From: Acidobacteriota bacterium
GTDB taxonomy: Bacteria; Acidobacteriota; Blastocatellia; RBC074
Direction of reading: 5' to 3'
DNA length: 57,083 nt
NCBI GenBank assembly: GCA_022072205.1
Contig: JAJVID010000065.1
Location: 1-57,083, forward strand
Positions within the stretch are counted from its first letter, which is position 1. Every line of letters begins with the position of its first letter. Positions 1-57,083 of this stretch are shown here, piece by piece. A program made the position numbers and the translations under genes. The notes under the pieces are model-generated. The model made no database searches, had not been told where the DNA came from, and saw only the letters and a list, made by a program, of their open reading frames with translations.

Positions 1-827
1 TCTTCGCGCGCCTGTTGCAATCCTTGCTCCAACCCTCTTTTCATTCCGATTCGTTCAAAGCTTGTAACGTATGGCATTTTCTTTCCCTCCTCGAGTTCGT
101 GAGCTTCCTCAAGAATTCGCTCGTTCAACGGCTCCGGCAGCCTCATCACCCAGTCCATAAAAATAAACAACGCCGTGATCTCCTCCCGCGCGTAACCGCG
201 CCGGTAAAGATCGCGAAGCAATCGGAGCTTCCACTCATAACGCCGGTCATTATCTCCCCTGGTATCTATGGCCTTCAACTGCGCCATCACAACCACGGCG
301 AAGATATTGTCGCTCGCCTCAAGCTCCTCCCACCGCGCGGCGTAATCGCTGATATTGGCGACCGGAAAATCGAAGACGTGCGCGCAACCCCAGCGCCCGG
401 TCTCATAATGCCCCGTCGCCTTGCCTCCACTGCCGGTGACGACCGCCAGGCTGATGACCTCGACGTTGTGCGCGTACATCAGCCGGTAGTTGTAAACGAA
501 GACGCGCCTTGAGAAGACACGCCCACCGCGCTCCTGCACTTCAATGTGAATCAGCAGCCAGGTCTGTCTGCCGTTCTTCAGCCAGACTTTGAAGAGCTTG
601 TCGGCCAGCAGTTTGCCTGTTCTGAAAGCTGGACGCGCTTGCGCCAGTTCTTTGTCCAGCGATTCATAACCGCGACTTCAATCAATATCGGCTTCGACCT
701 GCGGAAAGAAGAAGCGCAGAAACGCGCGCAGATAAGCGTCCAGAATATCCTTCCACGCGCTGTCTTGATCGGTTCGCGGACTTTCGTCTGCTTTCGCTTT
801 TTTCGTGGCGGTTTTGATTGGGGCCAT
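1..827 (-). pseudogene. Rpn-family / PD-(D/E)XK (DUF4351-type) recombination-promoting nuclease, putative transposase; interrupted by one in-frame TGA; 3' end runs off the left edge
   Basis: Manual reverse translation from ATG at 827: MAPIKTATKKAKADESPRTDQDSAWKDILDAYLRAFLRFFFPQVEADID*SRGYESLDKELAQARPAFRTGKLLADKLFKVWLKNGRQTWLLIHIEVQERGGRVFSRRVFVYNYRL... These are family-typical N-terminal motifs. The TGA at 678-680 sits where the family has Trp. The frame otherwise stays open to position 1. It is absent from the ORF track because it is split and has no in-window stop. Confidence 0.7.
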
Positions 828-829
828 TT

Positions 830-3745
830 TCAATCAACGTAAACGAAATCGTTCGACGACATCAGCGCGCGGCACAAGCTCTGCCACGCTTTCTGGCCAA
901 CATTTTCTCCCGCGAACTTCTGCTTGAATCCTTCGATGTATTTCAGCGATTGATCAACCTCTTCCTTCGCAGGCTGACGATTGAGGATGCGCGCGTAGGC
1001 GGTTTCGACTCGCGACGCGTCGCTCAATCCTTTTTTGTCGAGCAGCGATTTCGCCACGTCCTGCGCGCGTTCGTTCAGGAATTCGCTGTTGAGCCAGAAG
1101 AGCGCCTGCGTGGCGACGTTGGTCAATTGCCGTTTGCCCGAAGACGTGGTCGCGTCGCCGAAATCGAAGAGGTTCAGCAGCGTCGGCAGATTCGCGCGGC
1201 GCAGCGGCAAATAGACCGTGCGGCGTTTCAGCTTTTCGGGATTCAGGCTCAGCCTGCCCTGATTGTTCTCGCCGTCAGTGCCGCGCCCGGTTTGCAGCGT
1301 CCCGCCCATCGTGAAATCAATCGTTCCGTCAACCGCCAGCAAGCCGTCGCGCATCTCTTCGACCGAAAGACGGCGGCGATTGAAGCGCGTCAGCAAACGA
1401 TTGTCAGCGTCGGCGTCCGGCGCGATGTTCGGATTTTCAGATGACATCTGGTAGGCGCTCGAAAACATGATCAACCGATGCATCGCTTTGATTGACCAAC
1501 CGCTTTTGACGAACTGCGTGGCCAGGTAATCGAGCAGTTCGGGATGCGTGGGCGGTTCGCCCATCTTGCCGAAATTGTCAGGCGTGCGCGCCAGGCCCTC
1601 GCCGAAATGCCATAGCCAGATGCGGTTCGCCATCACACGCGCGGTCAGTGGATGGCCGGGCTGCGTCAACCATTCGGCAAACTGTAATCGCCCGCTGCCG
1701 ACAAACGCCGGCTTCGTGTCGTAACGAGCGAGGATCGCGGGAAAGCCTTTCGGCGCGTCTTCGCCGTTGTTGTTGTAATCGCCCCGGATGAAGACCTTCT
1801 GCGCGATCGGCTCGCCGTCTTCAATCGCGCAGGCCATTTCGGGTTCCGCAGGCGCGGACTTTTTCAACTCCGCTTGCTGTTTGTGAAGCTCGGTGAGCCG
1901 CGACCATTGTTCGGGCGAAAAACGCTTCTGGTCTTTATCGCCAACGGCGAAAGGCCCGCCCGCGAAATAGACATCGTTGAAGAAGCGGTCATCGCCAGCT
2001 TCAAATTTTGGTTTGTCTGGAACGGGCTTGTTCTCGGCCAGAGCTTTTTTGTATTCGGGCCGCCACTTGCTGATCTTCTCTTCCCATTCGGCAAAACGTT
2101 TCTGAAAACGCTCCTGATAGCTTTGCGCGGTGGCGGCAAGTTTATCCGGCGCGGCGGCGTTCCATTCGTTCAGATAGCCGCGAACCTCGGCGCCCGGCTT
2201 CAGGAAATCAACCCAGCGTTTCAACAACTCTTCGTTCAAATCGGATTGTCGCGCTGTGCCGGCCAGCAGCGCTCCGCTTTGATAAATTTTGCGCGCGGCG
2301 AGGAAGTAATCCGCCAGACGCGGCGAATGCTGTTTGACCGCGTGATCCTTCACTTCATCCACGATCTCTTCAATCGCGATTTTGACGCGCGACTCTTTCG
2401 CCTGATGTTCTTTCCGCGCGGCTTTGTAGCGCTCGAATTCCGCCTTCGTCACGAGCGGTTTTTCGAGCACGGCGGAAACATGCGAATCGGGATTGGTGAA
2501 GCTGCGCGTTGAAGCGAACATCCCGATCATCGAGTAATAATCTTTGGTCAGGATCGGATCGAATTTGTGATTGTGACAGCGCGCGCACGAGACTGTCAGA
2601 CCGAGAAACGCCTTCGTCGTGACGTCAACCTGCTCATCGTAGACGTCGTAAAGCATCTTCTTCTTGTCCTGCTGCGCGATGGCTTTCGGGCCGAGCGCGA
2701 GAAAGCCGGTGGCGATGACGCCGCGACGATTGACCTCGCCGCCGTCTTTTGCCGGAAGCAGATCGCCCGCGATTTGTTCGCGGATGAATTGGTCGTAGGG
2801 CAAATCGTTGTTGAACGATTCGATCACGTAGTCGCGGTATTTCCAGGCGTGCGGGTAGCGGTGGTCTTCGTCGTTGCCGGTCGAATCGGCGTAACGCGCA
2901 ACGTCCAGCCAATGGCGGCCCCAGCGTTCACCATAACGTGGACTGCTGAGCAATCGTTCGACGACTTTTTTGAACGCGTCGGGCGAATTGTCGGCCAGGA
3001 AATCGCGCATTTCGTTTTCGGTCGGAGGCAGTCCCGTCAAATCGAACGTCGCGCGGCGCAGCAGCGTCAGCTTATCAGCCGCCGGAGCGGGTTTGAGGTT
3101 TTTCTCTTCCAGCTTCGCCAGCAGGAATCGGTCAATCGGCGATTTGATCCACGCTTCGTTTTTCACTCGCGGCGGCGCGGCGTCCTTGACCGGCTGATAC
3201 GACCAGAATGCTTTTTCCTCTTCGGTGAACGACCTGACTGACGAATTCTTCGGCCAGTTTTCTGAAGCAGCAGGTTTATCAGTTCCTGGCCACGGCGCGC
3301 CCATCCTCACCCACTCGGTCAACGCGGCGATTTCGTGATCTTTCAATTTGCCTGTCGGCGGCATCTTCATCTCGCCGTCGTAAGCGATGACTTTGAGCAA
3401 GCGGCTCTCTTCCGGTTTTTCTTTGTTGACGAGCAGGCCGCTGTCGCCGCCGCGGTGGAAACCTTCGGCGGTTGTCAGATCGAGTCCGGCCACTTTCGCT
3501 TTCGAGTTGTGGCATCGCTGGCAACTCGTGGCCAGGATCGGGCGAATCTTCTTCTCGAAAAATTCCTGCTGCGCGGTGTTCTCGACGGGATTTGGCTCGA
3601 TTCTTCCCGGAACCGCTGACGCCTGTGAAACGGCCAGGCTGAAAAGCAGCGCCAGCGCCAGCGTGATTTTGATCAGCCTGCGCGAGGCAATGAGCGATGG
3701 GAGCGATGGGAGTGATGAAAGTAACGGGAACGATGGTTTCATCAT
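830..3745 (-). CDS. Secreted PSCyt1 / DUF1549 (PSCyt2) / DUF1553 (PSD1) multidomain protein
   Basis: 971-aa ORF with a signal peptide (...ALALLFSLAVSQASA). It has a CxxCH motif (SCQRCHNSKAKVAGLDL), a second CARCHNHKFDP motif typical of DUF1549, and a DUF1553-type C-terminal region ending ...SNDFVYVD. Confidence 0.9.
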   Translation of the reverse strand: MMKPSFPLLSSLPSLPSLIASRRLIKITLALALLFSLAVSQASAVPGRIEPNPVENTAQQEFFEKKIRPILATSCQRCHNSKAKVAGLDLTTAEGFHRGGDSGLLVNKEKPEESRLLKVIAYDGEMKMPPTGKLKDHEIAALTEWVRMGAPWPGTDKPAASENWPKNSSVRSFTEEEKAFWSYQPVKDAAPPRVKNEAWIKSPIDRFLLAKLEEKNLKPAPAADKLTLLRRATFDLTGLPPTENEMRDFLADNSPDAFKKVVERLLSSPRYGERWGRHWLDVARYADSTGNDEDHRYPHAWKYRDYVIESFNNDLPYDQFIREQIAGDLLPAKDGGEVNRRGVIATGFLALGPKAIAQQDKKKMLYDVYDEQVDVTTKAFLGLTVSCARCHNHKFDPILTKDYYSMIGMFASTRSFTNPDSHVSAVLEKPLVTKAEFERYKAARKEHQAKESRVKIAIEEIVDEVKDHAVKQHSPRLADYFLAARKIYQSGALLAGTARQSDLNEELLKRWVDFLKPGAEVRGYLNEWNAAAPDKLAATAQSYQERFQKRFAEWEEKISKWRPEYKKALAENKPVPDKPKFEAGDDRFFNDVYFAGGPFAVGDKDQKRFSPEQWSRLTELHKQQAELKKSAPAEPEMACAIEDGEPIAQKVFIRGDYNNNGEDAPKGFPAILARYDTKPAFVGSGRLQFAEWLTQPGHPLTARVMANRIWLWHFGEGLARTPDNFGKMGEPPTHPELLDYLATQFVKSGWSIKAMHRLIMFSSAYQMSSENPNIAPDADADNRLLTRFNRRRLSVEEMRDGLLAVDGTIDFTMGGTLQTGRGTDGENNQGRLSLNPEKLKRRTVYLPLRRANLPTLLNLFDFGDATTSSGKRQLTNVATQALFWLNSEFLNERAQDVAKSLLDKKGLSDASRVETAYARILNRQPAKEEVDQSLKYIEGFKQKFAGENVGQKAWQSLCRALMSSNDFVYVD

Positions 3746-3904
3746 ATTGAGTTCACTCCACCGGCGCAGCCTGCCGGCAAAGCGTTTTTAGCGTGACACT
3801 GTTATTGAAGTGGTTTGTGAGCGCTCAAATGAGAGCTTCGCCATAATCCCTGTTGCCGGTAATTCATGTCAATGGCGAGGATGGTTGCGCGCGGCTTCTC
3901 GTGT

Positions 3905-4738
3905 TTATCCGTGATCAATCGTCTCCGCTTCGAGCAGGTAATAACTCCGCCCGCCTTCCACCAGTAAATCCGTCGCCGTGTAGCCTTTTGCAAAGGCCCA
4001 TTCAAACAACTCGCGGGTATGCAGCCGCCATTCGAGCGCGAGATTTTTGTCGGCGGCTTTGAGGCTTTGAAAATCGGAAGGGATTTGAATGAGCGCTCGC
4101 TCCGATTCAATCGCAGCCCTTTCCGATGGCCGAGGCGCTGAAGGGTTGATTAGCGGGACGCCATCGGTCATCAGTTTTGAAGAGGACATGGCGGCGTCTT
4201 CACCGCGCAATCTTGATTCGACGCGCGGGCTTGCGATGCGCCAATCAACTTGAAATCTGTCGCTCGGCAAACCGGCGTTCAGCGTGTCGCGCATCGCGCC
4301 GTATAAATTTCGCAGGTACGTGTCGCACGTCGCGCCGAGCTTGTGAAAGTTGAATCTGGCGTTGCGGCTTTCCAGCGGATCGAAAGTCCAGGTGATCAGA
4401 TCAATTCCCTGCGCCAGCGCCTGCTCGCGCTGTTTCAGCTTCAACGCGTAACCGACGTTGCGGTCGCGGTAAGCGGGCAGCACTCCGGCGATGTGCGAGC
4501 AATGCTTGACGCGGCCATCAGCCGTCAGGCCGACGAAGCCGAAGACGAAGCCAATCATCCGCTCTTCGTCTTCAACCGTGTCGAACGCGCCGAGCATCAC
4601 GCCGCCGTTTTTGTGCGCCGTCATCAACGTTTCGAAAGCGACGATTTCGATGTCCTGCGCGCCCCAGATTTCGCGCTGTAAATGTTCGACCGCGTGGTAC
4701 TCGTCTTCAGTTTTGACTGTGCGAATTTCGATTGCCAT
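3905..4738 (-). CDS. GNAT-fold acetyltransferase-like protein with a C-terminal extension
   Basis: ORF 3905..4798. The likely start is the internal ATG at 4738 (MAIEIRTVKTEDEYHAVEHLQREIWG...). Acetyl-CoA motif A-like RDRNVGYALKLKQRE. The upstream 20 codons run into a hairpin repeat. Confidence 0.7.
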   Translation of the reverse strand: MAIEIRTVKTEDEYHAVEHLQREIWGAQDIEIVAFETLMTAHKNGGVMLGAFDTVEDEERMIGFVFGFVGLTADGRVKHCSHIAGVLPAYRDRNVGYALKLKQREQALAQGIDLITWTFDPLESRNARFNFHKLGATCDTYLRNLYGAMRDTLNAGLPSDRFQVDWRIASPRVESRLRGEDAAMSSSKLMTDGVPLINPSAPRPSERAAIESERALIQIPSDFQSLKAADKNLALEWRLHTRELFEWAFAKGYTATDLLVEGGRSYYLLEAETIDHG

Positions 4739-4761
4739 TTGAATTTTCCAGATAGGAAGCA

Positions 4762-4866
4762 AAGAGAGAACACGTAAAAGACGGAAATAACGGAACAAAC
4801 GGAAAAGAGCAAGCCCATATAATTTCCGTTTGTTCCGTTATTTCCGTCTTTTACGTGTTCTCTCTT
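4762..4866. repeat. Perfect 44-bp inverted repeat (ACGGAA-rich hairpin family, copy 1)
   Basis: Arm 4762-4805 (AAGAGAGAACACGTAAAAGACGGAAATAACGGAACAAACGGAAA) is the exact reverse complement of 4823-4866, with a 17-nt loop. The right arm overlaps the TAA stop of the CNNM gene. Confidence 0.95.
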
Positions 4867-6178
4867 AATCCTCCGCATCGTCCGGCCCGACGCGGCTGAC
4901 CAGAACTTTGTCCACGCGGCGGCGATCCATGTCCACGACTTCGATTTTCAGGTCGTCCCAGACGAAATAATCCGACGCTGACGGCAATCGTCCGAGGTAA
5001 GTGATGATGAATCCAGCCAGCGTGTGATAACCGCCGTCCTCTTCTCTCGGCAATGTGTCGAGCGAGAATAATTCCTTGAACTCAGCGATGGATATTCTGC
5101 CATCCAACAACCACGATCCGTCGTCGCGTTGAACGGCGTAGCTTTCAACCTCGCCGCTCGGCGCAGGCAAATCGCCGACAATCGCTTCCAGCACGTCGTT
5201 CATCGTCACCAGTCCTTCAATCGCGCCGTGTTCGTCAACGACCATGGCGATGTGCGTCGCCGAGCCTTTGAACAGTTCCAGCAACTGCAACGCGGTTCTG
5301 GTCTCCGGCACGTAAAGCGGCTGGCGCAGCGCGGCTCGCAGGTCGAACGGCTCGCCCGCGAGAACCCTCGACAACAGGTCTTTCGCCTTAACTATGCCCA
5401 GAATGTTGTCGAGCGCTCCCTGGCAAACCGGCGTCCGCGAATAAGGGCTGTTGATGATCCGCTGGCGAGTTTCTTCAATCGGCGCTTCGATGTCCAACCA
5501 GACGATGTCCAGGCGCGGCGTCATCAACGCGGGAACCTTCTGATCTGGCAACCGGAAAATATTCTCCACCAGGTCTTGTTCGGTTTCTTCAAAGACGCCT
5601 GCTTCAGTCCCCTGATCAATCAGGAGCTTGACCTCTTCTTCGGTGATCGGCGGCTCGTCCGACGGTTTGGCTTTCAACAACCGCAGCAGAAAATTTGAAG
5701 AGGCGCTGAGCGCGCGCACGGCAGGCCACGCCAGACGCGACAGAAACTGCATCGGCCTGGCGATCCGCGCCGCGATTTTTTCGGGATTATTCAGCCCCAG
5801 TCGCTTCGGAACCAGTTCGCCCACAACCAGCGAAAAATAGGTGATCACCAGCACCACCAAACCCAGACTGATGGCTCCGCTGTATCGCGCGATCGCTGGA
5901 ATGCGCTCGAAATACCCTACCAGATGCTCCGCGATGGTCGCGCCGCCGAACGCCCCGGCCAGAATGCCGATCAGCGTGATGCCGATCTGAACAGTCGAAA
6001 GAAAACGATCCGGCGCGTTAGCCAGATCGAGCGCGGCGCGCGCGCCTGCGTCGCGTTCAGCGCGTTGTTGCAACCGCGCGCGGCGCGACGAAACGACCGC
6101 TATCTCAGACATTGCAAAAACACCGTTAGCTATCAACAACAGGATGATGAATAGAATCTCGACCGCTACCTGAGCCAT
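4865..6178 (-). CDS. CNNM/DUF21 + CBS pair + CorC_HlyC family membrane protein (hemolysin-family / Mg-Co efflux-like)
   Basis: ORF 4865..6193. The ATG at 6178 is preceded by GGGAGA. The N-terminus is a DUF21 TM region (VEILFIILLLIANGVFAMSEIAVVSSRRARL), followed by a CBS region and a C-terminal transporter-associated domain. Confidence 0.9.
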   Translation of the reverse strand: MAQVAVEILFIILLLIANGVFAMSEIAVVSSRRARLQQRAERDAGARAALDLANAPDRFLSTVQIGITLIGILAGAFGGATIAEHLVGYFERIPAIARYSGAISLGLVVLVITYFSLVVGELVPKRLGLNNPEKIAARIARPMQFLSRLAWPAVRALSASSNFLLRLLKAKPSDEPPITEEEVKLLIDQGTEAGVFEETEQDLVENIFRLPDQKVPALMTPRLDIVWLDIEAPIEETRQRIINSPYSRTPVCQGALDNILGIVKAKDLLSRVLAGEPFDLRAALRQPLYVPETRTALQLLELFKGSATHIAMVVDEHGAIEGLVTMNDVLEAIVGDLPAPSGEVESYAVQRDDGSWLLDGRISIAEFKELFSLDTLPREEDGGYHTLAGFIITYLGRLPSASDYFVWDDLKIEVVDMDRRRVDKVLVSRVGPDDAED

Positions 6179-6331
6179 AGTCCAATCTCCCAATCGTTTT
6201 CCTCTTCGGCGGTGAATCAGGCGAGAGAGATGACAGGATAAACGAAGAAATCCGATCAGAAAGAATTTCTACCCGTAAAATCCGCTGGCTGTTCTTAAAT
6301 CAAACCATACAAGATTGGGACAAACACTTTT

Positions 6332-6410
6332 AGCCACAGAGGCCGCAGAGAGCACAGAGACAAATAAATATGCGACTTTCACCTCTGTGTTCTCTGTGCT
6401 CTCTGTGGCT
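6332..6410. repeat. Hairpin built from tandem 9-nt CACAGAG units (family copy 1)
   Basis: Left arm AGCCACAGAG-GCCGCAGAG-AGCACAGAG, right arm CCTCTGTG-TTCTCTGTG-CTCTCTGTGGCT. The same architecture occurs at 52624-52702 and 56951-57027. Confidence 0.9.
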
Positions 6411-6436
6411 GGTGTTCCAATGTTTTGTGTACCGAA

Positions 6437-7006
6437 TTACTGGTTGACACGCTCGATCGAGCGGGCGATCAACACAGGCTCGTTTTTGAATTCGGCTTCG
6501 AGTTTCGGTTGAAGGTCCCAGCCGATTTCGCGCTCGATGTTGCTGACGTTCATCCGCTGCACGACGCCGGTCACGCGCACTTTGTTGCGCTTCCACTGGT
6601 CGTCAACATTCGCCAGGTTGCCGGCTTTCGGAATCAACACCAGCAGGTCGTCATCATTGTCTCCGGAGATATCCGAATCCTCGTCCAACTCGAACGCGCG
6701 CGGGCCGTAAACTTCATCAACGTCGGCGACCACCGTGACGGTCTTGCCGATCAGAGCGTTCGGATTCCTTGTGATGTCGGTCACGCGGTGAGTCGCGCCT
6801 ACTGGTAAACCGGTCGTTCCCACCGCGCCGGGCGACGTTGCCGGCGACGGATATGTTTCCGGCGTCGTCATCGGTGTTGTCATCGGTGTCGGCGTCGGCG
6901 TCACAATCGGTTCCGTTGCGGTTTCGCGATCTGTGGTTTCGCAACCGGCCACGAACGAAACCAGCGTGATGAACGCTGTGAAAAAAATAGCTGTGCGCTT
7001 CTTCAT
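6437..7006 (-). CDS. Lipoprotein with Thr/Pro-rich linker, unknown function
   Basis: The internal ATG at 7006 is preceded by the strong SD AGGAGGAGGAGGA. MKKRTAIFFTAFITLVSFVAGC has a lipobox, followed by a TPTPTPMTTPMTTPETYPSP linker. The longer ORF to 7219 overlaps the rhodanese frame. Confidence 0.75.
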   Translation of the reverse strand: MKKRTAIFFTAFITLVSFVAGCETTDRETATEPIVTPTPTPMTTPMTTPETYPSPATSPGAVGTTGLPVGATHRVTDITRNPNALIGKTVTVVADVDEVYGPRAFELDEDSDISGDNDDDLLVLIPKAGNLANVDDQWKRNKVRVTGVVQRMNVSNIEREIGWDLQPKLEAEFKNEPVLIARSIERVNQ

Positions 7007-7068
7007 TCCTCCTCCTCCTGTTGTGATGTTTTCGTTTCCACTTGTTCGCTGCGCCCGTAATTCATCAG

Positions 7069-7434
7069 TCATTTCTGTTCCAACGGGAAACCCGCCTGGC
7101 GCCATGCGTCGAATCCGCCCAGGAGCGGATAAACGTTGTGATAACCGCGCTCGATCAATTTCCGCGCCACACTGGCGCTCGATGCTTCCATCTGTCAGGT
7201 TCAGTAAGGGACTATCCACCGATCCTTTCCGCCATCTTTCGGGATTTCGCTCAACCGCAGATCAACTTCGTCGGCGGGTATGCGTATCGCGCCCGGAAGC
7301 TTTTCGCTCGCGTGGCTCCACGCCTGAGGGTTGCGGGAATCAATGAAAAACACAGGCTCGCCGCGATTCATCCGCCGCATCACCTCATCAGGCGTCACTT
7401 TGCGTATCATCGTTTGTTGAGTCGCTTCGGCCAT
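7069..7434 (-). CDS. Single-domain rhodanese (sulfurtransferase) with two in-frame TGA codons at the active-site loop: selenocysteine-recoding candidate or pseudogene
   Basis: ORF 7201..7434 (MAEATQQTMIRKVTPDEV...IPKDGGKDRWIVPY) continues in the same frame as TGA(7201-7203)-ACC-TGA(7195-7197)-QMEASSASVARKLIERGYHNVYPLLGGFDAWRQAGFPLEQK. The terminal TGA is at 7069-7071. Confidence 0.6.
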
Positions 7435-7462
7435 TTCTCAAAACTCCTTTCCTGAAAATACC

Positions 7463-7526
7463 GCGAGCGGTAGCGGCGCAGCCTGACTAATCGGCTCAGG
7501 CTAGAGATACGCTCGCTACCGCTCGC
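7463..7526. repeat. Compound intergenic hairpin
   Basis: Outer arms are GCGAGCGGTAGCG (7463-7475) and CGCTACCGCTCGC (7514-7526). Inner arms are AGCCTGA (7480-7486) and TCAGGCT (7496-7502). It lies between the M24 peptidase stop and the rhodanese start. Confidence 0.8.
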
Positions 7527-7546
7527 AGAATTGATACGAATCTTCA

Positions 7547-8803
7547 TCAAACCATCGCCGCAGGCCGCGCGGCGGCTTCGTCGCTGAGCGCCTCATCGCC
7601 CACTGACGACCTGACGACCAGATGTTCGATGTTCGACTGGAACGGCGTCAGAATTTCGACGCCGCTCTCGGTCACCATCGCCATGTCGCAATGACGCAAT
7701 CCGCCATAGCCCTCGACGTAAATCGCCGGTTCGACGTTGAAGACCATTCCAACTTCGAGCCGGTCTTCCGAAGCCGGGCGCAATCGCGGAAGCGCGTTGT
7801 GATCTATCGCGGCGAATCCCACGCCGTGCCCTGTCGCGTGTTTGAACTGATCGCCGAAGCCGCGCGAGACAAGCGCTTCGCGCGCAGCCGCGTCAACATC
7901 CGCCGCCATCGCGCCCGGCCTGATAACCTCCATCGCCGCGCGCAATGCGGCGTGAACCGCGCCGTACATCTCAAGCTTCCGCGGGCCGGCTTCGTCCAGC
8001 ACGAAGGTGCGCGTAATGTCCGTCCAGTAACCGTCGGCGTACGAGTTGCAATGAACCATCACGAAATCGCCCGGTTCCAGTTCGCGATCGCGCGAGCGCG
8101 CGTAAGCCTTATACGCCTCAGCCGAATTGGCGCCCGACATGACCGAGACGAATCCGTCGGCGCGCTGAACACCGGATCGGGGATCAACCATCATCAACGG
8201 CGCGCGAAACAAGGCCGCCGCTTCATACTCCTTCATCCCCTCGCGGAGCCGCCGCGTTCCTTCCCCAAAAGCATTCTCCGCCATACGGCAGGCCACGCGA
8301 ATGCGCCCGACTTCTCCGGGCGTTGGTCTCGCGCGCAAATTCGCCAGCAGATCGTCGGCGGGCCGCAGCCTCGTTTCTGGCAGACTCCGGCGAAGCAGAT
8401 CAACGATGCTCGCGCCGTGCAGATACATTGAGACGTAAGAGCCGGGAACCGACACCGGGCCGCGCTCATAACCGATGCGCCCTTTTTCGATGGAAAGGTC
8501 AACCGCCGCTTCGCGCAAAGGCAGCCAGAGCGCGTCCGCTGCCTGCTTGATCTCTTCAAGCGGCGCGGGTTGATACCTCCGCACTTCGTCAGCCAGCGCG
8601 CGTCCGGCCATCTCCACTTCGTCATCCGGCGCGATCAACACGACGCGCCCCTCGCGCGTGGCGATGGCCAGCGATGTTCCGATCACAGGCCAGTAGCCCG
8701 AAAGCAACAACACGTTGTTGGGCAGCGCGCAGATCAGCGCGTCCAGGCCGGCATCGTCCAGCGCGCGATGGATAGCTTCGACTCTGATGTCATCTCTCGC
8801 CAT
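7547..8803 (-). CDS. M24-family metallopeptidase (Xaa-Pro aminopeptidase/creatinase-like)
   Basis: 418-aa ORF with a creatinase-like N-domain and a pita-bread C-domain carrying the metal-ligand context ...HATGHGVGFAAIDHNALP...VFNVEPAIYVEGYGGLRHCDM. Confidence 0.9.
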   Translation of the reverse strand: MARDDIRVEAIHRALDDAGLDALICALPNNVLLLSGYWPVIGTSLAIATREGRVVLIAPDDEVEMAGRALADEVRRYQPAPLEEIKQAADALWLPLREAAVDLSIEKGRIGYERGPVSVPGSYVSMYLHGASIVDLLRRSLPETRLRPADDLLANLRARPTPGEVGRIRVACRMAENAFGEGTRRLREGMKEYEAAALFRAPLMMVDPRSGVQRADGFVSVMSGANSAEAYKAYARSRDRELEPGDFVMVHCNSYADGYWTDITRTFVLDEAGPRKLEMYGAVHAALRAAMEVIRPGAMAADVDAAAREALVSRGFGDQFKHATGHGVGFAAIDHNALPRLRPASEDRLEVGMVFNVEPAIYVEGYGGLRHCDMAMVTESGVEILTPFQSNIEHLVVRSSVGDEALSDEAAARPAAMV

Positions 8804-8939
8804 TGATTGTCCTGTTCATTCCGTTCTTTTCCGTAATCCCTCTTCATTGCCCCGCCATTACGCCAATATCGGAATGAGACGAGGCAAGAGTAATGCCCCA
8901 GCGTCCACGCGGCGGCGGCTTCGTTTCGGCGCTTTCTCA

Positions 8940-10082
8940 TCACACTCTCATCGAGGATTTATTCATCAACGCCGCGAGCGCGTGTGTTTCAAGCTCGGCG
9001 GCGCGATGCGCGGCGGTGTGTGTGGCCATCACGCGCGCGCGGGCGCGCAATCCCGTCTCAACGCGGATTTCCTCCGGCAATCGGCGCAGATAATCCAGCG
9101 TGTCTTCGGCGTCGTGCGCGATCAGTATTTCTTCGCCCGGCTCGAAAATAGTCTCCAACCCGCTCCACCAATCGCTGATGATCGGAGTGGCGCAGGCGGC
9201 GGCCTCGAACAAACGGACGCTGGGCGAATAACCCGCCGCGATCATGTCGGCGCGCGTGATGTTGAGCGTAAACCGCTGCGCGTTGTAAAAGGCGCGGTGA
9301 TCGGCCGGGTTCAGGTGAATCACTCGTTTGATGTTGGACGGCCACTGGATCGTTTTCGGATATTGCGGTCCGGCGACGATCATCCGCCCCTGCTTCCACC
9401 GGCGCGCCGGTTCGATCATCAACCGGTCGAGCGCGTACTGGCGGTCATCGCTGTAAGTTCCCAGATAACCCAAATCCCATCTCACGCCCGCTGGTTCGGG
9501 GTAATAAAGCTCAGGATCAACCGAGCAGTAGAGAGCGCGCGCCATCGGCGACCCATGTTTCTTCTCGATCAGATCGAGCGTCGGGCCGCCGGTGAACGAG
9601 AGGTAAAGGTCGTAGCGAGGGATCAGTTCGTAAGAGATGTACTCGACGGCGCCCTGCTTGAGATTGGCCAGCGTCACCGGCGTGTCTATGTCGTAAAAGG
9701 CCGTCGCTCCCTGCGCGACGCTGGTTACCCACTGGCCGATGGCGACGCCTGCGGGCACGTAAGACCCGACGATCACCAGATCGGCCTGGCGCACCTCGCG
9801 GGTGAATCGGCCTTTCAAATCTTCGAGACTCGAATAAATTTCAGTCCGGCTGTAAGGCGGGCATGGCAAGTCGCGGTTGTCGCGGTACCAGGGCTGATCG
9901 CGTTCGAGGAAAAGGACGCTGTGGCCGCGCCGGGTTAGTTCGCGCGCCAATCCCCGGTAAGTCGTCGCGTGGCCGTTGCCCCACGACGAGGTGATCGAAA
10001 GCCCTAAAATGACAATATCCATCGGCGCGTCCGATGACGCCTCATGGTCTTCAGGCAGGTCAAACTTCGGGACAACTCTCAT
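8940..10082 (-). CDS. CgeB-like (Glyco_trans_1_2-type) glycosyltransferase, paralogue 1
   Basis: 380-aa ORF. GGAGG lies 4 nt upstream of the ATG at 10082. The N-terminal motif is LGLSITSSWGNGHATTYRGLARELTRRGHSVLFLERD and the C-terminal GT-B motif is LFEAAACATPIISDWWSGLETIFEPGEEILIA. Confidence 0.85.
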   Translation of the reverse strand: MRVVPKFDLPEDHEASSDAPMDIVILGLSITSSWGNGHATTYRGLARELTRRGHSVLFLERDQPWYRDNRDLPCPPYSRTEIYSSLEDLKGRFTREVRQADLVIVGSYVPAGVAIGQWVTSVAQGATAFYDIDTPVTLANLKQGAVEYISYELIPRYDLYLSFTGGPTLDLIEKKHGSPMARALYCSVDPELYYPEPAGVRWDLGYLGTYSDDRQYALDRLMIEPARRWKQGRMIVAGPQYPKTIQWPSNIKRVIHLNPADHRAFYNAQRFTLNITRADMIAAGYSPSVRLFEAAACATPIISDWWSGLETIFEPGEEILIAHDAEDTLDYLRRLPEEIRVETGLRARARVMATHTAAHRAAELETHALAALMNKSSMRV

Positions 10083-10202
10083 TTATCCTCCCTGGAAAAT
10101 CTCCGGGTACGCGTCGCTTCTACATCCGTCAACAGAGCCGTGCGAAGGCGCGCCGCCGCACGGCTCTGTTTTTCTCATCATCCCGGATATGCTTTCTGTC
10201 AA

Positions 10203-11306
10203 TCAGGCGATCTCAACGAAGACCATAGGTTTCGCATCAAGCAGCGACTCCACCTGTTCGGCGCGGCGTTCGTAAGTGTGTTCCGCCAACAGCCGCAGCA
10301 ATGCGGCCTGTCCAATCGCCCGCGCTCGCTCAGGAGTCAATGATCTGATGTGTTCGCTCACTTCATCGCCGTCGCGCGCCACCAGAATTTCGCTTCCAGG
10401 TTCCAGGAACATCTCGATGCCTTCCCAGGCGTCTGTGATCAGGCAGGCGCCCGCGCCCGCCGCCTCGAAGATGCGCGTCGGCGGCGAGAATCCGTAACGA
10501 GCCATACTCTCGCGGTTGATGTTCAAAATCGCGCGCGGCGTGCTGTTGAACGCGTTGTGATCGCGCGTGAAGATGTGGCCGGCGTAATTGACGTTCGCCG
10601 GCGCGGGTTTGTCTTCCCAGCCAGCGCCGCCGAGCAGAAAGCGGCGATCCGGCATCGCGGCGGCGGGACGAAGAAAAAACTCTTCGACTCGCGCCTCCCG
10701 GTCAGGCAGCCGATTGCCCAGAAAACCCAGGTCAGCTTCGAATCGCGGGTCGGGATCAACGCGATGATGCGTCGCCGGATCGAGCGCGTTATAAATCGGC
10801 GCGCACATCCGCGCTCCCAGCGCTTCGTAAGCGTTCACCACCGCGTCGCCGCCGCCGTAGGTAAAAATCAGATCGTATTCCGGGATCAGTTGGCGAAACG
10901 GGTCTTCCGGATTCCGTTCAATGCGGTCGAGCGTCGCCGGAGCGTCAACATCCCAAAAAGCCACGAGCGTCCCTGGCCGCTGCATTTCGACCACGGCGTG
11001 TTCCAGCAAATCGTCGAAGACGCCCACGCCGCTGGCCTTGATCACCAGATCCGCGCTCGACGCTTCGGTCAACGCGCGAACCACGCCGTCTTCACCGGCG
11101 CCCTCGTAAACGACGACGCGCGCCCAGTCGGGATCGGTAATATCCCGGCGCTGCTGGCGGCCATAAGCGTCCGGTTCGTAAAACGTGACTCGGTGTCCGC
11201 GCCCGGCCAGCGCGCGAATGATGCCGCGATAGTAAGTCGCCGCGCCGTTCCAGTAAGCCGAAACCAGACTGGAGCCGAAGAATGCGATGTCGAGACCGTG
11301 TTTCAT
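10203..11306 (-). CDS. CgeB-like glycosyltransferase, paralogue 2
   Basis: ORF 10203..11384. The ATG at 11306 follows GGAGG (MKHGLDIAFFGSSLVSAYWNGAATYYRGIIRALAGRGHRVTFYEPD). C-terminal motif IFEAAGAGACLITDAWEGIEMFLEPGSEILVA. Confidence 0.85.
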   Translation of the reverse strand: MKHGLDIAFFGSSLVSAYWNGAATYYRGIIRALAGRGHRVTFYEPDAYGRQQRRDITDPDWARVVVYEGAGEDGVVRALTEASSADLVIKASGVGVFDDLLEHAVVEMQRPGTLVAFWDVDAPATLDRIERNPEDPFRQLIPEYDLIFTYGGGDAVVNAYEALGARMCAPIYNALDPATHHRVDPDPRFEADLGFLGNRLPDREARVEEFFLRPAAAMPDRRFLLGGAGWEDKPAPANVNYAGHIFTRDHNAFNSTPRAILNINRESMARYGFSPPTRIFEAAGAGACLITDAWEGIEMFLEPGSEILVARDGDEVSEHIRSLTPERARAIGQAALLRLLAEHTYERRAEQVESLLDAKPMVFVEIA

Positions 11307-11352
11307 AGCGCCTCCCTGGCATTGAGCAGCGAGGTGGCTCTCCGCAGTCCGT

Positions 11353-12678
11353 TCATCCGGCGGCCATTTTGTACCTGCGGCCAACCACCGGCATGCTCTC
11401 CAATGATTTCACCTGAAGCTCCGCGCAGATTTTCAACAGTTCGTTCACGCGATGCGTACAGGTGTGCCGATTGAGGATCGTACGCAATCCGTGTTCGGAG
11501 AGCTTGTCCCTCAAATCTTCGTCGGCGAGCAATGCCGCTAGATGGCGTTTCATCTCATCGCCGTCGCGCGCGACAAGATAATCCTCACCGGGCGTGAAGA
11601 GATTTTCGGCGTCCTCCCAGGGGGCTGAAACAAGCGGTATGCCACAGGCCAGCGCCTCGAAGACACGGATCGTGGGAATGCCCGGCAGATTCACGGCGTA
11701 TGGGCGGCGCGGCGCGTGGATAGTAAATTTGTAGTTGGCGAAGACCTCCGGCGCGCGGTAATTGGGCAGCCAGCCGCCATATTCGATCCCGGCCTGGGCG
11801 AGCATCTCGCGCGCGTGATCCGGATAACGCACGCCGTAAACGCGGGTCTTGAGATTCAATTGCCGCGCAGGCTCGACCAGAAACTCTCGCAATTCCGCCG
11901 CGCGTTCGTCATCGCCCCAGTTGCCTATCCAGACCAGATCGCCCTGGGAGCGCACGCTTCCAGGGGCACGCTGGAAGCATGCGCCCCCAGCGTGCTCCCA
12001 GGGATCAACGGAGAGAGCGCGTGGAACGGGATAACTCGGCGCCGGGGCGTTCGGTTGATGGGGTGAGGTTTCCCCCGGCGACTCTTCTGTTTTAGTTTCC
12101 CCTCCATTAACTCCACCACTCTCTCCGTCTTCGCTCATCGTTCGCGGGTAAAAGGTGCGGATGTCGGCGGCCTCGTGCCAGACCCAGGCGCGCTCGGCCC
12201 ACCCTCGTGACAAATACAGGTCACGAATCACTCCGCCGAACGCCAGCACGCCGTCGTAGCTCGACAGGTCGTAAGCCGCAATGCCATCCGCATCGGTGAT
12301 CGAACGATGATGCGTGTCGTGAAAAAGCAACCGGTAATTTCCGGCCTGCGCGCGATGCCGGCCCACGCGCCTGACCAGTTCGTGATCGTTCCATTCGTGA
12401 ACGATCACCAGATCCGCGCCGTCCAGAGCTTCGTCCAGATCGAGTTGATCGAGCCGGTAACGAACGCTTTTGAGCGCTGGATAAGCCTCGCTGAAATCGC
12501 GGAGCGCGTCTTCGCCGCGTTCGGCGATCAGGTTTTTCAGGCTCCACGCGTCGTGCGGCTCGTAGACTTTGACCTCGTGCCAGCGGTCGAGCAGTTCGAG
12601 CGCCACGCCGCGCAGGAAGTGGGCGTTGCCGTGATTCCAGTCCGACAACAGCGAGTGGTAAAACATCACTACGCGCAT
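11353..12678 (-). CDS. CgeB-like glycosyltransferase, paralogue 3, with an interdomain insertion of about 55-65 aa
   Basis: 441-aa ORF: MRVVMFYHSLLSDWNHGNAHFLRGVALELLDRWHEVKVYEP...VFEALACGIPLVSAPWEDAENLFTPGEDYLVA. There is a low-complexity insert at aa ~181-245 relative to its paralogues. Confidence 0.85.
   Translation of the reverse strand: MRVVMFYHSLLSDWNHGNAHFLRGVALELLDRWHEVKVYEPHDAWSLKNLIAERGEDALRDFSEAYPALKSVRYRLDQLDLDEALDGADLVIVHEWNDHELVRRVGRHRAQAGNYRLLFHDTHHRSITDADGIAAYDLSSYDGVLAFGGVIRDLYLSRGWAERAWVWHEAADIRTFYPRTMSEDGESGGVNGGETKTEESPGETSPHQPNAPAPSYPVPRALSVDPWEHAGGACFQRAPGSVRSQGDLVWIGNWGDDERAAELREFLVEPARQLNLKTRVYGVRYPDHAREMLAQAGIEYGGWLPNYRAPEVFANYKFTIHAPRRPYAVNLPGIPTIRVFEALACGIPLVSAPWEDAENLFTPGEDYLVARDGDEMKRHLAALLADEDLRDKLSEHGLRTILNRHTCTHRVNELLKICAELQVKSLESMPVVGRRYKMAAG
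11942..12004. repeat. Palindromic element embedded in frame in the glycosyltransferase CDS
   Basis: CCCTGGGAGCGCACGCTTCCAG...CTGGAAGCATGCGC(11-nt bulge)GCTCCCAGGG. The terminus C(C/T)GGGAGCGC resembles the intergenic CCGGGAGCG hairpin family. Confidence 0.6.
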
Positions 12679-12723
12679 GCGTCCCTCAGAAGATAGCCAC
12701 GTAGTGACGAATGATGGTCTTTG

Positions 12724-12824
12724 AGCGTAGGGGCGGGTTTTCCCCGCCCAAGCGCCTTGACAGCGGATGCGGGCGGGGAAAACCCGCCCCTACGCTGTTG
12801 GCGTAGTTAATTTTCAAACGCCAT
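12724..12824. repeat. MITE-like palindromic element (GTAGGGGCGGGTTTTCCCCGCCC family), copy 1, reverse orientation
   Basis: Arms AGCGTAGGGGCGGGTTTTCCCCGCCC (12724-12749) and the reverse complement at 12771-12796. An asymmetric tail, GTTAATTTTCAAACGCCAT, is shared (as its complement) with the copy at 23005-23112. The tail contains the last 4 codons and stop of the GT4 gene. Confidence 0.9.
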
Positions 12825-14037
12825 AATTCGTCACCATGTGGGGTGTTTTCTCATCTCGTCCCGCCATCAAATCGGCGTAGGCTTTCAGGTAACCGGCGGC
12901 CATGCGCTCAGGCGTGAATTCACGGGCGCGTATCAGGGCGCGCGCTCCGTAATCCGCGCGCAATGCCGTGTTCTCCATCAATTCCTCAATCGCGTCGCGC
13001 AAAGCTCCGATGTCGTCCGGCGGGACGAAGACCGCCGCATCGCCCCAGACTTCGCGCAAGCTGGGAATGTCGCCGAGCGCCAGCGCGCAACCCGACAATC
13101 CCGCTTCAAGCGCCGACAGCCCGAACGGTTCGTAACGCGCTGGCAGGGCGTAAATGGACGCGCGCGAAAGCCAGATGGCGATCTGCTGTTGAGACAATTG
13201 TCCGAGCAAATGAACGTTGGGCGCGAAGACAACATCAACATCCGATCCGTTCGGATGTTTCTGATCTCCGGCGAGCAGCGCCGGCCACACGATCCGCGAG
13301 GCGGCGCGTCCCAACGCGCTGATGTTTTTGGCTTCGTCCCACAACCGCCCGGCGGCCATCACGAAATCGCTTTTCGCTCTCACTTCAAAGAGCGACGCGT
13401 CGCGCCCGTTGTAAACGACTCGCCCATCGCGGATCGGGCCATAATGATCTTCGAGCGCCGCCAGCATTGCGCGCGTCGGCGCAATGACGATATTCGCGGC
13501 GGACAACCCGCGCGCGACTTCGGCGCGATATTGATTCCATTGCGCAGGCGCGGCGCAGCCTCGCACAGCTTGCCACCACGACAGCACGCACGAATGACCG
13601 GCTACCAACACCGGCGCGCGCCAGCCAATCGCTCCGTGCGCGTACCCGTTCAGGTGGATGACATCGGGCCGGATGCGCTCTTCCAGCGACAGCAGCCATT
13701 CGCCCGCCTCTCGGACGTCGCTCCAGGGGTCATCCATCCATTCCAGCTTGTAGTCGCTTTCAAAAACTTCGAGGTTGGCGATGCGCTCAGCCTCCGCGCG
13801 CTGCGACGAAGAGAGCGGGGCGCCCATCGTCGCCAGCGAGACGACGACGCCGCGCTCGGCCAGCGCGCGCGTCAGTTCCAGCGCGTAAGTCCACACGCCG
13901 CCCACCGTGTCGGCGGTCATCAGAATTCGCCTCGGCAATGACGCGGGCGCAGGCCATCGAAGGCGCGGGCGCAGCCTTGAATCGGGCTGCGTCCGCGGAT
14001 AGGCATAATTGCTGTTTATGACATCAGAGCGGATCAT
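12814..14037 (-). CDS. GT4-family (GT-B, group 1) glycosyltransferase
   Basis: 407-aa ORF with ILMTADTVGGVWTYALELTRALAERGVVVSLATMG near the N-terminus and the EPFGLSALEAGLSGCALALGDIPSLREVWGDAAVFVPP E-x7-E region. The ATG at 14037 overlaps the stop of the upstream small ORF (ATGA). An alternative start at M40 is possible. Confidence 0.85.
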   Translation of the reverse strand: MIRSDVINSNYAYPRTQPDSRLRPRLRWPAPASLPRRILMTADTVGGVWTYALELTRALAERGVVVSLATMGAPLSSSQRAEAERIANLEVFESDYKLEWMDDPWSDVREAGEWLLSLEERIRPDVIHLNGYAHGAIGWRAPVLVAGHSCVLSWWQAVRGCAAPAQWNQYRAEVARGLSAANIVIAPTRAMLAALEDHYGPIRDGRVVYNGRDASLFEVRAKSDFVMAAGRLWDEAKNISALGRAASRIVWPALLAGDQKHPNGSDVDVVFAPNVHLLGQLSQQQIAIWLSRASIYALPARYEPFGLSALEAGLSGCALALGDIPSLREVWGDAAVFVPPDDIGALRDAIEELMENTALRADYGARALIRAREFTPERMAAGYLKAYADLMAGRDEKTPHMVTNYGV

Positions 14038-14288
14038 TTTTCCGATTCCGCCCCGCTCACCGTCTCAGAGCTAACGTCGCCAACCGGCGCCGGAGCTTCG
14101 CTGCTTTCCGCATTGAGGCTCTGGTCGCCCGCGAGGTCGCCGCCGCCCAGCGTGACGTTTTCCTGAACCGCCATCTGGCTCACGATTCCGCCCGCAATCG
14201 GGTTGCTCATGTCGAGCTGCCCCACATCGCCAGCGCCGCTCTGATTCATGCTCGTAGTTTCCTGTTCTGTGAGATTCTCTTTTTCCAT
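14034..14288 (-). CDS. 84-aa highly acidic Gly/Ser/Glu/Asp-rich protein, no recognisable family
   Basis: AGGAGA lies 4 nt upstream of the ATG at 14288, and the stop overlaps the GT4 start. The sequence is MEKENLTEQETTSMNQSGAGDVGQLDMSNPIAGG...GDVSSETVSGAESEK, with no Cys or aromatic residues. Confidence 0.55.
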   Translation of the reverse strand: MEKENLTEQETTSMNQSGAGDVGQLDMSNPIAGGIVSQMAVQENVTLGGGDLAGDQSLNAESSEAPAPVGDVSSETVSGAESEK

Positions 14289-14351
14289 GATTTCTCCTGT
14301 TAATCAGCGCCGCGAGCGGCGCTGGTGTGTGTTTCAATTACACCTCTTCGT

Positions 14352-15425
14352 TCAACGCCATCTGTTTGCATAGATCGCGTCGAGCGCAGAGGCAACGTCT
14401 GCCAATCGTTCAGCCGCCGGATCGAAGCCCCCACCGGCAGCCACACCGCGCGCCCATTCGACAATCGCGCGCCCGCTCCAATCGCCGGTTTCTCCATCGG
14501 ACGCGCCGGCCAGCGTTTCGCATCTCGTTCCGTGAAAGCGTTCGATGATGAAGTCATAAAATGATCCGCCAACGTTCCGCATCGCCGCTCCGCCGAGCGT
14601 GCCGTAAAAACTCGCCGAGATGACCGCATCGCAGCCTGCGGGCAGACGCCACGAGCAGGCCATCTGCGCCACCGCGCCGCCGCTGAGCGTCAACAGCGCA
14701 GCGGCGTAATCTTCGACTCTGTTCAATTCGCCGAGCGGCTCACCGCCAGCGAACAAGCGGCTGCTGGCATTTTCGACTCGCGGAAAATCGAGCGCCCAGA
14801 GCGCCAGATCAACCAGATGAATTCCCAAATCCATCACGCATCCGCCGCCCGAAAGCCGCCGGTCGTAAAACCAGTCTTTGTCAGGTCCGTAGGCGTTGTG
14901 AAAGACCAGGTCAATCGCGTAGACGCGTCCCAGTTCGCCGCCGCGAATCAGATCACGAATCTTCGGCGCTCCGGCGAGGTGGCGATAACAAAGGTCAACG
15001 CCGAGCAGCCGATCCGCCCGCCGCGCGGCCTCGACCACGCGGCGCGTTTCGGCTGCGCTGCGGCCAAGCGGTTTCTGGCAGAAGACGCTCACGCCGCGTT
15101 CGAGAGCGACGATTGACTGCTCGGCATGCAGCGCGCTCGGCGTGGCGATGACCACGCCGTCAACGCCCGCGTCCAGCAGCGCTTCGAGCGATCCTTTCAA
15201 TTCGGCGCCCGGCGCTACCGCCGCAGCCGCTTCGGCCATCTCGCTCGACGTGTCGGCGATGGCCGCGACTTCAACCAGACCGCTGTTGGCGACCGCTTCC
15301 ATCCGGCGCCGTCCGATCCAACCCACACCCAGAAAACCCAGCCTCGGTTTGCGCCGCGCGACGCGGTCATTGACCGATTGCCCCGCTTCCCGCCCTGTGA
15401 TCAGTTGCGCCGCTGATGAATCCAT
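14352..15425 (-). CDS. Gfo/Idh/MocA-family NAD(P)-dependent oxidoreductase
   Basis: 357-aa ORF with the Rossmann N-terminus LGFLGVGWIGRRRMEAVANSGLVEVAAIAD and an EKP-like motif region FCQKPLGRSAAE. Confidence 0.85.
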   Translation of the reverse strand: MDSSAAQLITGREAGQSVNDRVARRKPRLGFLGVGWIGRRRMEAVANSGLVEVAAIADTSSEMAEAAAAVAPGAELKGSLEALLDAGVDGVVIATPSALHAEQSIVALERGVSVFCQKPLGRSAAETRRVVEAARRADRLLGVDLCYRHLAGAPKIRDLIRGGELGRVYAIDLVFHNAYGPDKDWFYDRRLSGGGCVMDLGIHLVDLALWALDFPRVENASSRLFAGGEPLGELNRVEDYAAALLTLSGGAVAQMACSWRLPAGCDAVISASFYGTLGGAAMRNVGGSFYDFIIERFHGTRCETLAGASDGETGDWSGRAIVEWARGVAAGGGFDPAAERLADVASALDAIYANRWR

Positions 15426-15434
15426 TCGCGATCC

Positions 15435-16388
15435 TCACATCGTGATCACGGCTTTGAGGAAGCCGTCAGGACGATCGCGCATCATCTCCATCGCCTGATC
15501 AATCTGGTCGAGTTTGAATGTGTGCGTGTAAAGCGGCGCGGGGTTGAGCTGTCCTTTCGCGACGGCGTTGATCGCCTCGCGCATTCCCGCGACGTAAACG
15601 CGCGGGTCGCGTTCGTGCGCGTTGATGACATCGAGTCCGCGCCAGTTCCACAACTGCATGTTGACCTGACGAGGCCCGTCCTGGTGGTAGCCGGCGATGA
15701 TCAGCCGCCCGCGTTCGCGTGTCACTTCCGTAGCCAGATCGAGCGGCCACTGTTCGCCGATGGCTTCGATCACACGGTCGCAGCCTTCGCCGGAAGTCAG
15801 TTCGATCACTTCTTCGATGATCCGCAGGTGATTTTTCATCGGAACCGTCTCTGCGGCGCCGGCCTCGCGCGCGACATCCAGCGCGTAAGGCCGTCGCGAA
15901 ACCGCAATCACCCGCGCCCCGGCGCGCGAGGCCAACTGCGTCAACAACGCTCCCAGAAAGCCCACGCCGATGATCGCCACGTTCTGCTCCGGCTCGATCT
16001 CGGCGCGACGAAAGATGTTCATCGCGCAGGCCAACGCTTCACCGGGAAACGGTTTCCCGATTAACGAATCCGGCAGCGGCACGACTTCATCGGATCTGGC
16101 TACGTCGTATTCGGCAAAGGCGTGATAAGAGAGCATCGTCACCTGATCGCCGACGAGGAAATTCCTCACTTCGCTACCGACGGCGTCAACGCGGCCCCAG
16201 GCTTCGTGCCCCGGAGCCCCGGCGGCGCGCGGATAGTTGAACCAGTTTCGTCCCTCCCACACGGGCATGTTCGACGCGCACACGCCGCAGCCTTCGATCC
16301 GCACGCGGACTTCGTGGGCCGCCGGTTCGGGAATTATCATTTCGGAAATTTCCGTTTTCTTCGGCCCCGTGATGGTGGCTGCGCGCAT
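15435..16388 (-). CDS. Zinc-binding medium-chain alcohol/polyol dehydrogenase
   Basis: ORF 15435..16493. A family-typical N-terminus begins at the ATG at 16388 (MRAATITGPKKTEISEMIIPEPAAHEVRVRIEGCGVCASNM). The GHEAWG zinc-ligand motif and the NAD-binding IIGVGFLGALL are present. Upstream in-frame starts at 16436 and 16493 cannot be excluded. Confidence 0.85.
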   Translation of the reverse strand: MRAATITGPKKTEISEMIIPEPAAHEVRVRIEGCGVCASNMPVWEGRNWFNYPRAAGAPGHEAWGRVDAVGSEVRNFLVGDQVTMLSYHAFAEYDVARSDEVVPLPDSLIGKPFPGEALACAMNIFRRAEIEPEQNVAIIGVGFLGALLTQLASRAGARVIAVSRRPYALDVAREAGAAETVPMKNHLRIIEEVIELTSGEGCDRVIEAIGEQWPLDLATEVTRERGRLIIAGYHQDGPRQVNMQLWNWRGLDVINAHERDPRVYVAGMREAINAVAKGQLNPAPLYTHTFKLDQIDQAMEMMRDRPDGFLKAVITM

Positions 16389-16661
16389 CGTGGTTGCAAT
16401 GGGTTTGGGCGCTAAGACGGTTGATGAATAGGCCATTACTTTTCTTTGATCCTTTGTTCCTTTGATCTTTCGCGCTGAAGAGCCTGCCGGCAAAAATGCA
16501 TTTCCGGGCAGACTGTTCGATTCAATTGTTCAAGCCGGTCTTTCAAAACCGGCGCGATTGGCAAGGCCGGAGTTACGCCGCACGGCGGCGTTGAAATTAC
16601 AGGTATGCAGGTTCAATCAAATCTTTTCACGTCTGGCCGCGTCCGGGGCGAAGCGGAGAAT

Positions 16662-17936
16662 TCACCCGGTCGCCACTGCGCGCGCGGCGCCGCCCGCTTT
16701 CGGCGCCCGTTCACGCAGCCATTCACGTAACCATTCGCGCAATCGGCAGGCGCCGTCGAACACATTCACTCGCGGACGCCAGCCGGTCGCGCGCTGGAAT
16801 TTGCGTGTGTCCGACACGTAATAACGCTGGTCGCCGGTGCGCCATTCGCCGAACAGGATTTCGGGCGCCGCCCCTTCGATCTCGCTGATCAGGTTGATCA
16901 GTTCCAGCAGGCTGACGGTGTTGGACGGGCCGCCGCCGATGTTGAAAACCTGACCTGCGATGGCCGCCATGTTTTTCTGCGCCAGCATGAACGCATTGAT
17001 CAGGTCTTCGACAAACAGCGCGTCGCGCACCTGGCAGCCGTCGCCGTATATGTTGAGCGGCTGACCCTGAATAGCGCGAATCAGAAAGTGCGCGATCCAG
17101 CCCTGGTCTTCAGTGCCGAATTGCCGCGGGCCATAGACGCAACTCATCCTGAAGACGACCGCAGGCAGGCCGAAGCTGCGCGCGTAATCGGCGACGTACT
17201 GATCAGCAGCGCCTTTGGAACATCCGTAGGGGCTGTGAAAATCGAGAGGCCTATTTTCTCCAATGCCGTGCTCTCGAATTTTTCCGTCGCGCGGCTGATA
17301 CCGCGCCCCTTCGCGGACAAGCTCCACGTCTCCGAGCGCGCCATAGACCTTGTTGGTCGAGGTGAAGACGAGCGGCGGAGGATCGTTGAGCGCCCGCAGA
17401 GCTTCGAGCAGGTTCAACGCGCCGCGCGCGTTGATTTCGAAGTCGCTCGACGGATCGTCCAGTGAAGTGGTCACCGCAACCTGCGCCGCAAGGTGAAAGA
17501 CCTGTGACGAGCGTTCGACGGCCCGCGCCAGAGCCAATGCGTTGCGCACATCGGCGATTTCAACCTGCGCCCGATTCCCGTGCGTCGCGCGCAGCCATCG
17601 CAGGTTCTGCTCGACGCCGCGTCGCGACAGGTTGTCGAACAGCAACACCGGACGGCCTTCCGACAACAACCTGTGCGCGAGGTTTGCGCCCACGAACCCG
17701 GCGCCGCCCGTGATCAACACCGGACGATTGCGGCTTGCGCGCGCCGCTTCAAGCCCGCCGCCTTCACAAAGTCTGAAGAGCGATCTCGGCGAACCGTTGT
17801 CGAGTTTCAGTTCGGGATGGTAATCGTCCGAAACGGTTTCTGATGGGAAAGGAGGAGTCCGTTGTTCAGAACCGATGGTTATAGCCGCCGCCGTTTCATC
17901 GCCCGGCGCCGGCTTGTCGCCATCCGTCTCCTTCAT
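16662..17936 (-). CDS. NAD-dependent epimerase/dehydratase (extended SDR) with an N-terminal extension of about 70 aa
   Basis: 424-aa ORF. AAGAGGA SD upstream of the ATG at 17936. VLITGGAGFVGANLAHRLL glycine motif, and a YGCSKGAADQY catalytic YxxxK. Confidence 0.85.
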   Translation of the reverse strand: MKETDGDKPAPGDETAAAITIGSEQRTPPFPSETVSDDYHPELKLDNGSPRSLFRLCEGGGLEAARASRNRPVLITGGAGFVGANLAHRLLSEGRPVLLFDNLSRRGVEQNLRWLRATHGNRAQVEIADVRNALALARAVERSSQVFHLAAQVAVTTSLDDPSSDFEINARGALNLLEALRALNDPPPLVFTSTNKVYGALGDVELVREGARYQPRDGKIREHGIGENRPLDFHSPYGCSKGAADQYVADYARSFGLPAVVFRMSCVYGPRQFGTEDQGWIAHFLIRAIQGQPLNIYGDGCQVRDALFVEDLINAFMLAQKNMAAIAGQVFNIGGGPSNTVSLLELINLISEIEGAAPEILFGEWRTGDQRYYVSDTRKFQRATGWRPRVNVFDGACRLREWLREWLRERAPKAGGAARAVATG

Positions 17937-18231
17937 ACTGTCAATCCTCTTTCCGCAAGTTCGGCGCTGGCCTGCGTCACGCGGTCAACCGCCGATTGCG
18001 TTTCCAGCCACGAGGCCAACTCGATCAGCCCCACCTCAAGCGTCACGCGCGGCTCGTAAACCGGAACTCGCCGCGCTCATCACAACAATCTATTGGCAAA
18101 GTCACGCCGGGATTGATGGGGGAAATAGGGAAGATAGGCATTGTCAGAGAGTGAGAATTCAGGCGGCGCCTGACGCGCTTGCAGGACGCGTCCGTATTCA
18201 ATATCGGCTGAAAGATCTTTCCACCACTCAC
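17933..18231 (-). pseudogene. Possible decayed 3' remnant of a second SDR epimerase/dehydratase gene
   Basis: A frame ending in a TGA that overlaps ATG 17936 reads ...YEPRVTLEVGLIELASWLETQSAVDRV..., an SDR C-terminal-type motif. It is preceded by TGA TGA (18077-18082). The adjacent frame reads ...NPGVTLPIDCCDERGEFRF. No start codon is available. Confidence 0.35.
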
Positions 18232-18346
18232 CTCTTCCTCTTCGACAAACGAGCGGGCGCATAATATGCGTCTTTGTAGATGCTGTCGGTACGCCTGCGA
18301 ACAAATGGCGCGAGCAAGAGTGAGCGAAACCAGAGCTGACGCTTTT

Positions 18347-18457
18347 CACTCCGGGAGCGCGCGTATCCCCACGTGCGAGCGGTGGTAGGTTAATGGCTGA
18401 GACAATTCGGTCGTAGGGCTAAATTACGCACGCAGGGATGCGCCCGCTCCCGGAGTG
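18347..18457. repeat. CCGGGAGCG-terminus hairpin family, copy 1
   Basis: Arms CACTCCGGGAGCGCGCGTATCCCCACGTGCG (18347-18377) and CGCACGCAGGGATGCGCCCGCTCCCGGAGTG (18427-18457), about 4 mismatches, loop of about 49 nt. Confidence 0.85.
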
Positions 18458-18558
18458 TTATTTCAAGGTTTGCAAATAGCTGAGCAACGCTTGAAGCTCT
18501 TCACCGCTGATTTCGTCGGGCGGCGTTCGCAGCTTGCTGGTTCGGCGTCGGGCCATCG

Positions 18559-18852
18559 TCAGTGAACGATCTCCACCATATTGCGGATGACCGGATGCCC
18601 GCTCTTTTGATCAACGTATGCCGTGTTGTTGGCGAACTCTTTCGCGGCTTGCGGCCATTGCCTGTCGCCTGCTTGAGAATCTCCGGCGGGCCTCGGCGAG
18701 GCTTGCGGTCGGGAATTTGCGGAAGGATTCTGTTGCGGTTGACTGCTCTGACTTGTAAACGCCCCTTGCGCGCAGGCGTGAATCAGCGGAACGATAATGC
18801 CGATGATTATGAATAGGAAAATCCGGGAAAGCTTCCTGCCCTCAGCCTTCAA
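18559..18852 (-). CDS. Small exported/membrane-anchored protein, unknown function
   Basis: TTG start at 18852 with AAGGAGG 7 nt upstream, and a hydrophobic N-terminus (LSRIFLFIIIGIIVPLIHACAQG). A 32-codon ORF follows 2 nt after its stop in another frame. Confidence 0.5.
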   Translation of the reverse strand: MKAEGRKLSRIFLFIIIGIIVPLIHACAQGAFTSQSSQPQQNPSANSRPQASPRPAGDSQAGDRQWPQAAKEFANNTAYVDQKSGHPVIRNMVEIVH

Positions 18853-18918
18853 GCTTACACCTCCTTGAAGAACTCATCACAGGATGAGCGCCGGTATGAA
18901 CCAGATTGAGAACGATCG

Positions 18919-18975
18919 CAAAGAAAAAGACTGTCCGGATAGCCGCCTCCCCCAAGGCTATACAACCCGGACAGT
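18919..18975 (-). terminator. Rho-independent terminator (minus strand)
   Basis: Minus-strand stem GACTGTCCGG-GTTGT-ATAGCC...GGCTAT-CCGGACAGTC (18929-18975) followed by TTTTTCTTT. Confidence 0.75.
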
Positions 18976-19311
18976 CCAAAACCCCGTCACGTTGCGGAAC
19001 TTGCTCCCCAACAAGCTCCGGCAGATGTCCCTGCTTCATCGTCGTGCGGGATGAGAATCAGTAACTTCTCACGGCCTTGCATTTTGCAATCGGCGCGCCA
19101 TAAATTCTCATTAGACGCAAGAAGGCAGGCACTTCTCATTAACTCTAAGAATCGCTTAGGTAAATGCGCGCTCTTCAGCAATGAACTCAGATTCAAAATC
19201 TATCTCCAAAATTCAGAACGAACAAAAGACAGACGGGCAGGTTGTACTGAGCCGCTACAGGTGTCGCTGCGCAATACACAACCAGGCTAGCTGCAATTCA
19301 GGTGATGTTAT

Positions 19312-19749
19312 TCAGAAGCCGAACGCGGCGACAATGTAAGGAGTGAGCAAAACGAATCTATCGTGCAGGTACTCCAACACGAATCCGAAGACGAACCAGA
19401 CGGGAAAGTAATCCCAGCTTATCAGCCCGTGCAGATGATGGCGGCAGGAAGTGTAATCCCAGGGGCAGACGCCGACCATTCGCTTCAACCCCCATCCGGC
19501 CGCATACTCGACGGCCCAGATGCCCGCAACGTAGATTATCCCTCGCGCCACCCACGGCAGCGCGCGCGCCGCGTCGTGCAGCGGTTCGAACAGGAGCGCA
19601 GCCAATCCATAGAGCGGGAAGCTCCACAAATACGATTGGCCTTTCAACCGCCAGTCTCCTGCCCCATTTCTCCATGCATCTTCAATCGCTGACCAGAATA
19701 CTTCCACGCACCATCCCAACAACCCATAAAGCAGAAATCGTGTGAGCAT
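19312..19749 (-). CDS. Polytopic membrane protein, DUF1113 / putative ABC-transporter type IV-like
   Basis: ORF 19312..19806. The probable start is the ATG at 19749 (MLTRFLLYGLLGWCVEVFWSAIED...). Several hydrophobic Trp-rich segments. Confidence 0.6.
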   Translation of the reverse strand: MLTRFLLYGLLGWCVEVFWSAIEDAWRNGAGDWRLKGQSYLWSFPLYGLAALLFEPLHDAARALPWVARGIIYVAGIWAVEYAAGWGLKRMVGVCPWDYTSCRHHLHGLISWDYFPVWFVFGFVLEYLHDRFVLLTPYIVAAFGF

Positions 19750-20049
19750 ACATACTTTGCAGCCTGTTCCGTATTCTTCTTCGAAGCAGTTACAAACCAA
19801 ACGCAATTTTTTCTACCGCCCGGTTTTCAGTCTGTCGGCGCCTTTCCGCACCCTTGCCCGAAAATGCCCACGAATTCGGTCGGCGCGCCGATTGCACCAA
19901 CTCAAACCAGACCAAATAAGACAAAGTAAGAAGGCCGGTCAGGGCGTATCGCGGCGGGACATAGAATGTCCTGCCGCAAGACGGTGCGGATCAGCCGAAA
20001 AAATTTTTATGGCGAGTTCCGCACGCGGCTGACCAAAGGTTCAAACACA

Positions 20050-22965
<2,916 letters not shown>

Positions 22966-23004
22966 TGTCCTGTGATAAGGCATCGAAAAAATGTCCGATA
23001 ACTG

Positions 23005-23112
23005 ATGGCGTTTGAAAATTAACCACAACAACAGCGTAGGGGCGGGTTTTCCCCGCCCTGATCCGCTATCAAGATGGCAGGGCGGGGAAAACCCGCCCCT
23101 ACGCTGTTGTTG
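23005..23112. repeat. MITE-like palindromic element (GTAGGGGCGGGTTTTCCCCGCCC family), copy 2
   Basis: Tail ATGGCGTTTGAAAATTAAC plus arms CAACAACAGCGTAGGGGCGGGTTTTCCCCGCCC (23026-23058) and the reverse complement at 23080-23112. It lies between treY and treS. Confidence 0.9.
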
Positions 23113-23147
23113 CAGTATCTACTCTCGGACACTTTTGGTGAAACGTT

Positions 23148-24815
23148 ATGAGTGTTGAAAGCGCAATCCATTCTGATCCGCCCCGGCCTGATCCGCTCTG
23201 GTACAAAGACGCGGTCTTTTACGAAGTTTACGTGCGCGGCTTTTACGACTCGAACGCCGACGGGATCGGCGACTTTCGCGGGCTGACCGAGAAGCTCGAT
23301 TATTTGGAATGGCTGGGCGTTGATTGCCTGTGGCTGCTGCCGATGTACCCGTCGCCGTTGCGCGACGGCGGTTACGACATCTCGGATTACTATTCGATCC
23401 TGCCGGAATACGGGACGCTCGACGATTTCAAAAATTTTCTCGCGGCGGCGCACGCGCGCGGCCTGCGAGTGCTCACCGATCTGGTGATCAATCACACTTC
23501 CGACGAACACCCCTGGTTCAAGGAGTCGCGCGCCTCGCTGAATTCGCCGAAGCGCGATTGGTACGTGTGGAGCGATACCGATTTGAAATACGCGGACGCG
23601 AGGATCATCTTTCTCGACACCGAGCGTTCCAACTGGGCGTGGGACGAACATTCGGGCCAGTTCTACTGGCATCGCTTCTTCAGCCATCAGCCCGATCTCA
23701 ACTACGACAACCCTGAAGTCCGGCAGGCGATGCTCGACGTCGTTCGCTTCTGGTTCGATCTCGGCGTTGACGGTTTAAGGCTCGACGCGATCCCTTATCT
23801 TTACGAACGAGAGGAAACGAATTGCGAGAACCTGCCCGAAACGCACGCTTTCATCAAGCTCCTGCGCCGCTTCGTTGACGAACACTACTCCGGCCGGTTG
23901 TTGCTGGCCGAAGCTAACCAGTGGCCCGAAGACGTCGTGGCTTATTTCGGCGAAGGCGATGAATGCCACATGTGCTATCACTTCCCGATTATGCCGCGAT
24001 TGTTCATGGCGCTGCGCCAGGAAGACCGGCGCCCGATAATCGAAATTCTGAATCGCACTCCGGCCATCCCCGAAAACGCGCAATGGGGGATGTTCCTGCG
24101 TAATCACGACGAGTTGACGCTGGAGATGGTGACCGATGAAGAGCGCGATTACCTTTACGCCGAATACGCCAATGACCGGCGGATGCGGCTCAACCTCGGC
24201 ATCCGCCGCCGGCTGGCGCCGTTGATGGACAATGGGCGCAGGCGAATCGAGTTGCTCAACGCGCTGCTCTTCAGCCTGCCGGGCAGCCCGTTTCTGTATT
24301 ACGGAGACGAGATCGGGATGGGCGACAACATTTATCTGGGCGACCGCGACGGCGTGCGGACGCCTATGCAATGGTCGCTCGACCGCAACGCCGGATTTTC
24401 AAGAGCCGATTTCGCGCAATTGTATTTCCCGATAAATATGGACCCGGTCTACGGCCATCAGTCGGTCAACGTCGAAGCGCAGCAGCGCCATTCGACCTCG
24501 CTGTTGCACTGGATGCGCCAGATAATCAAATTGAGGAAGAAGCATCCGGTCTTCGGGCGCGGCTCGCTCGAATTCCTCAGACCGGAGAACAGAAAGGTTC
24601 TGGCCTTCACGCGAAGTTACGCGGGCGAAACCGTGCTGTGCGTCTACAACCTCGCGCGATCATCGCAGCCGGTGCAACTCGACCTGAGCCAGTATCAGGG
24701 AAGAACGCCCGTGGATTTGCAATACCAGTCGCCATTCCCGCGCATCGAGGAACGTCCCTACCAGCTCGCGCTCAACGAATACGGATTTTACTGGCTCCTG
24801 CTGGCGAAGCCCTGA
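23148..24815 (+). CDS. treS: Trehalose synthase / maltose alpha-D-glucosyltransferase (GH13)
   Basis: 555-aa ORF: [107 protein letters not shown]. Confidence 0.9.
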
Positions 24816-24833
24816 AGCGCGAAGCATGCGTAT

Positions 24834-25745
24834 TCACGCTTCCCGCGATGCGTTCGCCGCCGCCTGCGAATGGGCTTTCGCCGAAATTCCCGAATGCGCG
24901 CCGCTCTCGCGCCATCGCCGACGCAATCGCCGGCGCAATTCATCCTTCTCGCGCTTGATCGGCAGCCGGTAACGCGTTCCCAGGCTGATGTCCTGCGGCC
25001 TGGGCCGGGCTGTGCCGTCAGCGATCATTCGCACCGCGTCGGTCATCAACCGGACGCAATGCTCCATCATCCGCGCGCGATAATCGGCGATGAAGCGCTC
25101 GAAATCGAGGCCGTAAGAATAATCGTAGACGAGCGGCAAGGTTTCCTGAACGAGTATCTCGCCGGTATCAACCTTCGGCTCGACGAAATGCACCGTGACT
25201 CCGACCTCGCGCTCTCCGTTATACAACTCCCAGAAAACCGGAGGCCCGCCGCGATAGTAAGGCGCCCGCCCCTGATGAATGTTCACCGAACCGAGGCGCG
25301 GGATTTTGAACACGGACTCTTTCAGGATGTTCGTTCCCCAAACGATACCCAGGTCAGCCTCCGCCGCGCGCATCAGGGCGATGGATTCTTCGGTGTGATA
25401 GTTCGACAGGAAATGCGCAGGCGTCCCCAGGAGTCCGGCGGTTTTGCCGAGCGCCCGCTGATTCTCGCGGATCTGACTGGTTTCATCAGAAGAGGAATCC
25501 TTACGATTCGCAAGCAGGCGAAGCCCCTTCATCACTGTGGCGGCATATCCTTCGTAACGTATCGAACGGCGCAGTTTATCGCGCAGGCCGTAAATCCGGC
25601 GGTTGACCTCTGTCTCGATGAACATGCCGGCGACCTCCACGCCGTCAATCTTTATCAAATTCCCCAGCAGGGACTCAGCGTCGCCGTGCGTGAGCACAAT
25701 TACACGTAGTTTTTTGTTATCCGAACTCATAGCGTTCACTTCCAT
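24834..25745 (-). CDS. Formyltransferase-family protein (Fmt/PurN-like N-domain)
   Basis: ORF 24834..25904. Probable start at ATG 25745 or 25730 (MSSDNKKLRVIVLTHGD...). SVNIHQGRAPYYRGGPPVFWELYNGEREVGVTVHFVEPKVDTGEIL matches the formyltransferase core. Confidence 0.75.
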   Translation of the reverse strand: MEVNAMSSDNKKLRVIVLTHGDAESLLGNLIKIDGVEVAGMFIETEVNRRIYGLRDKLRRSIRYEGYAATVMKGLRLLANRKDSSSDETSQIRENQRALGKTAGLLGTPAHFLSNYHTEESIALMRAAEADLGIVWGTNILKESVFKIPRLGSVNIHQGRAPYYRGGPPVFWELYNGEREVGVTVHFVEPKVDTGEILVQETLPLVYDYSYGLDFERFIADYRARMMEHCVRLMTDAVRMIADGTARPRPQDISLGTRYRLPIKREKDELRRRLRRRWRESGAHSGISAKAHSQAAANASREA

Positions 25746-26093
25746 CGTTCTGTCGTTTTGCGATGGTTGGATTAAGCAGCGAATCAGCCGGACTGAGAGG
25801 CGGGGGGCCTCTATGAACTGATCGTTTTCGTTGTAAGGAGGGATAAGAGATGGAAAAGCAGAGATGCAATAAGATTGAATAAAGAAAAATGCGGGACGGA
25901 TCAATTATCTCAGCCGGCGCCTTTTTTTCCTTTTGTATTCTTGCATCTCTTATTTCCAACGCTCCATTTTTCAAGGCGCAAGGCCAGCGGTTGGCGTTGC
26001 TGGCCGCGCCTGTAATTGTGGGATTCGAGGATTATCCGGGCGAAATATCCGCTTCTTTAAACGGGCGGTTAGTGAGCAAACTCCGAGCCAGAG

Positions 26094-28154
26094 TTATCTG
26101 CCAGAGTCATCTATATGCTGCCATTGCGCAGTCTTCACATAACATCGCAATACCTCAGCGACGCTCCACGCCTGGGCCACGCAACCGCGCGGCGCAAACG
26201 GCGGTTCGGCGTCGAAGACTTCGCTGATCGAACCCACGCTGTCCTCGCTCAAATGCGGCTTGAATCCTTCAAGGAATCGCCGGGCTTCCTGAAAATGGTC
26301 GGGCCGCGTTCTGAGCCAGGCGTCAATGAACGGCCCGATCAGCCACGCCCAGACCGTCCCCTGGTGATAAGCCGCGTCGCGCGCGCGCAGGTCGCCATCG
26401 TACATCGGTTTGTAATCGGGGTGATCGGGGGCGAGCGAGCGAAGGCCGACCGGCGTCAACAGACGGTCGGTGACCACGTCGAGGACAGGTCTCCACCTGC
26501 TTTCGATCAAGACCGGATATTTCAGCGAGAAGGAAAGTATCTGATTCGGGCGGCAGGACGCGTCGTCTCCGTGCTCGCCATCAACGACGTCGTAAAGATA
26601 ACCGCCTCTGGCATACCAGAACCGGTCATTGAATGAACGGCCCGTCATTTCAGACTGCTCGATGATTGTTTGCGCCGCAGCCACACTGTCTTCCTCGCTC
26701 ACCCATTCGGCCATCAGCCGCAGCGCGTTGTACCAGAGCGCGTTGATCTCGACGGCCTTGCCCCGGCGCGGTGTGACCACCCAATCGCCGCACTTCGCGT
26801 CCATCCACGTGAGTTGATAGCCTTCGGCGCCCTGACTCAACAGCCCATCGCGCGGGTCAACGCAGATACCGAACCGCGTGCCTTCGATGTGATGCCTGAT
26901 GATATTGCGCAGCGTGGGCAGCACCTGCCGCAGCGTATTGCGGTCGCCGGTCGCGCGCAGGTAACGATCCAACGCGTGAAAGAACCAGAGCGTCGCATCG
27001 GCGGTATGATAACGCCCTTCCGTTTCGCCTTCGGGGAACATATTCGGGATCAACCCGTCGCGCACGTAATGCGCGAAGGTGCGCAGGATCCATCCCGCTT
27101 CGGTGAAGCGCCCGGTAATCAGGGCCAGGCCTTCGAGTCCGATCATCGTGTCGCGTCCCCAATCAGTAAACCAGTAATAACCGGCGATCATCGTTCGCAC
27201 ATCGTCGCCTACGGCCTGCGCCCGCGCGGTTTCTTCAATGCGTCCGACCGGCACGATGATGAATTGATCGGCGGCCAGCGTCAGTTCAGCGCCGAATTCG
27301 TCCTGCGCGGGTGGCGCGACGATTGAAAGCAAACGCTGGCGGCGCACGCGTTCGGCTGGCGGCGCTTCGTGCGAAGAGATGGCGAAGATCGTCGGCCACG
27401 ACTCAGTCGAAGCGATCAGCGTCACGTCTTCGCCGGGATTCAGCGTGACCTGAAAATAGCCCGGACTCCACAGCACTCCCTGCGAATCGTAACCGCGCCT
27501 GGCTTCGGCTCGATAGAACTGATCTTTGATGACGCCCCAGTCGAGCGTCAGCGCGACTTCACGGCCACGCAACCGCAATCTCAGCGGCGGATATTCGGGT
27601 CTTCCTCTGATCTCGTATCTGTCTTCGACAATCGTCAGCGTGTACGGCTCCGGCAACGGATCACTGACGCGGCCCTCGTGCGGGCGGAAATGGAAGGCTG
27701 GACGTAGTTCCAATCGCACAGGCTCGACGCCCGACAACAATTGATAAGTCACGTGCACGGTGTTTTGCAGGTGCGGCATCAGCAGGCGTTTTTCAAGCGT
27801 CAGGCCGTTGATCTCGTAACGCCAAACGGGCAAGCCCATTTCAAGGCGGAATTCTGCCAGACTCTCCGCGCCGAGTAATTCCAGGCTGCCCGCGCTGCAT
27901 TCATCGCATGAAAGCTGAATGATCGAGCCGCCCGTCAGCCACAGGCGTTCGCTCAGATGATTGAACATCATCGTGCGGCCCAGCGGCGCGGGCAACGCGG
28001 CGACCAGCAGGCCGTGAAAGCGCCGTGTCGGAACGCCGGCGATTGTGCCTGACGCGTAACCGCCGAGGCCGTTGGTGACCAGCCATTCCTGTCTGAGAAA
28101 AGTTTCCGCGTCCTGCTTTCCTGGCCACTCGATGCGGCGAACCGGGTCAATCAT
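26094..28154 (-). CDS. Glycogen debranching enzyme, amylo-alpha-1,6-glucosidase (GDE_C) type
   Basis: ORF 26094..28172. The ATG at 28154 follows AAGGAAGAG. N-terminus EWLVTNGLGGYASGTIAGVPTRRFHGLLVAAL, and a (alpha/alpha)6 region ...GYYWFTDWGRDTMIGLEGL...AYHQGTVWAWLIGPF. Confidence 0.9.
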   Translation of the reverse strand: MIDPVRRIEWPGKQDAETFLRQEWLVTNGLGGYASGTIAGVPTRRFHGLLVAALPAPLGRTMMFNHLSERLWLTGGSIIQLSCDECSAGSLELLGAESLAEFRLEMGLPVWRYEINGLTLEKRLLMPHLQNTVHVTYQLLSGVEPVRLELRPAFHFRPHEGRVSDPLPEPYTLTIVEDRYEIRGRPEYPPLRLRLRGREVALTLDWGVIKDQFYRAEARRGYDSQGVLWSPGYFQVTLNPGEDVTLIASTESWPTIFAISSHEAPPAERVRRQRLLSIVAPPAQDEFGAELTLAADQFIIVPVGRIEETARAQAVGDDVRTMIAGYYWFTDWGRDTMIGLEGLALITGRFTEAGWILRTFAHYVRDGLIPNMFPEGETEGRYHTADATLWFFHALDRYLRATGDRNTLRQVLPTLRNIIRHHIEGTRFGICVDPRDGLLSQGAEGYQLTWMDAKCGDWVVTPRRGKAVEINALWYNALRLMAEWVSEEDSVAAAQTIIEQSEMTGRSFNDRFWYARGGYLYDVVDGEHGDDASCRPNQILSFSLKYPVLIESRWRPVLDVVTDRLLTPVGLRSLAPDHPDYKPMYDGDLRARDAAYHQGTVWAWLIGPFIDAWLRTRPDHFQEARRFLEGFKPHLSEDSVGSISEVFDAEPPFAPRGCVAQAWSVAEVLRCYVKTAQWQHIDDSGR

Positions 28155-30102
28155 TTCTTCTCTTCCTTTCACCCCTCCATTCGGCTTCTCTGCGCTGCTT
28201 CGCCGCCAGGATTTTCTCTTCCGGCAATGGCTTCGGCGTCATCGCGACAGCCGCGTGGCCGGGTATTCGCCAGCCTGTCTCAGTGTCGAGCGCCGCTGTG
28301 CCCGATCCCCCATAACGCGGGTCTTCGCTCGACCACAGGATCGCCCATTCCGACAGCTCAGGCGGCGCCAGCAGCGGTTCGGGCGCCGGAGTGAGATTCA
28401 AATCAACGCCGAAATTGATCAGCAGCAAACGGTCATCGCCGCCTTCGCCGAAGAACCGCAGGACGAACGCTTCATCGCCGAGAACCGCGCCGTCAACTCC
28501 ACCCGCGCGCTGCGCGCTGAAGACCGCGTCTTCACGCCGGAGCCTGAGCAGGTCACGATGCATCTCGTAAATCGCCGAATGACGTTCGCGCTCGGACAAG
28601 TCGAGTTTCGAGCGCTCGAAAGTTCGCGGATCGCAGGGATCGTCCAGTTGAGATTGAATTTCAGGCGTGGCCAGGCTGGGAAACTGCGCGAGGAACTCGG
28701 CGCGCCCTTTGCGGACAAGCTCCGCCAGTTCACTGTTCTGATCGGCGAAATAGAGAAAGGGATTCGACGCGGCGAATTCCTGCCCCTGAAACAGCATCGG
28801 CGTGCCAGGCGCAAGCAGCGTCAGAGCGGTCATCGCGCGGTAAAGTCCGGGACTGGTCAATTGATGACATCGCTCGCCGCGCCCTGAATTCGCAATCTGA
28901 TCGTGATTCTGAATGAACATGACGAAGGCCGATGGCGGAACTTTCAGGCTCGGCGTCCCGCGCCGCATCTCCTGCCACCGGTACCACTGGCCCTGATAGA
29001 GGTAGCCGTATTTGATCGCCGAGATGAACTCCTGCGGCTTGCCGAGATAATCGGTGTAATAAGCTTCGTTGCGCCCGGTCATCGCCACCATTGCGCTGTG
29101 GTGGAAATCGTCGTTCCACAACGCGTCCAGACCGTACCCGCCCTGCTCCTGCGGTCGAATCAGAATCGTCTCCTGCGGTTCGTTCTCGGCAATGATGACG
29201 ATGGCGCGGCCCCGCGCCGCTTCACGAACTCGCCGCGTAATCGCGGCCAGAATGTGGTCGCCGGACAAATCGTAAATGTTCTGCGTCGCGTCCAGCCGCA
29301 ATCCGTCCAGATGAAATTCATCAATCCAGTAACCGGCGTTCGCGATGAAATAGTCGCGCACCGGCCCGGCGTTTTTTCCGTCGTAATTGATCGCCTCGCC
29401 CCAATCGGTCTTGTAGCGGCTGGTGAAATAATCTTCCGCGAACTCTCTCAGATAATTCCCGTCCGGCCCCAGATGGTTGTAAACAACATCGAGGATCACT
29501 CCCATCCTGAGCGCGTGGGCGCGATCAACGAAACGCCTGAAATCGTCGGGCGAACCGTACAACCGCGTCGGCGCAAACAGATTCACGCCGTCGTAACCCC
29601 AGCCGAAATTGCCCGGAAAATCGGCCACCGGCATGACTTCAAGCACAGTGATTCCCAGGCGGGCCAGTTCATCGAGTTCGCGCGCCGCCGCCGCCCACGA
29701 GCCTTCGCGCGTGAACGTTCCGATGTGCATTTCGTAAATGACCTGCCCGCGCAGGTTGACGCCGCGCCAATCGTGATCAGTCCATTTGAATCTGTTCGGA
29801 TCAACGATCTCGGACGGGCCGTGCGGGCCTTCGGGTTGAAAGCGCGAAGCCGGGTCGGGATAAAGCCGCTCGCCCCTGTCCAGGCGAAGACGATAGAGAG
29901 CGCCGGCGCCTGCGGATTCGATCACGCCGGAAAAATAACCTTTGTCTTCCGGCGCCAGATCGAATCTTTGCCCGCTTCGGCCACTCTCGATCACGACCTC
30001 GACCGTGCGGCGGCGCGGCGCCCAGACGCGGAAATGCGTTCCGCCATGCGGCAAAACCCTGGCCCCGATATTCATTCGGCGAGGGTGTTCAGTGATTTTC
30101 AT
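28147..30102 (-). CDS. treZ: Malto-oligosyltrehalose trehalohydrolase (GH13)
   Basis: ORF 28147..30219. Likely start at ATG 30102 (MKITEHPRRMNIGARVLPHGGTHFRVWAP). Also YEMHIGTFT, VILDVVYNHLGPDGNY, GLRLDATQ, IIAENE and NHDQIANS motifs. Confidence 0.9.
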   Translation of the reverse strand: MKITEHPRRMNIGARVLPHGGTHFRVWAPRRRTVEVVIESGRSGQRFDLAPEDKGYFSGVIESAGAGALYRLRLDRGERLYPDPASRFQPEGPHGPSEIVDPNRFKWTDHDWRGVNLRGQVIYEMHIGTFTREGSWAAAARELDELARLGITVLEVMPVADFPGNFGWGYDGVNLFAPTRLYGSPDDFRRFVDRAHALRMGVILDVVYNHLGPDGNYLREFAEDYFTSRYKTDWGEAINYDGKNAGPVRDYFIANAGYWIDEFHLDGLRLDATQNIYDLSGDHILAAITRRVREAARGRAIVIIAENEPQETILIRPQEQGGYGLDALWNDDFHHSAMVAMTGRNEAYYTDYLGKPQEFISAIKYGYLYQGQWYRWQEMRRGTPSLKVPPSAFVMFIQNHDQIANSGRGERCHQLTSPGLYRAMTALTLLAPGTPMLFQGQEFAASNPFLYFADQNSELAELVRKGRAEFLAQFPSLATPEIQSQLDDPCDPRTFERSKLDLSERERHSAIYEMHRDLLRLRREDAVFSAQRAGGVDGAVLGDEAFVLRFFGEGGDDRLLLINFGVDLNLTPAPEPLLAPPELSEWAILWSSEDPRYGGSGTAALDTETGWRIPGHAAVAMTPKPLPEEKILAAKQRREAEWRGERKRRND

Positions 30103-30127
30103 TTCGAATTGTCCGGCGAGGACGATT

Positions 30128-30403
30128 CTATGATCTCGCGCCTTCGCGCGCCACCGCAGGGCGCGGCTTTTCCGCCATGATCGAAGACCGCACCTCAGCC
30201 TCGGCTCTGAGCCAGTCATTCATATCTTCGCCGTCGTTTCTGCCGCGCTGCTCATAAATTTCATAAGCGCGTTGCGCGATCAGGTCTCGTAATTCCATCG
30301 GCCCGCTTTCCGCAGCGGAAGCTTTTTGCCCTCTCTTCGTTGAAGACCGCCGCGCCTCCGGCGTTTCGCTCAACGGTTCGTCATGCTTCTTCTCTCTCAT
30401 CAT
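30128..30403 (-). CDS. DUF2934-domain small protein
   Basis: GGAGAG SD 4 nt before the ATG at 30403. The core IAQRAYEIYEQRGRNDGEDMNDWLRAEAEV is typical of DUF2934. Confidence 0.7.
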   Translation of the reverse strand: MMREKKHDEPLSETPEARRSSTKRGQKASAAESGPMELRDLIAQRAYEIYEQRGRNDGEDMNDWLRAEAEVRSSIMAEKPRPAVAREGARS

Positions 30404-30754
30404 TAACTCTCCGTCAAAATATAATTCAGACAACCTGTAGTTTGTTCTGGCCGCGAAGATCAGCGAGGCAATCCGCATTCCAGCTTAAAAATCAGCAACG
30501 CCTTCCGGCATCACGCACAGGCGAACAATCCGCAAGATGAAGTCAGATGCGCCTCACTTCTGCATCCCGTTTGCAACATATGATTGCCTGCGCCTGCGCG
30601 TTCCTTTTGTCTGGTCACAATGACCAGAAGAATTACAGTTGTGTACAGACGCCAAACAAAGAGCGTCGAACGCGATCGGCGCCGGCGAGAATATGTGAAC
30701 CGATGGTGTGGTCTTGAAAGAACAAGGAAGGCGGAGCGATTCAAGGGGGCGGTT

Positions 30755-31939
30755 ATGGACAACCAGATTTATGATTTGAATGGAACTACACTCGAAGCTG
30801 TTGGGAGGGGCCAGTTCCCTGTCATCTCCGGCGTTTACCGCCCCAATCTGAACTACGAAGTGGAGCGCGTCAGCAACGAGGGCGAGAAGCGACTCTCTCT
30901 GGTACGGCTGCTGAGAGAGAACGAGGGAACGGGTGTCATTTTCGCGGCGACATTCAAGGAAGTGAAGGCCATCACCGATTACCTGAAGCATATCGGCTTC
31001 GACGTCGCTCCTTATCACGAACACCTTAGCGAAGGCGAAAGGCGCCGGAACCTTGATCGTTTCATAGCCGGCGAATTGAAGGCGATGGTCTCAACCGGCG
31101 CTTTCGTCGCGGAAATTAACGACGCGGGCGTTGATAAACCCGGCGTCAGGTTCGTGATCCATTACAACCCGCCCGGATCGCTCGAAACCTATTATCAGGA
31201 ATCCGGACTCGCAGGCCGCGACGGGCGAACGGCGCGCTGCACGCTGCTGTTTCAGATCGCCGACCGCCGCGCGCAATTCTTCTTCGCGGGCGGGCGTCAT
31301 CCGAAACCGGAAGAGGTGACCGCCGTTTACGAAACGCTGGAGATGTTGAAAGCGGATCTGAAGCCCGCGCCATTGGAACGAATACAGGCGAGCGCAAGCC
31401 GTGTGGCCAAAACCAGAGTGCGCGTGATTCTATCCCTGCTCAAAAACATGGGGTTCATCAAAGAATATCGCGGCGCGCGCTACACGCTCTTGAAACGCGA
31501 TTTGAGCGCGCAGGAGATGGAACGGCTGGCGGGCGAATACACCCGCAAGGGTGAAAGCGACAGCGAAAAATTCGAGCGGATAATGCGTTACGGGCAAAGC
31601 CCTGAGTGCCGGTGGAAGTTGCTGCTCGAATATCTCGGCTCGCGCGCGGGAACCGATGCGGAATCGGGCGCCGAAATAAAAGCGTGCGGCCATTGCGACA
31701 ACTGCTCCCGCCCGGCTGCTGAGCTGTCGCCCGCGCCCGAAAGCGTGGCCAGGCCGGATTTCATTGACCTGATCTTCGCTTACCACCAGCAGGAAGAGGC
31801 GCGGATCAGGCCGGGCGATATGGTCAAATTGCCCGCGCACGGCGAGGTCAGGGTCAAAGCGGTCGAAGGAGACAAGATCGTCGTCAGCCTCCCCGGTGGC
31901 GAAACCAGAAAATTCAAACAGGAATGGGTCATCAGATGA
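30755..31939 (+). CDS. RecQ-family helicase fragment: helicase lobe 2 + Zn/RQC region only, ATPase lobe 1 missing
   Basis: Starts at ATG 30755 near the RecQ (F)DRPNL motif (GVYRPNLNYEV). Motif IV-VI region VIFAATFKEV...YHEHLSEGERRRNLDRFIAG...VDKPGVRFVIHYNPPGSLETYYQESGLAGRDG, and a Zn motif CRWKLLLEYLG...CGHCDNC. No Walker A or DEAH box lies upstream. Confidence 0.65.
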   Translation: MDNQIYDLNGTTLEAVGRGQFPVISGVYRPNLNYEVERVSNEGEKRLSLVRLLRENEGTGVIFAATFKEVKAITDYLKHIGFDVAPYHEHLSEGERRRNLDRFIAGELKAMVSTGAFVAEINDAGVDKPGVRFVIHYNPPGSLETYYQESGLAGRDGRTARCTLLFQIADRRAQFFFAGGRHPKPEEVTAVYETLEMLKADLKPAPLERIQASASRVAKTRVRVILSLLKNMGFIKEYRGARYTLLKRDLSAQEMERLAGEYTRKGESDSEKFERIMRYGQSPECRWKLLLEYLGSRAGTDAESGAEIKACGHCDNCSRPAAELSPAPESVARPDFIDLIFAYHQQEEARIRPGDMVKLPAHGEVRVKAVEGDKIVVSLPGGETRKFKQEWVIR

Positions 31940-31976
31940 TCGGCGCCGTCTGATTCGTGATCTACTTACAACTGAG

Positions 31977-32837
31977 ATGTCAGAACAAAGCAATTTGAGC
32001 GGCGCGCTGTCATACCTGAACCCTGAATTTTTGAAGAGCGTCGCGGCCCGTCCAATCAGGATACTTTCCGAATACATTGAACCCGCTGAGCGACTGCGCC
32101 GCGCGCGCATCCGCGACACGATTGTCTTCTTCGGCTCCGCCCGGTCGCTCTCGCCAGAAGAGGCCGCGAGACGAATGGACCGCGCCCACGAAGCCATCGA
32201 ACACGCGGACACGCTCACTCCCGAACTGAAAGCCATGTTGTTGCGCGCCGAATACGGCGTCAGGATGTCGCGCTATTACCAGGACGCCGTGGAACTGGCG
32301 CGCCGCGTGACCGAATGGTCGAAATCCCTGACCGGCAATCATCACTTCATCGTCTGTTCCGGTGGTTCGGGCGGGATGATGGAAGCCGCCAATCGGGGCG
32401 CAGCGCTGGCCAGGGGCAAGACCATCGGCTTTCACATCGAACTGCCCACCGAAGAGAAGATCAACCCATACGTCTCCTCCAGCCTGGTCTTCACCTTCCA
32501 TTATTTTTTCATGCGCAAATTCTGGTTCATCTATCCGGCCAAGGCGCTGGTGGTCTTTCCGGGCGGCTTCGGCACGATGGATGAGTTGTTTGAAGTGCTG
32601 ACGCTCATCCAGACCAAGAAGCCGCGCAAGATCATGCCGATTGTTCTGTACGGCGCGCAATTCTGGGACGAGGTCATCAATTTCGAGGCGCTGGTGAAAT
32701 GGGGAATGGTCAGCGCCGGAGACCTCGATCTGTTTCTGAAGACCGATTCGGTTGACGAGGCTTTCAATTACCTCAAGCGGCGATTGGAAGAGCTTTATGT
32801 CTCGCCTGAGAAGCTGGATGAAGTGAAACTCACCTGA
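31977..32837 (+). CDS. LOG-family / TIGR00730-type Rossmann-fold protein (nucleotide phosphoribohydrolase-like)
   Basis: ORF 31896..32837. The ATG at 31977 avoids overlap with the upstream gene. Motifs CSGGSGGMMEAANRGA and VVFPGGFGTMDELFEVLTLIQT. Confidence 0.85.
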   Translation: MSEQSNLSGALSYLNPEFLKSVAARPIRILSEYIEPAERLRRARIRDTIVFFGSARSLSPEEAARRMDRAHEAIEHADTLTPELKAMLLRAEYGVRMSRYYQDAVELARRVTEWSKSLTGNHHFIVCSGGSGGMMEAANRGAALARGKTIGFHIELPTEEKINPYVSSSLVFTFHYFFMRKFWFIYPAKALVVFPGGFGTMDELFEVLTLIQTKKPRKIMPIVLYGAQFWDEVINFEALVKWGMVSAGDLDLFLKTDSVDEAFNYLKRRLEELYVSPEKLDEVKLT

Positions 32838-32904
32838 AGTCGCCGCTGGTCCCACAGATATACCGCACATGGTCAGAGATTGGGCTTTTCAGCAGAAGCT
32901 TTTT

Positions 32905-33000
32905 GAGATTACGGAAAAGACGGAAATAACGGAACAGACGGAACTCCTTTTCGTTCGGGTTTTCCGTTTGTTCCGTTATTTCCGTCTTTTCCGTAATCTC
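32905..33000. repeat. ACGGAA-rich hairpin family, copy 2
   Basis: Arms GAGATTACGGAAAAGACGGAAATAACGGAACAGACGGAA (32905-32943) and the reverse complement at 32962-33000 with one mismatch. The core is shared with the 4762-4866 copy. Confidence 0.9.
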
Positions 33001-33201
33001 TCTTTTGCCTTCCGGCAAAAGCTCAATCTATGCCCGTGCGCGTTATAACTGGGCATATCAATTGCCCGATCAATAGTAGACAACAACAAGGCGTTTGAGA
33101 CGCGTGCTGATACCGTCTCAGGAAAAAGCGTTCACCCGAATAGCGTATCTTCCTGAAACGGCCTGTCTCGCCTCAATTCGCAGATCAGTGAGGGGGAAAA
33201 T

Positions 33202-33804
33202 ATGTTTACTTTGATGACGCGAAACTGGTGGGCGCTGGCATTGCGCGGACTGATCGCAGTGCTGTTCGGAATCGCCGCGTTTATCTGGCCGGGAATCACG
33301 CTCTGGGTGCTGGTGGCGCTGTTCGGCGCTTATGCTCTGATAGATGGGATCTTCGCGCTGATTGCGGCTTTCACACGCGACACGGGCGCGCGAGGCGTGG
33401 CCGGCTCCGACCGGCGCTGGTGGGCGCTGTTGTTTGAAGGCATCGTCGGCATCGTCGTCGGCGTTTTGACATTCATCTGGCCGGGGCTGACCGCCCTGGG
33501 GTTGCTCTTTCTGATCTCGTTTTGGGCGATTGTGACCGGCTTCTTTGAATTAGTGACGGCCATCAGGTTGCGGCGCGAAATTACGGGTGAATGGATGATG
33601 GCGCTGATCGGGATTCTTTCAATCGCGTTCGGAGTGTCGCTGGTGATCTATCCTCTGGCGGGCGCGCTTTCGGTCGTGTGGTTGATCGGAGCTTATGTGT
33701 TCATCATAGGCATTCTGATGATCGCGCTTGCGTTCAGATTACGCTCGATGCGCGATTCTGGCCGGCGCGCGCATTCCATACCGCGAACAGCGCCCAGTCA
33801 TTAA
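33202..33804 (+). CDS. hdeD: HdeD-family (DUF308 repeat) membrane protein
   Basis: 200-aa ORF with a [58 protein letters not shown] and repeated DUF308 segments. Confidence 0.85.
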
Positions 33805-33810
33805 ATTTAT

Positions 33811-33839
33811 GTCCGGCAAGCCTCCGAACCTTGCCGGAC
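33811..33839. promoter_or_regulatory. Perfect 10-bp inverted repeat with 9-nt spacer between hdeD and dnaK (operator or terminator candidate)
   Basis: GTCCGGCAAG-cctccgaac-CTTGCCGGAC, 7 nt after the hdeD stop and 25 nt before the dnaK ATG. No T-tract follows. Confidence 0.4.
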
Positions 33840-33863
33840 CACAGCCGGAGAAAAGGTGGATGT

Positions 33864-35801
33864 ATGGCAAAAGCAGTGGGTATTGATCTGGGAACAACCA
33901 ACTCGGTGGTCGCAGTGATGGAAGGCGGCAAGCCGACTGTCATCGTCAACAGTGAAGGCAGCCGCCTGACTCCATCAGTGGTGGCGTTCACCAAAACCGG
34001 CGAACGACTGGTCGGCCAGATTGCGCGCCGCCAGGCCGTGCTCAATCCGGAAAACACGATCTATTCGGCCAAACGATTCATCGGACGCCGCTACAGCGAA
34101 GTCCAGAGCGAGATCAAAAACGTTCCTTTCAAAGTCGTCGCCGGGCCGGACGACGCCGTGCGCTTCGACATTCAGGGCAAGCTTTACGCGCCCGAAGAGA
34201 TTTCAGCGCAGGTCTTGCGCAAACTGGCCGACGACGCGTCGAAATATCTCGGCGAAAAAGTGACCGACGCCGTCATCACCGTGCCCGCATATTTCAACGA
34301 CGCGCAGCGCACGGCGACGAAAGACGCGGGCAAGATCGCGGGCCTCAACGTGCTCCGCATCATCAACGAACCGACGGCGGCGGCGCTCGCTTACGGTCTG
34401 GACAAAAAAGGCAACGAGACCGTGCTGGTCTTCGACCTCGGCGGCGGCACCTTCGACGTTTCGATTCTCGAAGTCGGCGAAGGCGTCTTCGAGGTCAAAT
34501 CCACAGCGGGCGACACGCATCTGGGTGGCGATGATTTCGACAAACGCATCGTTGACTGGATGGCTGAAGAATTCATGCGCGACCAGGGCATTGACCTGCG
34601 CAAAGACCGCCAGGCGTTGCAACGGCTGACCGAAGCGGCGGAGAAGGCCAAGATAGAACTGTCGAACGTGACTGAAGCCACGATCAGCCTGCCCTTCATC
34701 ACCGCCGACGCCAGCGGGCCGAAGCATCTGGAGATGAAGTTGACGCGCGCCAAATTCGATCAACTGACGGCTGATCTGGTCGAACGTTGCGCAGGCCCCG
34801 TCAAACAGGCGCTTCAGGACGCGAAGCTGACCGAGCGCGACATTGATGAAGTCGTGCTGGTGGGCGGCGCGACGCGCACCCCGGCGGTTCAGGCGCTGGT
34901 GCGGCGAATGACCGGCGGCAAGGAGCCGAATCAATCGGTCAACCCGGATGAAGTGGTGGCCATCGGCGCGGCGATCCAGGCGGGCGTGCTGGCGGGCGAA
35001 GTCAAGGATGTGGTGCTGCTCGATGTGACGCCGCTCTCGCTCGGAGTCGAGACGCTCGGCGGCGTGATGACCAAGTTGATCGAGCGCAACACGACCATCC
35101 CCGCGCGACGTTCTGAAACTTTTTCGACAGCCGACGACAACCAGTCCGCTGTTGATGTTCACGTGCTGCAGGGCGAACGCGAACTGGCGCGCGACAACCG
35201 CACGCTCGGCCATTTCCGGCTCGAAGGCATCGCGCCCGCGCCGCGCGGCGTGCCGCAGATCGAAGTCAGTTTCGACATTGACGCCAACGGCATCCTGACC
35301 GCGACCGCGCGCGACAAAGCCACCGGCAAGGAACAGCGCATCACGATCACCGGCTCGACCCAGCTTTCAAAAGACGAAGTCGAGCGAATGGTCACCGACG
35401 CGCAAAGCCACGCCGACGAAGACCGCCGGCGCCGCGAAGAGGTTGACGCGCGCAATCAGGCCGATTCAATCGCCTATCAGGTCGAGCGGCAGATCGGCGA
35501 GTTGGGCGCGGGCGCTCCGGCGAACGAACGCGCGCGCGCCGAAGCGATGATCAGCGAGGTTCGAGAGATGGTCAAAAATCAGTCGCCCGACATCGCGCGG
35601 CTTCGCCAATTGTCGAGCGACTTGCAGCAACTGGCCGCCGGTCTGGCTTCGACCGCTTATACGCGCGCTGCGGCTGGCGGAGCCGGCGGGCAGGGTTCGC
35701 AGACCACGCAGGGCGCGCAAGGAACGACTCCCACACCAGATGGATCGCGACAAGGCGGGCCTGATGACGTGATTGACGCGGAGTTCAAACCGCGCTCTTA
35801 G
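33864..35801 (+). CDS. dnaK: Molecular chaperone DnaK (Hsp70)
   Basis: True start at ATG 33864 ([22 protein letters not shown]). [12 protein letters not shown] and [12 protein letters not shown] motifs. The longer ORF from 33591 is an artefactual extension. Confidence 0.97.
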
Positions 35802-36029
35802 ATCGGTTTGCAATTACGCGGATGGGACAGTTTGGCAAGCGGGTGGGACACTTTGGCTGTGTCTCATTCCGATTCGCGGCCGGCTCGCGGGTTGGCCGCT
35901 TCGACGATTGACGCCGCCACTACGGTGCAAAGGTGGTCGGGGGGAACCGAGCCATTGTTTACCGGGAATGGCCTCTCGGTCGGTCGAAGCGGCTGAACCG
36001 GCGGGCCGGTTGCGTTTCGCTTGCCGGGC

Positions 36030-36057
36030 GGGAAGCGGATTTGTGAATCCGCTTCCC
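36030..36057 (-). terminator. 12-bp GC-rich hairpin downstream of the DUF2171 gene
   Basis: GGGAAGCGGATT-tgtg-AATCCGCTTCCC, 18 nt after the stop at 36075. No clear U-tract. Confidence 0.45.
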
Positions 36058-36074
36058 AACGCGCCGCATTGCGC

Positions 36075-36344
36075 TTACCGCGCCCCACCGCCGGCTGTCC
36101 GGCCTGTTGCGCCTCCGCCCTTCCACTGTTGTTTTACTTCCTGAGCGGACTGGCGCAACCGCACTTCGCCCTGACCAATCGAGGCGACGTTGTTCACCGG
36201 GATGTAATGATGCTGGCCTTGCGCCGACGGATCGCTTTTCGACAACTTGATGCGATCGCCTTCGACTCTGTCAACTGTGCCGACGTGCTGGCCGTCCGAG
36301 CCGACCACTTTCATGTGTTCACGAATTTCCGATGAATTGACCAT
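36075..36344 (-). CDS. DUF2171-domain protein
   Basis: GAGGAG SD 7 nt before the ATG at 36344. MVNSSEIREHMKVVGSDGQHVGTVDRVEGDRIKLSKSD...HHYIPVNNV matches the DUF2171 pattern. Confidence 0.75.
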   Translation of the reverse strand: MVNSSEIREHMKVVGSDGQHVGTVDRVEGDRIKLSKSDPSAQGQHHYIPVNNVASIGQGEVRLRQSAQEVKQQWKGGGATGRTAGGGAR

Positions 36345-36422
36345 TGTGTTTCTCCTCTTGTTGTTGTGTTTTGAACTTTCATCCGCCCGACGAGGGCGGA
36401 TGTTCGGTGATCTTCGCATCGC

Positions 36423-36608
36423 TCACGCGATGCGCTGGGTGTTCGGGCAATCCTCCATTCCGCCTGCGCCACTGGCGCGTCGCAGATGCTCAGCTTCAAG
36501 GCGCAAACCGTACACCACGTTCCCAAAATTCGTCCTAAACAGACCACGCATGTCTTCAACCGGAACGTCCATCAACCATCCGTAGATCGAAACGCCTGCG
36601 TTGCTCAT
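36423..36608 (-). CDS. Hypothetical 61-aa protein (weak call)
   Basis: ATG at 36608 (MSNAGVSIYGWLMDVPVEDMRGLFRTNFGNVVYGLRLEAEHLR...). It is co-directional with the DUF2171 gene and 78 nt upstream of its start. Third-position GC looks coding-like by eye. No SD and no family recognised. Confidence 0.3.
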   Translation of the reverse strand: MSNAGVSIYGWLMDVPVEDMRGLFRTNFGNVVYGLRLEAEHLRRASGAGGMEDCPNTQRIA

Positions 36609-36905
36609 ATCTTTACAATGATTTGGGTGCGCCGTCGAAGAGGGGCCGCAATCGGTATGCCTGCGGCGTCTGATTATTTCCGGTCGTCCGCGCGCGTTTA
36701 CGGACTGAAGCAAACAACAGCGGCGTATCAGTCGAAGCGCGCTTTGACCGCGAATGATGAGCTACGGCACAAGCATTGCGAGGATCAGGGCAGGTCGTAA
36801 TTTGATTGGGCTTCGATCAAGAGGCGCGGTCTGCGCAGCCGAATCGCGCTTTGCTGTGTTTGCAAGGGGCGCATAAGCGCAAGGTAATTTCTTGAAGGTG
36901 ATCCA

Positions 36906-37400
36906 ATGCCACAGGCGGAACAAAGCAAAAGCAAGAGTGAAGACAACGTCGCGACGGCGGCTGAGGTGAAAAACCTGAGCGAAGAACTGGATCGCGAACG
37001 CGCGCTGCTGATGCGCGCGCTGGCTGATTTCGACAATTACCGCAAACGCGTCGAGCGCGAACGCGAATCGGCGGCGCGGGCGGGCAAACGAGCCATCGTT
37101 CTTTCGCTTCTGGGAGTAATGGACGATTTCGACCGCGCGCTCGAACACGCCGGCAATTCGCCCAACACGGTCGTCGCAGGTCTCCAAGCCATTTACAACC
37201 GGTTGGCGGAGGTGATCGGAGCGCAGGGCGTGACGCCGATCGAGACCTTAGGCCAGTCGTTCGACCCCGCTCTGCACGAAGCGGTCAGCGCAGTCGAAAC
37301 CGACGAAGCCGAACCGGGCGTGGTGCTCGACGAAGTGAGCCGCGGATACCTCTGGAACGGCGAATTGCTGCGGCCTGCGCGCGTGCGAGTGGCGAAATAA
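36906..37400 (+). CDS. grpE: Nucleotide exchange factor GrpE
   Basis: 164-aa ORF with an [25 protein letters not shown]...[11 protein letters not shown]...[12 protein letters not shown]...[18 protein letters not shown]. Confidence 0.95.
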
Positions 37401-37518
37401 TGGTGGCTGGTGGTTGGTGGCTGGTGACTGGTGGCTGGTGGTTGGCAGGGACCAGATTTCTTAACCAACCACCAATCACCAACCACCAATCACCAGCCAC
37501 CAACCACCAACCACCAAC
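37401..37518. repeat. Hairpin built from tandem heptamers (TGGTGRY / CCARYCA) filling the grpE-dnaJ spacer
   Basis: Left arm 37401-37445 (TGGTGGC TGGTGGT TGGTGGC TGGTGAC TGGTGGC TGGTGGT TGG), loop 37446-37464, right arm 37465-37518 (CCAACCA CCAATCA CCAACCA CCAATCA CCAGCCA CCAACCA CCAACCA CCAAC). It ends 1 nt before the dnaJ-like ATG. Confidence 0.9.
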
Positions 37519-37519
37519 T

Positions 37520-38602
37520 ATGGCAGTAAAGTTTCACGATTATTACCAGACTCTGGGCGTGGCGCGCGGCGCGAGCGAAGACGAAATCAAGAAGGCGTAT
37601 CGCAAACTTGCGCGCAAATATCATCCTGACGTGAATCCCGAAGACAAATCGGCGGAAGAAAAGTTCAAGGAAATCAGCGAGGCTTACGAAGTTCTCTCCG
37701 ACGCGGACAAACGCAGGCGTTACGACCAGCTCGGCGCGAATTGGAAAGCCGGCGCCGATTTCACTCCTCCACCGGATTGGGCCGGGTGGGCGTCTTATGG
37801 AGGAAGACCCGGCGCCTGGGAAAACGTTCGCGTTGATTACGGCGACCTCGGCGACATTTTCGGAGGCGGAGTTGGAGGCGCAGGAGGCTTCAGCGATTTC
37901 TTTGAAACTCTCTTCGGAGCAAGAGGGAAAGCAAGAGGAGCGAGGCGAGGCCCGACGCGCGGCGCGGGCTTCGCAATGCGAGGTCAGGATCTGGAAGCTG
38001 AGATGGAGATAAATCTGGAGGACGCTCATCGGGGCGCGACGCGAGCGATCACGATTCAATCCACAATTCCCTGCTCCGCCTGTAACGGATCGGGCGGAAT
38101 CAACGGCAGGCCCTGCCCTACCTGTCGCGGCGCAGGCGTTGTGTCGCAACCCAAAACGCTTGAAGTCAGCATCCCCGCGGGCGTGCGCGAAGGATCGGTG
38201 ATCCGGCTTGCGGGCCAGGGCGAACCGGGAACGGGCAATGCGCCTCCGGGCGATCTGCTGCTGCGTTTGCGATTGAAGCCGCATCCGCTCTTCAGCGTCA
38301 CCACAGAGGGTGACGTTCAGATTGATCTGCCGGTCGCGTCGTGGGAAGCGGCGCTCGGCGCGCGCGTCAACGTGCCGACGCTCGACGGTTCGGTCGAAAT
38401 GACCGTCCCGGCGGGCGCGCAGGGCGGACAGCGGCTGCGGCTGCGCGGCCAGGGCCTCAACCGCAGAGGCGGCGGGCGCGGCGATGAATACGTCAAGCTG
38501 AAGATCGTCAACCCGCCGAACCCGACTGAGAGAGAAAGAGAACTGTTTGAACGGCTCGCCGCCGAATCGCAGTTCAATCCTCGCGACTTGCGCGCGACTT
38601 GA
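37520..38602 (+). CDS. DnaJ-class co-chaperone (J domain, G/F region, a single Zn-centre CxxCxGxG pair, C-terminal substrate-binding domains)
   Basis: Start at ATG 37520 ([40 protein letters not shown]). Only [22 protein letters not shown] is present, i.e. 2 of the usual 4 CxxCxGxG repeats. The ORF extension from 37400 merely translates the repeat. Confidence 0.9.
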
Positions 38603-38629
38603 TGGCCCGCGATTTCATTATGGAGGCGG

Positions 38630-38965
38630 ATGATGGATGGAACCAGCTACCAGATTGCGGTTTATCAATCAGGGCAATCAGGGCGAATCGAACGAGAGCA
38701 ATTGACGCTGGACGGACTGGCCGAGCGCACGGGCCTCCACCCGGATTTGATCGAACGGTTCGTCGAATACGGATTGATCGAGCCGGCGCAACTGGCGGAC
38801 GCGCAGATGCTCTTCGATATTGAATGCGTTCTGCGGCTGCGCAAGATCGAACGGCTGCGCCGCGATCTGGGCGTGAACACGACAGGCGCGGCGGTGATAC
38901 TCGATCTGCTCGACCGGATGATCACATTACAACGCGAGAACGAAAGTCTGATCGCAAGGCTTTGA
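38630..38965 (+). CDS. MerR_2-type chaperone modulator, CbpM-like
   Basis: GGAGG SD upstream of ATG 38630. [28 protein letters not shown]...[30 protein letters not shown]. It lies immediately after the DnaJ-class gene, as cbpA-cbpM does. Confidence 0.7.
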
Positions 38966-38978
38966 ACCAGATTTTGAA

Positions 38979-41627
<2,649 letters not shown>

Positions 41628-41628
41628 A

Positions 41629-41733
41629 TCCGGGAGCGAACGCATCCTTGCGTGCCTGCATCCGCAGATGGCCCGCTGTGATGCGATAGGCCATTTCCGG
41701 ACGCAAGCACGCAAGGATGCGCGCGCTCCCGGA
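41629..41733. repeat. CCGGGAGCG-terminus hairpin family, copy 2
   Basis: Arms TCCGGGAGCGAACGCATCCTTGCGTGC (41629-41655) and GCACGCAAGGATGCGCGCGCTCCCGGA (41707-41733). It starts 2 nt after the clpB stop. Confidence 0.9.
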
Positions 41734-41746
41734 GGGAGAATCAATC

Positions 41747-42109
41747 TTGGAAGAACTGAAGCCCATGTCGTTTTTCTTCGCATCCGCCGAGCCTGGAACC
41801 GCGATGGCGTGGCGGCCTCCGACGGACATCTATCGCACGCGGGATGGCTGGGTCGTCAAGATGGAGTTGGCGGGCGTGCGGCCGGAAGACATCAATGTCG
41901 CCGCGAGCGGCTCGCAAATCTTCGTCAGCGGCGTCCGCCGCGACAAGTGCATCGAAAAAGGATGGAGTCATTACTCGATGGAGATTACGTACAGCCGCTT
42001 CGAGCGGACAGTTGAATTGCCGTGCGATCTGGAACACGCCGGCATTCATATTGAATATCATGACGGATTGCTGCTGGCGCATGTGACGAATCGGGAGGAG
42101 GGAAAATGA
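41747..42109 (+). CDS. Hsp20 / alpha-crystallin small heat-shock protein
   Basis: ORF 41717..42109. The TTG at 41747 lies 8 nt after GGAGGGAG, and an alternative ATG is at 41765. WRPPTDIYRTRDGWVVKMELAGVRPEDINV...FERTVELP. Confidence 0.85.
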   Translation: MEELKPMSFFFASAEPGTAMAWRPPTDIYRTRDGWVVKMELAGVRPEDINVAASGSQIFVSGVRRDKCIEKGWSHYSMEITYSRFERTVELPCDLEHAGIHIEYHDGLLLAHVTNREEGK

Positions 42110-44457
42110 GTGAAGAGATTGTCAGCCTGCCTGTATTGCCGATCAAAAACAGCGTGCTGTTTCCGGGCCTGTTGATGCCGCTGACTGCGGGGCGTCCGAC
42201 GTCCATCGCCGCAATTGACGCCGCGCTGGCCAGCGAAGACAAGGAACTGCTGGTCATCACGCAGCGCGATGCGACAATCGAATCGCCCGGCGCGAACGAT
42301 CTCTACACCATCGGAACCAAAGCCGTCGTCAAGCGGATGATGCGGCGCCAGGACGGCGCGGTAAATTTGATCGTGCAGGGCGTCGAGCGCATGGTTCTGG
42401 TCAAGATCGAACAGACCGAACCGCACATGAGCGCGCGCGCCAGACTCGCCCCGCTCCCGGAGGAATCGAACACCGAGATCGAAGCCATGCGCCGCGCGAT
42501 CCTGGAGCTTGCGGCGCGCGCGATCCAACTCGCGCAGCCCAACGCGCCGGTCGAAATCACGCAGATGCTGGCTGGCAACGAGGAGCCGCTGCAACTAACT
42601 TACCTGGTCGGCTCGGTGCTGGGTTTGCCGGTCGAGAAGGAGCAATCGCTGCTCGAAGCGCCCGGACGACTGGACGCGCTGCGGTTGCTGCATTCGTACT
42701 TGCTGCACGAACTGCAGGTGCTGGAATTGCGCAACCAGATCAACAATCAGGCTCAGAACGAAATGGAGCGTCAGCAGCGCGAATACCTGCTGCGCCAGCA
42801 ACTGCGCGCCATCCAGGAAGAACTGGGCGAAACCAATCCCGAACAGGCCGACGCCGATATGCTGCGCAAACAGATGGATGAAGCCGAATTGCCGGAAGAC
42901 GTGCGCAAGGAGGCCGAGCGCGAATTGTCGCGGATGGAGAAGCTGCCGCAGGCTTCGCCCGATTACCACGTCATCCGCACTTATCTGGAAATAATCCTGG
43001 AACTGCCCTGGGCCAAAAGCACCGAAGACAATCACGACCTGGCGAACGCGCGGCAGGTGCTCGACGAAGACCATTTCGATTTGAAGGATGTGAAGGAGCG
43101 AATCCTCGAACATCTGGGCGTGCTCAAACTCAACCCGACGGCCAACGCGCCGATCCTCTGCTTCGTCGGGCCTCCGGGTGTTGGCAAGACTTCGCTCGGT
43201 CAATCAATCGCGCGCGCGCTCGGTCGCAAGTTCGAGCGTCTATCGCTGGGAGGAATGCACGACGAAGCCGAACTGCGCGGCCATCGCCGCACTTACATCG
43301 GCGCAATGCCCGGCAGAATTATTCAAGCCATGCGCCGCGCCGAATCGAACAACCCGGTATTGATGCTCGACGAAGTGGACAAACTGGGGCGCGATTTTCG
43401 CGGCGACCCGGCGGCGGCGCTGCTTGAAATTCTCGACCCGGCGCAGAATCACACTTTCCGCGACAACTACCTCGACCTGCCGTTCAACCTGACGAAGGTC
43501 TTTTTCATCACGACCGCCAACACGCTCGACACTGTTCCGCAGCCACTGCTCGACCGAATGGAAGTCTTGCGGCTGAGCGGTTACAGCGCGGAAGAGAAAG
43601 TGGAGATCGCGCATCGCTATCTGATCCCGCGACAGTTGAAAGAGAGCGGATTGACCGATCAGCAATTCATTCTGACCGACGAAGCGCTGCGCCACGTGAT
43701 CGGGCGGTACACGCGCGAAGCGGGCGTGCGCCAGCTCGAACGCGCCATCGGCAGGTTGACGCGCCGCGTCGCGCTGCGTTTCGCTGAAGGCGACACAACG
43801 CCGGTGACCGTCAAGGTCGAAGACGTGGCGGAGATGCTCGGCCCCGAACGCTTCTCGTTCGAGCTTGCGCGCAAACAACTGCCGCCGGGCGTCGCGACCG
43901 GGCTGGCGTGGACTGAAACCGGCGGCGACGTGCTTTACATCGAAGCGACGCTGTTGCCCGCCGGACGCGGCCTGACGCTGACCGGACATCTGGGCGAAGT
44001 CATGCAGGAATCGGCCAAAGCGGCGCAGAGTTTCATCTGGGCGCACGCCGACCAGTTGGGCATTGACCCGAACGTCGTGCGGCGTTCGGGCGTTCACATT
44101 CACGTCCCGGCGGGCGCCATCCCGAAAGACGGCCCATCAGCCGGAATCACGATGGCGACGGCGCTCGCTTCGGTCTACACCAATTCGCCCGCGCGCAGCG
44201 ACACCGCGATGACCGGCGAAATCACGCTGACCGGCCTGGTGCTGCCCATCGGCGGAGTGAAAGAGAAAGTGCTGGCCGCGCGCCGCGCCGGCATCCGCCG
44301 CGCCATCCTGCCCAAAGAAAATCAGAAAGACCTGCGCGAACTGCCCGACAACGTCCGCGCCGAAATGGAATTCGTCTTCGCCGAACGGGTCGAAGAAGTG
44401 CTGACTGCGGCGATACCTGATCTGGCCGCGCGGCTGGCGCTGCCCAAAGCGGCGTGA
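42106..44457 (+). CDS. lon: ATP-dependent Lon protease
   Basis: 783-aa ORF with the LON N-domain ([19 protein letters not shown]), Walker [10 protein letters not shown], and the protease domain [13 protein letters not shown]. The ATG overlaps the hsp20 stop (ATGA). Confidence 0.97.
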
Positions 44458-44470
44458 AGCAAGTTTGAAA

Positions 44471-44609
44471 ATAACTGCTCCGCGGGAGGCAAGAGGATTA
44501 TGGAGCATATGAAAAAAACGGAAGAGACTGAAGATTCTCTGGCCTGTTTCCGTTTATCCAGTTTTTCCGTATGTTCCGTAATCCTCTTTGCCCCCTCCCT
44601 GAGCAGCTA
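44471..44609. repeat. Degenerate ACGGAA-family palindrome with ATAACTGCTC / GAGCAGCTAT termini
   Basis: Imperfect arms GGCAAGAGGATTATGGAGCATATGAAAAAAACGGAAG... and ...TTTCCGTATGTTCCGTAATCCTCTTTGCC. Outer pairs are ATAACTGCTCcgcGGGAGG and CCcTCCCtgaGAGCAGCTAT. Confidence 0.7.
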
Positions 44610-44861
44610 TACATTTTGTAACTGCTCAGCCCTCTTCGTCGCGTAGCGACGGTTTGATTTTAGGCAGGTCGTTTACGGCCTGCATGAGACGCCAGGGAAT
44701 ATATTTCGTCGCGTAGCGACGATTGAACCAATTGCGACGCCGGTTTCAACCGTCGCTACGCGACGTGAAATCGTTTGCCTTTGCCTGCAGGCCGTGAACG
44801 ACCTGCCTAAAATCAAACCGTCCCGCTGGGACGAAGAAAGGCTAAGCAGTTACTACATTTT
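44610..44861. mobile_element. MITE: 236-bp element with long terminal inverted repeats flanked by an 8-bp direct duplication TACATTTT
   Basis: TSD TACATTTT at 44610-44617 and 44854-44861. TIRs are GTAACTGCTCAGCCCTCTTCGTC... (from 44618) and ...GACGAAGAAAGGCTAAGCAGTTAC (to 44853). The arms are near-identical over about 66 nt, with an inner nested hairpin containing TTCGTCGCGTAGCGACG motifs. No ORF. Confidence 0.85.
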
Positions 44862-44880
44862 TACGTGAAGAACCGCGCTC

Positions 44881-44923
44881 AAAAAAATAAGGCGGGCTGA
44901 CGTCAATGCGTTCAGTCCGCCTT
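44881..44923 (-). terminator. Rho-independent terminator (minus strand) with no annotated gene upstream
   Basis: Minus strand: AAGGCGGACTGA-acgcattgacg-TCAGCCCGCCTT followed by ATTTTTTT. Confidence 0.7.
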
Positions 44924-45472
44924 CCAGTTTTCTGAGAGTGACGAATCACCAGGATTTCATCTATGCCTTCGCCCTACGCCGTGATCACCTGATCCAGTGG
45001 TCCTCATCTCGTTATTCCACCACGCTCTGTCGCCGTTCCAACCGCTCCTGCATCGGCGACTATGGCTGGTTGTTTATATTTGGCGCCGATCACCTGTTCC
45101 ATCACGATTCCTGTCAGTCTCGGCGCCGGTCTGAGGCTGTGAGGTTGACGGTGGCGATTGCCGCTGATCAGGCTGCGTTTGATTTTACGCAGTCTCGGTC
45201 AGCGCCACGGCTACCGCCGGAAAACTCACATTAGGCTCACGATAAATCCCTCTTCAATTAGCTCTGTTCAACGGGCGACCGCCTGGCGATCTCGCCAAGT
45301 CGCTAATTCAAGATGCAAGGCTGAGGCCATTGCGCAGCATAAACACGGGATGCGGCCCATTCTGCAAGCGATTTAATCGCCGGCGCCTCAGGGCATATAG
45401 CTTGCTCCTTTCCGAACCGCATCAGCTTTTACGACCGCCGCGTATGCGGAGCAGTAAAAGGAGAAAAAACAC

Positions 45473-46393
45473 ATGACGAGCAAAGATGGAGAGAAAACGC
45501 CGCGTCGAATCATCAGTCTTTTGTTTTTGCTGGCGCTGTCTCTGTTCCTAAACGCGGTTCCGTTTGCCAGCGCGCAGGAAGATCATCCGGCTCTTTCCAC
45601 GGGAATTAACAAAATCGGCGAACGCCAGGCCATCGTCTTCAGCCCGGATTTCGCCGCGTCGGGCAACAGGCGTTTTTACGAAGCGCTTGGGTTTATGTAT
45701 CTGGAGAGCGCCGACTGGCATTTCGTGTTGCGGGAGATCAAGCGGTTCAACCTCGCGCACCCAGAAGATTCGATTCAACAGGTATTCTTCGAAACTCATG
45801 GCAGCAACGGTAACGGGCTGAAGCTTCAGCGGTCGAAGCGCCGGACGGCGCCGCGTTCCTACATTTCGCTGGGCGCGTTGCAGGAGCATCTGGGAGAGGC
45901 CGGAGTCAAAAAGGCGATCCTGACCGCCTGCAACACGGGGCGGTTGTACAGGCCGGAGATTTATAAAAAGCTGAATATGAAAGTGAAGGATCCGACTGTG
46001 CTGCCGGCCACGCTCGGCGTAATTAACGCCTCCGAAGATTTCGATCCTTCCAGCAGTTCCGTCGTACTTGTTCGCCGGGCGGACAGCCGTATCGAACAGA
46101 CCAGCGAGGGGAAGTATGACGAGCTTCCGGCCTCGGTCAGACAAGCGCTCGGTCTGCCCGCGTCTTCGGAGCCGTTCAGCGTGTCGAATATGTTCATCCA
46201 AATGATCGTCAAGGACGGCGGGTTGCAATTGACCAGCGAAGGTTTCGTGCGCGACCTTTCCAGCCTCAAGGAAAGCGAGGCGGTCAACGAAGCCATCTTT
46301 CAAAGCTTCCTGCATTTCCTCGACGACGTGGCGAACAATCAGACACCGCCCACCCGCTTTGATCACATCACTGATGGCCACAATCAACGATGA
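45473..46393 (+). CDS. Secreted hypothetical protein with a caspase/CHAT-like His...Cys dyad
   Basis: AAAGGAGAAAAAACAC SD before the ATG and a signal peptide (RRIISLLFLLALSLFLNAVPFASAQE). QQVFFETHGSNGNG and KKAILTACNTGRL each follow a hydrophobic strand and lie about 44 aa apart. Confidence 0.7.
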   Translation: MTSKDGEKTPRRIISLLFLLALSLFLNAVPFASAQEDHPALSTGINKIGERQAIVFSPDFAASGNRRFYEALGFMYLESADWHFVLREIKRFNLAHPEDSIQQVFFETHGSNGNGLKLQRSKRRTAPRSYISLGALQEHLGEAGVKKAILTACNTGRLYRPEIYKKLNMKVKDPTVLPATLGVINASEDFDPSSSSVVLVRRADSRIEQTSEGKYDELPASVRQALGLPASSEPFSVSNMFIQMIVKDGGLQLTSEGFVRDLSSLKESEAVNEAIFQSFLHFLDDVANNQTPPTRFDHITDGHNQR

Positions 46394-46520
46394 GTCGGGT
46401 CCGCCTCGACTCGATGCGCGCGAATTAACATTAAACCTCTCACAAGCCGCCCAAGCTAAGTTGTTCAGTCTGTATAATCCGCCGCGCTGAGCAAGCAAAA
46501 CTCCACCACGAAGAGAGGCT

Positions 46521-48392
46521 ATGAGAAAACCGCTCCCCAGGCGCAATAAGATTGCGCGTGCGGACAAATCGCCGCTGAAAACTCAGCTACGGCTGTTGCG
46601 CTACGTCCTGCCGCACTGGCGCGAACTGAAAATGATTCTGATCACGATGGCGCTGGCCATCGGCGTTGACGTGTTGCAACCCTGGCCGATGAAGATTCTG
46701 GTGGACGACATTCTGGGCAAGCAGCGCGCTCCCGAATGGCTCAACCGGATGATCGTCGCGCTGCCCGGGCCTGCGGGCGATGGCGGTTTGTTGTTGTGGG
46801 TGTGCATCGGCACAGTGCTGATCTACGTCCTGCACACGGTGGTTTCGATGGCCAACACTTACGCCACTGTCGGATTGGGCCGCCGCATGACTTACAACCT
46901 CGGCGCCGATCTGTTTCTGCATTTGCAGCGGCTCTCGCTGAAGTTTCACAGCCGCCAGCCTGTCGGCGACACGATCATGCGGATCAACGAAGACGCTTAC
47001 TGCGTGCAGACGCTGGTGACGGGCGCGATGCTGCCGCTCCTGCAGGCGATCATTTCGCTGGTCACGATGTTTTTCATTATGTGGCGCATCGAACCGACGC
47101 TGACCGCGCTGGCGCTGGGCGTCGCGCCGATGATGATGATCCTGATCCGCATCTTCGGCGAAAGGCTCAGGAACGGCTGGCTGGAACGACGCGACAAAGA
47201 AATCCGCGTGGCCACGCTGGTCGAGCAGACTCTGAGCGCGATTCCCGTCATCCAGGCCTTCACGCGCGAAGAGACCGAGCACGCGCGGTTCCGCAGCTAC
47301 GCCGACGAATCTGTAGCCACAGTGCAGCGGCTCGTTCGCGCCGATTTGTGGTTCCGCCTATTCGTCGGATTGACGACCGCCGTCGGCGCGGCGGTGATCA
47401 TGTGGCTCGGCGCGAAGTACGCGCTTGCGGGCCGCGTCTCGGCGGGCGACATCCTGGTTTTCATTTCGTATCTGCATTCGCTCTATCAACCGCTGAATTC
47501 GATCACCACGACGGCTTCGACCGTGCAAAACGCCGCCGCCAACGCCAACCGCGTGACCGAAGTTCTGGACACCGAAGTTCTGGTGAAAGACGCGCCGGAC
47601 GCCCGCGACATCGGCTTGCGCGGCGACGTGCGATACGAGAACGTCTCGTTCAGCTACGAGGCGGCGGCGCCCACGCTCAGGAACGTTTCGTTTGAAGCGA
47701 AGGCCGGAGAGGTGGTGGCCTTCGTCGGGCCTAGCGGCGCGGGCAAAACCACGATGGCCAATCTGCTGGCGCGATTCCACGATCCGAGTTCCGGACGCGT
47801 GACGATTGACGGCGTTGACATCCGCGATATTCGCTTGCGCTCGCTGCGCGAACAGATTGCGATGGTCTTGCAGGAGCCGTTTCTCTTTCCCGTGACAATC
47901 GCCGAGAACATCGCGTTCGGCAAACCCGACGCCTCGCGCGAAGAAATCATCAAGGCCGCCAAAGCCGCCAACGCGCATGATTTCATCGCGCGGCTGCCCG
48001 GCGGTTACGACGCGGTGATCGGCGAACGCGGCGCGACGCTTTCGGGCGGAGAAAAACAACGACTCTCAATCGCCCGGGCGTTTTTGAAAGACGCGCCGAT
48101 ATTGATTCTCGACGAACCGACTTCGGCGCTCGACGCCGGCGCCGAACATCTGCTGCTCGGCGCTCTGGACCGGTTGATGAAAGACCGCACGACGTTCATC
48201 ATCGCTCACCGGCTTTCGACCATCCGCAACGCCAGCCTCATCGTCGTGATGAATCGCGGCGAAGTGGCCGAACGGGGAAGGCATCCGGAGCTGATGGCGC
48301 GCAACGGCCTTTACGCAAAACTCTACCGGCAGCAGATGGAGATTGCGCGGCGCGAACACGCGGCGACGGAAGCCGCCGAAATGGCGGCATAA
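46521..48392 (+). CDS. ABC exporter, fused permease/ATPase (MsbA-like half transporter)
   Basis: 623-aa ORF with six N-terminal TM segments, Walker A GPSGAGKTT, signature LSGGEKQRLSIARA and Walker B ILILDEPTS. Confidence 0.95.
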   Translation: MRKPLPRRNKIARADKSPLKTQLRLLRYVLPHWRELKMILITMALAIGVDVLQPWPMKILVDDILGKQRAPEWLNRMIVALPGPAGDGGLLLWVCIGTVLIYVLHTVVSMANTYATVGLGRRMTYNLGADLFLHLQRLSLKFHSRQPVGDTIMRINEDAYCVQTLVTGAMLPLLQAIISLVTMFFIMWRIEPTLTALALGVAPMMMILIRIFGERLRNGWLERRDKEIRVATLVEQTLSAIPVIQAFTREETEHARFRSYADESVATVQRLVRADLWFRLFVGLTTAVGAAVIMWLGAKYALAGRVSAGDILVFISYLHSLYQPLNSITTTASTVQNAAANANRVTEVLDTEVLVKDAPDARDIGLRGDVRYENVSFSYEAAAPTLRNVSFEAKAGEVVAFVGPSGAGKTTMANLLARFHDPSSGRVTIDGVDIRDIRLRSLREQIAMVLQEPFLFPVTIAENIAFGKPDASREEIIKAAKAANAHDFIARLPGGYDAVIGERGATLSGGEKQRLSIARAFLKDAPILILDEPTSALDAGAEHLLLGALDRLMKDRTTFIIAHRLSTIRNASLIVVMNRGEVAERGRHPELMARNGLYAKLYRQQMEIARREHAATEAAEMAA

Positions 48393-48402
48393 AGGGAATC
48401 CG

Positions 48403-48777
48403 TCACGGCGCTCGACCTTCGATGAGCGTCAATATGATCCCGGCGAGGTCCTCGTGATCCACAGGCTTGGTAATGAACCTCTGCGCCCCGACTTCTTCGA
48501 CTTCCGTTTTGACAAACTCTCTCACATCCCCCGATAAAATGATGATCGGGGTGCGCTGGTCAGATTCGCGGATTCGACGGCATAATTCCAGCGCGTTGCC
48601 GTCCGGCAAAAGCAGATCAAAGACGTACAGATCGAACTTCTCGTTCTCGATTAACCGCAGCCCGTCCGTCATCGTCTCTGCCGCAACCAATTCGCATTCG
48701 TCCAGGTGGTAACTCAACAGTTCATGGCCATCAGGATCGTCGTCAACGTAGAGAATGCGTTTGCAGGGAGTAGTCAT
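48403..48777 (-). CDS. Stand-alone response-regulator receiver domain (CheY-like)
   Basis: 124-aa ORF: ILYVDDDPDG, acceptor region DLYVFDLLLPDGNALELCRRIR, TPIIILSGD. Confidence 0.9.
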   Translation of the reverse strand: MTTPCKRILYVDDDPDGHELLSYHLDECELVAAETMTDGLRLIENEKFDLYVFDLLLPDGNALELCRRIRESDQRTPIIILSGDVREFVKTEVEEVGAQRFITKPVDHEDLAGIILTLIEGRAP

Positions 48778-49078
48778 AAATTACGCTGTCGCCTCCTTTG
48801 TCTTCGGATTTCCTCGATCCAAAGGTAACGTTATTGCCCTGGGTCTCGGCTTACGTGAACCTTCGTCATCTTTAGAGCTAGCAGGGGATCGGTTGGACGC
48901 TCTCAAACTGGCTTGTCTGAAAATACAATTAACCAATGGCGCCTGTGGGAGGAATGTTGAGAACTAGCTTAAACTATTGAAGCTAATCTGTCTGTTCTCT
49001 AAGAAACAGACGGCTTAGCGGCAAAGATTTAGATTGGCTTTCTAATTATCAGTTTCGGGAAGAACCCGAAGGAGAGAC

Positions 49079-49798
49079 TTGGTGCCTGAAGACAAAATAA
49101 ATGCCGCTGGCAGCAGGCTGTTAGCCGCGCTGCCGGCGAATGAATACCGACGAATTCTCCCCTACCTTGAACTTGTTGAACTCAAACAAGGCGAACGTAT
49201 CTATTCCGCGCGACAGAAGATTGACTACGCCTACTTCCCCACAACGGCGTTGCTTTCGCTGGTAGTTTTGTCGCGGAACGGCGATCTGGTCGAAGCCGGG
49301 ATATATGGCAGCGAAGCGCTGGTCGGAGTTTCCCTGCTGCTGGGCGCTGACTTTTCGCCTTTCCAGATAGAGGTGCAGATCGGAGGAACGGCGCTCAGAA
49401 TAAAAGCGGAGATTTTGAGGGATTTGTGCGGCAAAGCGTCTTGCGGTCTGCTGCATCATTTGCTGCGTTACGCGCACACATTGATGGTTCAGATGGCGCA
49501 AATGACCGTTTGCTGCAGCTTCCACACTGTCAGACAGCGTCTGAGCCGCTGGCTGCTGACGGCGCAAGACCGCATCCAGTCCGACCGAATCCCGCTGACC
49601 AAAGAGATTATCGCGGGAATGATCGGTTCGCGCCGCCCCAGGGTCAGCATCGAGATCGGTTACCTGCAAAGCGCCGGTCTGATTCAATCCAATCGCGGGT
49701 TCATCAGTATCGTTGACCGCCAGGGATTGGAAGACGCCTCCTGCGAATGTTATCGCGTGATCAAGGGTGAGGTTGACAACCTGCTCAACGGCAAATGA
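49079..49798 (+). CDS. Crp/Fnr-family transcriptional regulator
   Basis: cNMP-binding-like N-domain (LVELKQGERIYSARQKIDYAYFPTTALLSLV) and HTH region (RIPLTKEIIAGMIGSRRPRVSIEIGYLQSAGLI). TTG at 49079 or GTG at 49082 follows a GGAGAG SD. Confidence 0.85.
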   Translation: MVPEDKINAAGSRLLAALPANEYRRILPYLELVELKQGERIYSARQKIDYAYFPTTALLSLVVLSRNGDLVEAGIYGSEALVGVSLLLGADFSPFQIEVQIGGTALRIKAEILRDLCGKASCGLLHHLLRYAHTLMVQMAQMTVCCSFHTVRQRLSRWLLTAQDRIQSDRIPLTKEIIAGMIGSRRPRVSIEIGYLQSAGLIQSNRGFISIVDRQGLEDASCECYRVIKGEVDNLLNGK

Positions 49799-50387
49799 AG
49801 CCTGTGTTGTTGACGCAAACGATGCGCGGGCCGTAGTCGCCGACCGTGACGACGCTCACCGAGGCCACGCTGATTTCGATGCGGTGAAAGAGGTCGAGCG
49901 CGATCCCGGCGTAATAAGCTATCGCCGATTTGATCGGGTCGCCGTGACTCACGACGGCGACCGTCTGGCTGGGATGCCGCTCGCGCAATCGTTCCAGCGC
50001 GGCGATCATTCGCGCCTGCGTCTCTAATTGCGTCTCTCCGCCCGGCGCGCGCGTCAGGCTGCGCAGCGAATTGAACCGCCGCCAGAGCGGTTCGTTGTTC
50101 AGATCGGACAACTCACGCCCAGTCCACTCTCCCAAAACGATCTCGCCCACTTCTTCAACGATCTGAACCTCAAGGCCGAATCTCCGGCTGATCGGCTCAG
50201 CGGTTTCGCGCGCGCGTTCGAGCGGACTGCTGTAAATCGCCTTGACCTCAGCGCCCGCCAGCCGTTCAGCCAGTTTCGCGGCTTGCGCGCGCCCTTCGTC
50301 GTTCAGATGAACGCCCGGCGTCCAACCGGAGACGGCCTTGTCCACAAGGTCTGTCATTCCGTGTCGAATCAGCAGAAATCGAGTCAT
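49785..50387 (-). CDS. Histidine phosphatase (PGAM-like) family protein
   Basis: 200-aa ORF: FLLIRHGMTD (RHG motif), SSPLERARETAEPI, VVSHGDPIK. Confidence 0.9.
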   Translation of the reverse strand: MTRFLLIRHGMTDLVDKAVSGWTPGVHLNDEGRAQAAKLAERLAGAEVKAIYSSPLERARETAEPISRRFGLEVQIVEEVGEIVLGEWTGRELSDLNNEPLWRRFNSLRSLTRAPGGETQLETQARMIAALERLRERHPSQTVAVVSHGDPIKSAIAYYAGIALDLFHRIEISVASVSVVTVGDYGPRIVCVNNTGFICR

Positions 50388-50393
50388 GGTTGT

Positions 50394-50885
50394 TCACTCC
50401 CATCCGAAAAAATTCTTCGCCCAGGCGAACGATACGCTGGCGCGTCGCGCAGCCTCGCAATCGCTCTCAGAATCTCCGACGAACATAGTTTCAGCGGGCG
50501 CGACGTCGCGCGAATGCATGATTTCAATCAACATTCCGGGCCGGGGTTTGTGGCAGCCGCAATCATCCTCCAGCGCGTGCGGACAGAAGCGAATCGTAAC
50601 GCTCGCCGGATCGCAACCAGTGGCCGCGACGATCATATCTTCGAGCAGTTGATACGCCATCCGACGGCTGAGATGGCCATAAGCGACCTGATCCTGATTC
50701 GACGCCACACCCAGCGCCAGCTTGCGCTCGCGCCAGTTGACGCCCGACAGCGCCTCTTTGACCTTCGGCATCAACTCCCACTCGCCGGGAGCATGCGGGC
50801 ACGGTTTCCCGGCGACGGTCGTTCGGCGCAGCGTGCCGTCGGCGTCGAAGATGATCAGCTTGATTTGTTCGGGAATGTCCATCAT
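50394..50885 (-). CDS. HAD-IIIA phosphatase, GmhB / histidinol-phosphatase-like with Zn motif
   Basis: LIIFDADGTL, LGVASNQ, FCPHALEDDCGCHKPRPGML (the CPH...CxC-KP zinc loop of GmhB-type enzymes), FVGDSESD. The ATG overlaps the upstream stop (ATGA). Confidence 0.85.
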   Translation of the reverse strand: MMDIPEQIKLIIFDADGTLRRTTVAGKPCPHAPGEWELMPKVKEALSGVNWRERKLALGVASNQDQVAYGHLSRRMAYQLLEDMIVAATGCDPASVTIRFCPHALEDDCGCHKPRPGMLIEIMHSRDVAPAETMFVGDSESDCEAARRASVSFAWAKNFFGWE

Positions 50886-52600
50886 CGAATCTCCAATCGC
50901 AGCAGAGACGCATAACGATCAACCTGCATCTTGAACCTCACCGCATCGGCGGAGCCGTTCAACACCGTCGCAGCCAGCGTCGCGTAACCGAGCCGGTAAG
51001 CCGGATAAGCAATCAGAAAAAACGGCAACCGCTCAGCGACATTGCGATCACCGCTCAGCGCGCGGTATTGATTGATCAGATAATCCTGCTGCTCCGCGCT
51101 CAACGAAAATTCAACACTGGTTCCGGCGATGTCCCAGGCGATGTCCTGCGGCCCCGGAAAAAAATGGTCGTCGTGATGATCAACGCCGTCGGTCTTGATG
51201 AAGCGGTCTCCGGCGCGCAGCCATTCGTGCGGCGTCATTCGCCCGTCAATCGCCGTGATCGAATCGCTTTCATCAGAGCCTCTCAACCATTCCAGCTTTT
51301 CAGCCCATTCTTCGCCCAAACCTTCGGCGACGTTGATTCGGATCATCTCCGCCAACTCTTCTCGCGTGGCGCCGGCGCTTGACGGAAAATGCTTTCGCAG
51401 ATGAGCCAGGTAGCGAGCGATTGTGTCGAGCAACCGCCGATCAACTTCTCCGCTCCGCAGTGGCCGCCCTTGAACAAATTCAGTGATCAGAAAACCGTCG
51501 CTCAATCCGAACACTCGCGGGGCAAATCCCGCTTCAGCCAGCGCACGGGCGCGTTCGAGTTTCTGCTCGCCGTATCGCCCCAGCCCGGCGAACTTCAGCC
51601 AGAGCCTTTCCCTTCCCTGCGTCCGGCAAAGATATTTGCGCCGCTCGTGCTGAGGCTGCGATGGCGGATAATCGTTTTCGTCATTGTAGAAAAGCTTCCG
51701 CCACGCGCCCGCCGACAGATCAGTCATTTCACTGCGCGCAAGCGATTGCGCAAGCCTGCCGCTCTCGATCCAGACCTGCTCAAAACTCGCCGCGTATTTT
51801 CGATGCCTGCGCCAGCGCTCGCGCGCCGATTCCGAGACAAACTGCGAACCGTCGGGAACCCAGCCTGGAAAGAAAACTATCCGCTCATCGCCGGCGCCGA
51901 GTTCCGAAAGCCTGCGCGCGACGCACGCGAGCGAGGAGCCGCTCAACCCCGGCCCTTCATCAACAATCAGAAAGTGTGCGCCGTCGAACGAGCGCCAACG
52001 GTCTTCAACCGCCTGCGCAAGCTCCAGCCTGCGGTCGAACGGATGCCCGCGAGGGCGCACGGTGAATGATTCGATCTCGACTCCGCATTCAGCCAGAGCC
52101 GCGCCAACAACTGATGAAAGGCTCGCGCCGATGCCTCGCAGGCCGATGACCACAGCGCTGCGCGGGCGTCGTTCATGAAAGAAGCCAGCCGCCGCTTCAA
52201 GATAAGTTTCGGGATAAAGGCCGTAATAGACGTAACCTTCAGGCGCGCCTATTTGAATCGAATGCGGAAGTCCGCGCAGGCTCGGATCATTCAAGCGTCC
52301 GTTCAACTCGGCAATCAGCGGCCCGATCCTTCCGCGCTCTTTTCTCCACGACAAACAAAACACGCGGCCGATCAGCAAACTCATTCGCCTGAAGGCGCGC
52401 AAGGTCGGGCAATCGGAATCCGCTTCGGGCGACAGCGCGTCGGCCACGCCCGCTTCAATCTCCCCGAAATCAATCAGCAGCGCGACGGCTTGATCCTGAT
52501 TCGCTAAACCGCCGCGCTCATATCGCGCCAGATCGCCGCGGAAGCGCGCGAGCAGTCGCGAAACCTCGAAGGTCTGCTTTGTCGAGCGGTAAACAATCAT
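50882..52600 (-). CDS. 572-aa two-module protein: PRTase-like N-terminal half fused to an APH/kinase-like C-terminal half (atypical catalytic loop)
   Basis: N-half: VVIGLRGIGASLSSVVGAAL...HFLIVDEGPGLSGSS (PRPP-loop-like). C-half: WLKFAGLGRYGEQKLERARALAEAGFAPRV...FLITEFVQGRPL...IDGRMTPHEWL...FIKTDGVDHHDDHFFPGPQDIAWDIAG (aminoglycoside/choline-kinase-like layout). Confidence 0.6.
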   Translation of the reverse strand: MIVYRSTKQTFEVSRLLARFRGDLARYERGGLANQDQAVALLIDFGEIEAGVADALSPEADSDCPTLRAFRRMSLLIGRVFCLSWRKERGRIGPLIAELNGRLNDPSLRGLPHSIQIGAPEGYVYYGLYPETYLEAAAGFFHERRPRSAVVIGLRGIGASLSSVVGAALAECGVEIESFTVRPRGHPFDRRLELAQAVEDRWRSFDGAHFLIVDEGPGLSGSSLACVARRLSELGAGDERIVFFPGWVPDGSQFVSESARERWRRHRKYAASFEQVWIESGRLAQSLARSEMTDLSAGAWRKLFYNDENDYPPSQPQHERRKYLCRTQGRERLWLKFAGLGRYGEQKLERARALAEAGFAPRVFGLSDGFLITEFVQGRPLRSGEVDRRLLDTIARYLAHLRKHFPSSAGATREELAEMIRINVAEGLGEEWAEKLEWLRGSDESDSITAIDGRMTPHEWLRAGDRFIKTDGVDHHDDHFFPGPQDIAWDIAGTSVEFSLSAEQQDYLINQYRALSGDRNVAERLPFFLIAYPAYRLGYATLAATVLNGSADAVRFKMQVDRYASLLRLEIR

Positions 52601-52623
52601 CGGCGCTACTCATCCGAATGAAT

Positions 52624-52702
52624 AGCCACAGAGTTCACAGAGTTCACAGAGATCACGGAGAAATCGTCAAAGTCCTCTGTGCTCTCTGTGTTCTCTGCGG
52701 CT
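52624..52702. repeat. CACAGAG nonamer hairpin, copy 2
   Basis: AGCCACAGAG TTCACAGAG TTCACAGAG ATCACGGAG ... CCTCTGTG CTCTCTGTG TTCTCTGCGGCT. Confidence 0.9.
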
Positions 52703-52730
52703 GAAACTCTTCTCGCATCTGAAAATCCCT

Positions 52731-53618
52731 CTAAGCCGCATACCGCCGCGTCATTCGCGCGCAGAATTCGGCGAACTCTTCGAGCTGTTTCGGCGGGCTG
52801 GTGTGGTGCCGGCGCAGCCCGCGCGATTCGGGCGTGAAGCAAAACGTGAGCGTCACGTCGAACTCTTCGAGCGCCTTCATCTGCCGGTCGAACCACGCGT
52901 CGGCGTTCGGACGCAGACTGTCGGCCCAGCTCAACCCCGTGCGCAGGCGCTTCACGCCGAGCCGCCGCATCCATTTCACGGCATCATCCAGGCGGTGATC
53001 TTCAAAATGAAACCACTGACAGAGGCCGAGCGCGGGCGCGTAGTCGGCGAATTGTCTGGCCGCGCGTTTCGGCGCGCCGTCTTCGCGCAGCAAACCCATG
53101 TAAAAATGGCGATAGTAAGCCGATCCTTCGGCCTCGCGGTGCCGCGTCGTCGCGGGCCACGCGCGCGGCAGATCGTAAAGGCTGTACCAGTGAATCCGCT
53201 CGACGGCGCCGACCAGCAATTCAGCCGTGCGTCGCAAGCCGAACTCCTGAATCTCTTCAGCGCCGAAAGTAGAGACGCCGACTTCGGAAACCCACACCGG
53301 CAAACTGGTCACCGATTGAATCTCGCGCAACTTGTCCGGCCATTCGTGAATCTGCCAATGATTCCAGTCAAGCGGGAACCCGTGCGCCGCCACCACGTCA
53401 ACGTACGAAAGCACGCCCTGCCCGCGCATGTTCAGGATGAAGTCCGGATCAATCGGCGAAATGCCGCCGAGGACTTTCAACAGTCGCGGATTTTCAGCCG
53501 CTACGGCGGCCGCCGCCAGCTTCACCATTTCACCGTAAAGCCGCCATTCGGGATCAATCTCGAAATCCCAATGCGATTTGTTGTTCGGTTCGTTCCAGAA
53601 CATTACTGCTTCGATCAC
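52731..53618 (-). CDS. Glycoside hydrolase clan GH-A (beta/alpha)8 barrel, apparently circularly permuted (beta4-beta8 then beta1-beta3)
   Basis: GTG start at 53618 after AGGAGAAG. The N-terminus is already the acid/base strand MIEAVMFWNEPNN, followed by VDVVAAHGFP, the nucleophile strand LPVWVSEVGVS and IHWYSLYD. The usual C-terminal GLLREDGAPKRAARQF is followed by N-terminal-type LGVKRLRTGLSWAD...FDVTLTFCFTP...EEFAEFCARMTRRYAA. Confidence 0.7.
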   Translation of the reverse strand: MIEAVMFWNEPNNKSHWDFEIDPEWRLYGEMVKLAAAAVAAENPRLLKVLGGISPIDPDFILNMRGQGVLSYVDVVAAHGFPLDWNHWQIHEWPDKLREIQSVTSLPVWVSEVGVSTFGAEEIQEFGLRRTAELLVGAVERIHWYSLYDLPRAWPATTRHREAEGSAYYRHFYMGLLREDGAPKRAARQFADYAPALGLCQWFHFEDHRLDDAVKWMRRLGVKRLRTGLSWADSLRPNADAWFDRQMKALEEFDVTLTFCFTPESRGLRRHHTSPPKQLEEFAEFCARMTRRYAA

Positions 53619-53639
53619 GATCTCTGCTTCTCCTGCTCT

Positions 53640-54416
53640 TCAATCTCCATAGGCTTCACTGGACTGTTGATTCACGGCCGGCCACTGACCGTTCAAAACC
53701 TCGATCGCATCGCGGTAACCGCGCAGCGTGCCGACATCAACATAAGCTTGCCCGGCTCGCACACCCACCGCTTTGCCGCCTTCGGCCAAATAAGCGTTGA
53801 CCAGCGTCCCGACGTATTCATCCGCGCGGTCGCGTTTGAGCCAGAGGCTGTGCAACGCGTCGAGCGTCCGCCCCGGCATCTTGAACGCGCCCCAAACCCA
53901 CGATGAACTCGCGCCCTGCCGTTTGACCTGAATTTCCAGCACTCGCCCGTTCTGATCGGTCACCACTGCGTCGAAGAATTCCGGACGTTCGACCGGAAAA
54001 AGCAGAAACGAGAAATCGCCATCGCCGAGCGCGTTGAACGCCTCTTCGGGAAACCAGATCGTATCGGGCAGACCGATCAACACACATTCGTCGGGATGGA
54101 TCAAAGGCAGCGCGCGAAAAATGGCGTCGCACAATCCGGCTGGGCGCGGCTGCACAGCGTAACAGATGCTGGCCTTGCCGTATTCGCCGCTGTAATCTCC
54201 CCCGAAATATTCAAGGATGTCCGATTTGCCCGGCGAGATGACGAAGCAGAGTTTCGTCGCTCCCGCTTTGAGCATGCGTTCGACCAGATATTCGCTGACG
54301 GCGCGCAGCCGTTCCGCCCCGTTGTCAAACCGGCTGCCGATGGGCAGCAACTCTTTCGAGAAAGCCAGCGGCTGAATACGGCTGCCCGCTCCGGCGGCTG
54401 GAATGATTCCCCACAT
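53640..54416 (-). CDS. Sugar-1-phosphate nucleotidyltransferase (NTP_transferase family)
   Basis: ORF 53640..54470. ATG at 54416 (MWGIIPAAGAGSRIQPLAFSKELLPIG) carries the G-x-G-[ST]-R signature. The longer version needs a TTG start. Confidence 0.85.
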   Translation of the reverse strand: MWGIIPAAGAGSRIQPLAFSKELLPIGSRFDNGAERLRAVSEYLVERMLKAGATKLCFVISPGKSDILEYFGGDYSGEYGKASICYAVQPRPAGLCDAIFRALPLIHPDECVLIGLPDTIWFPEEAFNALGDGDFSFLLFPVERPEFFDAVVTDQNGRVLEIQVKRQGASSSWVWGAFKMPGRTLDALHSLWLKRDRADEYVGTLVNAYLAEGGKAVGVRAGQAYVDVGTLRGYRDAIEVLNGQWPAVNQQSSEAYGD

Positions 54417-54470
54417 CGGACAAACCTCTCGGAAAAATTGGCAGGGTAGGTCGCCGACTCGCCCAACCAA

Positions 54471-55577
54471 TCAGGGCAAAGCCCGCGATGAACTGGCCGC
54501 TTGCCGCACGCCGCCGTAAGCCGATTCGAGAATGCTCTCAAGTTCAGCCGCGCGACGTTCGGCGGAATGCTCTTCAAGCGCGCGAGCGTGCGCGCGCTGC
54601 GCCATCCGGGCCAATTCTTCCGGCGTCGCTTCCATCGCCGCGATCACGTCGCAGGTCGAACGCGCGATAAGAATCTCATCGCCAGGCTCGAAGAAATGAT
54701 CAAGCCCTTCCCACCAGTCGCTGACGATCGGAGCGCCGCAGGCGGCGGCCTCGAACAGGCGGCCCGACGGACACCAGCCCATTGCGGCCATCGCGCCGCG
54801 CGTCACGTTCAGCGTCAGCGTTGACGAACAATAAAACGCGTTGTGCTTCGCGGGCGGGACGTGGCTTACGAAATGAATGTTCTCAGCCCAGGGGAAGGTT
54901 TCGGGATAGAGCGAACCGCCGATCAGGAAGCGCCGTCCGGGCAACCGTCGCGCGGTTTCGATCAGCAGAGTGTTGAGCGCCGCCTGACGATTTTCGGCAT
55001 AAGCGCCCAGGTAAGATAAATCCGCCCGATAGTTTTCGACGGCGGGCGCCGGGCAATGAACCGCCGGATCAACGCTGCCGTAAAGCGGCGCGACGCGGCG
55101 AGCGCCCAGACGTTGCTTCAATTCGGTCAACGCTTCGCCGCCGGTATAACTCAACACCAGATCGAAGTCTCCAAGCCCATCAGGGTTCAGATAGGGGACG
55201 TGTTTTCCCTTGCGCAGTAGTTCGAGCGTGACCGGTGTGTCCAGATCGTAATAGACCCGCGTCCGCGCGGTAGACGAAAGCGCGAGGTCGGAAGCGGCGA
55301 CTCCATCCGGGCAATATGAAGTCACCATCGCCACGTCGGCCCCTGCCAGATGCTTGCGCGCTTCCGGCAAGATTTCCTCCCATCGCTGGTAGAGCCGAAG
55401 TTCCACGCCGGGAATTTCCGTCAGGTCACGATGGGCGGCGTAATAGGGCGTATCGCGCTCGAAGAAGACCGTCCTGTGTCCGCGCCGTTCCAGCGCCCGG
55501 CACAACCCACGCCACAACGTTGCGTGCCCGTTGCCCCACGATGAGCTGATTGAAAGCCCGAAGATAACCAGTTTCAC
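54471..55577 (-). CDS. CgeB-like glycosyltransferase, paralogue 4 (closest to paralogue 1)
   Basis: GTG start after GAGG: MKLVIFGLSISSSWGNGHATLWRGLCRALERRGHRTVFFERD...LFEAAACGAPIVSDWWEGLDHFFEPGDEILIA. Confidence 0.85.
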   Translation of the reverse strand: MKLVIFGLSISSSWGNGHATLWRGLCRALERRGHRTVFFERDTPYYAAHRDLTEIPGVELRLYQRWEEILPEARKHLAGADVAMVTSYCPDGVAASDLALSSTARTRVYYDLDTPVTLELLRKGKHVPYLNPDGLGDFDLVLSYTGGEALTELKQRLGARRVAPLYGSVDPAVHCPAPAVENYRADLSYLGAYAENRQAALNTLLIETARRLPGRRFLIGGSLYPETFPWAENIHFVSHVPPAKHNAFYCSSTLTLNVTRGAMAAMGWCPSGRLFEAAACGAPIVSDWWEGLDHFFEPGDEILIARSTCDVIAAMEATPEELARMAQRAHARALEEHSAERRAAELESILESAYGGVRQAASSSRALP

Positions 55578-55593
55578 GCTCTACCTCGAATGA

Positions 55594-55687
55594 AAAACCC
55601 GGGAGCGCGTGCGGCTCGCGCGCGGATTCCGCGTGGAAGTCTCCTCATCGAAACTTAGTGCGCGAGCCGCCTGCGCTCCCGGGTTTT
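55594..55687. repeat. CCGGGAGCG-terminus hairpin family, copy 3
   Basis: Arms AAAACCCGGGAGCGCGTGCGGCTCGCGC (55594-55621) and GCGCGAGCCGCCTGCGCTCCCGGGTTTT (55660-55687), with 2 mismatches. Confidence 0.9.
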
Positions 55688-55954
55688 GCTCACAAGTCTT
55701 TCCGGGGGATGAGCAAGCTTATAGCAATAGCTTCGCGCAAGGTCTGTACGCTCAAAAACACAATCGCCCGAACTCGTTTGTAATATGGATTATGCAAAGC
55801 GCGCTTTTCAGGCAGTAGCATTGGAATGGCAATTGCTTCCCCGATCACCCATACTCCACGATTAGAGGCTGAATTCGTGGGTTTGGATTTTGATGCGGAC
55901 GGCATTCGGCGGAATGAATTTCTCATCACCGGCTGAATCCTGAGAGGAAAGACA

Positions 55955-56209
55955 ATGGATGTCGAATATCAATACCTGGTCGGCAAACTCGAAAACGCGC
56001 TGGCGACCGATCCGCGAGTCAATGCGCTGGATGTGAAAGTCAGAATTTGCGGTCACAAGATTCATTTGACCGGAGAGATTCCGACCGAGGAGAGGCGGTG
56101 GGCCGCCGCTCTGGTGGTTGCGGAACTCGCGCCAGGCATAGAAGTGCTCAATGAATTGACTGTGTTCGAGCTTAATCCGGCGATTTCGGCGGAGGCCATT
56201 CATGCTTAG
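55955..56209 (+). CDS. BON-domain protein
   Basis: GAGAGGAAAG SD. LATDPRVNALDVKVRICGHKIHLTGEIPTEERRWAAALVVAELAPGIEVLNELTV matches the BON pattern. Confidence 0.75.
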   Translation: MDVEYQYLVGKLENALATDPRVNALDVKVRICGHKIHLTGEIPTEERRWAAALVVAELAPGIEVLNELTVFELNPAISAEAIHA

Positions 56210-56924
56210 GATCGCGGCCATCGCCGACATGCACGTAGCCGAGGATTCGAGCGGTAAATTGAGTCCGCACTGGCGCCGGCTGCACGAATGCGCCGATGCG
56301 CTGCTGCTCGGCGGCGACCTGACCAACCTCGGCGATACGCGCCAGGCTGAAATACTGGCGCGCGAGTTGGAGGCCGTGCAAATTCCGATGGTGGCGGTTT
56401 TCGGCAACCACGATCTTCATTCCAACGAAGATGACAAAGTGCGCGGCATACTCGAAAGAGCCGGCGTGACCATGCTCGAAGGCGAGACCACAACGCTGCG
56501 GATCAATAGCAAGACGCTCGGCATCGCAGGCACGAAAGGCTTCGGCGGCGGTTTTGCCGGAGCCTGCGGCCACGCGTTCGGCGAATGGGTGATGAAGGAA
56601 TTCATGCGCGAGACCGAACGCATGGCGATGAGGCTCGAAGAGAATCTGGCGGCGCTCCGCACGGATTACCGGATCGCGCTGCTGCATTACGCCCCGGTCA
56701 AGGATACGCTGGCCGGAGAGCGGCTTGAGATTTATCCATTCATGGGCAGTTACCTGCTGGCTGAAGCGCTGGATCGCGCCGGAGCCGATCTGGTCATACA
56801 CGGGCATTCGCATCACGGCGCGGAGAAAGGCATCACCGCCAAAGGCATTCCGGTCAGGAACGTGGCGATGCCGCTGCTCAAACGCGCTTACACCATTTAC
56901 AACCTGGGCGCGGAGGAAATTTAG
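56202..56924 (+). CDS. Calcineurin-like metallophosphoesterase
   Basis: IAAIADMHV (DxH), LLLGGDLTNLG (GD), VFGNHD (GNH[DE]), VIHGHSHH. Confidence 0.9.
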   Translation: MLRIAAIADMHVAEDSSGKLSPHWRRLHECADALLLGGDLTNLGDTRQAEILARELEAVQIPMVAVFGNHDLHSNEDDKVRGILERAGVTMLEGETTTLRINSKTLGIAGTKGFGGGFAGACGHAFGEWVMKEFMRETERMAMRLEENLAALRTDYRIALLHYAPVKDTLAGERLEIYPFMGSYLLAEALDRAGADLVIHGHSHHGAEKGITAKGIPVRNVAMPLLKRAYTIYNLGAEEI

Positions 56925-56950
56925 TTCGGATTTCAATTGAGCGTAAGATC

Positions 56951-57027
56951 AGCCACAGAGCGCACAGAGATCACAGAGGCAAATTGACCTGCTCTGTGCC
57001 TCTGTGTCCTCTGTGGTCTCTGTGGCT
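56951..57027. repeat. CACAGAG nonamer hairpin, copy 3
   Basis: AGCCACAGAG CGCACAGAG ATCACAGAG GC ... GCTCTGTG CCTCTGTG TCCTCTGTG GTCTCTGTGGCT. Confidence 0.9.
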
Positions 57028-57083
57028 AACCGGTAAACTGAATTGAATGCGATTCGAGATCGGAGAAGGAGCCGCCGGAAATG

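Follow-up and report, generated by a model that had tools for sequence, protein, structure and literature searches.

A gene on the minus strand of the stretch of acidobacterial DNA analyzed here (57,083 nucleotides, referred to throughout as the window) encodes a rhodanese-like protein in which TGA occupies two positions of the active-site loop, with a single codon between them. The question raised by this locus is whether both UGAs are read as selenocysteine (Sec, U), or whether one or both of them end translation or are read as another residue. A preliminary description of the window had put forward a U-x-U selenoprotein, and the alignment, hairpin covariation and population data presented here support that reading. 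On these sequence comparisons we consider it probable that both UGAs specify Sec in the window gene, giving the motif U-T-U.

A rhodanese-like reading frame with two in-frame UGAs

The reading frame runs from an ATG at 7434-7432 to a TGA at 7071-7069 and comprises 121 codons plus the stop (Table 1). Its conceptual translation is ...WIVPY-stop-T-stop-QMEASSASVARKLIERGYHNVYPLLGGFDAWRQAGFPLEQK-stop, and with the two internal TGAs taken as Sec the predicted product is MAEATQQ...VPY-U-T-U-QMEASSA...FPLEQK. Besides these two TGAs (codons 78 and 80), the 121-codon frame contains no stop and no frameshift. Re-translation reproduced exactly the coordinates that the preliminary description had assigned to the frame and to both TGAs, and bore out its statements that the gene has no other lesion and that the 41 codons past the TGAs are typical of the family, the corresponding 41 codons of the orthologues being conserved to the same stop.

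When Cys was substituted at both TGAs, the window protein matched the Pfam Rhodanese domain (PF00581) over residues 14-113, with an E value of 2e-13 and 51 bits against a cut-off of 22.2. TGA is the usual stop in the window, where it terminates 22 of the 27 Pfam-supported genes, and reassignment of UGA was therefore rejected. The window protein is very probably a single-domain, cytoplasmic rhodanese-like selenoprotein.

Table 1. Features of the rhodanese locus and its immediate neighbors (window positions).
Feature	Position	Strand	Basis or remark
Predicted rhodanese-like selenoprotein CDS, 121 residues	7069..7434	-	Translation, PF00581, ...PLEQK stop shared with orthologues
Shine-Dalgarno-like AGGAG	7444..7448	-	9 nt 5' of rhodanese ATG; read from sequence
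First in-frame UGA, codon 78	7201..7203	-	Cys in 81 other genes; proposed lineage-specific second Sec codon
Second in-frame UGA, codon 80	7195..7197	-	Conserved, predicted Sec codon of the Y-C-T-U family
Candidate SECIS hairpin GCGCC-AGUGU-GGCGC	7164..7178	-	Covariation, RNAalifold, Sec-versus-Cys contrast
189-aa gene, lipoprotein-like signal (MKKRTAIFFTAFITLVSFVAGC...)	6437..7006	-	Syntenic partner 3' of rhodanese
CNNM/CBS/CorC-type transporter gene	4865..6193	-	Pfam CNNM, CBS, CorC_HlyC; next syntenic neighbor
M24 peptidase gene	7547-8803	-	Upstream neighbor, 112-nt gap to rhodanese start

Codon 80 belongs to a family of C-T-U genes

A protein search returned 101 homologues, approximately 90 of which are gene calls of 68-95 residues that end in ...YCT. 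The nearest genes in representative genomes came from MAGs labeled Blastocatellia, Pyrinomonadaceae, Chloracidobacterium or Acidobacteriota. At the DNA level, three syntenic orthologues (L007-L009) each read through one TGA, with Y-C-T-TGA-P-H-E-A-S-S-A... continuing into 41 conserved codons and ...FPLEQK before the stop. The window gene, the genes from representative genomes and L007-L009 together form a family set of 82 genes, mostly acidobacterial, with the active-site loop Y-C-T-U-P-H-E-A-S-S-A.

At the position of codon 80 (site 2), TGA was found in 71 of the 82 genes and TGT or TGC in the other 11, and all of the Sec forms run on into the 41 conserved codons and a common stop. At the position of codon 78 (site 1), the counts were 65 TGC, 16 TGT and a single TGA, that of the window gene. 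Each in-frame UGA is thus aligned with Cys in homologues, and the two stops do fall on the two loop cysteines as had been claimed. From this alignment and the hairpin comparison below, we regard it as almost certain that the UGA at codon 80 is a long-standing, family-wide Sec codon, ancestral to the window gene. The preliminary description had also counted two independent changes to TGA; this holds for the first TGA, which alone is specific to the lineage, and fails for the second, which is ancestral to the family.

Three full-length homologues (P0004, P0005 and P0006) have Trp, Arg and Glu, respectively, at the Sec/Cys position (YCTWPHEG, YCTRPHEA and YRTEHYEA). These residues resemble one-base changes of TGA (to TGG or CGA), and the genes could be inactivated copies, sequencing errors or Sec-independent working forms.

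A compact hairpin follows the UGAs

The candidate SECIS hairpin, confirmed at the place where the preliminary description had located it, consists of a 5' arm GCGCC (7178-7174), a loop AGUGU (7173-7169) and a 3' arm GGCGC (7168-7164). Its stem begins 16 nt past the second UGA and 22 nt past the first, and its loop 21 and 27 nt past them. The hairpin conforms exactly to the family consensus, a 15-nt element with a 5-bp G+C stem and the loop N-G-U-G-Y. A perfect 5-bp stem was present in 68 of 70 Sec forms versus 2 of 11 Cys forms, and a G at loop position 2 in all 70 Sec forms versus 4 of the 11 Cys forms. Orthologue covariation, a check proposed in the preliminary description, was evident in compensatory stem variants: of the Sec forms, six have GUGCC/GGCAC, one GCGCU/AGCGC and one GCGCG/CGCGU. 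Cys forms lack the stem yet retain the same S-S-A-x-V-A peptide, and whereas the residue encoded at the loop is only Ser or Arg in Sec forms (NGU/CGG codons), it is Q, R, G, E, S, N, K or H in Cys forms. The family therefore has the SECIS pattern of selenoproteins, a loop G and a covarying stem that are mostly lost from Cys forms. An RNAalifold consensus of 69 distinct Sec (C-T-U) forms contained the 5-bp hairpin as its sole structure, as did the consensus of a set of U-T-U genes introduced below.

A long-range lower stem, UGACCGC/GCGGUUA, appeared in single-sequence folds of the closest orthologues and would be broken by the Q-M substitutions of the window gene; it was dropped because it is missing from the RNAalifold consensus of the 69 Sec forms, in which the 5-bp hairpin alone is retained. 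Across 18 contigs of the window species the hairpin is kept save for one G-to-A variant on one short contig (L099), where an AGC-to-AAC change (S86N, codon 86, corresponding to window 7178) alters the first stem G and weakens the terminal pair; the change may be an error or a rare variant.

Comparison across the family shows UGA-80 to be recoded as Sec via this hairpin, and in the mechanism we propose UGA-78 would be read as Sec through the same hairpin, which lies 22 nt away and hence 6 nt farther. In E. coli fdhF the distance from UGA to SECIS is tightly constrained, so that the service of UGAs at 16 and 22 nt by a single hairpin is not self-evident, and we know of no experimental demonstration of it in bacteria. 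Because the hairpin is 6 nt farther from the first UGA than the family-wide spacing, one could suppose that this codon is instead read through as a near-cognate residue such as Trp or Cys, giving an X-T-U protein; the homologues with Trp (P0004, YCTW) or Arg (P0005, YCTR) at the Sec position likewise indicate that the loop admits residues other than Cys. Near-cognate read-through is normally inefficient, however, and the site-1 UGA aligns only with Cys, which is the classical signature of Sec. Since UGA at site 1 also recurs in many lineages, with the SECIS always there, we consider read-through by a residue other than Sec quite improbable.

Codon 78 in the window species

In all of the nearest relatives of the window gene (70% identity) site 1 is Cys, and the window gene additionally has Q-M where these relatives have P-H, and a Pro ahead of the Tyr. 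The main rival to a second Sec is accordingly a recent nonsense mutation: TGC would have become TGA at codon 78 of a C-T-U gene, translation would stop there, and the remainder of a young pseudogene would not yet have decayed. Cys at site 1 in 81 of 81 other genes of the representative-genome set speaks for this, as do the unusual loop substitutions from P-H to Q-M.

The population data bear directly on the matter. The same two TGAs were found in 18 of 18 contigs of the window species, derived from 18 different runs or assemblies, among them GCA_009612875.1 and GCA_009612915.1, and are thus not an artefact; a sequencing or assembly error at one TGA is refuted by this identity and has a negligible probability. 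The contigs resolve into six full-length haplotypes, none of which has lost either TGA, the frame or the stop, so that the allele is fixed and older than the split into haplotypes. The preliminary description had pointed to population data as a place where further disabling lesions might come to light, and the rhodanese gene shows none in the 18 assemblies, with no indel and no new stop. Against a pseudogene, the changes since the split comprise 7 synonymous and 5 non-synonymous substitutions overall (P 0.018), compared with a neutral expectation of ~74% non-synonymous; 3' of the TGAs the counts, which are small, are 4 and 3 (P 0.08).

Five substitutions within 19 bp (window 7105-7123, codons 104-110; compare L001 5201-5833) occur in one haplotype, three of them synonymous and the others L105Q and D109N. 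Part of this set is shared with a second haplotype group, and a small tract of recombination seems a likelier origin than separate mutations.

Over the longer term, Nei-Gojobori omega between the window gene and five orthologues was 0.23-0.29 upstream and 0.13-0.28 downstream of the TGAs, and dS to the nearest relatives was ~0.6-1.2. Downstream constraint equals upstream constraint in the window lineage, such that conserved coding sequence under purifying selection continues 3' of the UGAs. A 77-residue product would end short of the active-site loop and lose the fold's C-terminal third, and constraint on either half therefore implies read-through and full-length translation. The downstream part has been under selection for most of the branch, although omega averages over a long branch and is blind to a very recent inactivation, a point that favors the recent pseudogene.

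U-T-U rhodaneses in other lineages

Metagenome contigs were scanned with the pattern TAY-TGA-ACN-TGA-N6-GAR-N3-TCN-AGY-GCN-NG, whose information content, by our own estimate, predicts ~1 match by chance. The scan yielded 70 loci, all of which are rhodanese ORFs that have Y-U-T-U and keep a complete C-terminus typical of the family; 63 of the 70 are distinct, and the window species accounts for one only (L120). The comparison of orthologues suggested in the preliminary description thus gives TGA at site 1 in 63 distinct metagenomic genes, alongside the family set in which 81 of 82 genes have TGY there. Clustering of the U-T-U genes gave no fewer than 7 groups at 50% identity and ~18 at 60%. The 3' arm of the hairpin, which lies outside the scan pattern, pairs perfectly in 60 of the 63 genes, with compensatory variants, and the spacing of the hairpin is the same as in C-T-U genes. 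In the largest U-T-U clade, median omega was 0.19 for the 60 codons that precede the motif and 0.14 for the 37 that follow both TGAs. These sequences show U-T-U to be a recurrent and selected state with unchanged SECIS geometry in other lineages.

The window gene is 70% identical to its nearest C-T-U relative and only 46% identical to the nearest foreign U-T-U gene, so that its U at site 1 would be an independent gain. A residue other than Pro follows the second U in 17 of 62 U-T-U genes versus 5 of 70 C-T-U genes (Fisher P 0.002, phylogeny ignored), and Pro precedes the Tyr in 19 of 70 U-T-U loci versus 2 of 81. The substitutions that accompany the first TGA in the window gene thereby match states enriched in other U-T-U genes, which counts against a recent pseudogene. 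Purifying selection on U-T-U in ~18 other clusters, with the same hairpin geometry, likewise stands against a recent nonsense mutation. Taking both sides together, we judge a recent pseudogene unlikely and infer that the first UGA would be read as Sec in the window gene.

In the main U-T-U clade, L102 and ~33 other loci carry an N-terminal extension with a hydrophobic stretch (e.g. ...SSILPLVLVALGVLLILGAGGWYYY...), which suggests that these proteins may be membrane-anchored or exported, unlike the putatively cytoplasmic form of the window.

Search for Sec machinery and genomic neighborhood

No selA, selB, selD or tRNA-Sec gene was found within the 57-kb window or the flanks of related loci. 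A Pfam scan of ~45 window ORFs yielded no selenium-metabolism gene, tRNA and Rfam scans of the window found neither a tRNA gene nor an Rfam match reaching the gathering score, and ARAGORN detected no tRNA-Sec in 42 related loci. Had the lineage lost its Sec-decoding machinery, both TGAs would be plain stops and the gene dead, and the lack of sel genes and tRNA-Sec in the window is in line with this. The window, however, represents ~1% of a genome, so that absence there says little. Further, the SECIS has remained identical to the consensus despite the dS of ~0.6-1.2 noted above, and the downstream ORF is intact and constrained; a loss of the machinery is therefore very improbable. When the window was scanned blind for further ORFs interrupted by TGA, 116 candidates emerged, mostly noise in G+C-rich DNA and same-frame adjacent genes; the scan was uninformative as to other selenoproteins.

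The ORF that follows the rhodanese gene is 189-192 aa long in L007, L008 and the window-species contigs, with an ORF of 126 aa at that place in L009; the product of the window copy has no Pfam match. The order rhodanese, lipoprotein-like ORF, CNNM/CorC gene is the same in L007-L009, and these neighbors give no clear functional lead. The gap between the M24 peptidase gene and the rhodanese gene contains a 19-nt inverted repeat (7457-7475 and 7514-7532, 89% complementary, with 38 nt between the arms). It is followed on the minus strand by UAUUUUC and is absent from the list of a simple terminator scan; it may act as the peptidase gene's terminator, or else be a regulatory or a REP-like element. 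Among Pyrinomonadaceae-type C-T-U loci (L015-L089), clustering of flanking ORFs, judged by eye, revealed recurrent neighbors within 4.5 kb of the rhodanese gene that resemble a pirin-like protein (at 20 loci), a large molybdopterin-oxidoreductase-like protein (19), a GAF-domain protein of ~170 aa (18) and, immediately 3' of the rhodanese gene, a methyltransferase (16).

The remainder of the window is ordinary chromosome, with glycosyltransferases, glycogen enzymes, dnaK-grpE-dnaJ-clpB-lon and transporters. A glycogen/alpha-glucan cluster at 19966-30219 comprises a GDE debranching enzyme and three genes of the alpha-amylase family, and the alpha-amylase/GDE block is also located near the rhodanese gene in L007-L009. 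The heat-shock block occupies 33591-44457. A RecQ-like ORF at 30584-31939 (plus strand) matches only Helicase_C (from residue 103) and RecQ_Zn_bind, with no DEAD/ResIII match; the ORF may thus be divergent or split at its N-terminal end, or have a wrong start. A 971-aa protein encoded at 830-3745 (minus strand) carries the "planctomycete" domains PSCyt1, PSCyt2 and PSD1; a planctomycete origin was rejected because the nearest genomes are labeled Blastocatellia/Acidobacteriota, and the names of these domains are a misleading taxonomic cue.

Predicted structure and chemistry of the active-site loop

An AF2 model of the Cys homologue P0002, which is 59% identical to the window protein, had a pLDDT of 89.4 and Foldseek TM scores of 0.70-0.77 to the PDB rhodaneses 3nhv and 3tp9, in agreement with the PF00581 match in placing the family in the rhodanese fold. 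In this model the central beta-strand is immediately followed by the first Cys, and the second Cys sits ahead of the helix, two residues into the loop. In the HMMER alignment, which opens a 2-residue gap, the canonical catalytic Cys is matched by the first Cys; an ungapped alignment anchored on the following helix instead matches it with the second Cys/Sec.

Under the Sec reading of both UGAs, a Cys codon at position 78 that is otherwise invariant would have become UGA in the window species, and the active-site loop of the window protein would contain U-T-U in place of C-T-U. The two chalcogen residues at the start of the loop would then form a redox or transfer pair, in which the bond would be a selenenylsulfide for C-T-U and a diselenide for U-T-U. 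A selenenylsulfide/diselenide pair acting in redox or chalcogen transfer appears to us the most economical reading of the motif.

Implications

With somewhat less confidence than we place in the two Sec residues of the window gene itself, we favor a broader view in which U-T-U rhodaneses constitute a widespread, under-catalogued class of bacterial two-Sec proteins, one 15-nt SECIS would recode UGAs both 16 and 22 nt upstream, and the window gene would be a recent, independent conversion of the partner Cys to Sec within the C-T-U clade. At least 63 distinct genes have the U-T-U form, making it much more widespread than is suggested by catalogues, which list C-x-U with one Sec. In evolutionary terms, Sec would have spread from one active-site position to the partner Cys, repeatedly and independently. 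For recoding, a single minimal hairpin seems to act on two UGAs separated by 6 nt, which bears on how strict the UGA-to-SECIS distance is outside E. coli. Annotation is affected as well, in that gene callers split the gene and public protein collections hold a 77-residue fragment, together with ~90 relatives as fragments ending in ...YCT, where the predicted real product is a 121-residue selenoprotein. If this view is correct, the C-T-U sister genes offer natural controls for SECIS distance tolerance and for a switch from selenenylsulfide to diselenide. The finding opens no new category.

Comparison with known systems

A C-x-U rhodanese-related selenoprotein has been catalogued (NCBIfam NF041203, rhodanese_LYCAU; PMC13188914, PMC9312934). 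NF041203, scored with U replaced by C, was the best NCBIfam match of the window protein (90.5 bits), of its orthologue L009 (98.9) and of seven U-T-U representatives (57-103), all of these whole-protein scores being below the curated cut-off of 115 bits; the window clade is a sister to NF041203 and not an equivalog. The two groups share a single rhodanese domain of ~115-125 residues, a Tyr-Cys-x-Sec at the start of the loop (in the orthologues of the window gene) and the existence of Cys homologues. They differ in that the orthologues of the window gene have Y-C-T-U rather than Y-C-A-U, and in that the window gene has Y-U-T-U, with the Sec position kept and the Cys replaced by a putative U, whereas the catalogues give one Sec.

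A U-x-U rhodanese-related sulfurtransferase was described in silico from deltaproteobacterial symbionts of Olavius algarvensis (Zhang and Gladyshev, 2007; PMC1976440, Fig. 3A). As far as that figure goes, the likeness is one of motif, in that a rhodanese-related selenoprotein has gained a second Sec beside the first, and the evidence is purely computational in both cases. The window gene likewise has two UGAs one codon apart in a rhodanese loop with a candidate SECIS downstream, an arrangement found also in the 63 unique metagenomic genes. The lineage depicted there is deltaproteobacterial, in contrast to the Blastocatellia/Acidobacteriota-labeled clade here, within which the U-T-U of the window would have arisen independently from C-T-U.

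Other predicted bacterial two-Sec proteins include a Prx-like UxxU protein, the FmdB-family UxxU proteins and TsoB with UxxxxU (PMC2398784, PMC13188914), and eukaryotic SelL, as cited in PMC2398784, has UxxU with a diselenide. As in the window gene, a redox pair of cysteines is replaced through two UGAs lying within a few codons of each other, and such closeness means that either one recoding signal is reused or two signals are present. These proteins have other folds, and their Sec residues are separated by 2-4 residues as opposed to one here; SelL, with its eukaryotic 3'-UTR SECIS, is moreover free of the distance problem that the window gene poses.

The family shares its fold with E. coli GlpE (1gmx) and with the structural-genomics rhodaneses 3nhv, 3tp9 and 6mxv. 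Unlike canonical rhodaneses, its loop is two residues longer and acidic (C-T-C-P-H-E-A-S versus C-x-x-G-x-R/S) and contains a second Cys/Sec, so that thiosulfate-sulfurtransferase activity is not implied by the fold, and the longer acidic loop would argue against plain activity of that kind. Taken together, these comparisons identify the window gene as a new, independently arisen acidobacterial instance of a family and a U-x-U motif that had both already been described computationally.

Follow-up and report, generated by a model that had tools for sequence, protein, structure and literature searches.

Two sets of minus-strand genes for sugar enzymes lie 32 kb apart in a 57,083-nucleotide contig from an Acidobacteriota bacterium (assembly GCA_022072205.1, contig JAJVID010000065.1; this whole stretch is the window analyzed here), and both encode CgeB-like glycosyltransferases. 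Do the two operons form one system, what would that system make, and what state is this copy in? An initial annotation had proposed one system split in two, and we find that operons A and B as halves of one sugar-building system are strongly supported by synteny and by genome co-occurrence. Our overall reading, to which we give a probability of about 70%, is that they are the two halves of a horizontally mobile cassette of soluble enzymes, orthologous to the TIGR04290/TIGR04295 neighborhood, that makes a short cytoplasmic glycan or glycoside; the copy in the window is reduced, with the rest under selection.

Genes of the two operons

An ORF check and Pfam search bore out the layout first described for operon A: eight minus-strand genes, all in one direction, at 8940-17936. 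At its head (16662..17936) is a 424-aa extended SDR related to CDP-tyvelose 2-epimerase, with a Pfam epimerase domain from residue 73; residues 73-406 match PDB entries 9rl0 (E 2e-86) and 1orr (E 3e-85). Then come a 352-aa Zn-dependent medium-chain dehydrogenase (ZnADH; 15435..16493; PF08240, PF00107) and its partner, a 357-aa Gfo/Idh/MocA oxidoreductase (Gfo; 14352..15425; PF01408, PF22725). The top NCBIfam match of ZnADH, below cut-off, is the scyllo-inosose 3-dehydrogenase IolM, and its PDB matches are secondary-alcohol and ketose reductases. Gfo is nearest to the inositol 2-dehydrogenase IolG, glycoside 3-dehydrogenases such as DgpA, and 1,5-anhydrofructose reductase, and it is predicted to act on a hydroxyl group in the ring of a sugar or cyclitol. 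In 14 of 53 loci a B12-radical-SAM enzyme of the TIGR04295 family takes the place of the ZnADH-Gfo pair. Downstream, the stop of an acidic, Ser/Thr/Gly-rich 84-aa ORF with no family match (14034..14288) overlaps the start of a 407-aa GT4-family glycosyltransferase (12814..14037; PF13439, PF13692, PF00534). GT4 is the probable priming enzyme; its best matches, all sub-threshold, are MshA, BshA, and PimA-type enzymes. In other genomes GT4 always stands immediately ahead of three CgeB-type glycosyltransferases in the order GTP3-GTP2-GTP1, which here are GTP3 (441 aa; 11353..12678; PF13524, E 7e-39), GTP2 (367 aa; 10203..11306; E 2e-40), and the GT-B enzyme GTP1 (380 aa; 8940..10082; E 9e-36). The GTP2 frame could also open at an upstream TTG at 11384 (10203-11384); because its orthologues are 367 aa long and begin at the position of 11306, the latter is most likely the start.

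Operon B, also on the minus strand, is headed by GTP4 (368 aa; 54471..55577; PF13524, E 1e-39), which in other genomes is always paired with the next gene, a putative sugar-1-phosphate (or inositol-phosphate) nucleotidyltransferase (276 aa; 53640..54470; PF00483). The latter has orthologues of 63-72% identity, and it has only distant matches to RmlA/GalU-type enzymes. A 295-aa TIM-barrel protein follows (52731..53618), in which alignment invariants and an AF2 model (pLDDT 83; partial fold matches to GH128, GH10, and GH5) point to the catalytic motifs of clan GH-A (WNEPNN, WVSEVG). In other genomes the operon A SDR is fused to an N-terminal domain, and blastp aligned barrel residues 5-184 with residues 154-331 of the fusion and residues 194-294 with 46-148. 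Once permuted, the barrel aligns collinearly with that domain (E 1e-35) and is thus its circular permutant. The next protein (572 aa; 50882..52600) is modeled as an alpha/beta N-half and a C-half with a choline-kinase/APH kinase fold (AF2 pLDDT 91; Foldseek against LicA 4r78, E 2e-7, probability 1.0; weak matches to APH, GntI, and ThiK), and its homologues in many phyla are all annotated "hypothetical." Two phosphatases complete the operon. The first, a GmhB-like HAD-IIIA protein (163 aa; 50394..50885; PF13419, PF00702), scores above the cut-off for TIGR01662, has heptose 1,7-bisphosphate 7-phosphatase as its best equivalog-type match (below cut-off), and in Gemmatimonadales loci is encoded after the 572-aa gene. 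The second belongs to the histidine-phosphatase superfamily (200 aa; 49785..50387; PF00300, E 1.5e-51), scores 201.2 bits against TIGR03848 (the MSMEG_4193 family; cut-off 203.85), and adjoins the cassette in 14 of 80 loci. The suggestion that operon B supplies sugar activation therefore holds in part: the nucleotidyltransferase, the kinase-like protein, and the two phosphatases fit it, but the operon also encodes a glycosyltransferase and a glycosidase-like barrel, and the module is linked with inositol-1-phosphate synthase in other genomes.

Synteny, co-occurrence, and a link to stress

In nearly unaltered form, the cassette of soluble enzymes is found again in over ten bacterial phyla. On one Gemmatimonadales contig (L020), all the operon A and operon B orthologues (47-77% identity) lie in a single contiguous locus. 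Among 80 loci from many phyla, found with GTP2 as the query, 32 have at least one operon B orthologue beside operon A genes, and in a genome of the same class as ours the GTP4-nucleotidyltransferase pair is divergent from SDR-ZnADH-Gfo. Across genomes, too, hallmark genes of A and B are found together: among 300 other Acidobacteriota genomes, GTP2 is present in three and the 295-aa gene in two, both among those three (Fisher p 6.7e-5), and outside the phylum 37 of 50 GTP2-positive genomes carry the 295-aa orthologue. A search of species-representative genomes gave 588 confirmed GTP2 stretches. Homologues of GTP2 with 73-79% identity occur in Gemmatimonadota, Chloroflexota, Pseudomonadota, and Thermoanaerobaculia; GTP1 orthologues are 55-72% identical across phyla.

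We conclude that the cassette is orthologous to the TIGR04290/TIGR04295 neighborhood, exemplified by SMb20238-SMb20251 on pSymB of Sinorhizobium meliloti 1021. The methyltransferase of related loci reaches 354 bits on TIGR04290 (cut-off 300), and their radical SAM enzyme reaches 720 bits on TIGR04295 (cut-off 400). Queries with window and related-locus proteins (36-75% identity; SMb numbers assigned via the coordinates of the PMC3616915 supplement) recovered on pSymB the order epi1 (the first SDR of the cassette), TyvE-like SDR, GT4, GTP3, GTP2, GTP1, together with the ZnADH-Gfo pair, the 572-aa protein, the histidine phosphatase, the 295-aa barrel, and the methyltransferase, all of them soluble proteins. 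The window copy differs in being split into two operons, in lacking the TIGR04290 methyltransferase and a cluster-type inositol-phosphate synthase, and in keeping epi1 only as a relic, whereas its GTP4-nucleotidyltransferase pair and HAD phosphatase are missing within 14 kb of the pSymB locus. We found no paper characterizing the cassette and no member with a known enzyme activity, acceptor, or product, nor did any capsule, EPS, or spore-coat locus of defined product prove orthologous to the cassette.

Overexpression of RpoE2, the general-stress sigma factor, raises expression of SMb20238-SMb20253 (logFC 0.8-3.0; PMC6180224, supplementary file 2). In the window, as first described, the operons flank trehalose genes (TreY, TreS, TreZ, and GDE) and a chaperone block (GrpE, DnaK, DnaJ, ClpB, and Lon). 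By analogy with this one alphaproteobacterium, and from the gene neighborhood, the product probably serves stress protection.

Proposed pathway and product

From family membership and gene order we infer the acceptor, the product, and every enzymatic step of the following pathway. The nucleotidyltransferase would activate a hexose phosphate or inositol phosphate, and the kinase-like 572-aa protein and the GmhB-like phosphatase would handle a bisphosphorylated intermediate. The CDP-tyvelose-2-epimerase-like SDR, joined in complete cassettes by a GalE-like SDR, would diversify the NDP-sugar pool. GT4 would then prime a soluble acceptor, possibly inositol phosphate, to which each of the four CgeB-type GT-B enzymes might add one defined residue, unless they act as a hetero-complex. 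Gfo and ZnADH would oxidize and then re-reduce a ring hydroxyl, the histidine phosphatase would remove the acceptor phosphate, and the permuted GH-A-like barrel would trim or recycle the product.

No protein of the system has a hydrophobic 19-mer above 1.64 (Kyte-Doolittle) or a signal-like N-terminus, and Pfam searches of both operons revealed no polyprenyl-phosphate glycosyltransferase, flippase, or polymerase. Because all the proteins are soluble and no priming, flippase, or polymerase gene is present, the most probable product is a short glycan or glycoside built in the cytoplasm. The product may nonetheless leave the cytoplasm, because ABCB-type exporter genes, MsbA/ChvA-like, lie within or adjoin the cassette in at least seven loci of other phyla (L020 among them) and a gene of the same type stands at 46521-48392, 1.4 kb past operon B. 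These exporters speak for a surface or periplasmic glycan (EPS, capsule, or OPG-like) built by soluble glycosyltransferases and exported by a half-transporter, as cyclic beta-glucans are via NdvA/ChvA. We nevertheless regard this as unlikely: most of the 80 loci have no exporter within 10 kb, the cluster exporters and the window exporter are not each other's best hits (other ABC genes of the genome match as well or better), every exporter match falls under all family cut-offs, and no priming glycosyltransferase, Wzx/Wzy, Wza/Wzc, or membrane-anchored synthase was found.

Within the preferred reading of cytoplasmic assembly, an inositol phosphate is a possible acceptor. Of 37 genomes that carry the 295-aa gene, 34 also have a PF01658 synthase, as do 2 of the 13 that lack the gene (p 6.6e-7, uncorrected for phylogeny); in 19 genomes the two genes are no more than 12 kb apart. 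The top sub-threshold matches of Gfo (IolG), ZnADH (IolM), and GT4 (MshA/PimA) also speak for inositol. Against inositol, a synthase of this kind is missing from 14 of 50 genomes with the cassette, the window genome's sole synthase is on another contig and not of the cluster-associated type, and the matches just named are far under family cut-offs (IolG 94 bits versus 355; MshA 37 versus 462). The same shortfall limits the likeness to mycothiol (MshA plus a phosphatase) or PimA priming on inositol phosphate, with which the cassette shares sub-threshold GT4 matches, phosphatases, and, in other genomes, linkage of the synthase to the accessory module; it also lacks a cysteine ligase and deacetylase.

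In mycobacteria, soluble glycosyltransferases and O-methyltransferase(s), together with a dedicated hydrolase and dephosphorylation of the histidine-phosphatase type, build the polymethylated polysaccharides MMP and MGLP inside the cell, with no export genes. The cassette would share this logic, but it occurs in other phyla, adds epimerases, redox enzymes, and four CgeB-type glycosyltransferases, and in the window genome has no methyltransferase. The 572-aa C-half and a nucleotidyltransferase in the same operon recall LicA/LicC (choline kinase and cytidylyltransferase), and the cassette methyltransferase weakly matches the methyltransferase domain of WbdD, a glycan-capping kinase-methyltransferase; however, identities are only 11-16%, a LicD-type transferase is lacking, and in other genomes the partner of the 572-aa gene is the HAD phosphatase gene, not the nucleotidyltransferase gene. 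The SDR core (73-406) matches the CDP-tyvelose 2-epimerases RfbE/TyvE of Salmonella (1orr) and TaTyvE of Thermodesulfatator atlanticus (9rl0) over their full length (E ~1e-86), the latter interconverting CDP-glucose and CDP-mannose (PMC7851689, PMC13098431). Unlike the tyvelose system, the cassette has no 3,6-dideoxyhexose genes (CDP-glucose 4,6-dehydratase, E1, E3), and in many genomes its SDR bears the glycosidase-like N-domain.

The window copy and its four CgeB-type enzymes

The copy in the window is split and partly eroded. The 70-aa N-extension first noted on the SDR is present (residues 1-72) but is a remnant of the lost glycosidase-like N-domain: the sister species has a 713-aa fusion, relative to which the window is short by about 860 bp, in frame. 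Likewise, the eight genes of operon A stand, but a ninth element belongs with them, a degraded epi1 (GalE/4-epimerase-like) at ~17936-18231 on the minus strand, identified from remnant matches. In this relic of about 300 nt, the last 41 codons are 61% identical to epi1 of L020, and the ribosome-binding site, the GTG start, and short internal islands align with epi1 of the sister species, which is intact at 375 aa; about 1.05 kb is gone. The third loss is the methyltransferase, and no TIGR04290 match above cut-off was found anywhere in the genus. Without these three parts, common to most cassettes, the window copy may yield another product or no product at all.

Could these losses and the split be erosion steps in a decaying copy that no longer makes the ancestral product? 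The several deletions relative to the sister species and the fact that most genomes in the genus and family lack the cassette speak for this, as does a repeat-derived, in-frame insertion of ~66 aa in GTP3 (residues ~179-244), which orthologues of other phyla lack (tblastn matches to them break into residues 1-178 and 245-422). We consider decay improbable, however. The 13 enzyme genes that remain all have intact ORFs, an epi1 paralogue (56% identical) is present on contig C155, and in other phyla, too, the N-domain or the methyltransferase is missing from some cassettes. Moreover, 11 system genes (the estimates leave out GTP4 and the 295-aa gene, which had been paired with paralogues) have dN/dS of 0.10-0.24 versus the sister species (GTP1 0.12, GTP2 0.11), like the flanking housekeeping peptidase gene (0.18). 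Thus, for these 11, the remaining genes are under purifying selection.

The glycosyltransferase motifs initially reported are invariant columns of the four-way alignment, and GTP4 is indeed nearest GTP1 (45% identity versus 33% and 27% to the others). The 6.47-Mb genome has no other strong PF13524 match: the four score 125-141 bits, and the next best match scores 54 bits. They had been called paralogues; the shared family holds, but in the tree they are ancient orthogroups and not recent tandem copies, each monophyletic with support of 97-100/96-100 (GTP3 100/100) and GTP4 sister to GTP1 (95/89). Because each orthogroup covers at least five phyla, we predict that the four enzymes are non-redundant. 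No PDB relative of them was detectable by sequence.

PF13524 is also the C-terminal domain of CgeB, the spore-crust maturation glycosyltransferase of Bacillus subtilis, and homologues of the cassette enzymes are named "spore maturation protein CgeB" in source databases. PMC13577073 links CgeB to CgeA, a glycosylated crust protein, and the Ser/Thr-rich 84-aa ORF, translationally coupled to GT4, could be imagined as such a substrate. Protein glycosylation of this type is nevertheless very doubtful. The mini-ORF is confined to this genus and is no conserved component of the cassette: its only other copy, in the sister species, is 61% identical and weakly constrained (seven indels, dN/dS 0.45), about 78 other loci have the complete cassette without it, and almost all other loci leave only 0-60 nt ahead of GT4. 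The cassette also has no other conserved small protein, no protein substrate that is conserved, and no sporulation context, and its four orthogroups work with nucleotide-sugar enzymes. Finally, that A and B are unrelated glycan loci with a common glycosyltransferase family, as the unrelated genes between them and our failure to find a shared promoter motif might suggest, is scarcely credible, since synteny and genome-level co-occurrence contradict it and GTP4 forms an orthogroup of its own that accompanies the cassette.

Gene content and predicted enzymes of the two operons

The initial annotation had described operon A as eight co-directional genes on the minus strand, and we found open reading frames at exactly those positions. 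Pfam searches assigned three of the products to PF13524 ('Glyco_trans_1_2'; the CgeB-type glycosyltransferases GTP1 at 8940-10082, GTP2 at 10203-11384, and GTP3 at 11353-12678) and recognized a GT4 glycosyltransferase (12814-14037), a Gfo/Idh/MocA oxidoreductase (Gfo), a Zn-dependent dehydrogenase (ZnADH), and an extended SDR (16662-17936) whose Pfam domain begins at residue 73. The eighth gene, an acidic Ser/Thr/Gly-rich ORF of 84 aa (14034-14288), has no family match, and its stop codon overlaps the GT4 start. Operon B (49785-55577, also minus strand) encodes a fourth PF13524 protein (GTP4), an NTP_transferase, proteins of 295 and 572 aa, a HAD phosphatase, and a histidine phosphatase. These four PF13524 matches are the only strong ones in the whole genome (an assembly of 6.47 Mb in 221 contigs, 89% complete), and the G+C content of the window is about 57-62%. 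The N- and C-terminal motifs said to be shared by the glycosyltransferases proved to be invariant columns of a four-way alignment, and GTP4 is most like GTP1, as proposed, at 45% identity. Judged from their sequences, the four CgeB-type enzymes did not arise by recent duplication; a maximum-likelihood tree resolves each as a monophyletic group that reaches across at least five phyla (support 97-100/96-100), with GTP1 and GTP4 as sister orthogroups (support 95/89). The retention of four such diverged glycosyltransferases together argues for four distinct roles or for a hetero-complex.

We infer every enzymatic step of the pathway. The SDR is, by full-length similarity, a relative of CDP-tyvelose 2-epimerase: residues 73-406 match TyvE structures with E 1.8e-86 (9rl0) and 3.2e-85 (1orr), the next best match having E 2e-41. 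TaTyvE interconverts CDP-glucose and CDP-mannose (PMC7851689, PMC13098431); the TaTyvE paper does not mention the genomic context of the gene. Gfo is predicted to be a ring-hydroxyl oxidoreductase from its similarity to glycoside 3-dehydrogenases, anhydrofructose reductase, and inositol dehydrogenases, and ZnADH to be of the secondary-alcohol/ketose reductase type (best NCBIfam match IolM, under the cut-off). The GT4 enzyme is probably a priming glycosyltransferase, its best matches being MshA, BshA, and PimA, all sub-threshold (TIGR03449, 37.4 versus a cut-off of 462.5 bits; TIGR03999, 37.7 versus 273.7 bits). In operon B, the nucleotidyltransferase (NTP) appears to be a distant RmlA/GalU relative, the HAD phosphatase a GmhB-like member of HAD-IIIA, and the histidine phosphatase a protein near TIGR03848 (201.2 bits versus a cut-off of 203.85). 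The 572-aa protein (model pLDDT 91) combines an N-terminal half of no assigned type with a C-terminal half of predicted choline-kinase/APH fold (LicA, E 2e-7). PDB sequence searches returned one chance-level match for the 572-aa protein and no match for a CgeB-type glycosyltransferase or the 295-aa protein, and none of the products of either operon has transmembrane-like segments or a signal-like N terminus.

The 295-aa protein (52731-53618) is predicted to fold as a barrel (model pLDDT 83), and 18 orthologues conserve without change the motifs WNEPNN and WVSEVG, the clan GH-A signatures for the acid/base and the nucleophile. Its sole Pfam match is PF11790 (16.8 bits versus a cut-off of 21), and its fold matches are partial because of circular permutation. 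We assign it as a permuted GH-A-like barrel of putative glycosidase type. On alignment it is a circular permutant of a domain of about 290 aa that is fused to the N terminus of the TyvE-like SDR in many genomes (compared here in the sister species, L023:11329-13470, minus strand, and at a related locus, L018:4400-6391): its stretches 5-184 and 194-294 correspond to fusion residues 154-331 and 46-148, respectively, and the re-permuted sequence is collinear with the fused N-domain (E 1e-35), with the break between strand 3 and the NEP strand. Nearly all of the 13 GTP2-positive genomes without a free 295-aa gene carry the fused domain on the SDR.

Operons A and B as one, probably horizontally spread, cassette

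Contiguity, synteny, and co-occurrence concur in supporting the earlier proposal that operons A and B are one system split in two. At a Gemmatimonadales locus (L020), the genes run in the order epi1 (a GalE-like SDR), SDR, ZnADH, Gfo, an unknown gene, GT4, GTP3, GTP2, GTP1, methyltransferase, 572, and HAD, continue on the opposite strand with 295, NTP, and GTP4, and end with the histidine phosphatase; all share 47-77% identity with the corresponding genes of the window. We extended the comparison to 80 related loci by tblastn of all window proteins. The canonical order there is epi1, the SDR (sometimes with the 295-like N-domain), a middle module, GT4, GTP3, GTP2, GTP1, and a methyltransferase (present in 45 of the 80), and the GT4-GTP3-GTP2-GTP1 order of the window is identical in most of them, a few being rearranged. 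The middle module, in the 53 loci scored, is ZnADH plus Gfo (31), a B12-radical SAM enzyme (14), ZnADH alone (4), or missing (4); the window has the first of these forms. In 32 of the 80, the locus also contains one or more operon-B orthologues (295 in 25, NTP in 19, GTP4 in 18, the histidine phosphatase in 14, 572 in 10, and HAD in 4), and a genome of the same class (L026) has a GTP4-NTP pair divergent from SDR-ZnADH-Gfo. Among 300 other Acidobacteriota genomes, GTP2 occurs in three and the 295-aa gene in two, both of them within the three (Fisher p 6.7e-5), and 37 of 50 GTP2-positive genomes from other phyla have a 295-aa orthologue (62-80% identity). An accessory module of the 295-aa barrel, the histidine phosphatase, and GTP4 with the nucleotidyltransferase is present in this genome as operon B, 32 kb from operon A. 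The operon-A and operon-B halves are also on separate contigs in the sister species and in one other Acidobacteriota carrier.

The cassette is that of the TIGR04290/TIGR04295 neighborhood. Methyltransferases of related loci pass TIGR04290 (354 and 391 bits versus a cut-off of 300), and a radical SAM enzyme passes TIGR04295 (720 bits versus 400). Close homologues are annotated as Blastocatellales (Acidobacteriota), and GTP2 shares 73-79% identity with proteins from Gemmatimonadota, Chloroflexota, Pseudomonadota, and Thermoanaerobaculia. A GTP2 scan of species-representative genomes confirmed at least 588 stretches; the matches listed include cultured Thermithiobacillus, Pontibacter, Rufibacter, and Salinimicrobium, as well as Sorangium, Archangium, Myxococcus, Variovorax, Luteibacter, and MAGs of Cyanobacteriota, Verrucomicrobiota, Armatimonadota, and Chloroflexota. 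GTP2 orthologues are also carried by 147 plasmids or chromids, chiefly those of Sinorhizobium and Rhizobium. Within Acidobacteriota, GTP2 is present in 4 of 301 genomes (this one counted), and GTP1 is rare in the lineage itself (5 of 41 relatives). This patchy distribution, together with the high identity across phyla, indicates from sequence comparison that the cassette spread horizontally as a strongly constrained unit.

The plasmid matches include pSymB of Sinorhizobium meliloti 1021, where tblastn placed 295, the histidine phosphatase, 572, Gfo, ZnADH, epi1, SDR, GT4, GTP3, GTP2, GTP1, a further SDR, and a methyltransferase within 242496-257890, with the glycosyltransferase order of the window. 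By the coordinates in one supplement these genes are SMb20238-SMb20251 (PMC3616915), and in the supplement of another study SMb20238-SMb20253 are all significantly raised on overexpression of RpoE2, the general stress sigma factor (logFC 0.78-2.96; PMC6180224). We found no paper that names SMb20238-SMb20253 in its main text or characterizes the cassette; in the literature searched, the gene numbers occur in supplementary tables only. In the window, the operons flank a trehalose locus and a chaperone block, as had been noted: TreY, TreS, and TreZ (all above NCBIfam cut-offs) and a GDE-type debranching enzyme lie at 19966-30219, and GrpE, DnaK, DnaJ, ClpB, and Lon at 36906-44457. These surroundings fit a stress-protection theme, but they are those of a single neighborhood.

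When the regions preceding the two operons were compared for a common regulatory motif, both in the window and in the sister species, only a repeat-hairpin terminus proved to be shared, and that in the window only. A promoter and terminator scan upstream of operon A gave one weak sigma-70-like site, within chance expectation. A long GC-rich hairpin (55594-55687) with TTTTT behind it stops 17 nt short of the GTP4 start codon (GTG); it could terminate transcription of the upstream gene or act as a leader/attenuator for operon B. Another hairpin, which precedes operon A (18347-18457), has the same CCGGGAGCG terminus as the arms of this one. No Rfam family reached its gathering threshold in the window.

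Deletions and lineage-specific changes in this genome

The copy in the window is best explained as a split, reduced form of this mobile cassette of soluble enzymes. Comparison with the sister species (82-84% DNA identity; window 17750-18231 against L023:12380-14800) reveals two deletions. The first removed about 860 bp of the SDR N-domain in frame. The 70-aa N-terminal extension reported for the SDR is a leftover of the deleted domain, explained by the survival of the first ~34 codons and the linker. In the sister species, which keeps the domain, both catalytic Glu positions are Gly. The second deletion removed about 1.05 kb of epi1, which when intact in other genomes resembles UDP-hexose/GlcNAc 4-epimerases; in the relic of ~300 nt, the ribosome-binding site and GTG start survive, as do the last 41 codons and some short islands in between. 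Of the two SDRs that stand upstream in the cassette, the window has the TyvE-like one and, of epi1, only this degraded relic. Elsewhere in the genome, an intact epi1 paralogue (56% identity) adjoins a weak PF13524 match on another contig (C155:12087-13172); from there it could make up for the lost epimerase in trans.

The TIGR04290 methyltransferase was not found either: the best match in this genome scores 108 bits where the cut-off is 300, a score that is not reached anywhere in the genus. The absence from this genome is less than certain because it is 89% complete. Within GTP3, about 66 extra aa (residues ~179-244; window 11942-12150) are inserted in frame. Orthologues of other phyla lack this insertion; the sister species has it too, with differences in length. 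Despite these changes, estimates of dN/dS against the sister species are 0.10-0.24 for 11 system genes (a set that excludes GTP4 and the 295-aa gene), similar to the 0.18 of a flanking peptidase. A third genome from the genus (L025, 8750-10988) has a ZnADH orthologue (73%) immediately before a GTP1 orthologue (74%). No other cassette gene lies in the 19.5 kb covered, and the copy there may be yet more reduced, or rearranged.

Predicted product and its possible export

We propose that the product of the cassette would be a short glycan or glycoside, built in the cytoplasm, possibly on inositol phosphate, with a role that is probably stress protection. The inositol link comes from PF01658 inositol-1-phosphate synthase, which 36 of 50 cassette genomes have, namely 34 of the 37 with a free 295-aa gene versus 2 of the 13 without (p 6.6e-7, uncorrected for phylogeny). 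A short-type synthase lies less than 12 kb from the 295-aa gene in 19 of the 37 (among genomes G328-G377) and inside the locus in at least 6 of 80 loci (Verrucomicrobiota and Pseudomonadota), and an Armatimonadota locus has a partial match at its edge. The synthase travels with the accessory module of the 295-aa gene, the histidine phosphatase, and GTP4-NTP (as at L096:12209-13276 and L107:4123-5226). With this association, it is plausible that inositol phosphate serves the full system as an acceptor or a building block. In S. meliloti, SMb20249 of the RpoE2-raised set is annotated as myo-inositol-1-phosphate synthase in the supplement (PMC6180224). The genome of the window has a single synthase, of a different type and on another contig.

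The main rival is that the product is exported. Genes for MsbA/ChvA-like ABC half-transporters (ABCB-type) lie inside or adjoin the cassette in at least seven loci of several phyla (L104:12922-14670, L056:13103-14830, L054:3858-5564, L062:3537-5237, L040:15303-16721, L020:19443-21125, and L037:17541-18986), and the window has an ABC half-transporter (46521-48392) past operon B, 1.4 kb away and separated from it by a Crp-family regulator. However, the window exporter and the cassette-embedded exporters are not reciprocal best hits, so its orthology to them is not supported, and it is not demonstrably linked to the cassette. Pfam found no polyprenyl-phosphate priming transferase and no membrane export or polymerization family in either operon. 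In this the window operons differ from Wzx/Wzy-, synthase-, or ABC-dependent surface polysaccharide loci.

Extending cytoplasmic assembly to a full account is tentative, and we put its probability at roughly three in ten: the product would be a new class of stress-induced intracellular glycoside or oligosaccharide, inositol-phosphate-primed and often methylated, that serves as a protectant beside trehalose in soil bacteria of more than 10 phyla, with the four ancient CgeB-type glycosyltransferases as a fixed assembly line and this genus as a natural reduced variant. If so, the methyltransferase, the GalE-like epimerase, and the glycosidase-like domain of the SDR would be dispensable for the core product. 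The window would contribute a natural case in which the cassette works as two unlinked operons, together with natural deletions that mark out a minimal core. Cassette enzymes are 60-79% identical across Acidobacteriota, Gemmatimonadota, Myxococcota, Bacteroidota, Pseudomonadota, Verrucomicrobiota, Cyanobacteriota, Armatimonadota, and Chloroflexota, conservation that is unusual for glycosyltransferases; the cassette is part of the general stress regulon in a model rhizobium and lies amid trehalose and chaperone genes in the window. Identification of the product could uncover a widespread stress metabolite of soil bacteria, and for the large 'CgeB family' it would be the first time that a biochemical function is assigned outside spores.

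Mycobacterial polymethylated polysaccharide clusters combine ManT, MeT1/MeT3, and MmpH as glycosyltransferase, methyltransferase, and hydrolase, and we liken them to the cassette by pathway logic alone. The window glycosyltransferases share the PF13524 catalytic domain with the CgeB spore-crust system of B. subtilis but, unlike it, show no sporulation context and no evident dedicated protein substrate or CgeA-like partner, the sole candidate being the 84-aa ORF. That acidic mini-protein, listed by the initial annotation as part of operon A, exists as an ORF but is specific to the genus. It is not a conserved component because it is weakly constrained (dN/dS 0.45 and 7 indels against the sister species) and absent from almost all other loci, where 0-60 nt precede GT4; the same absence rules it out as a conserved substrate or part. 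At the corresponding position in the Gemmatimonadales locus, between Gfo and GT4, lies a 267-aa Lys/Ala-rich low-complexity protein (L020:6874-7677), and lineage-specific disordered proteins may recur at this junction.

Follow-up and report, generated by a model that had tools for sequence, protein, structure and literature searches.

The gene at 52731..53618 on the minus strand of the 57,083-nucleotide stretch analysed here (the window, contig JAJVID010000065.1 of an Acidobacteriota bacterium) very probably codes for a (β/α)8 glycoside hydrolase of clan GH-A whose chain is, by nature, circularly permuted. The chain would open directly at strand β4 with the Asn-Glu-Pro acid/base motif (Glu10), continue through β7 (Glu112) and β8, cross a 12-residue linker into β1, β2 and β3 and end with helix α3, the first strand of the chain pairing with the last to close the barrel. 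At the level of sequence, natural canonical relatives in which the homologous halves stand in swapped order confirm the permutation and exclude chance resemblance. The gene and its parts are as follows.

52731..53618, minus strand: complete coding sequence of the predicted permuted GH-A glycosidase, 295 aa plus stop codon at 52731-52733 (from the open reading frame list)
53067..53618, minus strand: residues 1-184, β4-β8 and their helices, the C-terminal two-thirds of the canonical barrel, here first
53031..53066, minus strand: residues 185-196 (RAARQFADYAPA), linker from the ancestral C-terminus to the ancestral N-terminus
52734..53030, minus strand: residues 197-295, β1-β3 and helix α3, the N-terminal third of the canonical barrel, here last
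53589..53591, minus strand: codon of Glu10, predicted general acid/base, in the WNEPN motif at the end of β4
53283..53285, minus strand: codon of Glu112, predicted nucleophile, in WVSEVG at the end of β7
53619..53639, minus strand: 21-nt spacer after the stop codon of the upstream gene (read from the sequence)
52627..52699, no strand assigned: palindromic CACAGAG-repeat hairpin in the 130-nt gap 3' of the gene

Gene boundaries and swapped-order homology

The gene is as tightly bounded as the original prediction had it. It starts with GTG, the stop codon of the upstream nucleotidyltransferase gene (53640-53642) lies 21 nt before this start, an AGGAG ribosome-binding site (53630-53634) sits inside the spacer and a CACAGAG hairpin begins ~28 nt past the stop codon. 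The spacer leaves no space for additional coding sequence at the N-terminus; in loci of other phyla, the gene that precedes the glycoside hydrolase (GH) gene overlaps its start by 4-8 nt. The hairpin (dG -52.2 kcal/mol, z -4.23) occurs in three copies within the window, and the CACAGAG pattern gives 13 matches against 0.01 expected by chance.

Homologues were gathered by an exhaustive phmmer search (1306 representatives). Among the proteins fetched by the time of a blastp dissection, 184 carried both halves of the window protein in the window's order and 14 full-length relatives carried them reversed and abutting. In these 14 canonical relatives each half is significant on its own: residues 1-190 match positions ~111-305 (E 1e-20 to 3e-39, with 30-40% identity in the β4-β8 half) and residues 194-295 match positions ~5-110 (E 6e-14 to 5e-20, with 32-42% identity in the β1-β3 half). 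For example, in relative P0189 residues 197-294 align to 10-109 and residues 1-184 to 111-292, and 14/14 are alike. Both segments are homologous to one and the same canonical relative, in swapped order, and the termini of the permutant are adjacent there. The linker, residues 185-196, sits between the two blastp-matched halves and is the counterpart of the free tails of the canonical relatives when these are aligned with the re-permuted protein (that is, the window protein with canonical order restored). Natural canonical relatives can be aligned with the re-permuted sequence over its full length (31-41% identity), and the junction is unbroken; the clean joining of the ends that had been predicted is borne out, the native C-terminus followed by the native N-terminus aligning to a contiguous stretch of these relatives with a one-column gap. 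PslG of Pseudomonas aeruginosa gives a similar picture: it is matched by the native-order family profile in two swapped stretches (197-293 to chain residues 21-128, 3-163 to chain residues 132-300) and by the canonical-order profile in one (17-295 to chain residues 29-327, E 6e-13).

Predicted structures, catalytic residues and family assignment

Structural comparison relies on AlphaFold models, with the Foldseek contrast between native and re-permuted forms as an indirect test. The native sequence is modelled as a single domain (pLDDT 81.8, pTM 0.84) with eight strands, β4-β8 (residues 2-9, 47-50, 75-80, 108-113 and 141-146) followed by β1-β3 (198-201, 224-230 and 254-261), and a final helix at 279-293; residues 151-171 are invariant in the family, yet modelled with low confidence. 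The re-permuted sequence, which is artificial and was folded with the alignment of natural canonical relatives, yields the same elements in canonical order (pLDDT 92.7, pTM 0.91). The models predict the single (β/α)8 barrel expected of clan GH-A, and the clan's strand order β1 to β8 along the chain is replaced by β4-β8 then β1-β3. This departure is the permutation itself, connectivity being altered and not the fold. The models also support the assignment of elements that had been read from the sequence: the first strand (2-9) ends in the NEP motif, as proposed for an N-terminal β4; the run of β4-β8 through to the usual C-terminus is seen in the native strands and in the canonical match of residues 1-190; the canonical N-terminal elements, β1-β3 and α3, come last, and correspond to positions ~5-110 of the relatives. 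All quoted motifs were found, and on the strands and helices assigned to them, as judged by the two models.

The Foldseek comparison suggested at the outset gave very different results for the two models. For the native model only 5 matches were obtained at E<=1e-3 (best E 7e-5), all of them either to generic TIM barrels or to parts of GH-A structures, a result uninformative alone and useful as a contrast to that of the re-permuted model, for which 557 PDB chains were matched at E<=1e-3, the top 50 listed being all GH-A. PslG ranks first (E 6e-19, TMq 0.80, 326 columns, ~20% identity), followed by GH39, GH1, GH53, GH5, GH2 and GH10 enzymes. Could there be no permutation, with the C-terminal ~100 residues forming an unrelated domain on a truncated barrel, or an ordinary topology having been mis-assigned? 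The Pfam match of the native sequence is limited to residues 3-146 and Foldseek aligns the native model to parts of GH-A structures only, as such a reading would have it. However, residues 194-295 match the N-terminal 110 residues of the 14 canonical relatives at the E values given above, residues 197-293 match the β1-β3 region of PslG in the family profile, the native model is one domain of eight strands, and the re-permuted sequence acts as a full-length GH-A barrel in profile, AlphaFold and Foldseek comparisons. Both versions are extremely improbable, and we consider them ruled out by the swapped-order homology and the structure matches of the re-permuted form.

In the permuted barrel, the break, which would lie in the α3-β4 loop, and the new linker should both be on the barrel face away from the active site, so that the catalytic face should be unchanged, as judged from TIM-barrel topology. 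W8-N9-E10-P11 and E112 do not vary in either the permuted or the canonical forms, as expected of the GH-A acid/base and nucleophile, and the GH-A hallmark positions R226, H79 and W144 are invariant or nearly so. E10 aligns with chain residue E139 of PslG and E112 with chain residue E250, which correspond to Glu165 and Glu276 (the offset from chain to protein numbering is +26 at both), the catalytic glutamates of that enzyme (PMC11912335). A retaining mechanism is probable, and the conservation of both glutamates does not of itself prove hydrolysis.

The scores of the window protein stay below every curated family threshold in Pfam and NCBIfam. NCBIfam returns no family for either the native or the re-permuted protein, and the GH39 model PF01229 matches neither form in Pfam, which leaves the protein outside GH39; 3/61 aligned members (60 natural canonical relatives plus the re-permuted window protein) do match PF01229, at a best E of 2.2e-5. 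PF11790 (Glyco_hydro_cc) scores 16.8 bits on the native and 20.1 on the re-permuted sequence, short of its gathering threshold of 21, and a precomputed PF11790 match exists in a minority of homologues. With the order restored, the end-to-end profile match expected at the outset is seen with PslG, matched in one stretch; of the Pfam models, PF01229 gives no match and PF11790 remains below threshold.

Distribution and origin of the permuted order

The permuted order is found in at least 8000 sequence clusters of ~295 aa, nearly all 290-296 aa long, and the family is ~80% identical across Acidobacteriota, Myxococcota, Nitrospirota, Chloroflexota, Verrucomicrobiota and Alphaproteobacteria. The architecture is present in the complete genome of Polyangium aurulentum and in metagenome-assembled genomes of six or more phyla, and an identical protein is encoded on an independent NCBI contig in the same gene order. 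Few TIM barrels are known to be naturally permuted, and this prior rarity is all that favours a reading in which the order is confined to this locus and due to misassembly, recent rearrangement or faulty gene calling. We give that reading practically no weight: the same 295-aa architecture recurs in the 8000 or more clusters, the complete Polyangium genome among them, and the independent contig repeats both protein and gene order, which rules out an assembly artefact. The genes upstream also abut or overlap the start codon. The architecture is inherited and is neither an assembly nor a gene-call artefact.

The orthologues that the original prediction asked about are permuted too: the order is family-wide. 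The prediction had also considered that the whole family might have this order and that this might be an ordinary topology, mis-assigned; the former turned out to be the case, the latter did not. Family-wide order does not argue against permutation, since the canonical order is found in a sister family (about 1900 clusters) and, to our knowledge, in every solved GH-A structure; it indicates instead that the event is ancient and not local to the Acidobacteriota source genome. In the tree, permuted and canonical forms are separated by one split (100/100 neighbour-joining bootstraps), which suggests a single ancient event. The permuted form probably descends from a PslG/GH39-like family of normal strand order, through a permutation that arose once, long ago, and is now fixed in a very large, strongly conserved family.

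How the order was changed is a separate matter. A duplication-and-truncation origin, as first proposed, is plausible. Gene fission at the α3/β4 loop, followed by re-fusion in reverse order, is an unlikely alternative route, suggested by the lack of any tandem-duplicate architecture (β1-3/β4-8/β1-3 or β4-8/β1-3/β4-8) among the 388 relatives fetched; the cut lies exactly in the loop with no residues lost, which is compatible with either route. However, the linker consists of a complete C-terminal helix and then the usual N-terminal leader (...PKRAARQFADY-APALGLCQWF), as expected of an in-frame fusion of tandem copies, and no split two-gene version was seen, most half-length matches being uninformative because they come from short contigs. 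In addition, among the documented routes to natural permutants, duplication with subsequent truncation is the commoner one.

An earlier description of this permuted family was not found in the searchable literature, and the publications searched on circular permutation in GH-A, GH5, GH39, PslG and TIM barrels contained no comparable clan GH-A case; one candidate (PMC12137362) was rejected as a prior description, since it only cites unrelated permutation papers. The survival of both topologies as large sister families at ~30-40% identity amounts to a natural experiment on how far a barrel tolerates new termini, tolerated here despite a predicted acid/base only ten residues from the N-terminus. 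There is also a practical side: linear profile methods see about half of the domain, with the result that thousands of genes carry weak or borrowed names such as 'beta-xylosidase' or 'CDP-paratose 2-epimerase', an annotation that a model built in permuted order would mend.

The operon, its likely pathway and known systems

The gene lies in an operon with the following partners.

54471..55577, minus strand: CgeB-like glycosyltransferase (PF13524), first gene of the operon
53640..54470, minus strand: sugar-1-phosphate nucleotidylyltransferase (PF00483), upstream of the GH gene
50882..52600, minus strand: 572-aa protein, downstream of the GH gene, no Pfam match, C-terminal part weakly kinase-like
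50394-50885, minus strand: HAD-IIIA phosphatase, one of the last two genes
49785-50387, minus strand: histidine phosphatase-type protein, one of the last two genes

Much of this context is shared. One to four copies of the PF13524 CgeB-like glycosyltransferase occur in every permuted-GH locus examined, the nucleotidylyltransferase is kept next to the GH gene in other phyla, and loci of Alphaproteobacteria and Nitrospirota encode partners that are 47% identical to the 572-aa protein. Operons of other phyla also include a TIGR04290 methyltransferase, an epimerase and further glycosyltransferases; the literature searched on TIGR04290, Rta_06860 or DUF4202 contained nothing relevant. The GH gene is the most conserved of the operon (80-81% identity versus 47-73% for its neighbours), and its identity of ~80% across phyla singles it out as the key conserved enzyme of a sugar pathway that is widespread.

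The protein lacks a signal peptide. Most likely it is cytoplasmic and has a processing role: we hypothesize a retaining beta-glycosidase or transglycosylase that would trim or remodel the sugar product of the operon's pathway. A less probable, though not far-fetched, reading is that the barrel is permuted but is no hydrolase in vivo, acting either as a transglycosylase on the glycan of the cluster or as a non-catalytic, sugar-binding subunit of a complex. Glycosyltransferases and a nucleotidylyltransferase alongside speak of a biosynthetic rather than a degradative operon, the extreme conservation would suit a complex subunit better than a trimming hydrolase, and a sugar-nucleotide epimerase/dehydratase domain is a frequent fusion partner of the canonical relatives. 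Against a pseudo-enzyme stands the invariance, or near invariance, of both catalytic glutamates, the NEP motif, R226, H79 and W144. A hydrolase and a retaining transglycosylase use the same machinery, and sequence does not tell one from the other. Processing in the cytoplasm is the role that we prefer. Taken jointly, the gene could represent (i) the first recognised natural permutation in clan GH-A, (ii) a new GH family that includes the canonical sister, and (iii) the most conserved enzyme of a cytoplasmic sugar-biosynthesis pathway that is widespread among soil and freshwater bacteria, across many phyla, and comprises CgeB-like glycosyltransferases, a nucleotidylyltransferase, a TIGR04290 methyltransferase, a kinase-like protein and phosphatases; for all of this to hold at once, we see the chances as evenly balanced.

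A barrel permutation fixed across a whole family has a textbook precedent in the GH70 glucansucrases, permuted relative to GH13 (clan GH-H; PMC5216370, PMC11299179). GH70 differs from the window protein in clan (GH-H, alpha-retaining, with an Asp nucleophile) and in where the barrel is cut, and its enzymes are large, multidomain and extracellular. Closer in clan and catalytic layout are the GH39 beta-xylosidases (2bs9, 1px8, 4ekj), second-tier structural matches (E ~1e-12, TMq 0.70-0.76); unlike these, the window protein does not match PF01229, has no accessory beta-sandwich domain and is permuted, and the database label 'beta-xylosidase', transferred to the permuted family from GH39, is a putative name. 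The canonical sister family shares the catalytic and hallmark residues with the permuted family in normal strand order, its members being far more divergent among themselves than the permuted ones. They are stand-alone or fused to an NAD-dependent sugar epimerase/dehydratase, and are often labelled 'CDP-paratose 2-epimerase': 41/132 canonical relatives have a C-terminal extension of >100 residues, the epimerase/dehydratase domain where tested, and no permuted member examined has such an extension. An epimerase-fused canonical locus (L007) lies in a cluster of rSAM/B12, GT4, PF13524 glycosyltransferase and epimerase genes that resembles the permuted Polyangium locus (L001); of the stand-alone canonical loci, the two that were examined (L006 and L008) have no such conserved cluster. 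The best match in sequence and structure, once the order is restored, is PslG (PDB 4zn2, 5bx9, 9g17), the GH39-like endoglycosidase of the Psl exopolysaccharide pathway, whose catalytic glutamates align with E10 and E112. PslG differs in its canonical order, its N-terminal membrane anchor or signal region and its C-terminal beta-sandwich domain, its crystallised chain having 416 residues against the 295 of the bare permuted barrel, and the operon partners of the window gene are unrelated to psl genes. Like the predicted glycosidase of the window, PslG is encoded inside a polysaccharide biosynthesis cluster.

Strand order of the GH barrel

The circular permutation put forward in the original prediction is real and correctly read: we consider it highly probable that the window protein is a clan GH-A barrel running from β4 to β8 and then from β1 to β3. 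Every motif quoted was found in the 295-codon ORF, and the description of this ORF was accurate, the strand (minus) being its sole omission.

52731-53618, minus strand: permuted GH ORF, 295 codons, GTG start (ORF list)

The boundaries were also located as described. The nucleotidyltransferase gene, read from the sequence, ends at 53640-53642, 21 nt upstream of the GTG; AGGAG, the Shine-Dalgarno motif, stands at 53630-53634; and the 130-nt gap downstream holds a strong CACAGAG hairpin whose stem begins ~28 nt past the stop codon (dG -52.2 kcal/mol, z -4.2). CACAGAG units with a 9-bp period make up a dispersed palindromic element, with three hairpin copies in the window:

6335-6407: CACAGAG hairpin copy
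52627-52699: CACAGAG hairpin copy
56954-57024: CACAGAG hairpin copy

The latter two, whose surroundings were examined, lie directly past gene ends. The pattern occurs 13 times versus 0.01 expected by chance; the element resembles repeats of the REP-like or terminator-like kind.

At the sequence level, natural relatives argue strongly for the permuted order. A phmmer search, exhaustive over 1.84 billion representatives, gave 1306 matches. When the two halves of the window protein were used as separate blastp queries against the relatives fetched up to then, 184 of these carried both halves in the window's order and 14 full-length relatives carried them reversed. In the latter, residues 194-295 align first, to positions ~5-110 (32-42% identity, E 6e-14 to 5e-20), and residues 1-190 directly after, to positions ~111-305 (30-40% identity, E 1e-20 to 3e-39); a search seeded with one of the 14, P0189, places them in a sister family of ~1900 clusters. 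Re-permuted (residues 194-295, then 1-193), the window protein aligns end to end with the natural canonical relatives at 31-41% identity. The ends do join cleanly, as predicted: where the native C-terminus (…RRYAA) meets the native N-terminus (MIEAVMFWNEPNN…), the canonical relatives show one continuous stretch (…RYG-xxFxxVELWNEPNN…), the alignment having a one-column gap, and zero residues are lost at the cut site, the α3-β4 loop.

Linear profile methods cover only part of the permuted GH. In Pfam, the native protein has a single sub-threshold match (PF11790, Glyco_hydro_cc, residues 3-146), slightly better once residues 186-295 are placed in front; NCBIfam assigns no family to the native or the re-permuted protein. 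Against PDB sequences, the re-permuted protein aligns across the junction with PslG, the canonical-order GH39-like endoglycosidase of Pseudomonas aeruginosa (query 6-265, chain 26-302, E 2e-4), and the native family profile matches PslG in two stretches of swapped order (197-293 on chain 21-128; 3-163 on chain 132-300). These matches are weak, yet their pattern is exactly that expected of a permutant. The canonical-order profile covers PslG in one stretch (17-295, chain 29-327, E 6e-13), with partial matches to many GH1 and GH39 chains.

Predicted structures agree. The native AlphaFold model, built with 37 homologues (pLDDT 81.8, pTM 0.84), has eight strands (2-9, 47-50, 75-80, 108-113, 141-146, 198-201, 224-230, 254-261) and a terminal helix (279-293); Foldseek retrieves only 5 PDB matches at E<=1e-3, generic or designed TIM barrels and partial GH128, GH2 and GH53, an outcome to be expected when a sequential aligner meets a permuted barrel. 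In contrast, the model of the artificial re-permuted sequence, made with an alignment of 60 natural canonical relatives, shows the same elements in canonical order (pLDDT 92.7, pTM 0.91) and retrieves 557 matches at that threshold. PslG comes first (E 6e-19, TMq 0.80, 326 columns), then GH39 beta-xylosidases, then GH1, GH53, GH5, GH2, GH10, GH128 and GH164, all of clan GH-A.

Catalytic residues, distribution and origin

W8-N9-E10-P11 and E112 (WVSEVG) are invariant both in the permuted family and in its combined alignment with canonical relatives. The HMMER alignment sets E10 and E112 against E139 and E250 of the PslG chain, in which Glu165 is the published acid/base and Glu276 the published nucleophile (PMC11912335); with an offset of +26 in both pairs, the mapping is self-consistent. 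Further GH-A-typical positions are conserved (R226 in β2, H79 in β6, W144 in β8). The segment following β8 (residues ~150-176, LPRAWPATTRHREAEGSxYYRHFYMGL) hardly varies among permuted members but does vary among canonical ones, and probably gives a specific substrate site its shape. The native model has its lowest confidence here.

A word-indexed search puts the permuted family at at least 8000 clusters, all at E<=1e-3. Among the 120 matches listed, nearly all are 290-296 aa long and ~77-93% identical to the window protein, and named sources include Blastocatellales, Bryobacteraceae, Polyangium aurulentum, Verrucomicrobiota, Chloroflexota, Nitrospirota, Longimicrobiales and Alphaproteobacteria; more divergent permuted members (41-50% identity) occur among the 50% representatives. 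Neighbour joining of 12 re-permuted with 34 canonical sequences separates the two orders by a single split (100/100 bootstraps), and the solved GH-A structures are, to our knowledge, all of canonical order; the simplest history is therefore that a canonical ancestor was permuted once, long ago. The proposed origin by duplication and truncation is plausible: the linker (…PKRAARQFADY-APALGLCQWF…) resembles a complete C-terminal helix joined directly to the usual N-terminal leader, a make-up that fits tandem duplication followed by truncation, but among 388 fetched relatives no intermediate arrangement was found, so this route is one that we infer.

Many canonical-order relatives (P0243, P0250, P0276-P0311; 8001-9641 in locus L007) are fused C-terminally to an NAD-dependent sugar epimerase/dehydratase domain, and stand-alone canonical members carry the inherited, misleading name 'CDP-paratose 2-epimerase'. 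In three other, long database proteins (P0122, P0131, P0132; 468-505 aa) the GH similarity is interrupted and low-complexity Arg/Ala/Pro-rich stretches occur; P0131 and P0132 start with what, by eye, looks like methyltransferase-type sequence. Probably none of the three is a true fusion, and each is a chimera made by read-through or a frameshift where the methyltransferase and GH genes meet in a high-GC assembly.

Operon context and proposed function

The permuted GH is the third gene of a six-gene minus-strand operon in the window:

Gene 1, minus strand: PF13524 (CgeB-like) glycosyltransferase
Gene 2, minus strand: sugar-1-phosphate nucleotidylyltransferase
Gene 3, 52731-53618, minus strand: permuted GH
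Gene 4, 50882-52600, minus strand: 572-aa protein, C-terminal part weakly kinase-like
Gene 5, minus strand: HAD-IIIA phosphatase
Gene 6, 49785-50387, minus strand: histidine-phosphatase-type protein

A Blastocatellales genome carries all six as well, as does an NCBI contig (L009) whose GH is identical to the window protein. In Alphaproteobacteria, Nitrospirota and Polyangium the cluster is larger and gains as many as four PF13524 glycosyltransferases, GT4, a TIGR04290 methyltransferase (392 bits) directly upstream of the GH and overlapping it, a PIG-L deacetylase or acetyltransferase, a PHP phosphoesterase, an epimerase, DUF4202 and a B12/radical-SAM enzyme; the epimerase-fused canonical relative of L007 lies in a similar rSAM/GT4/PF13524 cluster. 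Between the window and three loci of other phyla (L001, L002, L004), the GH is the most conserved cluster gene (80-81% identity versus 47-73% for its neighbours), an unusually strong constraint for a small glycosidase.

The window protein begins at β4 without a signal peptide and the operons examined encode no obvious exporter, so we propose a cytoplasmic enzyme. From this context we infer a retaining beta-glycosidase or transglycosylase that would trim or remodel the cluster's sugar product, and rate the enzymatic role as reasonably likely.

The 572-aa partner adjoins the GH in other phyla too (47% identity); it belongs to no Pfam family and has a weak kinase-like match (GntI model, residues 345-513, E 8e-5). 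Its counterpart in L009 is called as two ORFs (435 and 154 aa), perhaps owing to an assembly frameshift. The histidine-phosphatase gene scores just under the cut-off of TIGR03848, the MSMEG_4193 family putative phosphomutase (201.2 against 203.85 bits). In L002 (8914-11497) and L004 (8878-11081), larger versions of the cluster, the genes after the GH are a PIG-L deacetylase and GT4 (weak BshA/MshA-like matches), or GT4 and an acetyltransferase; by analogy this set might loosely recall the first steps of bacillithiol/mycothiol synthesis, only a lead.

Family placement and known systems

No member of the aligned re-permuted and canonical set reaches a Pfam family threshold, and the best Foldseek and profile matches are PslG and GH39; the two families therefore belong to clan GH-A, nearest PslG and GH39, outside the Pfam-modelled families. 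Among natural permutations of glycosidase barrels, that of GH70 relative to GH13, in clan GH-H, is the best known. The literature searched, with incomplete coverage, holds no report of a natural permutation in clan GH-A and no paper on the permuted family, its TIGR04290 partner or the gene cluster; priority cannot be claimed with certainty. PslG is the closest known system, and the window protein would work as GH-A retaining glycosidases do. It does not reach the GH39 or PF11790 sequence cut-offs, and its connectivity is unlike that of the GH-A families, PslG, GH39 and PF11790 included. The well-known enzyme fold here takes a new topology, one that has become fixed throughout a very large and uncharacterised family.
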